DNA of 64,000 nucleotides. It comes from Dimorphilus gyrociliatus (taxonomy: Eukaryota > Animalia > Annelida). Shown one piece after another: positions 1 to 64,000 of this stretch (positions are counted from its first letter, which is position 1; every line of letters starts with the position of its first letter). A model generated the notes under the pieces. That model saw nothing but the letters and a program-made list of their open reading frames with translations, was not told the DNA's origin and did no database searches. Location: assembly GCA_904063045.1 (NCBI GenBank), contig CAJFCJ010000050.1, positions 58,263 to 122,262 of the forward strand. Reading direction: 5' to 3'. Both the position numbers and the translations under genes were made by a program.

Positions 1-325
1 AGTCCATTACAAATTTCTAAAAATCCATGTTTCATATCCTTATTTTTTCTTAATTTAAATATTTCTATTTTAGAACAAAGTTTAAGCATATCTCCTAAAT
101 GTTTACATTGGTTTTCTGTCAGTTTACATGAGCAAAAATTAATTTCTTTCAAAGTGTTTGATGAATGAGCAAGTCCATCAAAAAACTCCAATAAGCTATC
201 TCTCATACCATCATTCTCCTTTAACTCAATTGCTTTAATTTTTGAACAATTTTTCGCCATATTTCTGATGTGTATAAACTGATTTTCAGTAAGATTACAA
301 GTAGAGAAATTCTGCCATTGCCATA
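1..325 (-). pseudogene. RI-like LRR fragment (NLR-type), disrupted, runs off the window start
   Basis: Manual minus-strand translation gives KNCSKIKAIELKENDGMRDSLLEFFDGLAHSSNTLKEINFCSCKLTENQCKHLGDMLKLCSKIEILNL. This is the same repeat type as 48534-49052 and contains frameshifts. Confidence 0.6.
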
Positions 326-2853
326 TTTTTTAATACATTGTCACAATTTAAAATTTAACAGAATATCATATTTTTGTTGAAAAGTGTACCTCAGAGTTAT
401 AACCATAGTCATATGGTTATAAAAGATTATAACCATGTCTGATTGTTTGCAAATACTTTTATTATACAGTAATCATAGGAGGCTAGCGTTTTAAAGAATC
501 AAAGATATTGATTTTACAACTCCACGAAAAACAACTAATGAGTAATAATAAGATAGATTATCTTCTTTCTACACATAGATTTGCACAGGGACTGATGATT
601 GGAGAAACACTTATAGAGTCCATATATATTCTTTGGCAATTTGGTAACGGTCAATATACTATTGTCAACAGTAATAATAATACTGTTTTCGTCTTTAGCG
701 TCAGAAATAAAACATAAAATGGTTCAAAATAAATTTTTAAATAAAGTAGGAAAGTTCAAAATTGTGTATAGTAGATAGTTTCTAGTTGTACTGAGAATCT
801 TGTTCTACTAGATATTCAGAATAGGATGATAGACATGGAGAAAGATGACTGGTGACCAATCATCCAAAAAGGATATCAAGAATTTTTCACGATTTTTCCA
901 CAATATAAAATATTTTGCTATTCAAAAACGAAATAGAAAGATTGAATTAGTTGAATATGTTAAATACAAAGTCACAGTTGTCATGTCATTTTATTGCAAA
1001 GTACAATTAATTTTAAAGAAAACAAAATATTAATTATTATACAAAATAGGACGGTGTCTAAAAAATTCGTATCCGTACTGTATAAAGCCACTCTGAACCT
1101 GAGTAGGATGAAGGAGATAGCAACTGATTTGTGCTTAGGAGGGTCTCCTCCTCCAAGGGCTGGGGGTAATGTAACAGGTATGGTATAGTCAAGGGCTTGG
1201 TTAGAGTTAGCATAAAAGCAGGCAGTTATCCTGTTTTCTAAAATGGCAGCCTTATTGTGAATTTTACTACGATTTCATTTCGGGTAAACTAATGAGTTCA
1301 TTTGTTGCCCTAGTTACAAAGTTACATATAACAATAGTGATTCCAGGGCTGGGTTAGGGTTAGGGTAAAACCACAAAACTGTCGGCGTTTTCAACAACAT
1401 CCATGTCAACTATTAAGATCATATTAAGATAAGAGAAGAAGAAAACACTGCAAAATATTATGAATGACAATCATATTTGATCCTTTTTTGAAAGAAGAAA
1501 TGTTGTCGTGTGGCTTTTAAATTAAAATTTAATAACTTCTTTAGCATTTCATGTAAAAATTCAAAATATTTCCAATTCTTCAAAGGCAACTTTAATACAA
1601 TTTTTATTGTCAGTTTTTCTTCATATCTTCATTTTTAATGGCACTGAGAAAAAAGTGCAAACTATTGTTTCATTTATGGATTTTATCAATGAATCTCAAG
1701 GCGTTTCCAATCCAATAACAAGTCTTTTTGGTAATTCTGCAATGAAACTGTTGGCTTGCAAAATTTGCAACAACAAAATGTATGTTACGCTAGTTGAGTC
1801 GAGTTAAATAGTGATTAATTAGGTCTGTTTCGTTTAGTAGGTATACATTTGTATAGAGCCTTGGAAACGCTGTTATAAAATATCCAATCTACCCGCCATT
1901 ATTGGGATAACGCTAAAAGAATACTCTATAACTAAGACAATTAATTTAGGTGATGATAAATACATGGGATATGGATTATTAGTGATTATCCGATGTATTT
2001 GTATAATCGTTTGACTCATCCAATCCTCGAATTCACTAGAAAAAAATTGGTGGTCAAAGTTGCCAACTGAATAAAAATCCAGCAATTCAAATTGGAATTG
2101 GAATACAATGACTTTCCATTATACACAAGTCTAGTTGTACAGTCAGGAGGATTATAAACTGGAATCTCTCTCTCTCTCTTTCTGCAAAAAACAATTGAGA
2201 AAGTAATTTAGATGAGGTCATTAAATATGGTAAAACGTATAATTTTATCAAAAGAGTTATTATATTACTTTTTAAATACAATTTATTGATATAGGCCTAT
2301 GATGGTAGAAAAAAGTATTTTGGTCAACTGGTACAATATCAATTGTTGAATTGAAAAGTAATGGACTTTCGGAACCTACACTGAAAAGTTTATTTACTTT
2401 TGTATTATTGAGTTGTGTTATGCATAGAGAGCAAGATTGCTTTTGTAGAACTGTATAATGAGAAAGTATATGAAACCAAAGTTAATGGATCAAACAAATA
2501 ACTATATAGGCTAAAATTAAGTTAACCTGTTGTACAAAACTACATAATTTCTTGAAAGAACACTGTTATTTGCTAAATGTATTTTTGTTCATTTAGAAGA
2601 CAAATAAGTCAATACTACTTGCTATAGACCCCAAACTAATATTGCTCAATCAATATAGCAATGAAATTTTGATGATCCCTGCAAACTTTTAAACATTTTA
2701 AAAAGTATAAAATTTTATGATAAAAAATACACTGAAATTGGAAATTCAATCAAAAATACTTGGAAAAATTTAATTGATGAAAGAAAATATTATTTTCAAT
2801 TACAATTAGAAATTTTAAACAATAAACAATGTTTCATTATTAAACATAATAAT

Positions 2854-5800
2854 ATGTACACACCACCTCAACTTTTATTGAGAAAATGCCATAAAAATAA
2901 AGAAAGTGTTGGCCAATTTTTTCAACTTGAACAATTTTTAAATTATTTAAAAATTTTAAAAAATGATGATAAAAAAATTCTCTTAATTCTTGATGACATT
3001 GATGATGATAGCTCAACGATAAATGAGAAATATGAATTTCTTAATTATCATTTGCCAATGATTATCATGTCAAGGAGAAGAGAAGGAGAGAAATTATATG
3101 AAGAGAGCTCTTTACATGGTGGTTATTGCTCTATATTTGAATTAACAGGATTTAATGAAGGTCAGTTATGCAGCCATTTCCAAAGGTACATAATGGAATA
3201 TAATTTTGAAAATGATTATTTCTTAAATGATGTCAAACTACAAAGAAAAATACTATGGAAGAGTTAAATCAACTTTTAACTATCTTAAATAGTAACAGTA
3301 ATAGAAAATATCTATTCAAACTTTGTAATAATCCTTTTATGGCAAATTTAATATTATTCATTTGGAAAGAACAAAATTGCTTCAATATATTGCGCAGTAA
3401 ATTTGAAATATTTGACTATATTTCAACATTATGTTTACAAAAAGGCAGAGCGATAAATAGGGAAAATACGATTTATTATCTAAGTTTATTTGCTTTTTAT
3501 GATCTATTCCTAATTGAATTTACATGGAAAGAGATAAATTCAATAAATAATATTATAAAAGAATACTATTATTTTCATTGGTTTTTCAATCCTTCAACAA
3601 GGAAGAGTAGGTTAAATTTTGAATTTTCACACAGGCTATTTAAAGAATATTTTGCGGCAAAATTCATCATTAGCTCGTACCAGAATGAAAAACATGAAAA
3701 TATTCAATTAATAGAATCAATAATTAGAAATTTAAAGAATGTGTTTATGCTGAAAAACGTTTGCTTATTTGTCCTTGACAGAGACTGCAATATCTGTACA
3801 AAGTTAATAACTATAAAAGGATTGGATAATATTTTATCTCTTCTGGATGTAGATGAAAGACTTTGTATATATATTAAAAATGAATCCATTATCACTGCAA
3901 TTGAATTATCTGCTGTTAGATTACCAATTGGAATTTGGAGATTAATCCTACATAACTCTACTAATCCTATCAAAAAAATTCAAATAACAGATGTAGATGT
4001 AGATTTAAATAGCTTTATTCATGTTGGACAAGAATTTCCAAAAAAAATTCTCTTTCTGCTTTGGAAATTTATGATAACAATCTAATGAGTTCTATCATTA
4101 ATGCTGAAACGATACAAAATATTATTTTTGCCACTATCTTATTGGCTAATTGTCTAAAAGTATTAAAATTACCAATTATTAAATGCTCAAATAGTCAAAT
4201 AGCAACAAAAGCAGCAACAATGATTGATGATTTAATGATGACAAAACTCGATTTGAAATTTCTAGATTTTGGTGGAAATTCTCTTGATAATATCTTGATA
4301 TACAATTTTATTAAAAAGCTAATTTCTTGTTCAATTAGCTTAAAAGTGTTGGTTACAAATAGTTACATTCCAACATTTAATGAAATATTCTAATAATAAT
4401 ATTTCATCTCCAAATATTTTTAGAAAAATTGACCTAAAAAATTGCCAACTGTCTGATGATTTCTTAACAACATTGATAAATGTTTGGACTGAAATAACTT
4501 CAATAAAAAGTTTGGATATTAGTTACAATGACTTTTCAAAGGATACTAGTTTAAAATTTTTAAAAAGGATTAAAAATGAAAATCTTCAACAATTTACCAA
4601 TTTGTACATGCATCATTGCAATTGGGAAAATATAGATATATTTGAATATTTAAATTCAATTTTGGAAATAAAGTATTTAAGAATTTTCAATTCAAAATCA
4701 AGACATACTAAATTGGTGTCAGATGTGAAAAATGAAGATAAAAGTTTTGTAGTTAATATTAATTCAGAAACTTTTAATTTATTTAAAATGAAAGAATTAT
4801 GTAGAGTTATGAAAGATATTTCTGACCTGAAAACTCTAGATATAAGAATTTTAACCTACTATGAGAGGAAAATTGTAGATTTACACATCAAATTGGTAGT
4901 ATTATTGGTGATTCAATAGGCAAACAAACAAACCTACATTTACTTGATATATCTGAAAATTATTTTGGAGATGTTGTTGGAAAATCTATATTTATAAATA
5001 TCCGATGGAATTGTTCAAAACTTGCAAAATTTGGTTTTGGTAGACGTGGATTTACTTCTAAAATTCATAACATTGTAGCTAGTGCAATTGGTCAACAAAC
5101 TAACCTTAAAAATTTGCATTTTTGCCAAAATGAAATGGGAGATACTATTGGAAAATGTATATTTCAATTAATACATCGCAATTGTCGAAAAATCTCTTCC
5201 CTTAAGTTACAAAAGTGTAGATTTTCTTTTCGAATTGGAAATATTGTTTGTGATGCAATCGGTCAACAAAGTGATCTTGAAATTTTGTCAATTTGCGATA
5301 ATGATTTCAGAGATGATATTGGTGAACATTTATTTGAGAAAATTTATAAAAATTGTCAAAAGATCTCGTGTTTAACTATTGGAAATTGTCAGTTTTCTTC
5401 TACAATAGGAAATATCTTGGCAAAAGCAATTAGTCAACAGAAAAACCTAGAAATATTAGATATAAGCGATAATAATTCAGAAGACAGCGCTGGAAGAGAA
5501 CTATTCAAAAGTCTTCGAAATAGTTGTACAACCCTCACTAAACTTGATATATCTAATTGTGGATTCACTTCCACAATTGGATTAGCTTTAAGTGATGCAA
5601 TCGGTCAGCAAACTTGCCTACTAACTCTCATAATCCAAGAAAACCCTTTAGGAGATGCAACAGGAAAATCTCTTTTTTCAATTATAGTAAAGAACAATAA
5701 AAAAATTGAATATTTAAATTTTAGTAGTTGTGAACATTTTCCAATAATCAATTAGGAGACACTGTTGGAGTTAATCTTTTCCATAAACTCAAGGCAAATT

Positions 5801-6106
5801 GCTTTAATATTAAAATTCTAAAATTTGAAAACTGTGGATTTACTACAGACATTGGAAATATTTTAGGAGATTTAATTAGCCAACAAAACAATCTTAGAAT
5901 ATTGTTTATTGCAAATAATCAATTTGGTAATGACGTCGGAAAATGTCTGTTTCAAAATATTAAAAAGTCTTGTAGAAATATTTCTAACAATTCAATACAA
6001 CAATTGTGGATTTACCTCCAAAATTGAAAATATTATTTGTGATGCTTATCGTTTGCCAAAAACAATTAAAACTTCTTCATATTTGGAACAATCGATTTTT
6101 GTATAG
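2854..6106 (+). pseudogene. NACHT-LRR (NLR-like) gene broken into at least 6 frames
   Basis: Walker B-like ILLILDDIDD, helical-domain LCNNPFMANLI, winged-helix FSHRLFKEYFAAKF, then many ribonuclease-inhibitor-like LRRs (QQxxLxxLxIxxNxxGDxxG alternating with NCxxIxxLxxxxCxF). No clear Walker A was found upstream. Confidence 0.8.
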
Positions 6107-6273
6107 ACTTGGGAGGGTCTCCTCCAATGGTTAGGGGTAATGAAAAAAGTTAGGTACAGCCATTGGATGAGTTAGGGTTAGGTAAAAGCAGGCATTTGTG
6201 GACCATAGATTTATATTTTCTAAAAACGAATAATCTTTTAAAATTTCTCCTAAGCGATTAGCTCTCCTCTTAT

Positions 6274-6560
6274 CTAAATTACAATTAACATGTTGATTTG
6301 TCTTACAGTAACAGAACTTGATTTGAGCCCTTGATAGAACACTTCAAAACTGCCTTCTGTGTTCCAATTTAATGAAAGATCAACACTCTCTATTCTATGA
6401 CAAACTTGAAGTGCCTTTCCTATAAAATTCGCTTGTTCACTATTTAAATACAAATTCTTCAAACAGATATATCTTCAAAGCCCTCGTCCATGTTATCAAT
6501 TTTTTTTGGTATTAAAAGTGTTTCTAACTATAATATCCAGAATCCATTTTATGCATTTTT
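6274..6560 (-). pseudogene. LRR fragment (NLR-type)
   Basis: LKNLYLNSEQANFIGKALQVCHRIESVDLSLNWNTEGSFEVFYQGLKSSSVTVRQINM matches the CSKIETIDLS...GLEQSSETL repeat seen elsewhere in the window. Confidence 0.5.
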
Positions 6561-6649
6561 GACATAGGGTTAGGTTAGGTTGATTATTCTTTTATGTTTA
6601 CAAAGACATAATGTTCAATACTACTTTTTTATGAATTGCTGTCCATTGG

Positions 6650-6773
6650 GTATGCGACAGCAAATGTGCCAAAATGCATGGTTTACCCCTAACCCTTAGA
6701 CTCCTCCTAGTCATTTTTCAATCCGAAATATTGCTTTCAAATATCTCACTTGGGGACGTTTTCTGTCAGCCCC
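6650..6773. mobile_element. Internally deleted copy of the 207-bp MITE family
   Basis: Ends GCGACAGCAAATGTGCC and TGGGGACGTTTTCTGTCAGCCCC match the copies at 15322, 52635 and 56226. Degenerate flanking repeat GTCCATTG/GTCCGTTG. Confidence 0.65.
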
Positions 6774-7907
6774 GTCCGTTGTCATTAGAATTGTAGGCCT
6801 AAAAAAAGAGAAGTGAAAACTACTTTACTAGATATTGTAACAAACCATACATATGTAATATCTCAACTGCTCTTTCTTGCAGTTAATAGCAATTTTAACT
6901 CCTGCAAAGAAACTGAAAAATAGAAGTAAAAGGGGACTTGAATGCATTCTATCTCTCTGAAACTAAAGCAATTTCCTTCATTAACAAAAGTGAAAAATCA
7001 AAAGTAATTTTTTTGGAAGTTTAAATTTATCAATAAAGAAAAAATGAATAGATTTGGCATAGAGTTAAGAGAAATAAAGAAAAGGTAAGGAAAGGTTTTA
7101 TACTTTTTGAATCAACTAAATGATTCTATGGCAGACAGAGGAGAATGAAATGCAGTCTCTGCTACAAAAGGAATATCCTTGTTGTGAATAATTCTGCTAG
7201 AAAAGAATTGATGTAATACAGACATCAAGTCACCTTGAAGAACAATTTACTGAAGATATATTAAAGAATTTAAATGAAAATGAAAAGCAGTTAATATTTT
7301 AGCCCTTCAAAGTCTAAGACAGAGAAATCAGTAGAGAATTTCATCTTTTCTCAATTCCACAATGATGATAATATGCTATAAAATGATTAATTTAGTTTTA
7401 TTATTAATTACTATAAAACACTTCATATGTTGTTCCAGTATATTAATTAACTTAATTAGTATATCAATTTTTTCAAGTTTGAAAATTAATTCTGATTGTT
7501 TGCAAGCAGTGAATGCCCCTGTTTGGTAACCACAGTTTTTTTAAAATGCTTACAAAATTAGCTGACAGGATACGCAAGTAAGTAATTAGTGAGTTTTTTG
7601 AATAATAAACTATGAACAAGAAATCGATATCGATCGTCTTGTGTTATTGAACAATTTACATTTTATTATTTATGTTTGCGATTTGTATATTGAGTGTATT
7701 TTTAGAGGACAATATCTGCTGAAATGGGCTTGTACAAAGCAAAATATCTGTCTATAGGCATTGAAAAAGATTTGGATATAGAAAATTTATACTTTAGAAA
7801 TATCCAGAAATGATTTATTTGAATAAATAAAAAAAAAGAATATTAATTTATGGATGCAAATGTAAAAGAAATAAAACATTTAAATAAACTACTCTTTTAA
7901 CATTATT

Positions 7908-8915
7908 TTATATAATTTGAATTTCACACAATTCAATATAATTTACAGATTTTTCCAAGTACAATTGCAAATTAACAAATTTTGTTGGCAAACATTCAAA
8001 GACTTTGCCTAAGCTTTCCTTACATTGTGATTCATCATTGACATAGACAACAAAAGTTGGCTTTTGAGTATTGAAATCTTTTCCATGAATTATAAATTTT
8101 GAGAATATTCTAATAGTTTCTATAGTGAGATGCAGGGGGTTGGCAGTAAAGGTCAGACATGTACTTTGATCATTATCAAACAGATTTTGTTTAATTACAC
8201 TCCATTTGTTATTACCACACACATCAACTGGGAATTTTTGTTTCACTAAAATAAGGGGGAATGTACATTTCAATTTCCAAATACTATATTTGATACGTTC
8301 AGCAGCACCCCCAACATCACCAAGATAAATCTGTTTTAACGGTAGCCTTGACGACTTTACTGAAAATATACCCGAATCATTTGTCCAAACTAGCTTGTTA
8401 TCATTGTAAAATCCTGCTGTGGGGGAAAGCTCGTCCAAACATTTTGTAGTTGAAAAACAATTACATATGCCATCCGTAAATTGTTCAGCTTCAAACTCAG
8501 CACCATCCCAAAATAAGAAGCCATGGTCAGTTTTTAATGATCCATATGCCCAGTAATTTATGCCTTGTGAACAGGTGTGTACGGTTTCTAAAAACTTATC
8601 AACTTCTTTATCAGATAACCCTTCATAGGTTATTAGCTTTTTGAATGAATACTTTGTTTCGTATCTATCATCATTATTCAATTCTTCAATCTCTTCAGAA
8701 TCGTTATCTAGATACACAGTTCCTAATGTATCGTTAATCATTTCACAAGAAATATTAACAGTTTTAGAGTTGGGATGAAATTGCATTTGAAAAAATCCAA
8801 AATTTTGTTTCGATTCTATTATTGCCTGTGAACATGATACATAGAATTTATCGCTATCCTGTGAATATGATTTATTTAGTATTAAGAAGAGATAAACAAG
8901 AATATGGACAATCAT
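7908..8915 (-). CDS. Secreted protein: CASPR/neurexin-IV-type fibrinogen-like domain plus C-terminal discoidin-like module
   Basis: Intact 335-aa ORF with an N-terminal signal peptide. Motifs ITYEGLS...CSQGINY, CNCFSTTKC, WTNDSGIF...RLPLKQIYLGDVG...LKC follow the CASPR fibrinogen-like pattern. Confidence 0.7.
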   Translation of the reverse strand: MIVHILVYLFLILNKSYSQDSDKFYVSCSQAIIESKQNFGFFQMQFHPNSKTVNISCEMINDTLGTVYLDNDSEEIEELNNDDRYETKYSFKKLITYEGLSDKEVDKFLETVHTCSQGINYWAYGSLKTDHGFLFWDGAEFEAEQFTDGICNCFSTTKCLDELSPTAGFYNDNKLVWTNDSGIFSVKSSRLPLKQIYLGDVGGAAERIKYSIWKLKCTFPLILVKQKFPVDVCGNNKWSVIKQNLFDNDQSTCLTFTANPLHLTIETIRIFSKFIIHGKDFNTQKPTFVVYVNDESQCKESLGKVFECLPTKFVNLQLYLEKSVNYIELCEIQII

Positions 8916-10047
8916 TTTGAAATCTTCAACGAAACTGAAAATATAGTTTTGCTTCAGATATTGCAGAGAAATATGTTAATAACATTTCTCTGCCCAAACA
9001 ATCATAGGCTAATGAATAGTAATGTATACCCATTGATGTATTTTAATAAGGGAGACTTTTTTATTTTCAAAGGCCAATCTATTGTTCAGAATATTCCAGA
9101 ACAACAGCAAATATCAATAATTCGCCTTTGTACTTTCCTGTTGTTGGTTCGTTAGTAACGGCTGTCATGGAAAATGTCCACAAAATTGTGCTTTTACCCT
9201 AACCCTAAAACCTACCCGTTGAACTCTACTTGCTGTTGAAAACGCCCAGTTTGTAATAAGATTTTTGCTTGGAAATGGATTAGTATCATTATTATTTGTA
9301 ACAGAGAAAACTGGTAAAAGTTGATAAAATTTTAAATAATCTGTATTAATAAAATGAATATCCTGGTAATTTTGGAAAATGTTCAATTGAAATCTTCATC
9401 TAGACTAGGCATAACTTTATGAAAGATTTTGAATTGAATTATAAAAGATTATATTACCAATACTTTCTAATAGTTTTATATATTGAAATATTAATACAAT
9501 TTCTTTTTTAAGTGGCTTCTTTGTTAAATGAATTCTTTGAAATTATTCTACACTTCTATTCATGAATTGTCTTCATTTCTCTGTTCTTACCTTTCTTTAT
9601 AATATATATTTATATATTATATAAATTTATATATATATATATAGAAGTAATTGAATGAAGTTACGAAGGTTATTGAATCTTTGTAAAATTCTTGAAAAAT
9701 CCAGAAAAAAAGTACATTTTCTCTCAAATTATTCAACGATCTGAGAAGATCATCTAGAGAAAACTTGAGCTGGAAAAAGGCCTATATCCTCCTACACTGG
9801 TTGCTAGTTTGACAACTTGGCAAAAGTGCTACTAAAAACTATTTTACTCTGCTATTGAACTTTTGTATAATTTTTATTTTATTTTTGCTTTAAGGAATGA
9901 TGTTTCCAGCAACAATAAACTATTGCCATTACTTTAATGTGAATTAAATCAAATGAATCTTGAATATCTATATTTTTAAATAGCATTGATGCACAGTTTA
10001 AAAATTAGGGATTTCAGCTTTGCCAAATCGTTAAATTCTCTCAATTT

Positions 10048-10302
10048 CTATTTCATCTCATTTTCAAAATCCAATTTTAAGTTTTCTAAATCTGACTTGA
10101 TAAGTAAATACCCTCTAAAAAAAGCCCTACAAGATGGGCATTCAGGCTTTTTAAGGGCTATTAAACACTCTTTGCAGCATAGTACATGACTACAGGGCAG
10201 CGTTAAAGTATCAGCAAGTTTATAATAACAAATTTTGCACTGCAAACAAGTTTTTAATTCAGCAAAAGTTTCAAATTGAGTTTTTGTTAAAGATTTCTCC
10301 AA
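10048..10302 (-). CDS. IAP/MDM2-type C3HC4 RING finger exon or fragment
   Basis: CKIC-x10-PCSHVLCCKEC-x7-CPSCR. Upstream exons were not identified. Confidence 0.6.
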   Translation of the reverse strand: MEKSLTKTQFETFAELKTCLQCKICYYKLADTLTLPCSHVLCCKECLIALKKPECPSCRAFFRGYLLIKSDLENLKLDFENEMK

Positions 10303-10559
10303 TTTACTTGTGATAAGAACCAGAGAGACAAATGGCTAGTTCAGAAATTTTTTGTATGATAAAGAAAGATAAATTGATTAATTTTAAATTCTGATGTCAG
10401 TGAAAATAATTTTAATAATTTTTAATCTTTTTGTACACATATTAAGTGTGATGGAAAAAACTGTGTTTTTTTTGTTAGAAATCTTTGATGAAATATATTA
10501 ATTTTTTGGTATGTTATAGCCTATAGTCTACTCTACAAATGTTAAGAATTTAATTTTTA

Positions 10560-11570
10560 ATAGTCCCCTCCTTTCTCTATGCAAGCCTGCCATTTGCTAG
10601 GAAGTAGACTAATGCTGTTGGATATGGTCCTTCAATTCTCCCAGAAACATAATAGTCAGAGGGAGCCAAATCAGGGCTGTATGCTGGGTGAGGGCACAAT
10701 GACCACCCTTGGTCTCTTATGAAATCTGTTGTGTAGAGACTTGTATGTGGTCTTGCATTATCATGCTGCAATATTATTTGTTTTCCAGGTTTAATTCTAT
10801 GTAATCTCTTCCTTAGTCTCTTTAGGGTCTACACATATTGTATTGAGTTGACTACTTCTCCATACTCCATGAATTCTATGTGGACTAAACCTGAACAGTC
10901 CCAAAAGACTGAGCACATCAGTTCTTCAGCTGACTTAGTCAATTTAAGCTTCTTTTCAGGTGGAGATGATGTATGCTTATAAGTGAAAGAAGACCTTTTA
11001 GATTCTGGATCATACAGGTGTACACAGCTTTCATCTCCAGTCACAATTTTTTCTAAAAAGTCTCTTCCTTCTTGTACTTTGTTGTATTGTAATTGTAGGA
11101 ATTTCTGCTTCTTCAGAACAGTATATGTCTTCTTCAATCATTGATCAACTCACCAAAGTACTCACACAAATAGAACCTTTTAAGTTCATCCACAAATAGT
11201 CTCAATAAATGTAATTTAGGTAGAAATTAATCAACAAAATGCCAGTTTATCATCCAAAGAGTATGTATTGAGTAAATGAGTTTCTAGTTCTAAACAAGTA
11301 AGTTTAAACAGCCAGCTAAGGAATAAAAATGGTGAAATGTAACAGCCTTGTAATACACAAGTAACAAAAATATCAAAGACTATAATATATTATCATAATG
11401 ATAAGGCAAACATTACATGACCAACATCTGCCACTGGAGATCAAACCTGCCTCATCAACACCTGGCATTGCCCAAGATGTAACAATTTTGACATGCATCT
11501 TTTCCATGTTCTTTGTTCCTTTGTTAATTTCATAGTGGCTCCATCTACTATGGACAAACAATCTATTTCC
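10560..11570 (-). mobile_element. Mariner (Mos1/SETMAR-like DD34D) transposon remnant with disrupted transposase
   Basis: IVTGDESCVHLYDPESKRSS, LMCSVFWDCSG, QHDNARPH and HPAYSPDLAPSDY motifs across ORFs 10829-11137 and 10577-10771, with stops and frameshifts. Confidence 0.9.
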
Positions 11571-11762
11571 TACTAAATAGAGTTGTTTCAAAAGTTCTAG
11601 AATCTTATTCTACGAAATAAAAGCCTTTCTAAAGTTCCACCATTATAATTTCTACGAAAAAGAAGTTATTCTAGAATTCCTTTAAACCTAAAGTCTAAAT
11701 ACCAATATGTCAATATATCTAAGTGTACACTTCTGCTGTGTATCTTTTGTCTACTTTTGTAG

Positions 11763-12710
11763 GTGGTGTCTGTACAAGGCGTAGTAACAAGTGCATTCAA
11801 AGTTTGTATTATTTTATGCCTTTATAATGTCAACCATTCAAATAATTCAGATCCAGCATCAAATTCACCATTATGTTTGAGATGTTTTCAAATCTCAAAA
11901 AGGAATTGTGTTGTAATATTGAAAAGAATAGACCAAGAAAAAGGAAAAAACAAAAGTGAATACAGAGGGGAGTTGAGATTATCATTTTCTATGGATAGCA
12001 TGGAGAACTTTGCTGACTGTTCAATGGAAGTTCAAAGTGTTGTGAATGGTGAGGATATTGTGTTCAGTAATGAAATTGAAAGAAATACACTGGCTACAGT
12101 CACTGGTGATGAAATCTCTGATGTGTAGGAAGAGTCTTTTGAAAGTGCTATTGATATTGATCAAACCAACCGTGACACAGACAGGTGTCATTTTAAAATT
12201 TTACCAAAAGCAAGTCAGAAGGGAAAAGACTTTCTCATCTATAATGGCTATAGATTAAAATCAAAAGAAAAGCTACTACAACATGGATTTTCCCAGTTTG
12301 GAATAAATCTAACAAATGTTCAGCTACCATCAGCCACAAAGAAAAAAATTTCCATAGTGGAAGAAAAGACCATATTCACTCTCCTATGAAAAATGCTGAA
12401 CAGCAGATTGTAATCAGAAATGATATTAAATATTAAATCTGCTAATGATATCAAATCATCAGGTAAAAGAATTGCTGAGGAAATTCTTTTAAAACATTCA
12501 GATGGAAAATGCAGTTTGCACAATTGCAAAGAAGTAGCAAACTGCAACAGACAAAAAATACGCCAGCTGAACCTAATGGTTTAAATTTTTAACTTGATTT
12601 AACTTTTTTGCCATTTGAATTTTTGAAGAAAGATATTTATTCAAACAATGAAAGAATATTATTTTTTTCAAGTGACCATCAGTTAAAATTCTTGTCTATA
12701 GCATGGGAGT
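11763..12710 (+). mobile_element. Degenerate FLYWCH-type MULE transposase remnant
   Basis: LCLRC..RNCVVILKRI, FKILPKASQKGKDFLIYNGY, SSGKRIAEEILL and FLPFEFLKKDIYSNNERILFFSSDHQL align by eye with the MULEs at 43157-44130 and 46680-48129. Confidence 0.75.
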
Positions 12711-13266
12711 GGGTATGGGAGAAAACATCCCATTTTCTGGTGTGTTGCTCTAAACTTAAACTTTAGCCTACTGGAACTTTTTCTACCAATCCCCTTATCA
12801 ACTTACAATTGAGATAATGATTGATTGATTGCTTTTGGTTGAATTAGGCAATTCAATTCTTTTATGAAAAACACAACAAAGCTTGACTGTTGAAGAAGCT
12901 TGTAAAAAGAAAACATACAGGAACAATGTAAAATATCCAAAAGCGCATGCGCACTGCATAAAGACAAACCAGGAAATAGTTATCAGTTATAGTTTGTTTT
13001 AAATAAAAAGAATTAATATTTCTAATTGTTAATCAATTCTATAAATAATTGTTTTTCATGAATCAATCAGGAAGAGTCCGGGGGTCCTTTATCCTAATTA
13101 TCAATATTGAAACTATATCATTACTCATTTATAATTTTTCAAATATTCTTTTCAAGAAAAAGGAATCAATGGCTCTGGATTTATTCTTTGAACAATGTTT
13201 TTCAATTGTAATCTTAAAATATGGCAAAACTGTCAATTTAAATATTAAGGAAACAATCTAATCTAT

Positions 13267-14196
13267 TCAAGACAAACAAGATTTTAACAGATTTTTGCAA
13301 TCCTTTCTAAATGATTTCAATTTAATATAATAAATGATAAAATTAATAACATTATTAATAAAAAGTATATGATACAATATTGATCCAACATCTGCAAGTT
13401 GTCCTGAAAATGTTGATAGAAAAGGCAAAAGAAAGATTATATAGAGAATTACCAAATAAAAACATAAGAACATTTGCCTGATTGTTCTTTTTGTATTGTT
13501 TTTGGGAAGTTTTGCATTGAAATTTCCAACTGCAAATCTTTTCTTTCTTAAATTATAAAACATAATTAAATATAATCCAATTGATGTTATAAGAATAACT
13601 ATTGTAAGTATCACTACCATATTGACAATTATTGACCCCATTAAACCGTTTCTATTTCCTGGATAGCATAAATATATCTTATCTATAAGGTATTTGTCGA
13701 TTGAGTACAATGCTGAAATTGTAAACAATGTAAGACAATACAATACGATTGATATTCTCCACTTCTTCATTGAGATAGTTACGAATGGCCTACAAACTGC
13801 AAAGAATCTCTCCACAGCTATCATTAACAATATACCAATTGACATCCAAGGAAAAAATACTTGTAAAAATGCTATACAACTGCAGATAGCTTTGTGAGTT
13901 ATAGGTAAAAGACGATTCTGTATATCTGCATAATAAGCTATTGGTATTGAAAAACTACATGTCAACAGATCAACCCATGAAAGATACTTCAATAAAAATC
14001 CATACTGATTCGAGTATATTGACGATTTATTTAATACAAGAATATTAATAATATTTCCAATTATGCCAAATGCTATAATTAATCCATAAATTATTGATAC
14101 AATAATAAATGTATGCATATCCATCTTGAAGAATGAACTATGCATTCTAAAAAACATGTCATGTGACATTATCTCAGTTCTATTATTATTCTTCAT
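13267..14196 (-). CDS. Single-exon class A (rhodopsin-like) GPCR, orphan or peptide-receptor-like
   Basis: Seven hydrophobic segments; TM1 GIIGN, TM2 VDLL, TM3 AVERFFAVCRPF (DRY-like), TM7 NFIIY. First ATG at 14196 (the track ORF starts at a TTG at 14220). Confidence 0.9.
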   Translation of the reverse strand: MKNNNRTEIMSHDMFFRMHSSFFKMDMHTFIIVSIIYGLIIAFGIIGNIINILVLNKSSIYSNQYGFLLKYLSWVDLLTCSFSIPIAYYADIQNRLLPITHKAICSCIAFLQVFFPWMSIGILLMIAVERFFAVCRPFVTISMKKWRISIVLYCLTLFTISALYSIDKYLIDKIYLCYPGNRNGLMGSIIVNMVVILTIVILITSIGLYLIMFYNLRKKRFAVGNFNAKLPKNNTKRTIRQMFLCFYLVILYIIFLLPFLSTFSGQLADVGSILYHILFINNVINFIIYYIKLKSFRKDCKNLLKSCLS

Positions 14197-14361
14197 TTGT
14201 GATCCTGTTTTGTTTTTCAAATAAAGTGGTATGAAAATTTTTCCATGTGTAGATAATTAAAGCTTATGTTTTTTTTTGTTGTGTATCAGATATCTAAAGA
14301 AAAATGATCTAGAAAATCGTCAAATATCAAAGTGGCTTATTGACACATCAGCCATTTTTAG

Positions 14362-15260
14362 ATGAAATCTGAGACAATTTATATTTATACCTTATCAAAA
14401 TACATCTTTTTTATAGCAAAAACACATGTTGATGATTTCTTCTTTCATTATTCATTTTTCCCTTTTTCTTTTCTTTCTCTTTATTTCCTTCTCTTCTCCT
14501 CTACTCTGTTCTTTTCATCTTCCATTGCTTTCTCTTCAAATTGCCTCCTTCTCTCTCGTCTTTCTTCTTCTATTAATTTTTCTTCCAGATAAGAAATAAA
14601 TATAATTGGACAAACTGTATCCAACTCCTTATTTAGTATAAAGAATTCGGATGAGTGGCGTTCAGTCTTCATAGAAGGAGGAGGATCTATCCAATCAGAG
14701 TATGGAGAGTAATTTGTAATTAATTTTGTATTGATTAATTTGACGGCAACCATTAATCATTCACGCTTTAAACCCACTTCTCCAAATGCTTACAGAGTAG
14801 TTTAATCTGTTTTTGATGATCCCAATGATTACTGATGAAAACTTTCGGTTTTTCAACTATTTCCATATTTTCGTCATCTTCTACAATAGACTTAACATAT
14901 TCTAAGGTGGTCTTCAACAATTACATCAGCATCAAGCATTGTCAGTCGATAAGTTCATTTTTCGGAAAGATGACGAGACCAAGAGGGGGCGTGGCTAAGT
15001 GTCATGTGATTAAGTTGTTCAACTTATTCATCCAGATTTTTGATGCTATATTCAGATATTTGATTTTTCATCATTGCCATCTGATCTTTAGTCTCTTCCA
15101 AGTTCTTATCTAGAGTTGTTATCTTTTCGGTATTCATTAACTTTAGAATCGAGATTTTCCAGCTCCTTGGAAACAGTCTGTAGACTTCTTCCTTCAAGAA
15201 CATCGATAATATACTTAATTATATCAGTTAAGTCTTTCAGTATCATCATTAATTTCAACT
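14362..15260 (-). other. Unidentified coiled-coil / charged coding fragments
   Basis: ORFs 15106-15351 (heptad-rich) and 14481-14753 (E/R/K-rich C-terminus). No recognisable family. Confidence 0.25.
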
Positions 15261-15321
15261 TTGACTTTGAATATTGAAAAAATATTTTTGCTGCTATCAA
15301 TAATGAATTTCTGAATCCAAC

Positions 15322-15528
15322 GGATACGACAGAAAACGTCCCCAAATGCATGGTTTAACCCTAACCTGGCCCTTGTCTCTGCCTAACTTTTTTCATTGCC
15401 CCTAATCCATAGATAGAACCCCCCTCCCCCACCTACAAATCAATAGCTACTTTACCCCTGTTAACCATTTTTCAAACCGAAATGTTGCTTTCAAAAATCT
15501 CACTTGGGGACGTTTCCTGTCGGCCCCC
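15322..15528. mobile_element. 207-bp MULE-type MITE with internal CCCTAA motifs
   Basis: TIRs GACAGAAAACGTCCCC / GGGGACGTTTCCTGTC; flanking repeat GAATCCAAC / AAATCCAAC. Confidence 0.85.
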
Positions 15529-17370
15529 AAATCCAACATACTTTACCGTAAAATAACGTAAGACACGCAAATAATATATATATATATATATATTACCAGA
15601 TACCAGATTCCTCCATACGGAATTTTTGTCTGTATAGTTAAAGAGAGTTTTATACAACAGTTGAGGAGTGTAGTTAAAGATTCCTATATTTCTAGAATTT
15701 ATTTATTTTGTCTATTAAAAAAAGGAAGAATAGATAGATGTGTGGATGGATGGATGGATGGATTAATTAAATACCAGTTTTGTGAGAAGATAATTAAAAA
15801 AAGAAATAGCAAAAGCCCAAAATCATCTTTATAAAGGACAGCAACTGCAAACGTTTTAAAAGTATTTTTTATTAATTTCATTCATAAAATTTACGTCAAT
15901 TTCACTATCCAGTTGGCAAAATAGCGAATACATATATATTTTCTATACAGTTGAATTTATACTGCTCTCTAACCCTAACCCTAACCCTAAAATCTTCAAC
16001 TGGAATATCAAAATAATAAAAGGGTAGTAAAACAATATATCTTAAAATATTGATATCAAAATTCAATGGTTCTTCTATCATTGTTAAATTTCATTTTTTA
16101 CATTCATCTTTTATGTTAAGGATTGATATTTATAATATGATTGAAATTTTCATCATTAGAATTATGATAATTTCTTTTCTTCATTTATAGTTTTCTCTCT
16201 CTCTTTAATTTCTTTTAGGTCAATTTTGAATAAAAACAATTTTCTTGGTAACTTTAGTCAACAAACCTTTTTTGAAGCAAAATTTCTGTTTCAAGATAAT
16301 AATGTATATATTCAAATATTTGTATTAACTATAACTTTGGTGTGAGAAGCATTTACAGGTGCGTTCAAATGATCTTTTAATGGATTGATTGGTTGCTGGT
16401 AAAATTTCAGCCATTTTGAATAATCTTAAATAACTAATATACATAGTGTATGAATGTAATCGTCATCATGACGTGTGAAAATTTTACCCTAACCCAGCCC
16501 TGGTCCCTGTTTTAAGCGCTTCATTATTCCTAACCCTTAGTTTCGACCAAAATAATTCCAGAATGAGCGTTTTGAACATCCTCCTTTAATAAAATCAGTA
16601 ACTTTCTTGACTAAAATAAAGATGATAAATACGACGATGACATACTAGCATAGGGCTAGTCTTTGATAGATCTTGCCTCAAAATATTAATAATGTTGACA
16701 GAATTGACAGAAAATGGCTGTACACTTAATAGATGCTACGTAAATGATACTTACTACATGCTTACATCATTATTACGTAATACAATAACCCTTGGCGCTA
16801 ACCTTCTTACAAATTGATTCGGTACTCATCTTCCCTCAACTCTACATCTCTTCGTAGTGCCTTACACCTATTTCCGTTCTATTCTGACCAGATCAGGAAA
16901 GTACAATGACTCTTAATAATCCTACAAAATTCAATAAAAGAATATCTGTTCTTGCCTTTAAGTCTAAAGTGAATCCATTCATTAGTTATTTATGGTTTTT
17001 TTCTTCAATATCATATTGAGATATCTGTAAAATGGTCAACAAATAACTGTTAATTAATAATGCAATTCAATAAAAATATTGTCAATATTCAAGGATAATT
17101 AGCAATTTGTATATATAAAGAACATTTAGCAGAGTTTTAGTATTCATTTTCTTTAGAGTTCTGTCAACTATGGCTATTTTAAAAATAGCAACAACAGTCT
17201 TCATTTCCTTTGTTCTAACATTTCAAGAAGCAGGTTAGTAAAAAAGTATATACTGTATACATTCAATTCTTGCCTTCTTGAATCTATTAATAGTTTTAAT
17301 TTTAGTCTTTCTTAAGAAAATAGCATGCTATTAGATGAAGATGTATTGAATTTAGCACCATCTTATATAG

Positions 17371-18005
17371 TGTACTGCTCTTGCTGGCAAAATCTATGCG
17401 TTTGCAAGTTATAACAATACTGGTTCTACTCGAACCTTTAAACAAATGTTTAAATTAAAACGGTTTATTCGCAATAATAATACTTAAGCAAGTAACAATA
17501 TGAGAGTTCGATAGCAGAGTAGATAGTTTGTAAAAGCAGGTTGCCAAATTACCAAACTGTCTTCCAATGTTGAGGAGTAGATGGATGGTTCCAGTGGAGG
17601 TTGTTTCCAGATGATTTTCCCAGGTCCTTGGGTCCAGATGGAAGCTGCATGCCAAATGAGAATAATGAGAATTTATATACTTTGAGGTTTGTCTCTGACA
17701 TCCAATCATCACTTTACAGTTGCCGAAATGTGTAGTTCATATTTATCTTTAGTAACAGGATGTTACAAGGTTCAACATTTAGGAAGGTTAATTGAATTAT
17801 AACTTGGCCACACCCTAGGCAAGTTAATTAAATTATAACTTGGCCAAACCTTTATTGGTAATTAAAGATGAGCCTTCAAGCTGACTAATCAGACTTATGT
17901 TTGGCCAATGTTATAGCATTTTCTTGCGTAGGTTTTAAGATGTACATGTATATGTTGCATAAAATAATAGAGTTCAAGCATGTAAAATATAACCAAAGTT
18001 GTACA
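17371..18005 (-). repeat. 3' LTR
   Basis: Matches 26052-26686 except C17461 vs T26142. TGTAC...GTACA termini; minus-strand TATATAAA and AATAAA motifs. Confidence 0.97.
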
Positions 18006-18006
18006 A

Positions 18007-18020
18007 CTTCCCCCTTCTTT
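18007..18020 (-). other. Polypurine tract
   Basis: AAAGAAGGGGGAAG lies 1 nt before the 3' LTR on the minus strand. Confidence 0.9.
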
Positions 18021-18036
18021 GTGAAGATGAGTCCCT

Positions 18037-20457
18037 TCATCTTGATTTAATGAGAATTACAGGTGGTTGTTCTTCTTCATTAGTTTGATGTTGACTAAAG
18101 CTACAACTTTGTTTCATTAGTTTTGGGTTTTCAGGAGAGTTATCTGTGCTCTCACTTGGGGTAGCAATTTCTTCTCTTTGTTTTCTTCTTCCAATAATAT
18201 AGTTGAAAATGATGATACATACCATTGACACTACAATACTCAAACAAATATTTCGTATGATAACATAAAGTGTTTTCCCAGGTTTATAGTACCAACTATG
18301 GAAAAACTGTTTAATTCCAGATAAATTGGGTACAATGCCATTTTTCTCTGCAACAGTGACCATGTTATCATACCTTGCCTGCTTCTGTTCCAGTGAACTG
18401 ATAACTTGCTTAATTTTTGAGTGCTGGTATGCAATATCCTTCTTTACCCCATGGTGGAGTAGATCAGCTAATCTGGCAATTTCAATTTTTGGTTCAGAAA
18501 GGTGATTGTGGATATGTAACTGCATGGATTTTGCAGACACAGTGTGAAATCTGCATCCTCTTTCTGAATAATACACATACGTTTTGTCTTTCATTGGTTG
18601 GTTTCTTATAGGATTTAATGGGTTGTGAGTTGTTTTGTAGAATAACTTGTTAGACTTACACTCATTATAGGTAATCTCTTCAGGATTGACTTGCTGTAAA
18701 ACATGAGTAACTGGTTCTACTTGGAAAAGCAGGTTGTTCATGGTGACAAGTAAAAATTGAGAACATTTGTTATTCTTTTTTATCATGCTTAAGTCACAAA
18801 CTACTTCTGTTGAGGCTATTGGTGAACATTGTTTAATTATAGCTAATTCTCCCATCTGACTACTGTGCATTCCCAACTCATTTGTTAACACTGTGGTCAA
18901 TTGAGGATCCAAATTTGCTAGTAATGCCATCATTCTGCTTCTTTGAACAAATTGATTGCAGAGAAGACTTGACAGCTGTTGGGTAAACTTTTTTAAATTC
19001 TTAAAATTTGAATCAATACCATGTAGTAAGGTAGATGTTTGGGCAGCTTCTCTCATTTCCAATGGGAATTTGTGGTATGGGTTTTTACTTATCTTATGTT
19101 TCAGTTTTGCTTCCTTCTTCATCTGCTTTTTAGCCATTCTCATGTGTAGAGTAAAATAAATTCCTTCATAGGTAATCTTAAATTCTCTGGCTGGTGGTCC
19201 TTTATACCATATGCCCAATGTTGGTAATACCTTCTTTTTGATTCTTTTCTCACTGTATACATATTTTGAAATCGTCACAGATTGTCTTGTTGCCCTTGTC
19301 CAATTGACTGCTTGCAGCATTTCTTGGATATAATAGTTATCCAGCTCCCAGTAAGATGGACTAATGGGTTGTTGTAGATGATATATCACAACTTCCTTGA
19401 GTGTGCCTTTATTTCTCATTAGTTTATACTTTGTGTTTGTTTCTCTGTACCATTGGTTAAGACTTGGTAAGGGGTTGTTTCGCTTGTATAGTATAATTTG
19501 TTCTTTAACTTTATTGGGATAGTTTAATAGTCGTTTTTCTTCATTTTTGCCAATCTTCTGATATTGTAGCAAATTGTATAGGTGTTCCTTGCTTGTTTCC
19601 TGTATTAAACTCTGTTCCTCCAGTGGTACTAGTACTTTTGTTCCAGGACCACCAATTCCATCAATGAACTTATCTTGATAAGGGATGTCCAGAATAGAAT
19701 ACCCTGGACAAGAATAGTGACCAGCAAATTTGATACAACTAATTCTGTTGCTAATTTTTATCCATGGTGATTGTTGCCCAAGTGTGTAATTATTCTTGAG
19801 GTTTCTAAAGACAATAATTGCCTCTTCTGTCTCACAATAGGACTGCCCTGGTAAACAATCTTCCAGGTAGTCCAGATTAGTTGTAATTTTCATATTAGGA
19901 GGTTGCCAATATGCTTTGCCAAACTGGATAATTGTGGTGTATTCCAGCACCTTGGTAGTTGTTGGCCATGTGTAGGCAGCAGGAAACTGATCTTGGTGGA
20001 TCCAAGTGTTTCTTTTCACCATTAAAGGTTTTCCTTGAAAAGATCGTTTGTCTTTTACCATCTGTCTGCATTGATCATGAGTTACTTTGATAACTGAGTT
20101 AACAATTCTCCTCTTCTTTGCTCCAAAGAAATAGTAAGTGTAAAAATTAGTTCTTAGATACACTTGACATTTTACTGCTCTTGTTTCAATTTCTTCCAAG
20201 TTCAATTCATAGATATCAGCTGTAATTGTCTTGGTTTCTTGTGATTCTATATTACAAGTTGGCTCATCTGCTAGATCAAATGCCTGGCTTGGTAGTTGGT
20301 TAGAACAAAAGTATAATGGTGGTTTAAATGTTAAGGTAATGTTTGCACTTGTAACATGTGCACCTTGGTAGGATGGTTTTGGGACTGTTATTGAGTGGAT
20401 GCAGCCACAGATCACCATTACAGTCATCACTAGTGGAAGCCACAACATCTGTTTCAT
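18037..20457 (-). CDS. env: Envelope glycoprotein, class III fusion-protein-like (gB/chuvirus/rhabdovirus G type)
   Basis: Signal-like MKQMLWLPLVMTVMVICGCIHS (ATG at 20457), Cys-rich ectodomain, candidate bipartite fusion loops YYFFGAK and AYTWPT, gB-like CNQFVQRS..LDP..MGELAIIKQC, C-terminal TM and tail. The frame stays open to at least 20676 (GTG, not ATG). Confidence 0.8.
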   Translation of the reverse strand: MKQMLWLPLVMTVMVICGCIHSITVPKPSYQGAHVTSANITLTFKPPLYFCSNQLPSQAFDLADEPTCNIESQETKTITADIYELNLEEIETRAVKCQVYLRTNFYTYYFFGAKKRRIVNSVIKVTHDQCRQMVKDKRSFQGKPLMVKRNTWIHQDQFPAAYTWPTTTKVLEYTTIIQFGKAYWQPPNMKITTNLDYLEDCLPGQSYCETEEAIIVFRNLKNNYTLGQQSPWIKISNRISCIKFAGHYSCPGYSILDIPYQDKFIDGIGGPGTKVLVPLEEQSLIQETSKEHLYNLLQYQKIGKNEEKRLLNYPNKVKEQIILYKRNNPLPSLNQWYRETNTKYKLMRNKGTLKEVVIYHLQQPISPSYWELDNYYIQEMLQAVNWTRATRQSVTISKYVYSEKRIKKKVLPTLGIWYKGPPAREFKITYEGIYFTLHMRMAKKQMKKEAKLKHKISKNPYHKFPLEMREAAQTSTLLHGIDSNFKNLKKFTQQLSSLLCNQFVQRSRMMALLANLDPQLTTVLTNELGMHSSQMGELAIIKQCSPIASTEVVCDLSMIKKNNKCSQFLLVTMNNLLFQVEPVTHVLQQVNPEEITYNECKSNKLFYKTTHNPLNPIRNQPMKDKTYVYYSERGCRFHTVSAKSMQLHIHNHLSEPKIEIARLADLLHHGVKKDIAYQHSKIKQVISSLEQKQARYDNMVTVAEKNGIVPNLSGIKQFFHSWYYKPGKTLYVIIRNICLSIVVSMVCIIIFNYIIGRRKQREEIATPSESTDNSPENPKLMKQSCSFSQHQTNEEEQPPVILIKSR

Positions 20458-20675
20458 GTTAGCTCTTCCTGTGTTGGCTATAGTTGAATGGTTGAAAATT
20501 TTGTGTTGTTGTTCCACTCTGATAGTTATTCCATCTTCTAACTCTATATATTGTGGTTCCACTTCTTGTTGGGAATCTAATTGTTCAGAGATGATTTTAG
20601 TCTCATCTAAAAATATCACTGACTCATTGTCTGTGTCACTTGTATTTTCTTTCTCATCTTGGGATGAATCTACCA

Positions 20676-22865
20676 CTATGAGGGACTCATTATCGAATGG
20701 GTTATGTCAATAATTTCACCTTCAATAATTATTGACTCATTATCCGAATGGGTTATATCAATAATTTCGCTTTCAATAGTTATTGACTCATTGTCTGAAC
20801 TAGATATTTCATCTTCTCTATCAGAGATAATGTTTGCCTCTGAATCTGTATTTTTATCCAGTTCATTATTTGTTTCTGTGTCATCACTTTCAGATGAGCT
20901 TGAAGGTTCATTGAGACTGTAATTACTGTCTGTTTTGAAAGTATTGCTTGTGTCATAACCAGTATCAGAATTAGTAACTTCCATCTCTGAGTCATCACTA
21001 TCTGAACTTTCTGATGAAGAGTCATGCTGTCCCATCATGGCTATAGTGACTTTGTTTAGTTGAGGTTGCCTTATTCTTTCAGCCAGGTTCCCTTTCCTTC
21101 TATCAAATTTGAGAGAACACTGTTTAGCTTCAAAATTGAGGTTTGCTCCCACAGTTTGTAGGAAATCACAACCAAGTATTATTGCTATGTCTAGATTTTC
21201 CATAACTATAAATTCTTGTTTCATACTTTCTCCAGCAAATTGGATATTCAGCTTTACGCTTCCTTTTTGCTTTAAAGCTTTCCCATCAGCTGAAGTTATA
21301 ATTGGTAAGCCAATTGTTTCTTTATCCATAATTGTAACATCCATTAACTTGATTTCTTTTTCAGTAATAAAGGATCTCAATGCTCCTGTGTCACACAAGG
21401 CAATGACTTCTTGGCCTTTTTGATTCTTCAAACGGAATTGGAAGTCATTTCTTCCTTCTACCTGAGAAAGATATTGGAGGTGTGTTATTTCCTTCTCCAC
21501 AAGGTGAAAGATTGTTGTTGCTTCTTTCCTTGTTTCCAACTTATTAGATTCATTGGCTAGTCTTAATCTGCTACCATGTACCAACTTGCATGTATTATCA
21601 TCCATTTGTATTTCATATATCCACTTTTGATGATTGACTTTTGTTATTCGGTATGGGCCTAACCATTTTAAAGAAGGGATTTTTGTTATTGCAATTCTTG
21701 CAGCATCATTTCTTAAGAATACTTCATCATCAACCTCAAAATATTTTGGAAGATTGAGATTTCTATTCTTTCTTTCCCTATATTGTTCTTTTGCCATGAT
21801 GGATTTACAGAAGGCTGTAGCTCTTAACTGTACCAATTGCTGCTGGTGATTGAATACAAATAGTACATTTGTTTCAGGAGAGGTAGTATGCATTGTTACA
21901 TCAATCAGTGTTCTTGTGCTGGTGCCAAAAAGAAGTTCCTGGGGTGGTAGTCTTGTACTTCCTACAGGTGATTGATTCAAAAATGCTTGAATCAAGGGTA
22001 GGTTTGCAACCCAGTTATGCTGATTTTCTTCCACCACTAATTTATTGATTTCCTTCCTCACTTCTCTATTTCTTCGTTCAACTAGTCCATTGCTCTGGCT
22101 TCTATAAGCTGTTGTTTGGATTTTCTCAATACCTAATACCTTCATAAACTCTTTAAAAGCTTTACCAACAAAGTTTCTTCCTTGATCTGTCAACATTTGT
22201 TTTGGAATTCCAAAAATGGGAAAAAATCTGTTGAAAAGAAGGTTTGCAATTTCTTTACTGGTTTGCTGTTTGAGTGCATATAAAACTGTGTATCTACTGA
22301 AATGATCCACTATCACAAGTATGAATCTGTATGACTTAACCATGGGTAAGGGTCCCATTATATCCATGGCTACCAACTCCATTGGTGATGCAGGGTGAAA
22401 GGTTTCTACCAAAGGGTATACTCTACTCCTACCATTCATTTGTTCACACAAAGTGCAATCCTTTATTGAATTCTCAATCATAATCTTTAATTTTGGGTGC
22501 CAAAAGGTCTTTGTAATTATTTGTAATGTCATTCTGGGTCCATGGTGATTGTGAATTTTATTTTTATGGAATTTAGGGAGCAGAGTTAGCATCAAATGGT
22601 CAGGTAAAACCAGAATGTTTCTTTCTTCAAGGATAATCCAGATCATTTCCTTGTGAACAAACATCTCCATTATGAAAGGTGTAAAAGTTCCAAAATAAGG
22701 AATAGGTAGCTGACCATCCAGTGTTAAATATTCTTTAATTGATTTCAAATTCACATCTTTTTCTTGCTCTGACTGTAAGTCAACAGAAGACAAATCAATT
22801 TTCTCTTCACTGTTATCACTGGTAGATACAAAAGATAGATCTGGTGTATGTTCATACTGTTCCAT
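20676..22865 (-). CDS. pol: Integrase plus GPY/F module, second aspartic protease and acidic spacer (frameshift-separated part of pol)
   Basis: HHCC (H..HHG...CTLC), D168/D227/E263 (D-x35-E), WLGPY module, then IALCDTGALRSFI...IILGCDFL retropepsin and a Ser/Asp/Glu-rich tract. Confidence 0.92.
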   Translation of the reverse strand: MEQYEHTPDLSFVSTSDNSEEKIDLSSVDLQSEQEKDVNLKSIKEYLTLDGQLPIPYFGTFTPFIMEMFVHKEMIWIILEERNILVLPDHLMLTLLPKFHKNKIHNHHGPRMTLQIITKTFWHPKLKIMIENSIKDCTLCEQMNGRSRVYPLVETFHPASPMELVAMDIMGPLPMVKSYRFILVIVDHFSRYTVLYALKQQTSKEIANLLFNRFFPIFGIPKQMLTDQGRNFVGKAFKEFMKVLGIEKIQTTAYRSQSNGLVERRNREVRKEINKLVVEENQHNWVANLPLIQAFLNQSPVGSTRLPPQELLFGTSTRTLIDVTMHTTSPETNVLFVFNHQQQLVQLRATAFCKSIMAKEQYRERKNRNLNLPKYFEVDDEVFLRNDAARIAITKIPSLKWLGPYRITKVNHQKWIYEIQMDDNTCKLVHGSRLRLANESNKLETRKEATTIFHLVEKEITHLQYLSQVEGRNDFQFRLKNQKGQEVIALCDTGALRSFITEKEIKLMDVTIMDKETIGLPIITSADGKALKQKGSVKLNIQFAGESMKQEFIVMENLDIAIILGCDFLQTVGANLNFEAKQCSLKFDRRKGNLAERIRQPQLNKVTIAMMGQHDSSSESSDSDDSEMEVTNSDTGYDTSNTFKTDSNYSLNEPSSSSESDDTETNNELDKNTDSEANIISDREDEISSSDNESITIESEIIDITHSDNESIIIEGEIIDITHSIMSPS

Positions 22866-22960
22866 TTTAACTGAAATAGAGGGAGAATTCTCCTTGATTC
22901 TTCCATGAATTAGCTCTTCAAAAAATACTTTCCTTGGGGGTGTATATTCTTCTAATCTTG

Positions 22961-23206
22961 TTAAAGCATCTGCTCTATTTTTTGTCCTGTCACATAATTA
23001 ATTGTAAATTTTAAATCCATTAAAGCCATGACCCATTTTGCTGTGCTAACATTCAACTTGTTTTGCTTGAATGTTTGTACTGGACTCTGACAGTCAGTAT
23101 ATAAAAAGAATGCCTTGTCTTGAAGGTAATGTAAAAATTTCTTTACAACCCAGTAAATACCAAATGCTTCCTTTTGGTAGGCTGCATATTTCATTTGATT
23201 ATTGTT
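22961..23206 (-). CDS. pol: C-terminal half of RNase H, out of frame between two 1-nt indels
   Basis: NQMKYAAYQKEAFGIYWVVKKFLHYL...FFLYTDCQ continues YASKQF from the upstream ORF and rejoins as KNRADALTRL. Confidence 0.9.
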   Translation of the reverse strand, partial: NNNQMKYAAYQKEAFGIYWVVKKFLHYLQDKAFFLYTDCQSPVQTFKQNKLNVSTAKWVMALMDLKFTINYVTGQKIEQML

Positions 23207-25991
23207 GGAATTGTTTTGAAGCATAGGCAATGGGTTTCATTGTTTTCTTCCCATTCTCATCTACATAAACTTGTTCAAGAACTCCTCCTACAGCTACATT
23301 CGATGCATCTGTTGTTAAGTGAAAATCTTTAGCAAAATCAGGTAGTTGTAATACAGGAGGGTTAACTACTGCATCTCTCAACTTGAAAAATGATTGCTTG
23401 GCTTCCTCAGTCCATTGCAATTTATCCTTTTTCCCATGTAGTTTCATTAACATATACAGAGGTTTAGCTACTCTTGCAAAATCTTGTATAAATTTTCTGT
23501 AATAGCCACAAAACGCAACAAAGCTTAGTAGTGAATTTGCAAACACTGGTGGCTGTAAATTATATAATTTATCTGTCTTGGACTTATCTGTTTCAATCCC
23601 CTTTTCTGATACAATGTGTCCCAAGAATTGAACTTGTTCTTTCAAAAACACACATTTACTTAGTTTAATCTTAAAATTGTACTTTTGAATCTGTTGAAGA
23701 ATGGTCTCCAATGCTTCCCAATGTTGGTCCAGCGACTTGGTAAATATTATTATGTCATCAAGGTAGTTTAGGCACAAATGCTTTACATCCTTTAGCACAA
23801 ATGAATTCATTACATAACTAAAATGAGGAGGGGCATTCGTTAATCCAAAAGGCATCTTAATAAATTCAAACAAGCCAAAAGGTGTAATAAATGCTGTTTT
23901 AGACCTATCTTCTTTCTTGATGTTAATGTGGTGGTATGCACTTGTCAAATCCATTGTAGAAAAGAATTTATTTCCTCCTCCCAAATGGTCAAAAAGATCA
24001 TCTTGATTTGGCAGTGGATACTTGTTTTTAACTGTCATTTTGTTTAGTTTTCTATAATCTACACACATTCGTAGACTACCTTCCTTCTTTCTTACGAAAA
24101 CAATTGGTGAAGCCCAATTGCTCTTGCTTGGTTGAATAACTTTGCTTTTTACCAATTCAGCTATCTGTTGCTTACATTCTTCTTGTTTTTGAGGAGGCAT
24201 TCTATATGGCCTTTGTCTATATGGTGTTGAACCTGGTTCAAGAGTTATTTCCAAGGGTGGTACCTCTGGATTGCCAATATCAAATCTGTCTTCTGCAATA
24301 GTTTCTTTATATTTTGCCAGAATTTGGGTAACTTTGTTCTTCATCTCGGGATTTTCTTGTTCAATTGTTGTCTGAAGGGTATGTATTTGACTCTCATTCT
24401 TTTTCATAATAAGAGGAACTGGGTAAAACCCTTTGAAAGATAAGTGTTGTGTTCCAACAGGGTAATTCTTTTCTGTACCTGGCTGGAGTATAATCTGTCT
24501 CTTGCCAAAGTCAAGGGTAGCTCCATTTTGTTGTAGAAAGTCACACCCAATAATACATTGTTGTGTAATGATTTTGTTGATCAGAAAGCGTTGTTTAATA
24601 ATCTTTCCATTAAAATAAAGTCTGAGAATGATTTCTCCACATATCTCAATGCTATTTCCTGAAGCATCTCTAGCATTTTTCACAGTTTGTTCTGGGAAGG
24701 ATGCTTTTCCTTGAACTTGTCTTAATACCTTTTTTGAAATGAAAGATCTGTCACTACCAGAGTCTATCAAGGCATCAAACTTAAAACCAGTATTAGTTTC
24801 AAATTGTCCAATAAATGTTGAAGCATTTCGCTCAGATTGTTTGCTTTGTAACAGCTGACAAGTGGATTCGTCACTATCTGAAAAACAGAGAATATCTTGA
24901 ACTTCGTCGTTTTCTGACATGCTTTCATTGTCTAATGTTTCTAATTTTTGTAGCTTAGGTTCCTCTTTCAGTATCGTCTTTGCTGGTTGATTTTTCTTAT
25001 AATACCTGTTTGTTGTAGTTGGTGCATACTTTTGGACTTTTTGGCTTGAAAACTTTTCTTTAGTAGCATTTTTGTTGTCAGGTACATGCTTTCTATTCCA
25101 GAAATTTGGGGTTTCTGTAGAAGCATCTTTTCTGATTACCTGGGTCTTTTTGGTCTCTTTTCTTTGTTGAGTTTCCAATTTTGACACCATTGTGATCGGT
25201 TTTCTTTGAGTTAGTTTTAATGAAGTTTCTGCTTGCTTAGCAGCCTCATATAGTTCTGCCAATGTTTGACATTTAGGATGTAAGGTGTACACTAAATGTA
25301 GAATATCCTGTTGTAATCCTCTTTGTAAAACTTCCATCAGTTTTATTTCTTTCATAGTTGCAAGCAATTGTGGTTCCATTGGTCTAGGTGGAGAAAACCT
25401 CTTTATCAATTTCTTTGCTCTATTAACAAACTGAACCACACTTTCGCCATTCATTTGCTTTAAGTTAAGCAATTTCTCCTGATACTCCAAAGGATCTAGA
25501 TCAAATTCGTCATGGAGGGCTTTCCATATTTCCTCCACAGTAGGCTCTCCATCCAGAGCCAACACCAAATCCTTTGCAGGACCAGTTAAATAATCTAAAA
25601 GATTTGCTTTCACAACATCTTCTCCTATCCAACCATAAGCATAACATGCCTGATTAAAGTCTTCTTTGAATTTTGAACACTCCTTGCTTCCATCATACAA
25701 CTTGAGAATAGTTCTTTGAGGGCGGTCCCAAGCAGCCCTTAATGCTTGAATTACTGTTGTGATATCAACATTTGGGTTCTGTGCTGGGTGATGTGTTCCA
25801 TCTCCATGATCTGTTGGAATTGTGATTCGATTTCTTTTCATTTCACTCACCAATCTATCATAGTCTTCAATTAGTCTTTGTTGCCTTTCTGACATTCCTG
25901 CTGGCTGAATTGTAATTGTTGGAGTTGCTGGGGTTGAAGGGTTAGAGTCTGTAACTGCCCCAGTGGTATTTCCATTTTCTCCTTCTGCCAT
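23199..25991 (-). CDS. gag-pol: Gag-protease-reverse transcriptase-RNase H (N-terminal part), in one frame
   Basis: ATG at 25991 just after the PBS; retrotransposon gag core; LIDSGSDRSFI...IIGCDFL protease; WASPIVFVRKK, CVDYRKLN, MPFGL and YLDD in RT; TDASNVAVGGVL in RNase H. Confidence 0.95.
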   Translation of the reverse strand: MAEGENGNTTGAVTDSNPSTPATPTITIQPAGMSERQQRLIEDYDRLVSEMKRNRITIPTDHGDGTHHPAQNPNVDITTVIQALRAAWDRPQRTILKLYDGSKECSKFKEDFNQACYAYGWIGEDVVKANLLDYLTGPAKDLVLALDGEPTVEEIWKALHDEFDLDPLEYQEKLLNLKQMNGESVVQFVNRAKKLIKRFSPPRPMEPQLLATMKEIKLMEVLQRGLQQDILHLVYTLHPKCQTLAELYEAAKQAETSLKLTQRKPITMVSKLETQQRKETKKTQVIRKDASTETPNFWNRKHVPDNKNATKEKFSSQKVQKYAPTTTNRYYKKNQPAKTILKEEPKLQKLETLDNESMSENDEVQDILCFSDSDESTCQLLQSKQSERNASTFIGQFETNTGFKFDALIDSGSDRSFISKKVLRQVQGKASFPEQTVKNARDASGNSIEICGEIILRLYFNGKIIKQRFLINKIITQQCIIGCDFLQQNGATLDFGKRQIILQPGTEKNYPVGTQHLSFKGFYPVPLIMKKNESQIHTLQTTIEQENPEMKNKVTQILAKYKETIAEDRFDIGNPEVPPLEITLEPGSTPYRQRPYRMPPQKQEECKQQIAELVKSKVIQPSKSNWASPIVFVRKKEGSLRMCVDYRKLNKMTVKNKYPLPNQDDLFDHLGGGNKFFSTMDLTSAYHHINIKKEDRSKTAFITPFGLFEFIKMPFGLTNAPPHFSYVMNSFVLKDVKHLCLNYLDDIIIFTKSLDQHWEALETILQQIQKYNFKIKLSKCVFLKEQVQFLGHIVSEKGIETDKSKTDKLYNLQPPVFANSLLSFVAFCGYYRKFIQDFARVAKPLYMLMKLHGKKDKLQWTEEAKQSFFKLRDAVVNPPVLQLPDFAKDFHLTTDASNVAVGGVLEQVYVDENGKKTMKPIAYASKQFQQ

Positions 25992-26029
25992 ATTTACTTT
26001 CTCAAAACTTTTGAATAAACCAAAAGAAT

Positions 26030-26047
26030 ATCCTGTCGGCTGCGCCA
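26030..26047 (-). other. Primer-binding site, tRNA-Ser type
   Basis: TGGCGCAGCCGACAGGAT lies 4 nt after the 5' LTR. It resembles the tRNA-Ser PBS (TGGCGCAGTCGGTAGGAT) of Drosophila 17.6/ZAM-type elements; tRNA identity is from recall. Confidence 0.8.
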
Positions 26048-26051
26048 AATT

Positions 26052-26686
26052 TGTACTGCTCTTGCTGGCAAAATCTATGCGTTTGCAAGTTATAACAATA
26101 CTGGTTCTACTCGAACCTTTAAACAAATGTTTAAATTAAAATGGTTTATTCGCAATAATAATACTTAAGCAAGTAACAATATGAGAGTTCGATAGCAGAG
26201 TAGATAGTTTGTAAAAGCAGGTTGCCAAATTACCAAACTGTCTTCCAATGTTGAGGAGTAGATGGATGGTTCCAGTGGAGGTTGTTTCCAGATGATTTTC
26301 CCAGGTCCTTGGGTCCAGATGGAAGCTGCATGCCAAATGAGAATAATGAGAATTTATATACTTTGAGGTTTGTCTCTGACATCCAATCATCACTTTACAG
26401 TTGCCGAAATGTGTAGTTCATATTTATCTTTAGTAACAGGATGTTACAAGGTTCAACATTTAGGAAGGTTAATTGAATTATAACTTGGCCACACCCTAGG
26501 CAAGTTAATTAAATTATAACTTGGCCAAACCTTTATTGGTAATTAAAGATGAGCCTTCAAGCTGACTAATCAGACTTATGTTTGGCCAATGTTATAGCAT
26601 TTTCTTGCGTAGGTTTTAAGATGTACATGTATATGTTGCATAAAATAATAGAGTTCAAGCATGTAAAATATAACCAAAGTTGTACA
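26052..26686 (-). repeat. 5' LTR
   Basis: 635 bp, one mismatch to 17371-18005; followed by ATAG on the + strand. Confidence 0.97.
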
Positions 26687-27079
26687 ATAGACAGGTTATT
26701 CTTTTGATGTAGGTTGCAATCCCTTTAGCCTTATAGCTCTAGAGTCATCTACTTTTATTCATCCCCAGACGGAGATGGGTGCATTGTTTTACGAGTTTTG
26801 GTCATAGTGCTTGACCTTTTATACTAAAAGTTGAAGTTTCTCTGTTTTTAGACAAGTTAAAGGAAAACTTTTTCTATTCAAGTTTGCATTATGAAAATGA
26901 TAAAATTGATCGCTTCTCTTTTCTATTTACATCTAAATATGTCGTTAAAAAATATAGTTTTGTTCTCCATATTGAATTTCTATTAATTCTTACTTTGTTA
27001 AATATTAAATGCTACTCTGCACAAATTCATTTATCTATAAAATAAAATCATTAAGATTATAAGGCTTCTCTTTACAATC

Positions 27080-30000
27080 TTGAATTTCTTGTATTGATCA
27101 TTAATGATAGCTTTGTTACAGAAATGCTTTGTTCTAACAAAATTGATGATTGTTCACAATTTGAATTGTGCGAACAAGGTCAATGCATGTGTAATATAGA
27201 ATTTGGTCAAGAAATTTGTGATAATAGTAAGAATAAGAATATCTTTATCATAAATATTCTTTTTAAATAAAAAATCTATTGTTCAAATAGGCAACAATCT
27301 GATTTTAATAAGAATGAAAACTGGTAAATTTAATACAAGCAAAAAAATTCTTTCAATGGCATCTATTAGCCAATGTTATATGCACTGTTTAAATAATACT
27401 CAATTCAATTGTGCTGGAATATCATACATAAAACAAAATGAGGGTTATCAATGTCATCTTTTCAGTGAAATATCTTATCCATTAATTGAAAATGAAAATT
27501 CATATCTAATTATTCTAAAAGGTAAAGAAACAATAGATACTTTCTCTCTCTGTAAATTCAAATATCCATTTAACTACTTTCCTTTAAAAAATAGACAAAA
27601 CTCTAGGAGTATGTGGTGAAAATTTTAGTCTAACACCACCAATGGAACAATGTTATATAAGAATATGGATAGAAAATGGCTGTTTTGCCGAGGAATTTAA
27701 GCCTAATGATTATGAAAAATTAATGACTATTACGGAATTTATTGATTATTCGAAAGAAATGTTTAAATTGGCTGCACAGAAATTTAGTGTAAATGAAAAT
27801 TCTGAAATTTACAGACTAATCTGCTTTAAAAGAATTAGTTCCGAAAAAAATATAGCATTTAATAAGGAAGTAAATGATCATGGACAATCCTATTATCCAT
27901 TAGGAAGTCCATTGCATGCTGTTGATGGCCTATTGCACAGTGACTATTCATTAGGTGCCTGTTCAGAATTGTATGATATAATGAATCCTACAATTTCAAT
28001 AAAATTACAAGGAAAACACAGAATTAAAAAAGTTGTTTTATGGCCAACAAATGGTAAAAGTAAGACAAAAACAAAAGAATATAATTTGGTTTTTTTTCAA
28101 ATATTTTTTTTTATTTTAGTAAATCAAACAGTAAACATTTATGCAGAAAATTCAATTAATTTCTGTGCAAACAATGTCAATATGATCATTGATTTACCTA
28201 CTAAAGTCTATTGTAATAATCTAAAGATGAATAGAGCTGATGACGTCACGATTCAAGAAATATTCCTGACTTCCCTCTATCTTTGTGAAGTAGAAATTTA
28301 TCCAGGTATTTATTTTCAAAATCTAATTTTTTTCTATATTTTGCTGAGTTTTACAACAACCAATTTATATTTTTCCTTCTCTTTCAGAAAATGTAGCTTA
28401 TTTAAAACCAGTTTTCGCCAAAATCGCAAATGAACATTTATCTAAATTAACTGATGGACATGAAAGCGATTTTGCAACAATGAATCTTGGGATTGATTAT
28501 TGGGTTACAATTAACCTTTTGGCTTACTATAATGTTTTTATTGTAGATTTGAAACCTTCGTTAACTTCTGAGGGAACCAATCAAAATATTTTGATTGAAT
28601 TAGCCAATGAAAATCCAGCTCTAGTTAAAAATTCTGCAAATTTCAATTATTGTGGCGAAAAGACTTATTTAATTCAGATGCATCATTATTATTCAATTGT
28701 CTGTAATAAAGGGGGTGTCAAAGGTCAATTTGTTGTTTTTCGAAGTAATTTCAATCCTTTTCAAAAAGTTGAAATTATTGAAATTGAAGTAATTGGAAGA
28801 TATTTAAGAAATTCGGATAAAGAGAATGTTAATATCTTTTTAAATAAACCATCCTGGTCAATTTCCCATCATAATAAACAAACTGCTGCTTGTAAATTAA
28901 CAAATGGTATTTTTCATGATATTTTTCAAACAAAGAAAGAGAGATATCCTTGGGCAAGAGTGGATTTGCTTGGAAATTATAGAATTTTTAAAATGGCTAT
29001 TATGAGTAGAAGAAGTACATAGTATATATGTTAATTTTAGATCAAATAACCTATTTACTTGTATCACTTTTAGATGCAAATAGAGCCAGATCTATAAGAG
29101 GAATATTATCAAACTATACAGAATTTATTATAAAAGATCAATACAATTCTTCTCAATTATGCTTTAATAATGACAATGATTTTGAAAGTGGCGAATACAG
29201 AATTTGGACTTGTCAACAGCCATTTCCGGTTGGTAGATTTGCAACAATTTATCTTCACGTGGAAGAGAAAGAATATTTTAGTGCTTATGAAATTGAAGCT
29301 TTTGGTCAACAAATAATCAATGATAATTTTACATTAATACCATTAGTTAAGAGTGACAGAACTGTCAATAAACAAGGTTTTATTGCTAAATTGGAAAGTG
29401 AGCAATTACCTTTGAAAGCTATTGATGGTTTAGCGCTGAACGATAAAACAGAAAATGGTTTTTTCTCATGTACTGGAATTAGTATGAATGATGACTATGA
29501 GGGAAGAATTACCATTTATATGGATAGTCTTCATACTGTGGACCAAGTTACTCTTCTTCTTCCAATCAATTCAATGACTTGTAATATATTTTTTGTCGAA
29601 TATTTGGAGATTTCATCACAGTTCATCCAATAAAATTCCCTTGTTCATGAAACTTTTGGGCATGTGTTGTCCTTAATTTGTTGACTCATGATCACTTTTC
29701 TTGGTCAATCTAGATGAAATCTTCAACAAGCCAACTATATTACTATTTTTAAAAGATTTAATAAGAATAATTTGTTTATTTCTAGATATTTCAAACATTT
29801 ATCGTGATGCTGCTATTCAAGTTGCAGTTGAAATATTGGATATATACTTACAAAGGCAAATTTGCTCTTTAAAAAACAAAGCAACACTTGAATATTTATT
29901 CTATAATTGTCAATTTATTGGAGATAGAATATCATTTCGTATAATTAATGGGACAAGAAAAGTATTGAAAATTTGTGAAGTATATGTTTTTGGGGAACAA

Positions 30001-31790
30001 CAGAAGTCGCCCAGGGCAGAAGTCGCCCAGGACAGAAGTCGCCCAGAAATTGATAGAAGTCGCCCAGAGCTGTGACAGAAGTCGCCCAGAACTGTGATAG
30101 AAGTCGCCCAGGACTATGACAGAAGTCGCCTAGAACTGTAGAAGACATAATGTGTTTGTTCTTTGTTTCTATTGATTTCTGACAATTGAAATATATAATA
30201 AGTATTAATAAATATAGAATGCATCATTTAATAATAACTAAATAGTGAATGAATTAAATAATAAAATACTGGCATTCTGTTGAAGGTTTCACATAAATAT
30301 CATTTATTTGCTTAAACTTGTGCACAAACTTGAGGTTCTATTTGGATCAGTACAGCAGAAAATTCCCACAATCACAATACAAAGTACAGTATTGAGTTTT
30401 AAACTAAAAATCTTATGCATTTCATTTAATTTATTAAATTTGTTTCTACATTCAAAGCAGAATTTTGCCATGTTCATCAATTTCTTTCAAATACCTCTTA
30501 TGTCAAAGATCATGAGAATTAAAAAAAAATTGTAAGATATATACATGATTTTAAAGAGACTAATATTTTTATCAAAACAATTGTTACTTTTGAAGGATTA
30601 CAATGCAGAAAATCACTTAATTCGAATAGCTAACAATTCAATTTTCACAACAAATCAAGTGGTAAAACATTACTCTACAAAAAAAACTGGTAAAACAATT
30701 TCTTTCATTATCACTCAGAGATTACAAATAATAAATACAAACTACTTCATAAATTATTTTCATATATTTTGCATTTTATTAAGCATACTGTAAACTTCTA
30801 GTACACTTCTGGGCGACTTCTGTCATAGTCCTGGGTGACTTCTATCACACTTCTGGGCGACTTCTGTCACAGCTCTGGGCGACTTCTATCAATGTCTGGG
30901 CGACTTCTGTCCTGGGCGACTTCTGCCCTGGGCGACTTCTGTCGTATTCATGTTTTTGGTAGAAAGGAATCTTCTAATTTGAGTAGTTTGTATACTATTT
31001 TTGAAAATTCAAAATATACAAAAAATAAGGAAATAACAAACATTTCCCTGCATTTTTTAACAGGTTTTGGTGTTTTATCACATGCGAAAATTAGACTTTC
31101 AGCATATAATTCAAATATATTTCTAGATTCGTATTGTAACCATCCCAAATATACTCAAACATATTATGTTCAATTACCAGTTTATCATAGATTTCATGCT
31201 GTAGGATTTTATTTAGTAAAATCAGCAAATTTTTTAGATGGATTACAAATTCATGGTGTAAATTATAATACAGAAATTCATTGTACAAGTATTTCAACTA
31301 TACTAAGATTCAGCTCTGAAACCTCTTTTACATTTTCATGCACAAAAGAAATAGTTGCAAAATACTTGAAAATTTCCTCTGTAACTGAGATATTTGGGGC
31401 TTGCAATTATTACGTAATTAGTAAAGAAATAGTCACCAGTTTGTCAGGTTAGCATAAACAAAAATAGCAAATTTTGAATAAAATATTTTGAATTTGTTTT
31501 TTGATTTTCAAGTACAAAATGTATTGAAATTTGAAAATAAACTTATTTCACCGACAAATATTTATGCGACAAAAGATAATGTAAATATAAAGGAATGCTT
31601 GAAATCTTGTTTGAAAGATGAAGAATGCGAAAGTCTATCTTATTCTGATGAAAGAAAACAATGTAAATTTGGCATATTTCCAATTTTACCAAATTTCGAA
31701 AATTATTTAACACTCATAGACTCAAACAAATTCATCAATCTTTATAAGAGAAATATGAATATTTCAAAACTTTGTAAATATATATTTTAA
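27080..31790 (+). CDS. Multi-exon modular gene: EGF-like, PAN/apple, several F-type lectin (FTP/F5-8C-like) domains, terminal PAN; interrupted by a MITE
   Basis: CSQFELCEQGQCMC, SISQCYMHC...CAGISY...CHLF, NIAFNKEV...AVDG...CS, PWARVDLLG, LCEVEI/ICEVYVFG and ECLKSCLKDEECESLSY...CKFG. GT-AG introns are plausible; exon limits are approximate. Confidence 0.75.
29994..30949. mobile_element. Non-autonomous MULE/foldback-type element with tandem GAAGTCGCCCAG units in both TIRs
   Basis: About eight units at 30001-30135, inverted at 30805-30945; ATGTTTTTGG duplicated at 29984-29993 and 30950-30959. Confidence 0.92.
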
Positions 31791-32295
31791 ATTCAAACAA
31801 TAACATTCTTGAAAATCTTCTTCATTCAGTTCAATAAATTAAAAAATATCAGTTGATATATATTCAATGAGTTCTTTGTTTCGTTAAATTGATTATCGCT
31901 TTTGTGGTTTACTTTGTTTCGTTTATCAACTTTTCTTGGTCTGGAGTATGCTAAAGAAATCAACATTGCTCATTGGCATTGCAAATCAATCAAGAGAAGA
32001 AGAGTGCAATGTTATCCATAGATTTCTTGAAGAAAAACTGTTACCAAAATTAGATGTTTTAGGATTTAGATGTTTAGAAATAGGGCTACAATAAAAGCAA
32101 TTTAAGTTAAATGAAAAAGAATAGGGGTTGGGAGAAAATATTATTATATTATACAATAAAGTCATTTTAGCTGGGTTAATAAGCTTATATATTCATCAAA
32201 TTGTAATATTCAAGTTAAGTTGTAAGTTACAATATTTAGCTTGAAAATATGTTGCTGCACCTTGTACAGGCACCACCCTACACAAAAGTAGGCCG

Positions 32296-32346
32296 AGTTG
32301 GGGTGAGAACGTACCTGGGTGTGAACGTACCCGGGTGCAAACGTAT
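32296..32346. repeat. Solitary MULE TIR remnant
   Basis: GGGTGAGAACGTACCTGGGTGTGAACGTACCCGGGTGCAAACGTA resembles the TIR of 42670-44507. Confidence 0.65.
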
Positions 32347-32460
32347 TAATGACTAAATTTCTCCTAGAGTTATCAGATAAAATCTCCACTCTATGACATA
32401 TATAAGGAGAGATGTTAACATATACTCAGTACTAGCTTAAATATTCTTCTATTTTAGTTT

Positions 32461-33780
32461 ATGGTAACTTTAATGCTATATACTTTTTTTGTATCTTTTT
32501 ATGTTATTGTTTGTGAAGCTTTCGGGAATCCTCCACCTCACTATGAACGGAAAAAGGTAAGTTAATTTTTACTTTTATAAATGGCATTACGACATTTAAT
32601 TTTACAGAAAAATTCCAATCTTATTGAATCAAATGAAAATCAGTTAAGAGTTCAAAAGAGTTGGGAAGGTGAATGTCATCATTTTAATTGTTCTGCTTCA
32701 AATACAGTTGATGGGAAAACTACTAAAATTACAAAAACAGTCTATTTTATGGCTGACGGTAATAGTTACTGATTTATATTTTAGATGGACAATTGACCAA
32801 ACCAAACATTTTATGAATTATATGTTTCTTGCTCTTTCAATTGGTGTTCTTTATTAGAATAAAAGCATTCTGAACACTACTATTTCATTTTATAACTTTT
32901 TTATTGTTTGATAGAAAAGTAGATATTGTAAGCCAATACTCTCACAAACCTTATTTAGCGTACATCTTCATATATCCTTCTGTCTTCCACCCTCTCCTCT
33001 CTATGTTTCCTGTTATTTATTGGCTATTATAAGAATTTCTCATATATCCCAATTCAATTTTGTCCACAACAGTCATTTACTAATTTGAGGGTGAATTGCA
33101 TAGATTTTATAAATAGAAAGAACACCAGATTATATGAAAAATACATTCTTTAAGAACATTATAAGTTCTAGTAAAACATTAATAATAAATTCAAAAACAT
33201 TGGGTATTACACCATTATTGGCTGATTATAATCGGTATTGGGAAAAATTTGCATTTTCTATATGTATGTTGTATCAAAAGCGAATTCTTACTCCAATATT
33301 TTATGTGGTTTCTCTATCTGATGTGGTGATTATTTGTCTTTTCAAAATATACATCATTTTAAATAAAGCATCAATAACATTAAAGTATACTGAAGAACTA
33401 TGCCAAAAGAAAACATTCTAAACATTGGACAAAATCATAATTATACTCATTTTATTGGAAATTTGCAAATATTTTACAAAAATAGTTGGTTCCAACCAAC
33501 TTTTGAATCCTTCAAATTTAAAAATATAATGAATTTATGCCATACTTTTGGTTTTGATTATGGAAGTCTTTATGGTTTTCTAAATAATATTACTATTACA
33601 AAGTTCTATAATGCAAAAATGTATTGTTCAAAATCCTTTGATCATTCATCTTGTTCTTTTGAAATAAAGCCTGATGATGTAACTGCAATATTTCATACTG
33701 AAACGGAAGGAGTGAAATTATTTGGAAGATCAGCTTTATTTATTGAATGTAGTAATGATGGAGTAGGTAATACTAGCTAG
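32461..33780 (+). pseudogene. Fragments of a secreted modular gene (signal exon, discoidin-like, SRCR-like)
   Basis: Signal-like exon MVTLMLYTFFVSFYVIVCEA ending at GTAAGT; GNLQIFYKNSW...NLCHTFGFDYG parallels 63692-63985. Confidence 0.4.
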
Positions 33781-34555
33781 GCTTAATTATAAATAGAAAA
33801 ATTACTATTTCTCCAAAAAATATAGTTTGCCAGAATGAAGATACATTTCTCTACAACAAATTTTGTTATCTGCATTTAAAACTTAAAAAGAAAATATCAA
33901 TTCAAAACAATGAAAAGTTCTGTAATGAAAGAAATAGCACTTTGACATATATATCATTTGAAAGTTATGAGTTCTTATTTAATATGTACTTGGTTGATTT
34001 TTCATTTGTTTTGGTGACTGTATTTTATAAATTGACAATTCATCTTATTGTAGGCGGATCTGAAAATATATATCTATAATTATAGTAATAGCACCTTTTA
34101 ATTTACTAACAAAACATGCTACTCCTTTCCAATTTGTTTATTACAGAAAATATGGGACAAAACATTCATAAAACAGTTCAACAGCAGTAAATTAATACAT
34201 TTTCACTATCAAGTTAAAAGTTATTTTTAAAAGTACAAATAAATTATTAATAATAAATTGTCAACTGACAATTGATTGATTAGCTATTTCTAAACACTAT
34301 TTATAGACATCCTTATAGATAGTGTTTGTTTTTTATAGGAGAGAAGATATTTTGTTGAAAAGTAGTTAGGAAGAATAGGCTAGTTATTCATTTGTACTTA
34401 AGCGACACGGCACTCTTGTCTATAGATTAGGCTTAAATCATATATTTCTGTGACAATAAAAATAACCATTAAAAATCTTCTACAAGAGAGATCAGATAAT
34501 ATTGACAGTTGTTTGTTTACATTTAGTTGTGTTTGTATTTCAAAATGATACTCAT

Positions 34556-35921
34556 TTAGAATTGAAATGACAAAAATGTAAATATTTCTCTCAAAGGATT
34601 TTCCAAGTCTTCTTTCACTAAAACTGCAAATGACTGACAATGGAAATCTGAGCATGCGCATTGAAATGAGCATGTATCAAACATATCTCTCTCTTTAAAA
34701 TATCCATTGTTTGAATTAAGAAATGTACATTCATTTATAAATTCTTTACCATGTTTTTCATAATTTGTCATTAGACTCAACTTTCCAATCAGACAGAATT
34801 TTTCTATTGCCACACTTTGAACTTGAATTTTGAATGTTTGAATTCCATAGCTTGATATATTTGTGATGGATTTGAAATTTCCATTACAGTCTTTAGTGAT
34901 TGTATTATTGGCATATTCATACTTTGTATTGTTCAGGATAATTGTTATGAAAGTGAGACTCTCATTTAAATAATAACCAAATACATCAACTTCACATAAA
35001 GTAAGTATATTAGAAGTTGGACTTGTCCTCAGCCAAACTGTCACATAACGACCAGTTGTCACATTGGAACATCTCACTGTTGTAAATGGAGGTACAATTC
35101 CATCATAGCCTCCGCATAGTCCATCCATTGATTCAGTTGGAATATCATCTCTTTCAGACACTGTTATCATTAAATTATTCAATCTCTCAAGATAAGATAT
35201 TCTTCCAATAATTGATACTGCAAAAATTCTACTTTTATCAGCCAAATCAACTTTCCACCATGGAAAAGTAGCTAAATCATCTGTATGAGAACAAGAACTT
35301 TGTTGAATATACTTTCCACTACTCATTCCATCAACAGCATACTCTCCACCACTATTACCCCATATACTGCTTATTGAAGTTGTTTTATTTTTTGCAAGAT
35401 TTTTTAAACTCCAAATTTCAATTTCACATATTGTTAACCATGCATCAACAGCATTGATATCAAAGATGACTGTTGTTGCATAATGGGGTCTGTATTTGTA
35501 GTGAAATGTTCTAGAGCCACCAGCTATTGTAAACTGATCATAATATCCAAATAGTTGAAAAGTGTTGAGATCTATCAAAGAAATATCTTTTGACAGTTTT
35601 GTTCTTATGGACAATTTTTGTAGTTTTTCTGGTAATGAATCTCTATTCAAAACTCTTATTGTTCTAACAATATATGCTCTAGGAAATTGAATAAGAAGCC
35701 ATGGATTATCTACGTTGAGGGTATGAGCACATGATCTAAATGCAAAATCAGGATTAAACTGTCCATCAACAGCTGTAAAACTATATCCTTTTTCATATGT
35801 AGAAGATTGGTTAGTAAACTGTTGATAAGCAATATTCACATGATTAATTATACTTCCATAATATTGTCCAATTCGACAAAACACCAAAATATAGTTCAAT
35901 TGGAAAAAAAAAATTCAACAT
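34556..35921 (-). CDS. Secreted tandem F-type lectin (fucolectin/FTP) domain protein
   Basis: 447-aa ORF with two FTP domains (AVDG...CAHT...PWLLI...NRDSLPEKL...ICEIEIW; AVDG...CSHT...PWWKVDL...LCEVDVFG). A signal peptide starting at ATG 35921 is restored if the A10 run at 35904-35913 is A9. Confidence 0.88.
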
Positions 35922-36030
35922 GATTCAATATCACATTTGTTTTAGCAACAGATCAATGAACTCTCAAATCTCCCAGAGACAATTTCAGAATGTCCTATTA
36001 CATATATAATAAAAATTTCTGATTAACCTT

Positions 36031-36210
36031 TATCTTTTTGAATTATAAACAAAAGCCTAATGAATATTTCAATTGATCTATATTTCATTTTTGAACTTTG
36101 TTGTATTGTGATTGTAGGAATATCTTTTTGAATTATAAACAAAAGCCTAATTAATGTTTCAATTGATCTATATTTCATTTTTGAACTTTGTTGTATTGTG
36201 ATTGTAGGAA
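36031..36210. repeat. 90-bp tandem duplication (two copies)
   Basis: TATCTTTTTGAATTATAAAC...GTAGGAA begins at 36031 and at 36121, with few mismatches. Confidence 0.9.
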
Positions 36211-38727
36211 TATCTGCTAGGAGGAAAAAGATAGCCATTAATTTGTAAAAAGATAAAAGTTAATCAGCTTTTTTTAAGGTCTATATTAATTAGAAAAAAA
36301 TATGATGACATTTTGATCAATGAACTCTCAAATCTCTCAGAGACAATTTCAAAAAGATAAAGGTTTATCAGAAATTATTATTATATATATAATATATATT
36401 AGAAATAATTTCCATAGTTCAATCATTAAAATTCCTAGCACATAGGAGTCTTTCTACAGTTTTCTCATATCTAAGGTCTAAATATAAATATGTCATTTTT
36501 TCTGCATATATGCAAACATTTAATGCTTGCCAAGTACAATAAAGATATTTAAATCATATTCTAAAAATCTATTCTTATAGAAAAAACAATAATGTGTAAG
36601 AATTTCTTGTTCAAAAATGCTCATAAATGTTGTATCAAAAGTGAATGAGGCAACCCATCAGGCATCTCATATATATCCTATAAATGAACCCTTTAATTAC
36701 AAATGGGAAAATGCAATGGAACCTTTTTGGACAAATGTTAATGACTAGTCTGCAGAGTGTTCCAATCCACAATGTACTGGATTTAAACCTTGTGCTGGTG
36801 GATATATTCACATTATTTTTGCCCATCATGCTCATCCAACAAAGTATTGCTACAGTAATAGGTCTATATTATTTAAATAATACGAACATAAGAATTTGAA
36901 CAGTTCCTAATTTTAGTTGGGCTAAAATTTTCTATTGTTTACCATTCACCCTATACTCTAGCCTACTGGACTATTTTCTCCCAACTCCCAGCACAGAGTC
37001 TTTTCATAAATAAAACAGATATGCAAATTGTATGTTGACTGTATGATAGCATACAATGAAGTTCATTTTCTGCTGTCATTGGGAAAACAGTAGAATTGTG
37101 CAGATATACACTGTGTCCAAAAAAATTCTGTGTCTAATTTTGAGCTGTAATTTAAAAATGGCTCAACTAATATCATTGGTCCTTTCCAATCATTTACCAA
37201 TTCATTACTTAAAGAAATATAACCTTTCCAATTCATCTCCAAATGGTCTTAATAAATGTAATTTCAGTAGAAATGAATCAACAAGTCCAAAGAACGTGTA
37301 TTGAGTAAAAATGGGATTCTAGTTCTAAACAAGCAAGTTTAAACAACCAGTTGATGGTTAGAGAACTGAACTATCAATTATTTATTTTGTAGGGTTTATA
37401 TACTCTTTTAAAGGTTTATAGTTCACAAATTTCAATGTTGACTAAACAAAAGCAACATTTGAAAACAAAGAAAATGATCAGTTGGAGAGATGATGTTTCA
37501 AATGAAACAGTGAGGATTTCTATACTTTGATGTTTACCTCTGTACACATATATTTGTCAGCTATACTCTACAATAGAGTAGTATTGAACCAGTATTGTGC
37601 TATGCAGATAGCACTGATAAAGATAAGCAGTAGTGACCTAGTTTCGCGTAGGGCAGTGCATACACATTACGCAGCAATAAAACCTATTAAATTATATAAA
37701 GAATATTGTTTAGATTATCTTCACTATTTCATTATTGGAGTTTTTGTTTACTAAATGCATTTTAGAGCAGCATAAAATAATGATATATTTAAATTTCAAC
37801 TATTGTACATTAAATAAAGCTAGTAAGTATAAGCTTTTGACCTTGCAGATATAAATGAAATATTTTTTTTAAACAATTGTCAAGAATTTTTGTTTAAATG
37901 GATATTTTCTGTACAATTTGATAGTTAATTTTCTTGGCTGAGAAAAGAGTTCAATTTAAATTAGTAGTTTCATGTATTGCCAAATGAGTAGTATAGATAA
38001 ATTCACAATATTCATTTGTAAGAGTTGTTTTTGTGGCAAAAAAGTTTATGATTTGATTGAAAAAGGTCATTATATAGAAGTTATAAAACAGTGATTTCAA
38101 CTGGTTCATAAATTCTAATAGCTGTTTCAAATTTTAAGTCTTGAACAATATTACAAACATAGATAGATATCTTATTTAAATGAAAAGAAAACTGGTAATG
38201 GAATATTTTATTGAATTGATTAGAGAGAATCCACCCACAAAATTGTCTTGCTTAACTACGTATATTATTTTAAACAGTTTATTGTGCCATGACACAAGTA
38301 TGAAAGTGTCTTTGTCATTTTGTGAATATTTACTGTCTGTTGTGAAGATTTTCTGTTATTTTTTGTGGGCATTTCCAGTGTTTTTCTGGATTTTTTTCTG
38401 TCTCTTAAATTTAACCATCAGAATTAAATTTTGTTGAAGAAATAATTAAATTGACATTTAAAAGAAATTTGTTTTTTATTGTCCAAATGGTTACTACTTC
38501 TATCATAGAGAACAATATTGCATTTCAATAAAGAATACAAGTTTTGGAATACTTCAAAATCTTCAACATTCTATATTAAATGAAGAAACGTCAATTCAGG
38601 TTCAAACTGAAAGTAAATACAAAAAAAAACACCCAGAATTATCATCAGTAGCTAGGTTAATTATATATAAAAGATGACAATTTGCAAGGTAGAAACTAGC
38701 CTAGATTTTTTGTTAATAGAGTAATAT

Positions 38728-40960
38728 TTAAGAGAACATTTCACAAAATTGCAAATTTTTGATATTCTTAGAATCATCTGGCAAAATATAAACAGAAATT
38801 TCATTTGATTCTATCTTGTCAATCTCTTTACATGTTAAATGATAAGAAAGATATGAATTGTTTTCAGATTGTCTGTCAATTAGGCACATTCTACTGTCTT
38901 CTTTTCCATTATTGATTATCTTGAAAACAATATAGATAGAAATCTTACTATTGAATTCAGTAATTTTCTTTAAAGTTATCATTATTTTTCTATTATTACT
39001 AAATATTTCCTTTCCCATTGTAAAGTTATATTCAAATGTTAAAGTATTTGTTAACAATTTTGAGCATGTACTCAAATCTTTATCATTTTTATTACATTTA
39101 GAAAGTAGGTCGAAATTTAATTTCCTTTTTCCTTTTGAATAAATAAAAAAAGCATGAAAATGAAACAAGGAATTGAAAATTTAAAAATTGAAAATTACTT
39201 TTATGTAAGATTTGAACATAATGACTTTTTTCTATTAAATCATTTTTGAATAGAATTTTCCTAATATCAAAAGAAAGTGTTGTTTGAATAGTTGCCAATA
39301 TATCTTTGCCATAGGTTTCTCCTTTACCAAAATTAATTTCATTGTCATTTATATCCAACCAAAATATACTCCATTCATTGCATTGAATTAATGATTGTGA
39401 CAAACCAAATGTAACAATATCCACAAAAGGTTCACTAGTTTCTATTGAAGATTGAGTCTGACTATTTGTAGTTATTGTATCAATCTTCAATGTAATCTGT
39501 TCAGTTGTTTCACTCTTAAAGGCAATTGTTAGTGATGAACAGCTATTGTTTCCCTCTTGTCTACCTTTAACCTTGAACTTAATGGATTGTAGATTGTACT
39601 TTCCATGGTATATATCTTGTAGACTATAGAATGTATAATTTGTACCTTGAATCCAGAGTATATTCTCTTCAGTTTCTAAAATAAAGAGAAAAACATTAAG
39701 CATTGAACACTTTTCTTAAAAAGAATGAATTTTAGAATAAAACTCTCTCTCTTTCTATATGTACTTTTTGTAAAAACTTTAAAATGATTGAATCCAACAT
39801 CATTGTTTCCATAAACATCTGCTATGGTAACTTTCAATGATGACTCAATTTTTGAATGCTTATAGGTTAAGCAATGATACAAATTATCCTGAGCCAAATT
39901 ACTCAATTCATCAGCAAACCCTGAACTCCATAACAAACTCACAGCTTTTATTAAACTATGAATTTGTCTTCTAAGAAAAAAGAATATAATGGATATGTTA
40001 ATATTTTAAAAATGATTAATAAATTTATATATATACTTGTTTTTATAGCAAATAATTTGTGGTACAGCTGGAAATGCAAATGTTATTTCTATATATTTGC
40101 CTACACATGATGTCACAGGTGATTGATTTGCTCCACATTTTAGTATGAAATCAAGAGGCATAAGTCTATTAAGAGCATTATCACATGGATAATTTTCTTT
40201 TGAAGTATTGCTTACACAAGTAGCTCCTAATGCAGAATCAGCAATATTTATAAATTCTTCTTCATTGTCATCTTTAGCACTGGAGACTATATAAAAAAAT
40301 ATTAAATGGCACATAACTTAATTTTTTTTTCAATCAGTATTGTAAAAAATTTTACCCTGCTCATAGGCATACGCAAAAATTTCATTAAAACCAATGTTTG
40401 ATAGTAGAGAAAAAGGAGGAACAGGTCTCAAACTTATACTGGATGCTTGTAATCCAATTTCTTCTAGTAGGAGACAATTTGCAACTGTATCAACTTGGTA
40501 AACTGGTTTATAAGTAGAGTTGTTGAATGAAATTTCTACTGACTTTATTTTATGCTCATCCGCTACAGTTCTTTGACTAAGACAAATTCCAATTAACTCG
40601 TAAACTTTTTTAAAATTTATTTTAATCCAATGTTCAGTACATGCTAAACCAGAACAATGTGCTGACCAATCACAAACATTTATCCATTGTGGTTCTAAGG
40701 CATTCTGACATGTATAGTCTACTGTAGAAAGTGGTGGATGCACAGAACTGGCTTGACATGTTGCTCCATTCTCCACAGATGCAACATTAATAATTCTTCT
40801 GTCTATTTTTTAAAATAGATACAAAAATTTATTTGTTTAACATTTGATATGAAAAAAATACAGTACTCCTTTGTAAAGTATAACAAACAGTTGCATTGAA
40901 AATCACAACAAGAAAGGGAATAGCTTTCATCTTGAAAATCATGTAAGAATTTATAAACAG
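38728..40960 (-). CDS. Multi-exon secreted protein with discoidin/F5-8C-like domains and a FAMeT-like domain
   Basis: Signal-like MKAIPFLVVIFNATVC; ASSVH...CQNAL...HWIKINFKKVYELIGICLSQR; EWSIFWLDINDNEINFGKG (FAMeT-like). Exon boundaries are approximate. Confidence 0.6.
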
Positions 40961-42669
40961 ATTGCTCACTCTCTGAAAGATCTTACACTTGGCAATTAGT
41001 TTTCCATTTATAGTTGAAAATGCTTTTGATAACAGTATTGACATATTTTTTTGACTTTTGTGATGAATAAGCAAAATAACTTTTGGAAAAGAATTGTACA
41101 ATGAAGAAGTAGTTTCTAAAATATTTATGTGTCAATTAACACCAATTAATTCTTTTTATTCAATTTTCAATTATTCTTTAGAGATTTTTAAGAATAGAAA
41201 GATCTATAAATAATTAGTACATACTAAAAGGTTTCTTTTTCCAAAGAATATTTTCAATATAACATCAAAAAACTTGTATTTATATTTATTGAGTATTGTT
41301 AGAGATTTTGTATTGGTATGACTAGCTACCTGCTTACTCATTTCAAAGGAAAGATTTTGAATTATTTACAAGTTAAATCAATCCATAAAAACAATTACTT
41401 AGAGATAAATTTGCAGCACAGTTTCAATATCTGCAAATCAAGATTGAGATTCTAGGATTTTTCATTGAAATTCAGTTTTAGTAACTTGTTAATTTCAACT
41501 AAACTTTTCAAAATATCTTGAATGTCATATTTTACTTTTACATATTGTACTTTCCTGCTGAAGTTGTAGGTAAGTACTGGTCCAAATAGAACCAAACCAG
41601 GAGTAAGCCACTTAGAAGAGGGATGTAGAATTGATGAAGGATGAATATACAACCAAAACATAGGAATAATATAACTGTATTCTATATGGCTAGGAGAAGG
41701 GTTAGATCAATAAACATATCTAGGGAAAATGTTTCAAAATTGCGATATATTACCCTCTGTTGATAATTTTTATAATGATGTTGATGCTTATGAGATTAAG
41801 ATGATCACTACAGCTTCAGCCACAGCTACAACCACAGCGACAACTTCTGTAATGATGATGATAATGATGATAATGATAAAGATGATATTGATTATTGTAC
41901 ACTTATGAACTATAGCTAATAGATATGATATGAATGATACTTACCATAATATAGAAGTATTAGAGTAGATGTTGCTTCTAGGGTAGATGATACTCAACTA
42001 CCAGAATCAACCCCTTTTATAGCCAAAGGATAAGATGTTAAATTACCCAACATGTTGACAACAACATCAAGTGTTTATTTACATAAATATGATGTAACCA
42101 TTGACCCTTAAGGGTTTACCAACACAAACCTGTTGTTGTTTACATCACTATTGCATATTATGATATACCTTAACCCTGTTTATTGTGAACAGTCCTTTTC
42201 TGGGGATTTGACCCTTGTTGTTGATACCTAAGGCATAAACAACTGATAAGGAATTGTATATAAGACAGGGCATAGGTAGTAAGAGGCATTCAGTCCTGAA
42301 TGAAGCCTCTTAGTGAACAGGTCTAGTATTAGTTTAGAATACAGTTATATTGTTCTTACAAATTGGTTCTATATTTATCTTTATTCAATTCTACATCTCT
42401 TCTAAGTGGCTTACTCCTAATTTAGTTCTATTTGATACCAGTACTTACCTACAACCCCATAGCAGGAAAATACAGTTATATATTTTTTATAGAGACATAA
42501 AAGATTTTTAGTTTTAACTCTCTTTTAAATATAAAATCCCGATGTTTTCTCATTGTTGGAATTGTTGTATTAAAACTGCTATATCTTTTGCAACTCTTCA
42601 ACCTAAAAACTCAAAATAGGCCTCCTTTACTGAACAAGTCATATTTCTGAAGTAATAAGTGAAAAAATA

Positions 42670-44507
42670 GGGGTTGGGTGCGAACGTACCTGGGTACATT
42701 CCCACCCTCTTTCCTCTTTCTTTTATTTATTGATTTTTCATCAAATGGTTTTGTTAATAATAGATATATATGTATATACTCAGACTGTAAAAAGTAATAT
42801 TTTATCAATGTGAAGTATTATTTAAAAATATTAAATATTGTTGAAAAGTGAAATGGCAGGAAGTTCAATAGTGAAGGTGGTTGAAATAAACTTTCACTTT
42901 GGACAGCATATACTTCCAAAGGTAAGCTGTATTTCCTGAATAAATTTGGACAAAGTGCTTCTTTGTAGATTTTGAACAGGTAAATATTTAAAGCTTTTTA
43001 ACTAGATTTTTGATGTAAAATATTACAATTTAATATATTTTCTTTAATAACAAATTATTTCAATATTTGCTATAAACAAAATTTCAGCCATTTTGAATAT
43101 TTGGAAAGGACAGTGATTTTTTAATAATCAAGTGAATTTGTTCTGTTGAAACAACATGGCTTCAAAATGCAACAATTGTGATTCAAAAATTTATGGAAGG
43201 CAAAAATATTTGAAATGCTGCCTTTGTGAGAATCTTATCCATAGAAAATGTTCAGGTACATCAGTTTTCAATTATGATTTAGGCAACTATCTTTTCTTAA
43301 CACATTGACACAGAAACACCTAGCATACCTGTTTGCACAAGATGTAACAAAAGAAAATGTACTGTTAGCCTTAAGAAATTAACAAATCTGGAAATTGATC
43401 AATACAAAGAAAGTAATAAGAAGGACTTCAATGATAACAGAAGTGATCCTGCTGAGGTTAAAGATTCAACATTGGATTATGAAAGTCCTCAGCAATCAGA
43501 AAACCAATCAATGGATGTAGAAGGAACTGATGAAAATGCAGAAGATGAAAATGACTCAATCAGGAGGAATGATTTTGAGATTGTACAAGGAGGAAGCAGA
43601 AAAGGACATGACATTTTATTGAATGATGGATATTCTTTTGTTGTTAAACATAAAACACTTACAACAACAATTTGGGTATGCAGTGTGTGAAGTAAGAAAA
43701 AAAGATGTGTAGCTAGAATAAGACAAAATAGAAGTATATTTATTAAAGGCAATCTGGAACATAATCACAACAGAAAACCTAATTTGGAAGTAGATGTTAA
43801 AGTTAAAACTGATGTAAAAACTATTTGCAAAAGTGATAACAAAGCATCTGGAAGAAGCATTGCTGAAAAAGTTCTATTATCATATGAACCTAATGCTAAA
43901 TGTCTTCCTGATATCAATTACTTAAAAAGGATTGTAAACTCAAACAGACAAAAATTCAGGCCAGTTGAACCAAAAGTGTATAATTTCAACTTGAACACAA
44001 CTTTTTTACCTGATGAATTTCTCCAGAAAGACATTTGTGAAAATGGAGAAAGAATCTTAATTTTTGCAACAAACCATCAGCTGAACTTATTATCCAAATC
44101 CAACTACTGGCATATTGATGGTACTTTCAAAATTGATTTCAAGTTGAGCAAATTGATTTCAAGTTGAGCAAATTGATTTCAAGTGGAGCAAATTGACATC
44201 AATTGATTTATTGATGCAGACATCTCATATCTACTCTCCAGCATAAACATCATTTTTTAACTTATCTTGTTCTTTAGTATTAGAATTTAGTGTTTGTTTA
44301 GCTGTTTAAATACATATCAGTCAGTTCATATTCAACTGTGTATTTACAATATCTAATCAACAGTATAACATGTGTGCACCTCTGGAACCAAACCATTTGA
44401 TGAAAAATCAATAAATAAATGAAAGAGGAAAGAGGGTGGGAATGTACCTGGGTACATTCGCACCCACCTTGGGTACGTTCGAACCCAGGTACGTTCGCAC
44501 CCCTAAC
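42670..44507 (+). mobile_element. MULE (Phantom-like) DNA transposon, internally deleted
   Basis: TIRs of about 90 bp or more (GGGTGCGAACGTACC...TTTATTGATTTTTCATCAAATGGTTT); TGAAAAAATA at 42660-42669 and 44508-44517. Confidence 0.9.
43157..44130 (+). pseudogene. PHD-finger + FLYWCH + truncated MULE transposase
   Basis: MASKCNNC...CCLC...HRKC spliced to ETPSIPVCTRC; GYSF...WVCS*...C...HNH with an in-frame stop; ends at WHIDGTFK, followed by 20-bp tandem repeats. Confidence 0.8.
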
Positions 44508-44519
44508 TGAAAAAATATA

Positions 44520-45230
44520 GTTTATACATTTTGGCCTTGAAGTTCCAAAAGTAGTTACCAAATTTTGAATAGGTCTGTTGAAATTTGAACAAACTTAATA
44601 GCAGTAATATAATTGCTCTAATACAAACCATTATTAAAGGTAAAATATCACTATATTTAACTTTTGGCTCAGTTCCAACTTCACCACATTCAATGCTTGA
44701 ACAACCAAAGGAATTGATGACTTTAGGGTGACAAAAAATATGGGCAGAGGCTATTGGCTAGAAACTGTTGCAAGATTGTGATACCTTTCTCCAAAAGTAG
44801 TACTTTGCTTTAGTGGCCATGTGAAAATCAGTTCCATCCTACTGAAAAATTTCCCTGTTCTTAATACAATATGCCTAAAGCAAACACCTTTATACAATCT
44901 GATGCCTCTATGCAATTGGACACAAGAGCCAAATCCCTGTTTACATGATTGTCTCCTTTCAAACTGTCTGACTTGAGAATATTCACTATCTTCTACATTC
45001 TATATTGTCTGTACCTGTTTTGTGTCTCCCTCTACAAACTCTGCTACCAATTGATAGATAGACTAATACTTTGTCTTCCATGTTGTTTTCAGAATAATCC
45101 AGAAGATCAGTGTATAAATTTTCTTCCAGCAGCCTGCTCTTTCATTAAAAACTCCTGTGGCAGATAAGGTAGACACATCAACATTCAATTTGGACCAGTA
45201 CTTAGCTACAACCCTACAGCAGGAAAGTAA
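44520..45230 (+). mobile_element. Possible highly decayed retroelement (RT/RNase H-like) remnant
   Basis: Scattered motifs YLTFG, GIDDF and FIQSDAS in broken frames. The 3' part shares a repeat with 42385-42470 and with the reverse complement of 41545-41650. Confidence 0.3.
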
Positions 45231-45981
45231 AGGCTTAATGGGGGACTGTCAATGGTTATAACCATTGTCATAATCATATATAAACAAGCCTGTGGTTTAT
45301 ATTACTGAGATTTATCATATTAAATTCATTGGATAACCAAACTTTTATATTCAAAGAAATCTTTGGTAGCTGTTTTGTTTCTACAAGATCTATCTACCTT
45401 TCTTTTCACCTTTGTTTAAAAGTATAAATTATTCTTAAAAAGATGAAAATATTTATCTCTACAATCTTATAGAAATTTCCAATATTACTCATATGAATTT
45501 TTCATTCTGAGTATTTATCATGCTTTGTGTAAAAGCTACACTAAAACTAAGGATGACAACAGTATTTTCGAAGGGTTTTACCTATTTTATAACCCAAAAT
45601 CCCTCACAGCTAACTATATAAACTCCTATATTTGAGAATCTGTACATTTGTATATCCAAATTCAAAGAATAATTTATATATTTCAATATATAGACAGGAG
45701 AAGAAATTTTTAGAATTGTATTTTGCTTAGAGATACTCGCAGCAAAATCATGAAAAATAACTTTCTGAATATTTGTGAAAGACTTTCACAATCTTCAGGA
45801 ACATTGAAGTGCATTACCTTTAACAACTGCTCTTTGAAACAAGAACATTGCTCAATAGTTGGAAATCTTCTGAAAAAATGTTCTAAAATAGAAACAATAG
45901 ATTTTTCATTCAATTCTGAAATTCAAAATGGATTTTTTGATATCTTTGAATGTCTTGAACAATCTTCAGAAATGTTAAAGT

Positions 45982-48415
45982 TGGGGTTGGGTCAGAACGC
46001 CCCACTCATGAGTCAGAATGCCTCACTCTCTTTAGAGAATTATAGAAAACAATGCTGAGAGAAAAATATTCTTAAATACCAGTTATTATAAATATTTTTA
46101 CCAGTTTTTTTTTATCAGTTTATTCTCAGAAATTGTGTTGCTTAAATATAATTCATCTTAGTATAATTAATTTTTTTGCTGTTAATGTCTCACTGAAAAA
46201 AGGTTTAACCATTTCCTCAGATGCAGATTATTGTATAGACTGTTTTAATATAAAAAACAAAAAGCTAATTGTTAAAATAAAAAAGCTGGAAAACAAAAAA
46301 TCACCAACATGTTCAAAAGTATTTGGAAATGAAACTGTTAGTGAAAGTGAAAGTTCTGAACAGGTACAAAATATTTAACAAATATCTGTTAAAAAAACTA
46401 TTTAATGTTTTACTATAGCTGAGGTTATCTTTTGACTTTGAATCTAATTTCTCTGATGTTTCAAGTACTCCAGGGAATAATGGAATGGAGAGTTGTGATA
46501 AAGATATTGATATTGATAATGATGGAATTTCAAGAGAAGATCAACATCAACCTGCTAAAATTGTTTTACAGAAAATAGTCCAGTTGTAAGAAGAATTGAT
46601 ATAAATAATGAATATTCTTTTAATGATACAAGAGAGCTTTGTCTAAATGATAATTTAAAACATGATTTTGAAATATTTAAGAATGGGAGCAGAAAAGGAA
46701 AAGATATTCTTCTTCACAATAATTTTACTTATACTGTAAAAAGATCAAGTGAAACAACCATTACCTGGAAATGTAGTCAAAGAACTAAAAAATCACCATG
46801 TCTTGCATCTGTAATTCAAAAAGATTTAAAGTTCATTTTGAAAAATTCTAATCACATTCACAAAAGAGAGAAAAATGATATGAGAAAAATTATTGAAGCA
46901 AGGTTAAATTTAAAGGAAGCTGCAATTATTGATAAAGACAAATCTGGTAAAAGAATTGCAGAAGATATCAGTCTGAAGTTCAGAAAGGATATTTCTCATA
47001 TTCCAAGCATTGATGTCATGAAAAGATCTGCTAATAGATACAGAGAAGGTGCCAGACCAAAGCACCCAGAAAACATTATATTTGAATTAAATTTAAATGA
47101 AATTCCAGATAATTTTTTCTTAAAAGATATAAAAGGGAAGAAAAGCCGAAACATGATGTTTGCAACTGACCATCAAATTAAATTATTGAAACATTGTAAG
47201 ATATGGTTTATTGATGCCACATTTAAAATTGTGAGAAAACCTTTTTACCAATTGTTTACAATTCATGGATTTATAAGAAAAGAAGGTGAATATAAACAAG
47301 TTCCTTTAATGTTTGTCCTCATGACAGGAAAGAAGAAGAAACATTATTCATTGATATTTGAGGTTGGCTTTCTAAAGTAAATATTTGAGTAAAAATTCTA
47401 AAGATATATTTTTCTTTACAAGGAGTTAAAAATCTTAATAGATGGAAAAAGCCCAAAAAAGTTTGTTCTTGATTTTGAAAAAGCTCTTTGGATATCTTTA
47501 AAAAATGCTTTTGTTGATTCTGATCTACAAGGATGTGCTTTTCATTTTAAACAAGCAATTCTTAAAAACATACAGGTAAATTAAAGTAATTATAACAATT
47601 CTGTTACAGATTTAATTTGTGAAATTAAGAAATTAACAAATACAAATTTTCTTTTTAGAAATTAGGATACATCAAGGACTATAAAATGAAAGGTTATAAA
47701 GGAAATATGTTAAGAAAACTAATGTGTCTAGCATACTTACCAGCATCATTCATCAAACGAAAGTTTTATCAAATTAAAGAGGAACTTTTGGAACTGAATT
47801 TATATGCTGATCTTCTTGAGTATATGGAATCTACTTATATTGAAAGCAATATTTGGAAACCAGAAAATTGGTCAGTTTATAAATTAATAGTTCATACAAA
47901 TAATCATGTAGAGTCTTGGCATACAAGAATCAATCAAAATTTGAAAAGCAATGAAAACTTTTATACTCTTATCACTGAAATTCTTAGAGAAAGCAGCCTT
48001 ATTGAAGTTTATGAGGATATGTTGGTGGAAAATAAAATGAGACAGAATCAGAAGAATAAATATAAAGATTTGCAGGATATTATCTTTGAGTTGTGGAAGA
48101 AGTTTGAAGAAAGAATTAAGTTTAGATAATCTCTTAAAGGGTTTAATTGACTTGAACATTGCTTGAAAAATTATTTCTTTTTTTGTGATCACTTATTATA
48201 TTTGTTTAAGCTTTTGTACTTTAAGACAAAAAATACATTATGCATATATAATTTATATTCAATTGACTTTTTTTAATTTAATAAGTACAGCATTAAAAAA
48301 TATTACATTCTTCAAAAATCAGTGGGGCGTTCTGACTCATGAGTGGGGCGTTCGAAATCAAGAATGGGGCGTTCTGACCTGGGGCGAACTGACCAGGGGC
48401 GTTCTGACCGTAAGC
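45982..48415 (+). mobile_element. MULE (Phantom-like) DNA transposon with an intron-containing transposase
   Basis: TIR cores GGTCAGAACGCCC...ACTCATGAGTCAGAA at both ends; TGTTAAAGT duplicated at 45973-45981 and 48416-48424. Confidence 0.92.
46660..48129 (+). CDS. FLYWCH-MULE transposase, three core exons
   Basis: FTY...WKCS...C...HIH; WFIDATF; intron 47363-47422; exon with VLDFEKA and GCAFHFKQA; intron 47576-47658; TNNHVESWH. DDE and CxxH residues are present. The 5' end is uncertain. Confidence 0.85.
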
Positions 48416-49659
48416 TGTTAAAGTCTGTTATGTTGATGTACTGTGATTTGAGACAAGAACAATGCAGAAAATTGGGAATTCTTTTAAAAAAATGTACTAA
48501 AATAGAAAAATAGAATTGTCTGAGAATAAGTAAATGAATAATGGATTTTTTGTCATCTGTGAGGGACTTGAACAATCTTCAGAAACATTGAATTTTATTA
48601 ACTTTAGTGATTGTTCTCTGAAACCAAAACATTGTAGAATATTTGGAAATCTTTTGAAAAAATGTTCTAAAAAAGAAACATTAAATTTATCTAAGAATTG
48701 GGATATGAGAAATAGCTTTATTGATGTTTGTGAAGGACTTGAAAAGTCATCAAAAACATTAAGGCTTAATAATTTCAGCAAATGCTCTTTAACATCTGAA
48801 CAGAGTAAAAGATTTAAAAATCTTTTAAAAGAATGTTCTAAAATGGAAACAATAGATTTATCAGATAATAAATTAATAGAGGATGGCTTTATTGATGTTT
48901 GTGAAGGACCTGACCATTCATCAGAGACATTAAAGTCTATTAATTTCAGCCAATGTTCATTAAAACAAGACTTTTGTACAAAATTTGGAAATCTTTTAGA
49001 AAACTGTTCACAAATAGAAAGAATAGAAAAAAAAAACATTAAAAGTTTTTGATGTCCAAAATTGCAATTTGACAGAAGATCAATGTAAAAATCTTGGAAA
49101 TCTTATAAAAAAAACTGTTCTGAAATAGAAACAATACATTTATTAGGGAATGTGAACATGGGAAATGGATTCTTTGATATTTGTGAAGGACTTGAACAAT
49201 CAACAAAGACATTAAAGTGTATCACATTTAGCATATGCTCTTCATTTCAAGAAACAATTACACAATTCGAAAAACTATTGAAAAAATATTCTAAAAACAA
49301 GACTATTAACGCGTCAGGCGAGTTAAACCTAACACGTAATCATCTAACCCTCCAAATTGACAGACTATTCGATGATGACGTCACTTTGTTTTTGTACACG
49401 AGGCGTGGAAAATCAATAGATGGTTTTGCAGTAACATTTTAATAAGATACTTTCTGTGTCAAAAAGTTTTCAGTATGTGTATTTGTTTGTTCTTGTTTGT
49501 TTTTGTCTTTTGATTATTTTACATCAGTACCACTCTTCCTTTCTTCTTTCGTATAGATGGTTCATTTGAATATTCAAATTACAAAAGTCTTGATTTAAAG
49601 CCTGTACAAAATCTACCATCATCATTCGTAAACGTTTTTCACTCTTCAAAGAGTAACAT

Positions 49660-50756
49660 TTATATAAATATTGTCTATGTTTGCGATGGAAAGAACGACT
49701 GCCTTTCAAATGAAGATGAACATCTGTGCAATGAAAATGATAAAAATGAAGAATTTCAATGTTTTACTTCACCGGAAACGATCAGTTTTAAGTTGGTTTG
49801 TGATTTTATACATGATTGCATTAATGGATCAGACGAATTTTATTGCGGTAGGGCACATTTCAACAACATACACCAGTGTAATCATTTCTTTTTAACTTGT
49901 CCAACTCTTCAAATTCAATTCAACAGCAAGTCCTCAAGGATATTTTAAATGTATAGATGAAAAAAGGTGCTATCATTTTCACCCAGTTTGCGATCAAATT
50001 GTCAATTGTCAACGCGGAAGCGACGAACTTTTCTGTATTAATACAAAACCTTCTACTCCAATTTTGTGCAATTACCCAAAATTCTATTTTCAACTGGTAT
50101 GCTCTTTAAATAAAACTAAACAATCATATGGAAACAACGACCAATCATCGTCCATTGTTTTGACAAACAACGTATTGAAATTGCTGGAAATTTATGGTGG
50201 AATCAGTGTAAAATTTACAAAATTGCAAACAACAAATCTTCAATTATTCACATTGAATAAAAATGATAATTTTTTTCAAATTTCAAATTTGAAAATGTTT
50301 GCAAATTTAATTTATTTAAATTTGAAAAATAATAATTTGAAATTCAATGAAAAGAGTTTAAAGCAATTCAAATTCAATCTTTTTGGTCTATTGGCAAATT
50401 TAATGGCGTTATTATGCCTTTATAAAATTCAAATTTCAGCAAAAACCTTTAGAGCTTGTCTGGTGATGAATGATAATTTGGCATCAATCTACTTTTTATC
50501 AATTACCATTGCAGATAGTGTCTTTCGCAACAACTATATTATGAATAATGAAATATGGCGTCATAGTCCATTTTGCAGATTTCTTGCTCTGTCCTTGACA
50601 TTTTCATTTGCCTTTTCCAGTATCAATTTAGTGTTGTTGACGCATGAGAGATATAAATCTATAGTGGCGCCATTACACCAATCCTTAATTGGAACCCTGT
50701 TCAACATGTCAGGATTGGAGTTTGACATATTGTTTGAATCGAAAACTATGGTCTAA
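49660..50756 (+). pseudogene. LDLa-LRR-GPCR (GRL101/LGR type C-like), truncated after TM3
   Basis: VCDGKNDCLSNEDE, VCDFIHDCINGSDE, VCDQIVNCQRGSDE; LRR LIYLNLKNNNL; IYFLSITIAD...WRHSPFCRF...LLTHERY. Confidence 0.75.
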
Positions 50757-50869
50757 TTCCACCAAAATTTTAAAAGAAAAATCAACATTTTAAACTTGTG
50801 TAGAATTATTTGCCATAACCTGTCAATGGATGTCAATTCCTTAGCTTGTTTTTATAATAAGGCTAATAA

Positions 50870-51475
50870 TAGATTGAATTTCAATTGAAACACTTTGTTT
50901 AAAGGTTCAAGTAGAACCAGTACTGTTATCAGTAGCAACTACATAAATTGGCAAGACCAGAGCAGTACAAATTTGGCACAGCTGACAGGATCTTTAATTT
51001 GGTTTATTTAAAAAAATAACTTTGGAAGAAAAAGAAATATGGCAGAGGGAGGAAATGGAATTACCACTGGAGAAGACTCTAATCCTTCTACCCCAGCAAC
51101 TCCAACAATTACAATTCAACCAACAGGTATTTCAGAAAGACACTAATACTAGTTTCAAATTTGATGCCAGGGTTCTTGACTTTTTCAAAAGACAGATTAT
51201 ACTGCAGTCAATTACAGAAAAGAATTATCCACTTGGAACTGAACTTCTATCCTTCAAAGGACTTCACCCAGTTCCTTCCATCACAAAGAAAACTGAGAGT
51301 CAAATACATACTCTTCAGACAAATATTGAACAGGAAAATTCAGAGCTGGAACTAAAAGTCACAAAAATCCTGGAAAAATATCAAGATACTATTGCAGAAG
51401 ACAGATTTGATGTTGGAAATCCTGATGTTCCACACCTGGAAATTACTTTACAACTGGGTTCAACCCCATATACCC
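50870..51475 (+). mobile_element. Diverged, multiply deleted relative of the 17371-26686 LTR element
   Basis: LTR 3' end ...GAGCAGTACA, AATT, PBS TGGCACAGCTGACAGGAT, gag start MAEGGNGITTG..DSNPSTPATPTITIQPTG, then fused protease and RT-linker fragments. Confidence 0.9.
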
Positions 51476-52634
51476 TTTACCATATGTTGCTTAATAATCA
51501 TGCAACACCACTAACCAAGACTTGGATTGTCAGAGAAATCATTTCACCTGACATCTGGGACATTAACAATAAGTATATACACAAAATGTTAAACACAAAT
51601 AAATTGGAACCTTAAATTGGAAATTTAAATACCTATAGCTGAATAAAAGATATCTATGGATCAATATTTAGAATAATTTTTAATTATAGTCTTCAGAGTG
51701 CTGTAATTATTTACTTTTCTGATTTGGGTCAAATTTTAAACAAACATAATTCAATTAGATTAGAAGTCTTGCTGACAAGGGATAATTAGTCCTAAATGTC
51801 ACATATAAGACAGACATTATGACTGTAGCCAATCCTTTCAACTCTGTCAAACTAAAAAGTATTTCAATATTTTATTGGACACAGTGTTTATGAGTACTGA
51901 ATATAGCTTTATATAATTGTAGACTTTTCTCTACTGTCCAATCACCACTTTACAACTATGAACTAACCTAGTTCATGTTTGTTCTAAGAACAATATGTTA
52001 CAAAGTTGCACACTTGAGAAAGATAATTAATCATAGTTTGGCCCAAACCTTAGACAAGTTCATCAATCATATCTTGGGCAAAATTTAAGTGGCACTTAAG
52101 GACAAACCTTAAGTATGACCAACCAAGGTCTGTATTAGGCCACATGTTATTGTATTTAATGTTTAAAACTGTAACTTTCATTGTGTAGGTTTGTAGTAAG
52201 TTATAGATAATAGTATAGTATACGAATAAAATAGAACAAAAGTTGTTCAATGTCAGTGTGAATGTATATCAGAGACAAAGAATGAATATGTGTTAAGGTT
52301 AGGCAGTTTAGGCTCACATTATATTTGTTACTTTTTCTTTATCTTGAAGAACTGCTGCTCCCTATTTTTAGTAGGTTAGAAAGTTGTATAAGATGTAACA
52401 ATTTTAGTCTGAGTTGGATTGATTCCAAAACACAAAAATAGACAAAGGTCAACTTTACTGCTGTTTTAATATACCACGAATTATTAATAATAATTGTTTG
52501 TGTAAAATAATATGTTCTAGTATAAAAGAGTGATAGGGTAAAACTAAATACACTTAATCATGCAAAACAGTATTGTGCATACAATATTGTTGAAAGTGAC
52601 AATAATCTATAAACTCCAAATGTAAGTAAAATAG

Positions 52635-52841
52635 GGATGTTGTAGAAAACGGCCATAAATGTATGGTTTTACCCTAACCCTAACCCAGGCCTTGTTTTTG
52701 CCTAACCTTTTTGAATACCCCTAACCCTTAGATGGGACCCTCCTAAGAACATATCAACAGTTATCTTATTCCTCCTAACCATTTCCCGGGCTGAAATCTA
52801 ACTTTCAAATATTTCATTTATGGCCGTTTTCGACCGGTCCC
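52635..52841. mobile_element. 207-bp MULE-type MITE with CCCTAA motifs
   Basis: TIRs GAAAACGGCCATAAAT / ATTTATGGCCGTTTTC; perfect 9-bp TSD GTAAAATAG at 52626-52634 and 52842-52850. Confidence 0.88.
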
Positions 52842-53238
52842 GTAAAATAGCACACAACTAATGTTCATTGCATATTATGTGTATAATAATTAGGCCTAAT
52901 ATTTCAGTTGTAAATGTATTTTACAACTGACTTTCAAATTATGTAAATAATAGTGTATGCTGTAGTTCAGTACAGTATATGCTAACAGCCTAAATGTGTA
53001 CAATATTGCCCATATCTTATTACAATAATCTTAAATAGATCAAACATTTTTGTTCAAGGTGAGGATCTCCTCTTGTAGATGTAAAGAGGGTTAAGTATAG
53101 AGTAAATTGGAAAAAGCATTTCAAATAGTTAATTTTTTAAAAAATTTTCAACAATAAATATAAAACATAAAATTACATATTTCCAATTTTTTAGAATACT
53201 TGTCTAATTTTAATTTAGTGATAGAGCATTCTGTTAAT

Positions 53239-55323
53239 TTAACATTGTCCCTTTTTCCTTGTTGAAAGTGGATTAACTATTCTTCCATCAATAGTTTTAA
53301 TAAAAATCTTAAAAAGAGAAGATAAAAAAAAGATTTTAAAATGAAAATATTTTAGAAAAGTTTGAAAATATTTAATTCTTACTGAAATTTCTTTGCAATG
53401 TCCACACAAAGTATACTTTACAACTACTAGGCATTTCATATGTGGTGGATGAATCATGCTTGTTGATAAATGACCAATTACATTTACAATTGGTTTTGTT
53501 GATTCAAATAATATTCCTTGTTTGCCTTAAAAGATTGTAAAACAACAATAAAACTATGGTTAGAACAGCAAATATTTTTTATACATGTCATATTTGTTAA
53601 ATATTGGAATTTTTCAATTTTCCAAATGTTGCTTGTCCATTTTGTGTTATTAAAATAAGAAAAGCATACTTCATTATCACATTTCTTATGATGCAACTTG
53701 TGACAATGATGATTGCTTAATTCAAAACCTTTAATTATTAATCTAGTATCGCCCAAAATGAATCTTCTGTTTTCATTAACAAAACTTATTTTGATCTAAA
53801 AATATTGAAATGTTTTTGATTTATTGTTTATTTTAAAAACTGGTTACCTGTTCAACATCATTACTAATTCCAAAACGTTTACATCCATATTTTAAAGGTC
53901 TGTGAGAATATGTAAAGTAGTAAAAAAAGTCTATTAAATGATAAGAAAAAAAATTAGTCACCTAAATGTATTTGAATATCTTGATTTGATAAATACACAC
54001 ATAAAAGGGAGAAAGTGGCCTTTGGTCATTGAAATAATAAAACATTTATCACTTTTAAAATCAGTTATTAGACTGTTTTTCTTGAATGTTTTGTTTTATT
54101 TCAAATTGTTTCCATCATTTTAATTATAATAACAGTATTACAATTATTATTTCAGTTGGTTATTTTATGATGAAAGAAGCAAGATAAATTTTGAATTTCA
54201 TCTATAAAATACAAAAATATTACAGTTTCTTTTCATTATTAAAACCTTTCTATTTGAATTTTGAATTGATGATATTTTTAAATTTACAATATCATCTTGT
54301 CTGTGTTTGAATTCCAAAATAAACTAAGTATAAAAATAAAATTTAACCCTAACCCTAATTCTTGAAATAAAATCTCTTTTAAAGATATTCCCAACATTAA
54401 TAGTTTTTCTGAAAATTCAATTTAAATTGTTACACTATACAAGAATAGACATAATGATAATGTTTAATACCCCTTTGGTTTGTCTTCTTGTAATAACTTA
54501 TAACCACAAAGACCCTTTTTGAATGAACAAGAAATTCCTTGTTTTTCTTTAAAGGTAGAAAATTTTTGTTAGATAAAGGAAAACTTTCTAATTTAAAATA
54601 GAAATTCACAGACTTGAAAAAACTTGACAATTTTGACTATAAAGAGAATATATTTGAAAATTTCCTTCTTTGACTGATTTGAATAAAATCTTTTAGAAAA
54701 AATAAATTTATAAATTGTTAATTGTTTATAAATAGAATATTGCATCACAATAGATGGAGCCACAATTAATTCAGCAATGGGCAACAAGAACATTGAAAAG
54801 ATGCATGCCAAAAATGTTACATATGAAATATGAAATTGTTACATCTTGATCAAGTGAACTCAAGATTTATTGAGTGCATATGAGAATACATACTTCCAAA
54901 GTTCATAATACAAAATACAATAGCAAGAATTTACTTGATAATTGGTAGCATTTTCAATAAAAAATTCACAGTTCCTGACACGATTAGTATAAGCTAAAAG
55001 ATCATATGTGATTGCATTGGTTATTTCATTATTGGCCAAGTCTCTGAAATTAACCTAAAAAAATGTAAATTTTAAAAATAATAGTATTTTTTTTTTACTT
55101 GAAAAGTTGAATGAAAATCCTTTTCAACAATCAATGATAAACAAGTGTTTGAATATTTTTTACAAAGAACTTTTGATACTAATGTATTTTGCGAATATTC
55201 ATTATTAAAATTTTGGTCTTCTTCTCTTGGAGAATAGCTCAAGTATAGAAAGGTATCACCCATAAAAAAAAAATATTCAAAATTTTCATTTAATTCATAT
55301 AAACTTTCTTGAATGACATACAT
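53239..55323 (-). other. Probable exons of a Cys-rich extracellular protein (lectin/SRCR-like), poorly resolved
   Basis: Several short Cys/Trp-containing ORFs on the same strand with intron-like gaps. No diagnostic motif. Confidence 0.3.
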
Positions 55324-56225
55324 GTAGTTTTTTTAAATATCCATTTTGAGGGGGTTTTTTTATTATGAAACTTTTGTACAGCATCTCCAAAATACTTGTG
55401 AATGTCTTTTCAAAAAAAATTTAAATAGTATTTGAATGGTTTAGAAAGAGTTAAAAAATAAATAAGAAGGGTTAACTGATTTCAGTTGATCTTGAAATCC
55501 TAAAAGCCAACATAACAAACATTGTGGGACTCTTTCCTTTTATTTTCACCTATTTAAAACAATTTTCCAAAACAATTGATAATAATAAAAGAATGGGATC
55601 TGGTTAAAACATACCCTGGACAAAATGTTCAAAATATTTGAAATGCAGTCATAAAAAATTAGAAGATAAAGCAATGGGAAAATTTTTTGCTTTTCTCATT
55701 AAAAACATACTAGATATATTTTTTAGGGAGATAATAAACTAGAAAACTTTTTGATACTTGAAAAGAAACAGAGCTGATTTCACTTATCAAATATTTTGGA
55801 CATTAAAATAATAGAATACTATTCTACTGATATAAATGAACATTTCCACAAACAATAAATATAATTAGTCTTAATTATTGCAATCAAAAAACACTCATTG
55901 AGTTATTAATTAATAAATTTCTCTTTGTTTCTTTTTATTGAGGCCAGTGCAAAATGAATAAATGATAGCAATTAATATCTGTCTGATGTAGGACTAGAAT
56001 CACAAAAAGAGAAGCAATTCAATTGTACAGCATGAAAAATACATGGTTTTATCATACAAGAGAAGAAAATTTCATTATGTGAGAAGGTGTGTTTGAAAGC
56101 AATTGCTCAATGTGTGGCCAGGATATTTCAGCCTAGTTTAAGGCATTTAAGCCAAACGTTATGTCTATTTGTTTAACCTAAAAAAATTGTTTTATAAATA
56201 AAGGTAACAAGTAATAAGTTTGAGG

Positions 56226-56432
56226 GGATATGACAGAAAACATCCCCAAATTCATGATTTAACCCTAACCCTAACCTAGCCCTTGTCTCTCCTTAACCTT
56301 TTTGATTGCTCCTAACCCTTAGATGGAACCCCCCTAACTATAAATCAAAAGCTACTTTACCCCTCCTAACCATTTTTCAATCCGAAATGTTGCTTTCAAA
56401 AATCTCATTTGGGGACGTTTTCTGTCGGCCCC
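56226..56432. mobile_element. 207-bp MULE-type MITE with CCCTAA motifs
   Basis: TIRs GACAGAAAACATCCCC / GGGGACGTTTTCTGTC; perfect 9-bp TSD AGTTTGAGG at 56217-56225 and 56433-56441. Confidence 0.9.
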
Positions 56433-56913
56433 AGTTTGAGGTATTTATATTCTATTTAATATGACATCCAATGAACTAAAATGCATAGCAATGCTCATAG
56501 ATCAAGGAGAAAATAACTTCTATAAAATTTTATCCTGTGTGTATGACAATCTCAAAAGTACAACAAATGTCACTGTATAGATTATTAAGAAATTGGTCAA
56601 TAGTATTTTATATTCTTGTCTATCTTCTTTAGCTTTAGATCCTTGTCATATTCTTTATCCAATAAACTGCTTACAAATGAAGTATAGAAAACTTTGTATA
56701 TTATAAATTTGAATAATTTATATTAGTAAAGTGATTTACTTTGAAGTGTTAAGTGCTCACTTAATGAGCAATTAGTGTATGAAACATTTTCTTTAAATAA
56801 TATGAACTTTTTATTGTAAAGCTTTCTAGCAAATGTATGAATAATTAAACACCAATTTGTATATTTATCCACATTTCGGACATTTAGAAAGTTTACAGCA
56901 GGAGAGGAAAAAC

Positions 56914-58233
56914 ATGCTCAAGAAGGATAAAACCCTATCTTGGATTATATATTGCATTAAAATTGCTTCCATTCTCTGTATAAATGGTGATAATAAACAT
57001 GTTAATATTGCTATGGAACAAACTACACATGCTTCAAGTGCAAATGGAACTGAAAGTAATACAGCAGTAAATGGAAATTTTGATGTAGACAATTGTTTCA
57101 AGTCAAATACTGATGCAGCAGTGAATGAATGGTTGTTGGTATCATTTTCTAAAAAATATTTTATTAGGTCAATTAGAATTCTTAACTCTGATAATAATTT
57201 TAGTATGAGACATCTAGCTCTTTTGACTACTGTCTTTGATTCACTAGATTTTGATCAATATACACTTTGTGGTTTTGTTGAGATTTTAATACCAATTAAA
57301 CAATCTGCAACAATTGATTGTTTAAAAGGTCCACAATATGCAAAATCAGTTGCTGTTGAGAAAAGATTACATTATGGTAGTCTTTCTATATGTGAAATTG
57401 AAATTTGGACTATGAGAGATCTTGATAGAAATAAAGTTGACTTTACTGGTAAAGCTGGCTATAGATTAATAGCTATCAATGATGGTCAAAGTAGTTCTGG
57501 AAGGACAGTGAACTGTGGCGAAACGAGGAAAGTATTTCCTAGTTGGTGGATGATTAATTTGGAAAGTGAAAGTGAGATATATGCTGTATCTATTGTTAGC
57601 AGGGCAAATTTTGTAGCCCGTCTAAATTTTGTAAAAATACTTGTATCAAGCAATAATACTGATCCTCCTTGGATACCAGAGAAACTTTGCAATAAAATTG
57701 AAACAGCTTCATCTTACATCACTAGAAGATGTAAAAAATCCACAATTGGCCAATATGTTGCATTGTATAAATATGTTGAACTAGCATCAAACATTCTCTC
57801 CATCTGTGAAGTTGAAGTATTTGGTTCTTCTTCACAAGATACAATTTCTGTTTATTGGGTAATTAATACTGTAAACTCTACAAGTCAACATTATACTACT
57901 CATGATAATAGGATTTGTTCCTTGAAAACTTCTCATACAATTGGTATTGCCAAATTCAAAACAAAGAGTATTATTGTTGAATTAAAAGGTGTATCACTTT
58001 TAGAATCTTGCTTTAATGAGGCAGCAAAAACATATACATCTTCACAGAATAATGTTGAAGAATGCAGGCTGTTGAATACTACTGATGGTTACTACTCTGA
58101 AATTGATATGATGGATTCTTGTGTTTTTCAGTGTTATTGTCAACCAAATATTTGTTTTCACATTCATTTAATCACTTTTCAATCAAAACTACAGTCTTTA
58201 AATAGAGATTTTTTTGTTATTGTTAATGTCTGA
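56914..58233 (+). CDS. Secreted tandem F-type lectin-like protein, paralog of 34556-35921
   Basis: AVNG...EWLLVSF...ICEIEIW; SWWMINLE...ICEVEVFG; Cys-rich C-terminus parallel to its paralog. First ATG at 56914. Confidence 0.85.
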   Translation: MLKKDKTLSWIIYCIKIASILCINGDNKHVNIAMEQTTHASSANGTESNTAVNGNFDVDNCFKSNTDAAVNEWLLVSFSKKYFIRSIRILNSDNNFSMRHLALLTTVFDSLDFDQYTLCGFVEILIPIKQSATIDCLKGPQYAKSVAVEKRLHYGSLSICEIEIWTMRDLDRNKVDFTGKAGYRLIAINDGQSSSGRTVNCGETRKVFPSWWMINLESESEIYAVSIVSRANFVARLNFVKILVSSNNTDPPWIPEKLCNKIETASSYITRRCKKSTIGQYVALYKYVELASNILSICEVEVFGSSSQDTISVYWVINTVNSTSQHYTTHDNRICSLKTSHTIGIAKFKTKSIIVELKGVSLLESCFNEAAKTYTSSQNNVEECRLLNTTDGYYSEIDMMDSCVFQCYCQPNICFHIHLITFQSKLQSLNRDFFVIVNV

Positions 58234-59789
58234 TTGAATAAGAAAAATAACTAATTTCCCCTTCCTTCTGCACAAAATATCCCTTGCATTAATTGGAAAA
58301 AAATGAAAATAAATTAATACAATGGTATTTGGCACTGGGCAACTGTCACGTGACCATCAAATAAGAAACATTTTTTTCATTTAATTTAAATGTAAATTAA
58401 ACTGATCATTGTAAGTTGTTAAATGACACTGCAAAAAGTGTTAAACATTTCAAGTTATGTTGTTGCAAAGAAATCCTCTACTTAAGTAGAGGACAGTAGA
58501 TAGACATCTAGCCCTTGTCTCTCACTATCCTTTCTAGTTACCCCTAACCCTTAGATGGCACGCCTCCTAATTACAAATCAGTAGATACTTTACCCTTCAG
58601 TTGGCATTGTTTATGGAATTCCATTTAATCTTATATCAGTGATTACAATCTTGAAGAGTAATCGATGGAAAAGTACCTTTTTCAGGTATATATTAATTGT
58701 TACATTAGGTTATGTTCTGGTAATAATTGACAATGTTCCTTCCCACATTCAGGATTAGGTTAGTAAGGGTTCCAATAGGGAATTCTCTTCTTCAGCCTAT
58801 ATATATGGTGTTAACAATTCAAGATGCCTTAACTTTTGAACCACAATAGATAATTGAATCCTGTAAACAGATTTGCAATCAGCATACCCAAAGTACTGAT
58901 AAACTGATTTTTATAGCTCTAATACAAACATTAAGAAACTTAGTTTTTGTTTGATGAATGTTTTAAAAAGTGGTTGTGAAAAGAATGTCTGGTGATTCTA
59001 ATTCTGGCAAATCTTCAATATTATCTTTAAACTTAATGTTAATATCTTTTGCTGTTCTTCTGTCAGTTTTTTCACCATCCCATTTGTCATTTCTTTTTAA
59101 TCAATTCTTGAATGAAGAACATTGTTTGCTTACTTTACTGTTAATTGACCTTCAAGATTGATTGATTGATTAAATTTTAAAAGGCAAGTAGAAATTTTAA
59201 CATTTTGGTAAAAGAATTGACAAGGAAAGCAGATGTTTTAACTACTGAGTGTTGTATTAAACAAAACTACTTAAGATATGCATTTCAATACAACAGAGAA
59301 CAATCTTATTAGAAAAAATGATTTCTTTTTTGCAGAATTTTTCTAATAATAATACCAAAATTAAAAATATCCTTTAATTCACTTTGTGGTGTTTTTACAC
59401 AAAGATCATTGACACAAAGGAAATAAGAGTCCCTTCTTTTCTATAGAAAGAGAGAGAGAGAGAGAGATTAACCAGGTGTTATCATTATCAATATATTTAC
59501 ATACCTCATAAACTATTGAATCCAAATTTGGAGAGTTTTTTAATGATAGCTGTTTATCATGGAGGTATTTTATGGCAATTATAACTTTTAAACTACATTT
59601 AAAATATTTGACATTCTTGTAAAATGTTTGGCAAACAATTGACTTAGTATCATCCCCTAATTTTTCTCCTCCATGAACAAGATACAAAAAGTGATTGTCA
59701 GCTCTTTGAAGAAGCTCCGTGACTTTTGAATCCAAGGTTTTAGAAATTTAAAATTGTTGTATACAAAAAATGGGTTACACTTACATTTA

Positions 59790-62700
59790 TTGCACCACAT
59801 TTCTCCAATATTTTTCTTAAATTGTAGCCTTTCTTGCAAGATTTTCTCCTTTTTCCTTTGAAGTGATAAGAAAATTTCATCAATTGAAAAAATGATCAGG
59901 TTCAGTTGCAATTTCAAATATATAAATATTGGTATTATTGTATCAGCATCTGTGCTGCTTTCAAATTCATTAAAGAGTATAAGAAGGCCTATTGTGTGAC
60001 AAAAATATTAGTGTATTACATAATATGAAATAAAATTGAATAGGGTGTCAAACCAAAAATTGCTAAAGGAATTGAACTAAGTACATTAACAAGAATGATT
60101 ATAAAAACTTTTGAATAGACCTTGGATGATTTACTAGAAAAGCTGATGTCACTAGAAGTTTCCTTGGATAAATATTTTACATAAAATATGATTTTTAAAT
60201 ATAAAAGTGAAATTATTATTGTTATTATGGGGTCAAAGACACAAAAGGAAAGTATAAAGAATATCTTGATTTTTGAATTGACATTTCTGGTTGCAATAAA
60301 AGTACAGATTGGTGATTTGTGTTGGTTTGTCTATAAAAAACAAAGGATGAGAAATACATGGCTGGATGAGTAAGTATGTAGGCACTATCTACCAAATCTA
60401 GTAAATATGAAAAACTTGACAATAACATTGAAAAACAAATGGTAAAACCAACAATGAGTTTGATATTCTTTTTAAAAAATGTCTCATTATTAATGCTACA
60501 AATAGTTGAGTGTCTATCTATAGTTATGAAGAGTATAGTTAAGGATGAAATATAAAATGACCACATCACTAGTAGTCTAAGACAATGACAAAAATTGCTA
60601 TTTTTCCAAATGTCCTCTGATTCGATGTAAACTCCCCTATAATGTTGGTTGATACCAGAAATTGACAAAAAATATATGGAAAGTGATAATGAGACAATGC
60701 TCAATAAGACATTATGATGTTTAAAAGACTTCTCTGATTTTAAAAATAGATAGATTGAATAAAAACTAAAAATAACACCAAAAATACCAAAACCCCAAAA
60801 TGTAATAATAATAAAATTTAAATTTAAAATATTTTTACAATGTTTTGAAATATTAAATTCAAATTCACATACTGCATTACTACTCAACATTTTCCAAACA
60901 TAACAACAGTATTTAAAATAGTCAACATGAATTGTTTGGGTATTTTTTAAACTTTTAGTTAACTGAATGAACATTTTCATTTTGAAAAAAGTATTCTTCA
61001 TTGATAGAAATTTCAAATGATTTAATGATTGAAATGGTTGATTTTCAGTTGTTTTTATAGGGCAATTGTCAAATTTTAATACTTGTAGATGAGTTAAAGC
61101 TTTAAAAACTGTATATGACAATTTGGAGACTTTTGTTGATGAAAAATCTAAATATTTCAAAGTTGTACAATTTAACTGAATAAAAAATGATAATGAATTT
61201 ATCATTGTGTTTGATATTGTTAGATTTTGTAATAAATTTAATTGTGATATAAGAACTCTATTAGTTTCTATATTTGTATTTTTTATAAATAAATATACTA
61301 AATTTGGAAAGAATTTTGACACTGAAATATTTAAATGTGATGCATTTTCAATATGTAAATATTTGAGGGTATTTGAAATTTGCATTTTATGAAAATTTGA
61401 TGGAATCATTCCATTCAGTTTTATTTCAGTAAAATATTCAATTGAAATATTATTCTCCATATTTAAATTATTTTCAGAATTACATTCTAACTGAAAATAT
61501 CCTATTTGTTTGCAATTTCTATTCACATCTCCATTAATAGAATTTGGTAAGTCACAATTTAATTCATCACTTCCACTTAGGCAGTCAATTTCTCCATTAC
61601 AAAGATGTTCAAGTTTTATATAAATTGTGTCATTTGAACATTTAAAATAACCTCTTGGGATAAAGTTATCTTTGAAAGTAAATTATTAAAATTAATAGAC
61701 TGGTTCCAGTAAACTATTATTCATTTCCTACCACATTCAGTTTCATCATCTCCCAAGTAACAATGGTGAATTCCATCGCAAACTTGTTTAATTGATATAC
61801 AAAAATCTTTTGTATGGCATAAATATTCACCAACATTGCATGTAATTGTTGAACATTTCTCTCTTTCTTCAAATAGATTTGTTATTGAAATCCCCATAGA
61901 GCTTTGTTTATAGAAGCAGCCAGCTGAGTTTTCTGCTACTTTAGTTGAATTTATTTCATCTTCACTCTCGCAATCTGTTTTTCCATCATTGATCAAGAAA
62001 TCTGGTATACAAAATTCATTGCATTGCAATTGTGTATCTTTGTTACAAGCTGGATAATAAAATTATATAAAATAGAATTTGAAAATTATTCAAGTTAATT
62101 TAAACTGGTTTCCTGTTTTACTTTCAGTAAAATTTTCAGATATTGAATATAAACTATTGCAGATTTCATCACTCTCATCCAGACAATTTTTTTTATTATT
62201 ACAAACATATTTTTCAGGAATACATTGTTTATTATTGCAACTTCTAAGAGGTGAAGAGATCTTGCTCAATCATTTATCAAGTGCACAGAATGAAGAATAG
62301 GAGAAGTTTAATTGGTTGGAGTTTGAGATATCTCCTTGCAACATTTTCTCCCATTACCCCAATTTTTTCTTACCTTTTTCCCATTTTGCATTTCTTATAT
62401 TCTGTTGTAAAGAAAAAAATCCACATAAATAGAACATATTGATTGTGTACTAAGACCAAATTCTGGCCTCTTAATACCACAATGCAATTCATCAGATTTG
62501 TCATGACAATCATAGTAGAAGTTACAAACTTTTAGGAGAGAGATTGTTTCATTTGATGTAAAACAATGAAAAAACTTGATTGAATTATTTCCTTCATTTT
62601 GTTGTTCATCTTCATTTGAAAAACAATCATTATATCCATCAGCTACATAAATTATATTTATATAAAATTCAAATTTTGAACAAAAGAATGCATTTGGATG

Positions 62701-63985
62701 TTTTGTTATATCTTTTGTCAATGGAAGCTGGTTAATAAAAGTTAATTTTTTTTTAAATTCTATAAAAAAAACAATTATTTCAGGTGAATTTTGAAAATTT
62801 CTAATGTTTTATCAACTTATAATCTTTTGACAAGTAATATACATTTGCCAATTTCCTAAACAAGTTATCTGTGAATATGAAATTCTTAAATATCTTGAAT
62901 AGTCAGTTTGTTTAATCTGAAATCAAAATGTGAATGGATACATTAATTTAAATATTTGAAAAAATGAAATACAAATACTGTACTGAAAATTTAATTTTAT
63001 ATAGAAAATTTTCACATAGCTTATTAATCTTTGCAGTATAACCAGTTTCAAATAAGTGTTTATTTATATATCTGAGATTTTTCATATTCTATCAAAACAA
63101 GAATGCATCAGGCTTGTAATATAAACTCAAATAAACCATAGAAACTTACTTTTTGGTTTAAATATGGAGGAACACTTAATGTCCTTCCACTGGTCGTCAC
63201 ATAAATGTATTTATCTCTCCAATATTGTCTTTTCACTAAAACTGAAAAAAAAATTTTTTTAATTATTTTTTGTGTGCCCAAAGCAACAAAAGTTTTACTT
63301 TGGAAACCAAATGGATTTTCTTCTGAATATTTTTCCATTTTTGGCTCTTTCACATAAGATAAAAATAATGCCACAAATTGTGAATTTTGTGTTGGATAAT
63401 CAGAGAATGTTAGATTCCTCTGAATACAAAACTGTTTCATTTTTGATATTGACAGAAGCTTATTATATTTGAATGTATAATAGCAGACATCATATATTTG
63501 AATGGTGGATTTTGTTAGGCAATCAGTAAACATTATTCAAACATTAGATTAATTAGACTGGTAAATAGTTCAATATTCTTACTTTCAATTACATTTTCAT
63601 GAGAACATTCAATCAAGTAGGGAAGCCATTTTCTTGATTTTCTTTTTAAGTGATTGATTGTTTGATTACCAGCAACAAAATTAAATAACTCTTACCTTTT
63701 CCTCTGCAATGTACAAAGAGGAAGTGTTGTATTGCTACATATTATTGTTTCAAAAGCATCAATGTTATTCATTTCATATCTTTCTGGACTTGATACAAAA
63801 TTTATAATACTGGTTTCTTGAATTATTTTTCCATAATTAAAGCCAAAATATTTACAAATAGTTAGAATTTCAAAATTCTCCAAAAATCGAAAATTATACC
63901 AAGAATTTTTATACAAAATCTGAAAAATGCCTGAAAATATCTTGTGTTTTTCTTCAATTTCATAATGCACACTATTATTTTCCAT
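59790..63985 (-). CDS. Multi-exon SRCR/CTL-like + LDLa + LRR class A GPCR (GRL101/LGR type C-like), 5' end beyond the window
   Basis: LDLa repeats (VCDGIHHCYLGDDE, CNFYYDCHDKSDE, HLCNGEIDCLSG), LRRs, Cys hinge YCC, IYFLSI...WKNSNFCH...ITIDRH. TM5-TM7 are recovered via two inferred introns at about 60330-60390 and 59985-60045. Confidence 0.85.
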
Positions 63986-64000
63986 ATCATAAAAGCGATA

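Follow-up and report, generated by a model that had tools for sequence, protein, structure and literature searches.

The usual teaching is that a retrovirus or an LTR element has one protease, whose dimerisation times the maturation of the particle. Two subunits are required to form one retropepsin active site. The closest described systems are the Dingle elements of dinophilid annelids (Dinophilidae Gypsy-like elements of D. gyrociliatus, PMC7854359), which share with the element analysed here, according to the available text of that source, their Ty3/gypsy affiliation, LTRs that are nearly identical, a duplicated target site, and a large env-like product encoded behind the integrase. In the same text, a likeness of the Dingle Env to herpesvirus gB is described from an alignment of ten copies, and PacBio sequencing is reported. 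The metazoan errantiviruses (PMC13524379) likewise combine gag and pol (PR-RT-RNase H-IN) with an env whose product has a signal peptide and spans the membrane. A gB-type env is reported there for annelid clades, and a D. gyrociliatus element is among those listed. Atlas virus of the hookworm Ancylostoma ceylanicum (Belpaoviridae) is described in the accessible part of PMC9094657 as a single uninterrupted Gag-Pol-Env polyprotein.

Here, we describe an env-carrying element in a 64-kb window, the whole stretch of DNA that was analysed. Its pol frame contains a retropepsin domain behind integrase (PR2) in addition to the protease in the canonical position (PR1). The initial annotation of this DNA had claimed a second, complete retropepsin between integrase and env, and had known of no described family with this architecture. 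We characterize the element and its second protease, weigh the possible origins of PR2, and compare the arrangement with known systems.

One young element inserted as a single unit

The window contains a single full copy of an env-carrying Ty3/gypsy element of 9.3 kb, which lies on the minus strand at 17371-26686. A related relic without the PR2 part is located at 50879-51472. The full copy is bordered by two LTRs of 635 nt each, the 5' LTR at 26052-26686 and the 3' LTR (in element sense) at 17371-18005, which have TG..CA ends and show one mismatch between them in a blastn comparison of the LTR with the window. The same four bases, ATAG, are read directly at 17367-17370 and at 26687-26690 as a target-site duplication, and this one LTR pair and one 4-bp duplication enclose the whole element, PR2 included. 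A PBS-like stretch that starts with TGG is located four bases past the 5' LTR (26031-26047, minus strand), and a polypurine tract (PPT), recognized as a purine run on the minus strand, adjoins the 3' LTR at 18007-18022. The 64-kb window holds no tRNA gene by which the primer could be named, and blastn of the LTR against it found no internal LTR inside the element. The LTR pair with TG..CA ends, the short target duplication, the PBS-like stretch, and the PPT are hallmarks of Ty3/gypsy elements, and the domain order PR-RT-RNase H-IN of this group was found in Pfam comparisons, with an integrase that combines an H2C2 zinc finger and a DDE core with a GPY/F module. The locus is shown to be one young element that was inserted as a single unit: only one LTR pair is present, its two members differ at one position and have TG..CA ends, the 4-bp duplication, the PBS-like stretch, and the PPT are all in place, and no LTR lies inside the element.

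The gag-pol region, taken as one part from the gag methionine to the pol stop, spans 20676-25991 on the minus strand. Gag includes a capsid-like region at 25299-25610 with a weak PNMA-like match (Pfam PNMA, E = 6.7e-4, below the cut-off). The canonical-position protease PR1 is found at 24471-24788 from weak Pfam matches below the cut-offs and from its alignment to PR2, and has a DSGS motif with its Asp codon at 24762-24764. It is followed by the reverse transcriptase domain at 23610-24095 (Pfam RVT_1, E = 1e-33), the RNase H domain at 23018-23414 (Pfam RT_RNaseH and RT_RNaseH_2), and the integrase at 21537-22604 (Pfam Integrase_H2C2, E = 8e-9, and rve, E = 3.4e-13). Within the integrase, the H2C2 zinc domain occupies 22434-22604 and the core (rve) 22101-22388, and the GPY motif is read at 21651-21659; the closest relatives of this integrase, at an identity of about 30%, are Pol proteins of the gypsy type. 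Pol ends in an acidic tail rich in Ser, Asp, and Glu at 20679-21026, where these three account for 61 of the 116 residues and a 51-nt tandem repeat occupies 20684-20799.

Gag, PR1, and RT are encoded in one common frame. In tblastn comparisons with six Pol relatives, the pol of the window copy shows two frame switches, or four stops if it is read straight through, and one further frame change separates pol from env, which makes three in all. An uninterrupted gag-to-env frame is thus absent from this copy, with two frameshifts in pol and an env frame that differs from that of the pol end. The pol frameshifts could be indels of a long-read assembly; with them, the window copy alone is no guarantee of function.

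The env-like gene extends over 806 aa from the methionine of the signal peptide to the stop (18037-20457, minus strand). A hydrophobic signal (about 20392-20457) lies at the N-terminus of its product and a membrane span (about 18178-18270) near the C-terminus; the ectodomain has 14 Cys and 4 N-glycosylation sequons, and on these sequence features the product fits the pattern of a type I membrane glycoprotein. No homologue of Env was found among proteins at E ≤ 1e-3 or among Pfam families above the cut-off, and no match among PDB sequences at E ≤ 1. The only match in a Pfam search at E ≤ 10, Phlebo_G2_C with 13.6 bits, was taken as noise, and a single-sequence structure model of Env (pLDDT 34) was unusable. 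In the order of the element, PR2 is followed by the acidic pol tail and then by an open, acidic leader in the env frame that has no methionine and runs up to the signal peptide (20458-20676, minus strand). A run of about 78 stop-free codons, as found in this leader, is expected by chance with p of about 0.003, estimated from base composition, and the repeat motif of the pol tail recurs in it as a weak match (E 0.07-0.13). Instead of being continuous with pol, the leader could be joined by splicing to an AUG further upstream.

A complete retropepsin domain behind integrase

The PR2 module was delimited to 21018-21536 on the minus strand from translation, Pfam, alignments, and modeling. Its retropepsin domain spans 21108-21398 in Pfam, with a DTGA motif whose catalytic Asp codon lies at 21390-21392. 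Translation of the minus strand reproduces the peptide that the initial annotation had quoted for 21110-21446, and the Asp codons that it had given for PR2 and PR1 are both correct. PR2 was also rightly placed in the same frame behind the GPY/F module and ahead of the env-like gene, as its frame is the open frame of the zinc and core domains of the integrase, and, at a GC content of about 35%, this frame stays open for 326 codons past the GPY motif.

Pfam assigns the domain above its cut-offs to RVP_2 (E = 2.8e-7, 30.8 bits against a cut-off of 20.3) and to RVP (23.2 bits against 20.7). An alignment of 63 retropepsin sequences has five columns that are invariant or nearly so; PR2 conforms to each of them and retains the ILG motif and the three near-invariant glycines; the catalytic Asp column is invariant in 63 of 63 sequences, and the five conserved columns are kept by PR1 as well. 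An AlphaFold2 model of PR2 reached a mean pLDDT of 87 and a pTM of 0.80, and its top Foldseek matches were the RVP domains of DDI1 and the proteases of EIAV, HIV-1, and XMRV, with a probability of 1.00. The predicted structure is a half-barrel fold with a flap hairpin and the C-terminal hydrophobic-hydrophobic-Gly motif. This evidence is far beyond chance expectation, and shows PR2 to be a genuine and complete retropepsin domain (peptidase A2) in the pol frame, as had been claimed from the letters alone. Since PR1 stays below the Pfam cut-offs and PR2 exceeds them, PR2 is the more canonical of the two. The element hence has two retropepsins, both with the catalytic and hydrophobic-Gly motifs, and their reported strong divergence is borne out by an identity of 29-30%.

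Relatives, origin, and retention of PR2

The alignment of PR1 with PR2 covers 122 residues at 30% identity (pairwise E = 1e-13, 45 bits), and the two share no nucleotide similarity. This similarity is no higher than that of either one to unrelated gypsy-type proteases. Against 1.84 billion library proteins, PR1 would come about seventh among the matches of PR2, and PR2 is third for PR1 within the comparison set. By its sequence, PR2 clearly derives from a retroelement.

Outside the window, PR2 is matched best by a protein of D. gyrociliatus. P0001, a relic in a D. gyrociliatus gene model, is 59-66% identical to PR2, including the linker after the domain; it lacks the catalytic half and sits inside the host gene model. 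P0003 represents a related element whose protease is 42-50% identical to PR2, including about 36 residues before the domain, so that the N-side flank of PR2 is common to P0003 and the C-side flank to P0001. P0003 is outside the best 25 matches of PR1. Its sequence, which ends inside the protease, is collinear with the gag-PR1 region of the window without large gaps (24% identity and E = 1e-17 for the gag part), and its PR2-type protease thus occupies the canonical, gag-adjacent place. As far as sequence comparison goes, the P0001 relic and this gag-adjacent protease are the only close relatives of PR2, and a word-indexed protein search with the PR2 region in its 729-residue frame returned P0001 only. 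A further candidate, P0002 (5434 aa, 22 short stretches), has no BLASTP match to the three ORF translations of the element and was set aside as likely repeat-driven.

PR2 is therefore likely to belong to a separate protease lineage, and to be neither a recent copy of PR1 nor a nested foreign insertion. As the other known members of this lineage are a relic and the ordinary protease of a related element, recombination between related elements is the most probable way in which PR2 was relocated behind integrase, where it was then kept. In the reading that we favour, to which we give a probability of roughly 45%, PR2 is a genuine retropepsin that was moved by such recombination, was kept, and is a second protease at the Pol/Env end of the polyprotein. 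PR2 would be synthesized as the C-terminal portion of Gag-Pol, or of Gag-Pol-Env if pol and env form one frame in intact copies, and would build an active site together with another retropepsin subunit, either a further PR2 or PR1. It may then cut at the C-terminal end of Pol, so that integrase would be parted from the tail of acidic residues and from the Env leader that is targeted to the membrane.

PR2 might instead be a passenger, a recombination scar from the 3' part or a module of a related element, which is intact only through the youth of a family copied from a recently working master and has no role; we regard this as rather doubtful. A template switch would be a simple origin, given a PR2-type protease in the canonical place of a related element, PR1 is present with its own catalytic motif, pol is already broken in the window copy, and the sole other PR2 seen in this species group is the relic P0001. 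However, PR2 keeps every conserved column and outscores PR1 against Pfam, and PR2 and P0001, although about 40% diverged in protein, both keep the domain and the linker, and over such a span an unused domain would hardly be expected to stay free of stops at 35% GC. Second retropepsins are moreover conserved between diverged members of another lineage: those of the database proteins P0026 and P0089 are orthologous at 42% identity, both with D[ST]G, and the second copy is older than the split of the two. On this comparison, a second retropepsin can apparently be kept over long periods.

An old duplication within the family is the next alternative and appears unlikely. PR2 would have come from PR1, the two would be halves of one active site within or between chains, and P0003 could have lost an internal segment, so that gag became joined to PR2. 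The two proteases are indeed among each other's better matches, tandem two-retropepsin proteins exist, and a retropepsin active site takes two subunits; yet the 45 bits between PR1 and PR2 are no better than the scores against unrelated gypsy-type proteases, and the collinearity of P0003 with gag-PR1 without large gaps is what a canonical gag-PR would show.

An assembly chimera, or what is left of an unrelated element nested here, is a very improbable explanation of PR2. The copy has three frame changes, and the assembly that it comes from is probably a long-read one (PMC7854359), but one LTR pair and one 4-bp duplication bracket everything, and there is no internal LTR or target duplication and no foreign RT or IN; the nested remnant that had been named as the refuting case is unsupported. 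PR2 is also in frame with IN and has the acidic tail in frame behind it, its GC content matches that of the element (0.364 vs 0.354), and its diverged relative P0001 has PR2 together with the downstream linker. That PR2 acts on host proteins such as restriction factors and not on the element polyprotein is the least credible proposal, prompted by the presence of an apparently competent protease domain, as the sequence holds no pointer to host targets, and both the acidic tail and a location where Pol meets Env speak for a polyprotein role.

Comparison with known systems

A more far-reaching reading, which we hold to be improbable, would have intact copies encode one continuous Gag-Pol-PR2-Env chain. 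In such a chain, a PR2 homodimer, or PR2 coupled to PR1 in cis as the lobes of pepsin are, would serve as a dedicated junction protease that frees the cytosolic Gag-Pol from the membrane-inserted Env precursor, and Ty3/gypsy lineages would have repeatedly recruited a second retropepsin at varied places in Pol (RNase H-PR-IN, IN-chromo-X-PR, PR-PR, and IN-PR-Env), a feature so far unrecorded. Cis-acting proteases ahead of a glycoprotein signal sequence are found in RNA-virus polyproteins, namely the alphavirus capsid protease and the flavivirus NS2B-NS3 at the capsid anchor. By analogy, PR2 may resemble these in being a cytosolic protease just upstream of a signal peptide that frees the cytosolic part of the polyprotein from the glycoprotein; in contrast to PR2, they are serine proteases of another fold, and the analogy holds only if pol and env form one chain.

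A second conserved retropepsin would allow divided labour, a heterodimeric or single-chain active site, or the handling of an Env fused to Pol. If PR2 is conserved across copies, the element would be a natural system for the separation of cytosolic and membrane products in env-carrying retroelements, and the two-protease Pol proteins in databases would deserve a systematic census. As a passenger, PR2 would still document the exchange of modules between related elements.

Among cellular proteins, the RVP domain of DDI1 and ASPRV1/SASPase are the best matches of solved structure, DDI1 by fold and ASPRV1 by sequence (E = 0.01), and share with PR2 the half-barrel with a catalytic Asp. They differ from it as host proteins with other partner domains, and their identity to PR2 is only 10-17%. 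When the IN-PR2 span served as the query of a protein search, the matches were gypsy Pol proteins of no more than about 30% identity, and no protease was listed behind IN in any of them. The databases also contain unannotated Pol proteins in which two retropepsins occur, each with D[ST]G, namely P0026/P0089, P0181/P0029, and P0101. In these, unlike in the element, the second copy lies between RNase H and IN, some 750 residues past a chromodomain, or in tandem with the first ahead of RT, and in none of them does a protease follow IN directly with Env behind it. The stretch of about 750 residues from the chromodomain to the second protease of P0029/P0181 gave no match in the sequence comparisons made. 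Two more proteins, P0138 and P0064, look like two joined elements with a second gag or a second RT and were not counted.

No relevant account of a second or further protease in LTR elements came up in literature searches, and the supplements of PMC7854359 and PMC13524379 contain nothing on a second protease. In the literature examined, as far as the available texts go, the IN-PR2-env order is not described for an element family; database proteins with two retropepsins do exist without annotation. The earlier remark that no described family was known with this architecture needs two qualifications: the family itself is most probably the published Dingle (PMC7854359) and lies among the elements of PMC13524379, neither text, as available, having a second protease, and the unannotated Pol proteins have two retropepsins at other positions.

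The element probably belongs to the Dingle family, to which it is likened by description and not by sequence; the top outside match of PR2 comes from D. gyrociliatus, and an AT-rich host and a long-read assembly fit. The difference is that the available text of PMC7854359 labels the region downstream of integrase as 'env' and leaves a second protease unmentioned. Atlas virus, in the accessible account, is a precedent for a Gag-Pol-Env chain, as would be expected here if intact copies have continuous pol and env frames; it differs in its family, in a phlebovirus-like Env, and in that a second protease is unmentioned there, and the pol and env of the window copy are in different frames. For the errantiviruses (PMC13524379), POL is given with one protease and the only extras named behind IN are chromodomains, whereas in the present element a retropepsin and an acidic repeat tail occupy this place.

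A retropepsin domain behind the integrase

Comparison of LTRs within the window reveals one LTR retroelement on the minus strand (17371-26686). Its LTRs (17371-18005 and 26052-26686, both minus strand) are 635 nt each, are 1 base apart, start with TG and end with CA. By direct reading of the sequence, a 4-bp target duplication, ATAG, flanks the LTR pair, and, on the minus strand, a PBS-like stretch starting with TGG lies behind the 5' LTR and a purine tract ahead of the 3' LTR. Between the LTRs, Pfam searches gave in order a weak capsid-like gag, a first protease (PR1), reverse transcriptase (RT; E=1e-33), RNase H, the zinc and core domains of integrase (IN), and a second retropepsin (PR2). 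Gag, PR1, and RT lie in a common frame from the gag Met, and PR2 shares an open frame with the integrase.

PR2 (21108-21398, minus strand) is a real and complete retropepsin domain, with a probability that we put at 0.9 or higher. It is recognized by the Pfam profiles RVP_2 (E=2.8e-7; 30.8 bits, cut-off 20.3) and RVP (23.2, cut-off 20.7). In an alignment of 63 retropepsin sequences, five columns are invariant or nearly so, and PR2 retains every one of them. Its predicted structure has mean pLDDT 87 and pTM 0.80. In fold searches, this model matches the RVP domains of DDI1 and the proteases of EIAV, HIV-1, and XMRV at probability 1.00, and it also matches retropepsin-type proteins in a viral library. 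At 35% GC, 326 stop-free codons follow the GPY motif, so the region must be coding rather than a motif arisen by chance. PR1 (24471-24788, minus strand) carries the motif DSGS and retains these five columns as well, but it passes no Pfam cut-off; PR2 passes two and is the more canonical domain. Translation and a coordinate check placed the peptide quoted in the initial annotation, and both catalytic Asp codons, exactly where that annotation had put them (21390-21392 for PR2, 24762-24764 for PR1). The two proteases, which it describes as clearly diverged yet keeping their conserved motifs, are 29-30% identical to each other.

No internal LTR, second RT or IN, or internal duplication was found inside the element by Pfam searches and self-comparison. 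The GC content of PR2 (0.364) is close to that of the element (0.354) and not to that of the flanks (0.28-0.30). Since a single LTR pair with a single target duplication also encloses everything, a nested foreign piece is a very unlikely source of PR2. The entire unit, including PR2, transposed recently.

In this copy, pol contains two frameshifts. Alignment with a Pol relative shows them as two switches of frame; reading pol straight through would instead give four stops. One further frame change lies between the end of pol and env. It may be natural, with env in a frame of its own, or it may stem from a mutation or from an indel of the assembly; PacBio reads underlie the assembly of the likely source genome (PMC7854359).

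Elsewhere in the window, 50879-51472 (plus strand) is a relic of a related element at about 80% nucleotide identity. It retains the end of an LTR, the beginning of gag, and a segment from immediately downstream of PR1; its interior is deleted, and the PR2 part is missing. The host genes include a cluster of F5/8 type C (discoidin-like) ORFs at 28480-29022 (plus), 34556-35899 (minus), and 56857-58233 (plus), with rhodopsin-type receptor ORFs (13267-14220, minus; 50064-50756, plus) and a leucine-rich-repeat ORF (60225-61526, minus) as neighbors. Two host ORFs correspond exactly to NCBI proteins, 56914-58230 (plus), which belongs to the F5/8 type C cluster, and 7911-8915 (minus), which has no Pfam match.

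Relatives and origin of PR2

The PR2 domain alone was searched against 1.84 billion representative proteins of any length, giving 142 matches at E<=1e-3, two of them close. The first is P0001 (CAD5126309.1), a gene model of Dimorphilus gyrociliatus. Its residues 1-102 carry a PR2-type protease reduced to the C-terminal half, with the linker behind it (59% identity over 107 residues, 66% over 79); the remainder is a TIR-domain protein with the TIR at residues 282-402. The protease part is a relic that the host gene model has incorporated, either as an annotation chimera or as a transposon-derived first exon. The second, P0003, comes from an ENA contig and is 656 residues long. Over the final ~110 residues, it matches PR2 as well as the ~36 residues that precede the domain (42% identity over 109, 50% over 86). 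The N-terminal ~540 residues align collinearly with the gag of the window (24%, E=1e-17) and continue into the position of PR1; a PR2-type protease thus appears there in the ordinary, gag-adjacent place. A giant repeat protein of 5434 residues, P0002, accumulated a score of 95 bits with PR2 from 22 short stretches, had no BLASTP match to the translations of the element's three ORFs, and was set aside as a probably repeat-driven false match.

Between PR1 and PR2, the similarity of 45 bits is at the level that either shows to unrelated gypsy-type proteases, self-comparison of the window found no nucleotide similarity between them, and P0003 is absent from the best 25 matches of PR1. PR2 most likely represents a protease lineage of its own that arrived behind the integrase through recombination between related elements, an origin to which we give about even odds. 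Less probably, PR2 goes back to an ancient duplication within the family, in which case P0003 would be a gag-PR2 derivative that has lost its interior.

The pol/env junction and a possible task for PR2

Behind PR2, pol ends in a tail of 116 residues (20679-21026), 61 of which are Asp, Glu, or Ser; with 2.3 copies and 89% matches, a 51-nt tandem repeat at 20684-20799 (minus strand) gives the end of pol a 17-residue acidic repeat. The following gene specifies an 806-residue product with a signal-like segment at the N terminus and a membrane span at the C terminus, which is env-like judged by position and layout. In its frame, ~78 open codons (20458-20676) lead up to the Met of the signal peptide. 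This leader lacks a Met, equals the pol tail in acidity, and contains another occurrence of the tail's repeat motif. From base composition, we estimate the chance of such an open stretch at p ~0.003, so that translation must enter from upstream.

PR2 would be synthesized at the C-terminal end of Gag-Pol. Ribosomes could reach the env leader by reading on from pol, which would yield one Gag-Pol-Env chain, or through splicing from an upstream AUG. In a single chain, PR2 would lie exactly between cytosolic Pol and membrane-targeted Env, and a nearby cut would free Gag-Pol from the membrane; under continuity and splicing alike, trimming the acidic tail off the integrase would be a plausible task. 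Among possible tasks, we favor such a role in junction processing, but only tentatively and at odds below even. One retropepsin active site is built from two subunits, and pairing of PR2 with PR1 is possible but unsupported. For the single Gag-Pol-Env chain, Atlas virus offers a precedent (PMC9094657).

The element family and other proteins with two retropepsins

The element is a young, env-carrying member of the Ty3/gypsy group, and its family is probably known already. The genome around it is AT-rich, and the best outside match of PR2 is a D. gyrociliatus protein. A recently expanded Ty3/gypsy family of this species, Dingle, has been described with a large protein downstream of the integrase resembling herpesvirus gB (PMC7854359). 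Env-carrying Ty3/gypsy elements were surveyed in 2026, with an element of D. gyrociliatus among those listed and gB-type env recorded in annelid clades (PMC13524379). For the Env of the present element, no match was found in Pfam, PDB, or protein databases, and the likeness to gB was not reproduced. A second protease goes unmentioned in the text, figures aside, consulted from both papers, and a literature search for second-protease architectures in LTR elements returned nothing relevant. The initial annotation knew of no described family with this architecture, and the literature searched did not yield the IN-PR-Env order; two qualifications are that the element itself probably belongs to a published family and that Pol proteins with two retropepsins occur, unannotated, in databases.

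Such Pol-type proteins, with D[ST]G in both copies, are among the weaker matches of PR2; their domains were located with a profile HMM built from alignment A1. P0026 and P0089 have the order PR-RT-RNase H-PR-IN, for which no literature was found. Between these two proteins, the second copies are 42% identical and the first copies 44%, whereas first and second copies within one protein are 22-29% identical. The second copy is thus older than the split of the two proteins and has been retained since; the second copies are orthologous. P0181 and P0029, from ENA contigs, represent a 3129-residue protein with the order gag-PR-RT-RNase H-IN-chromodomain, followed by ~750 unmatched residues that open with a hydrophobic segment (2114-2138), a second PR, another hydrophobic segment (2969-2996), and a tail. 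Two or three tandem retropepsin domains occur in P0005, P0006, P0007, P0009, P0031, and P0101, the last with the order PR-PR-RT-RNase H-IN; several short proteins are tandem retropepsins. Named sources of tandem proteins are Drosophila palustris and the fungus Apiospora kogelbergensis, and in these proteins one chain may suffice for an active site. In none of the two-retropepsin database proteins is IN followed directly by PR and then Env. Across these systems, a second retropepsin is a recurrent feature that has been stably retained at least once.
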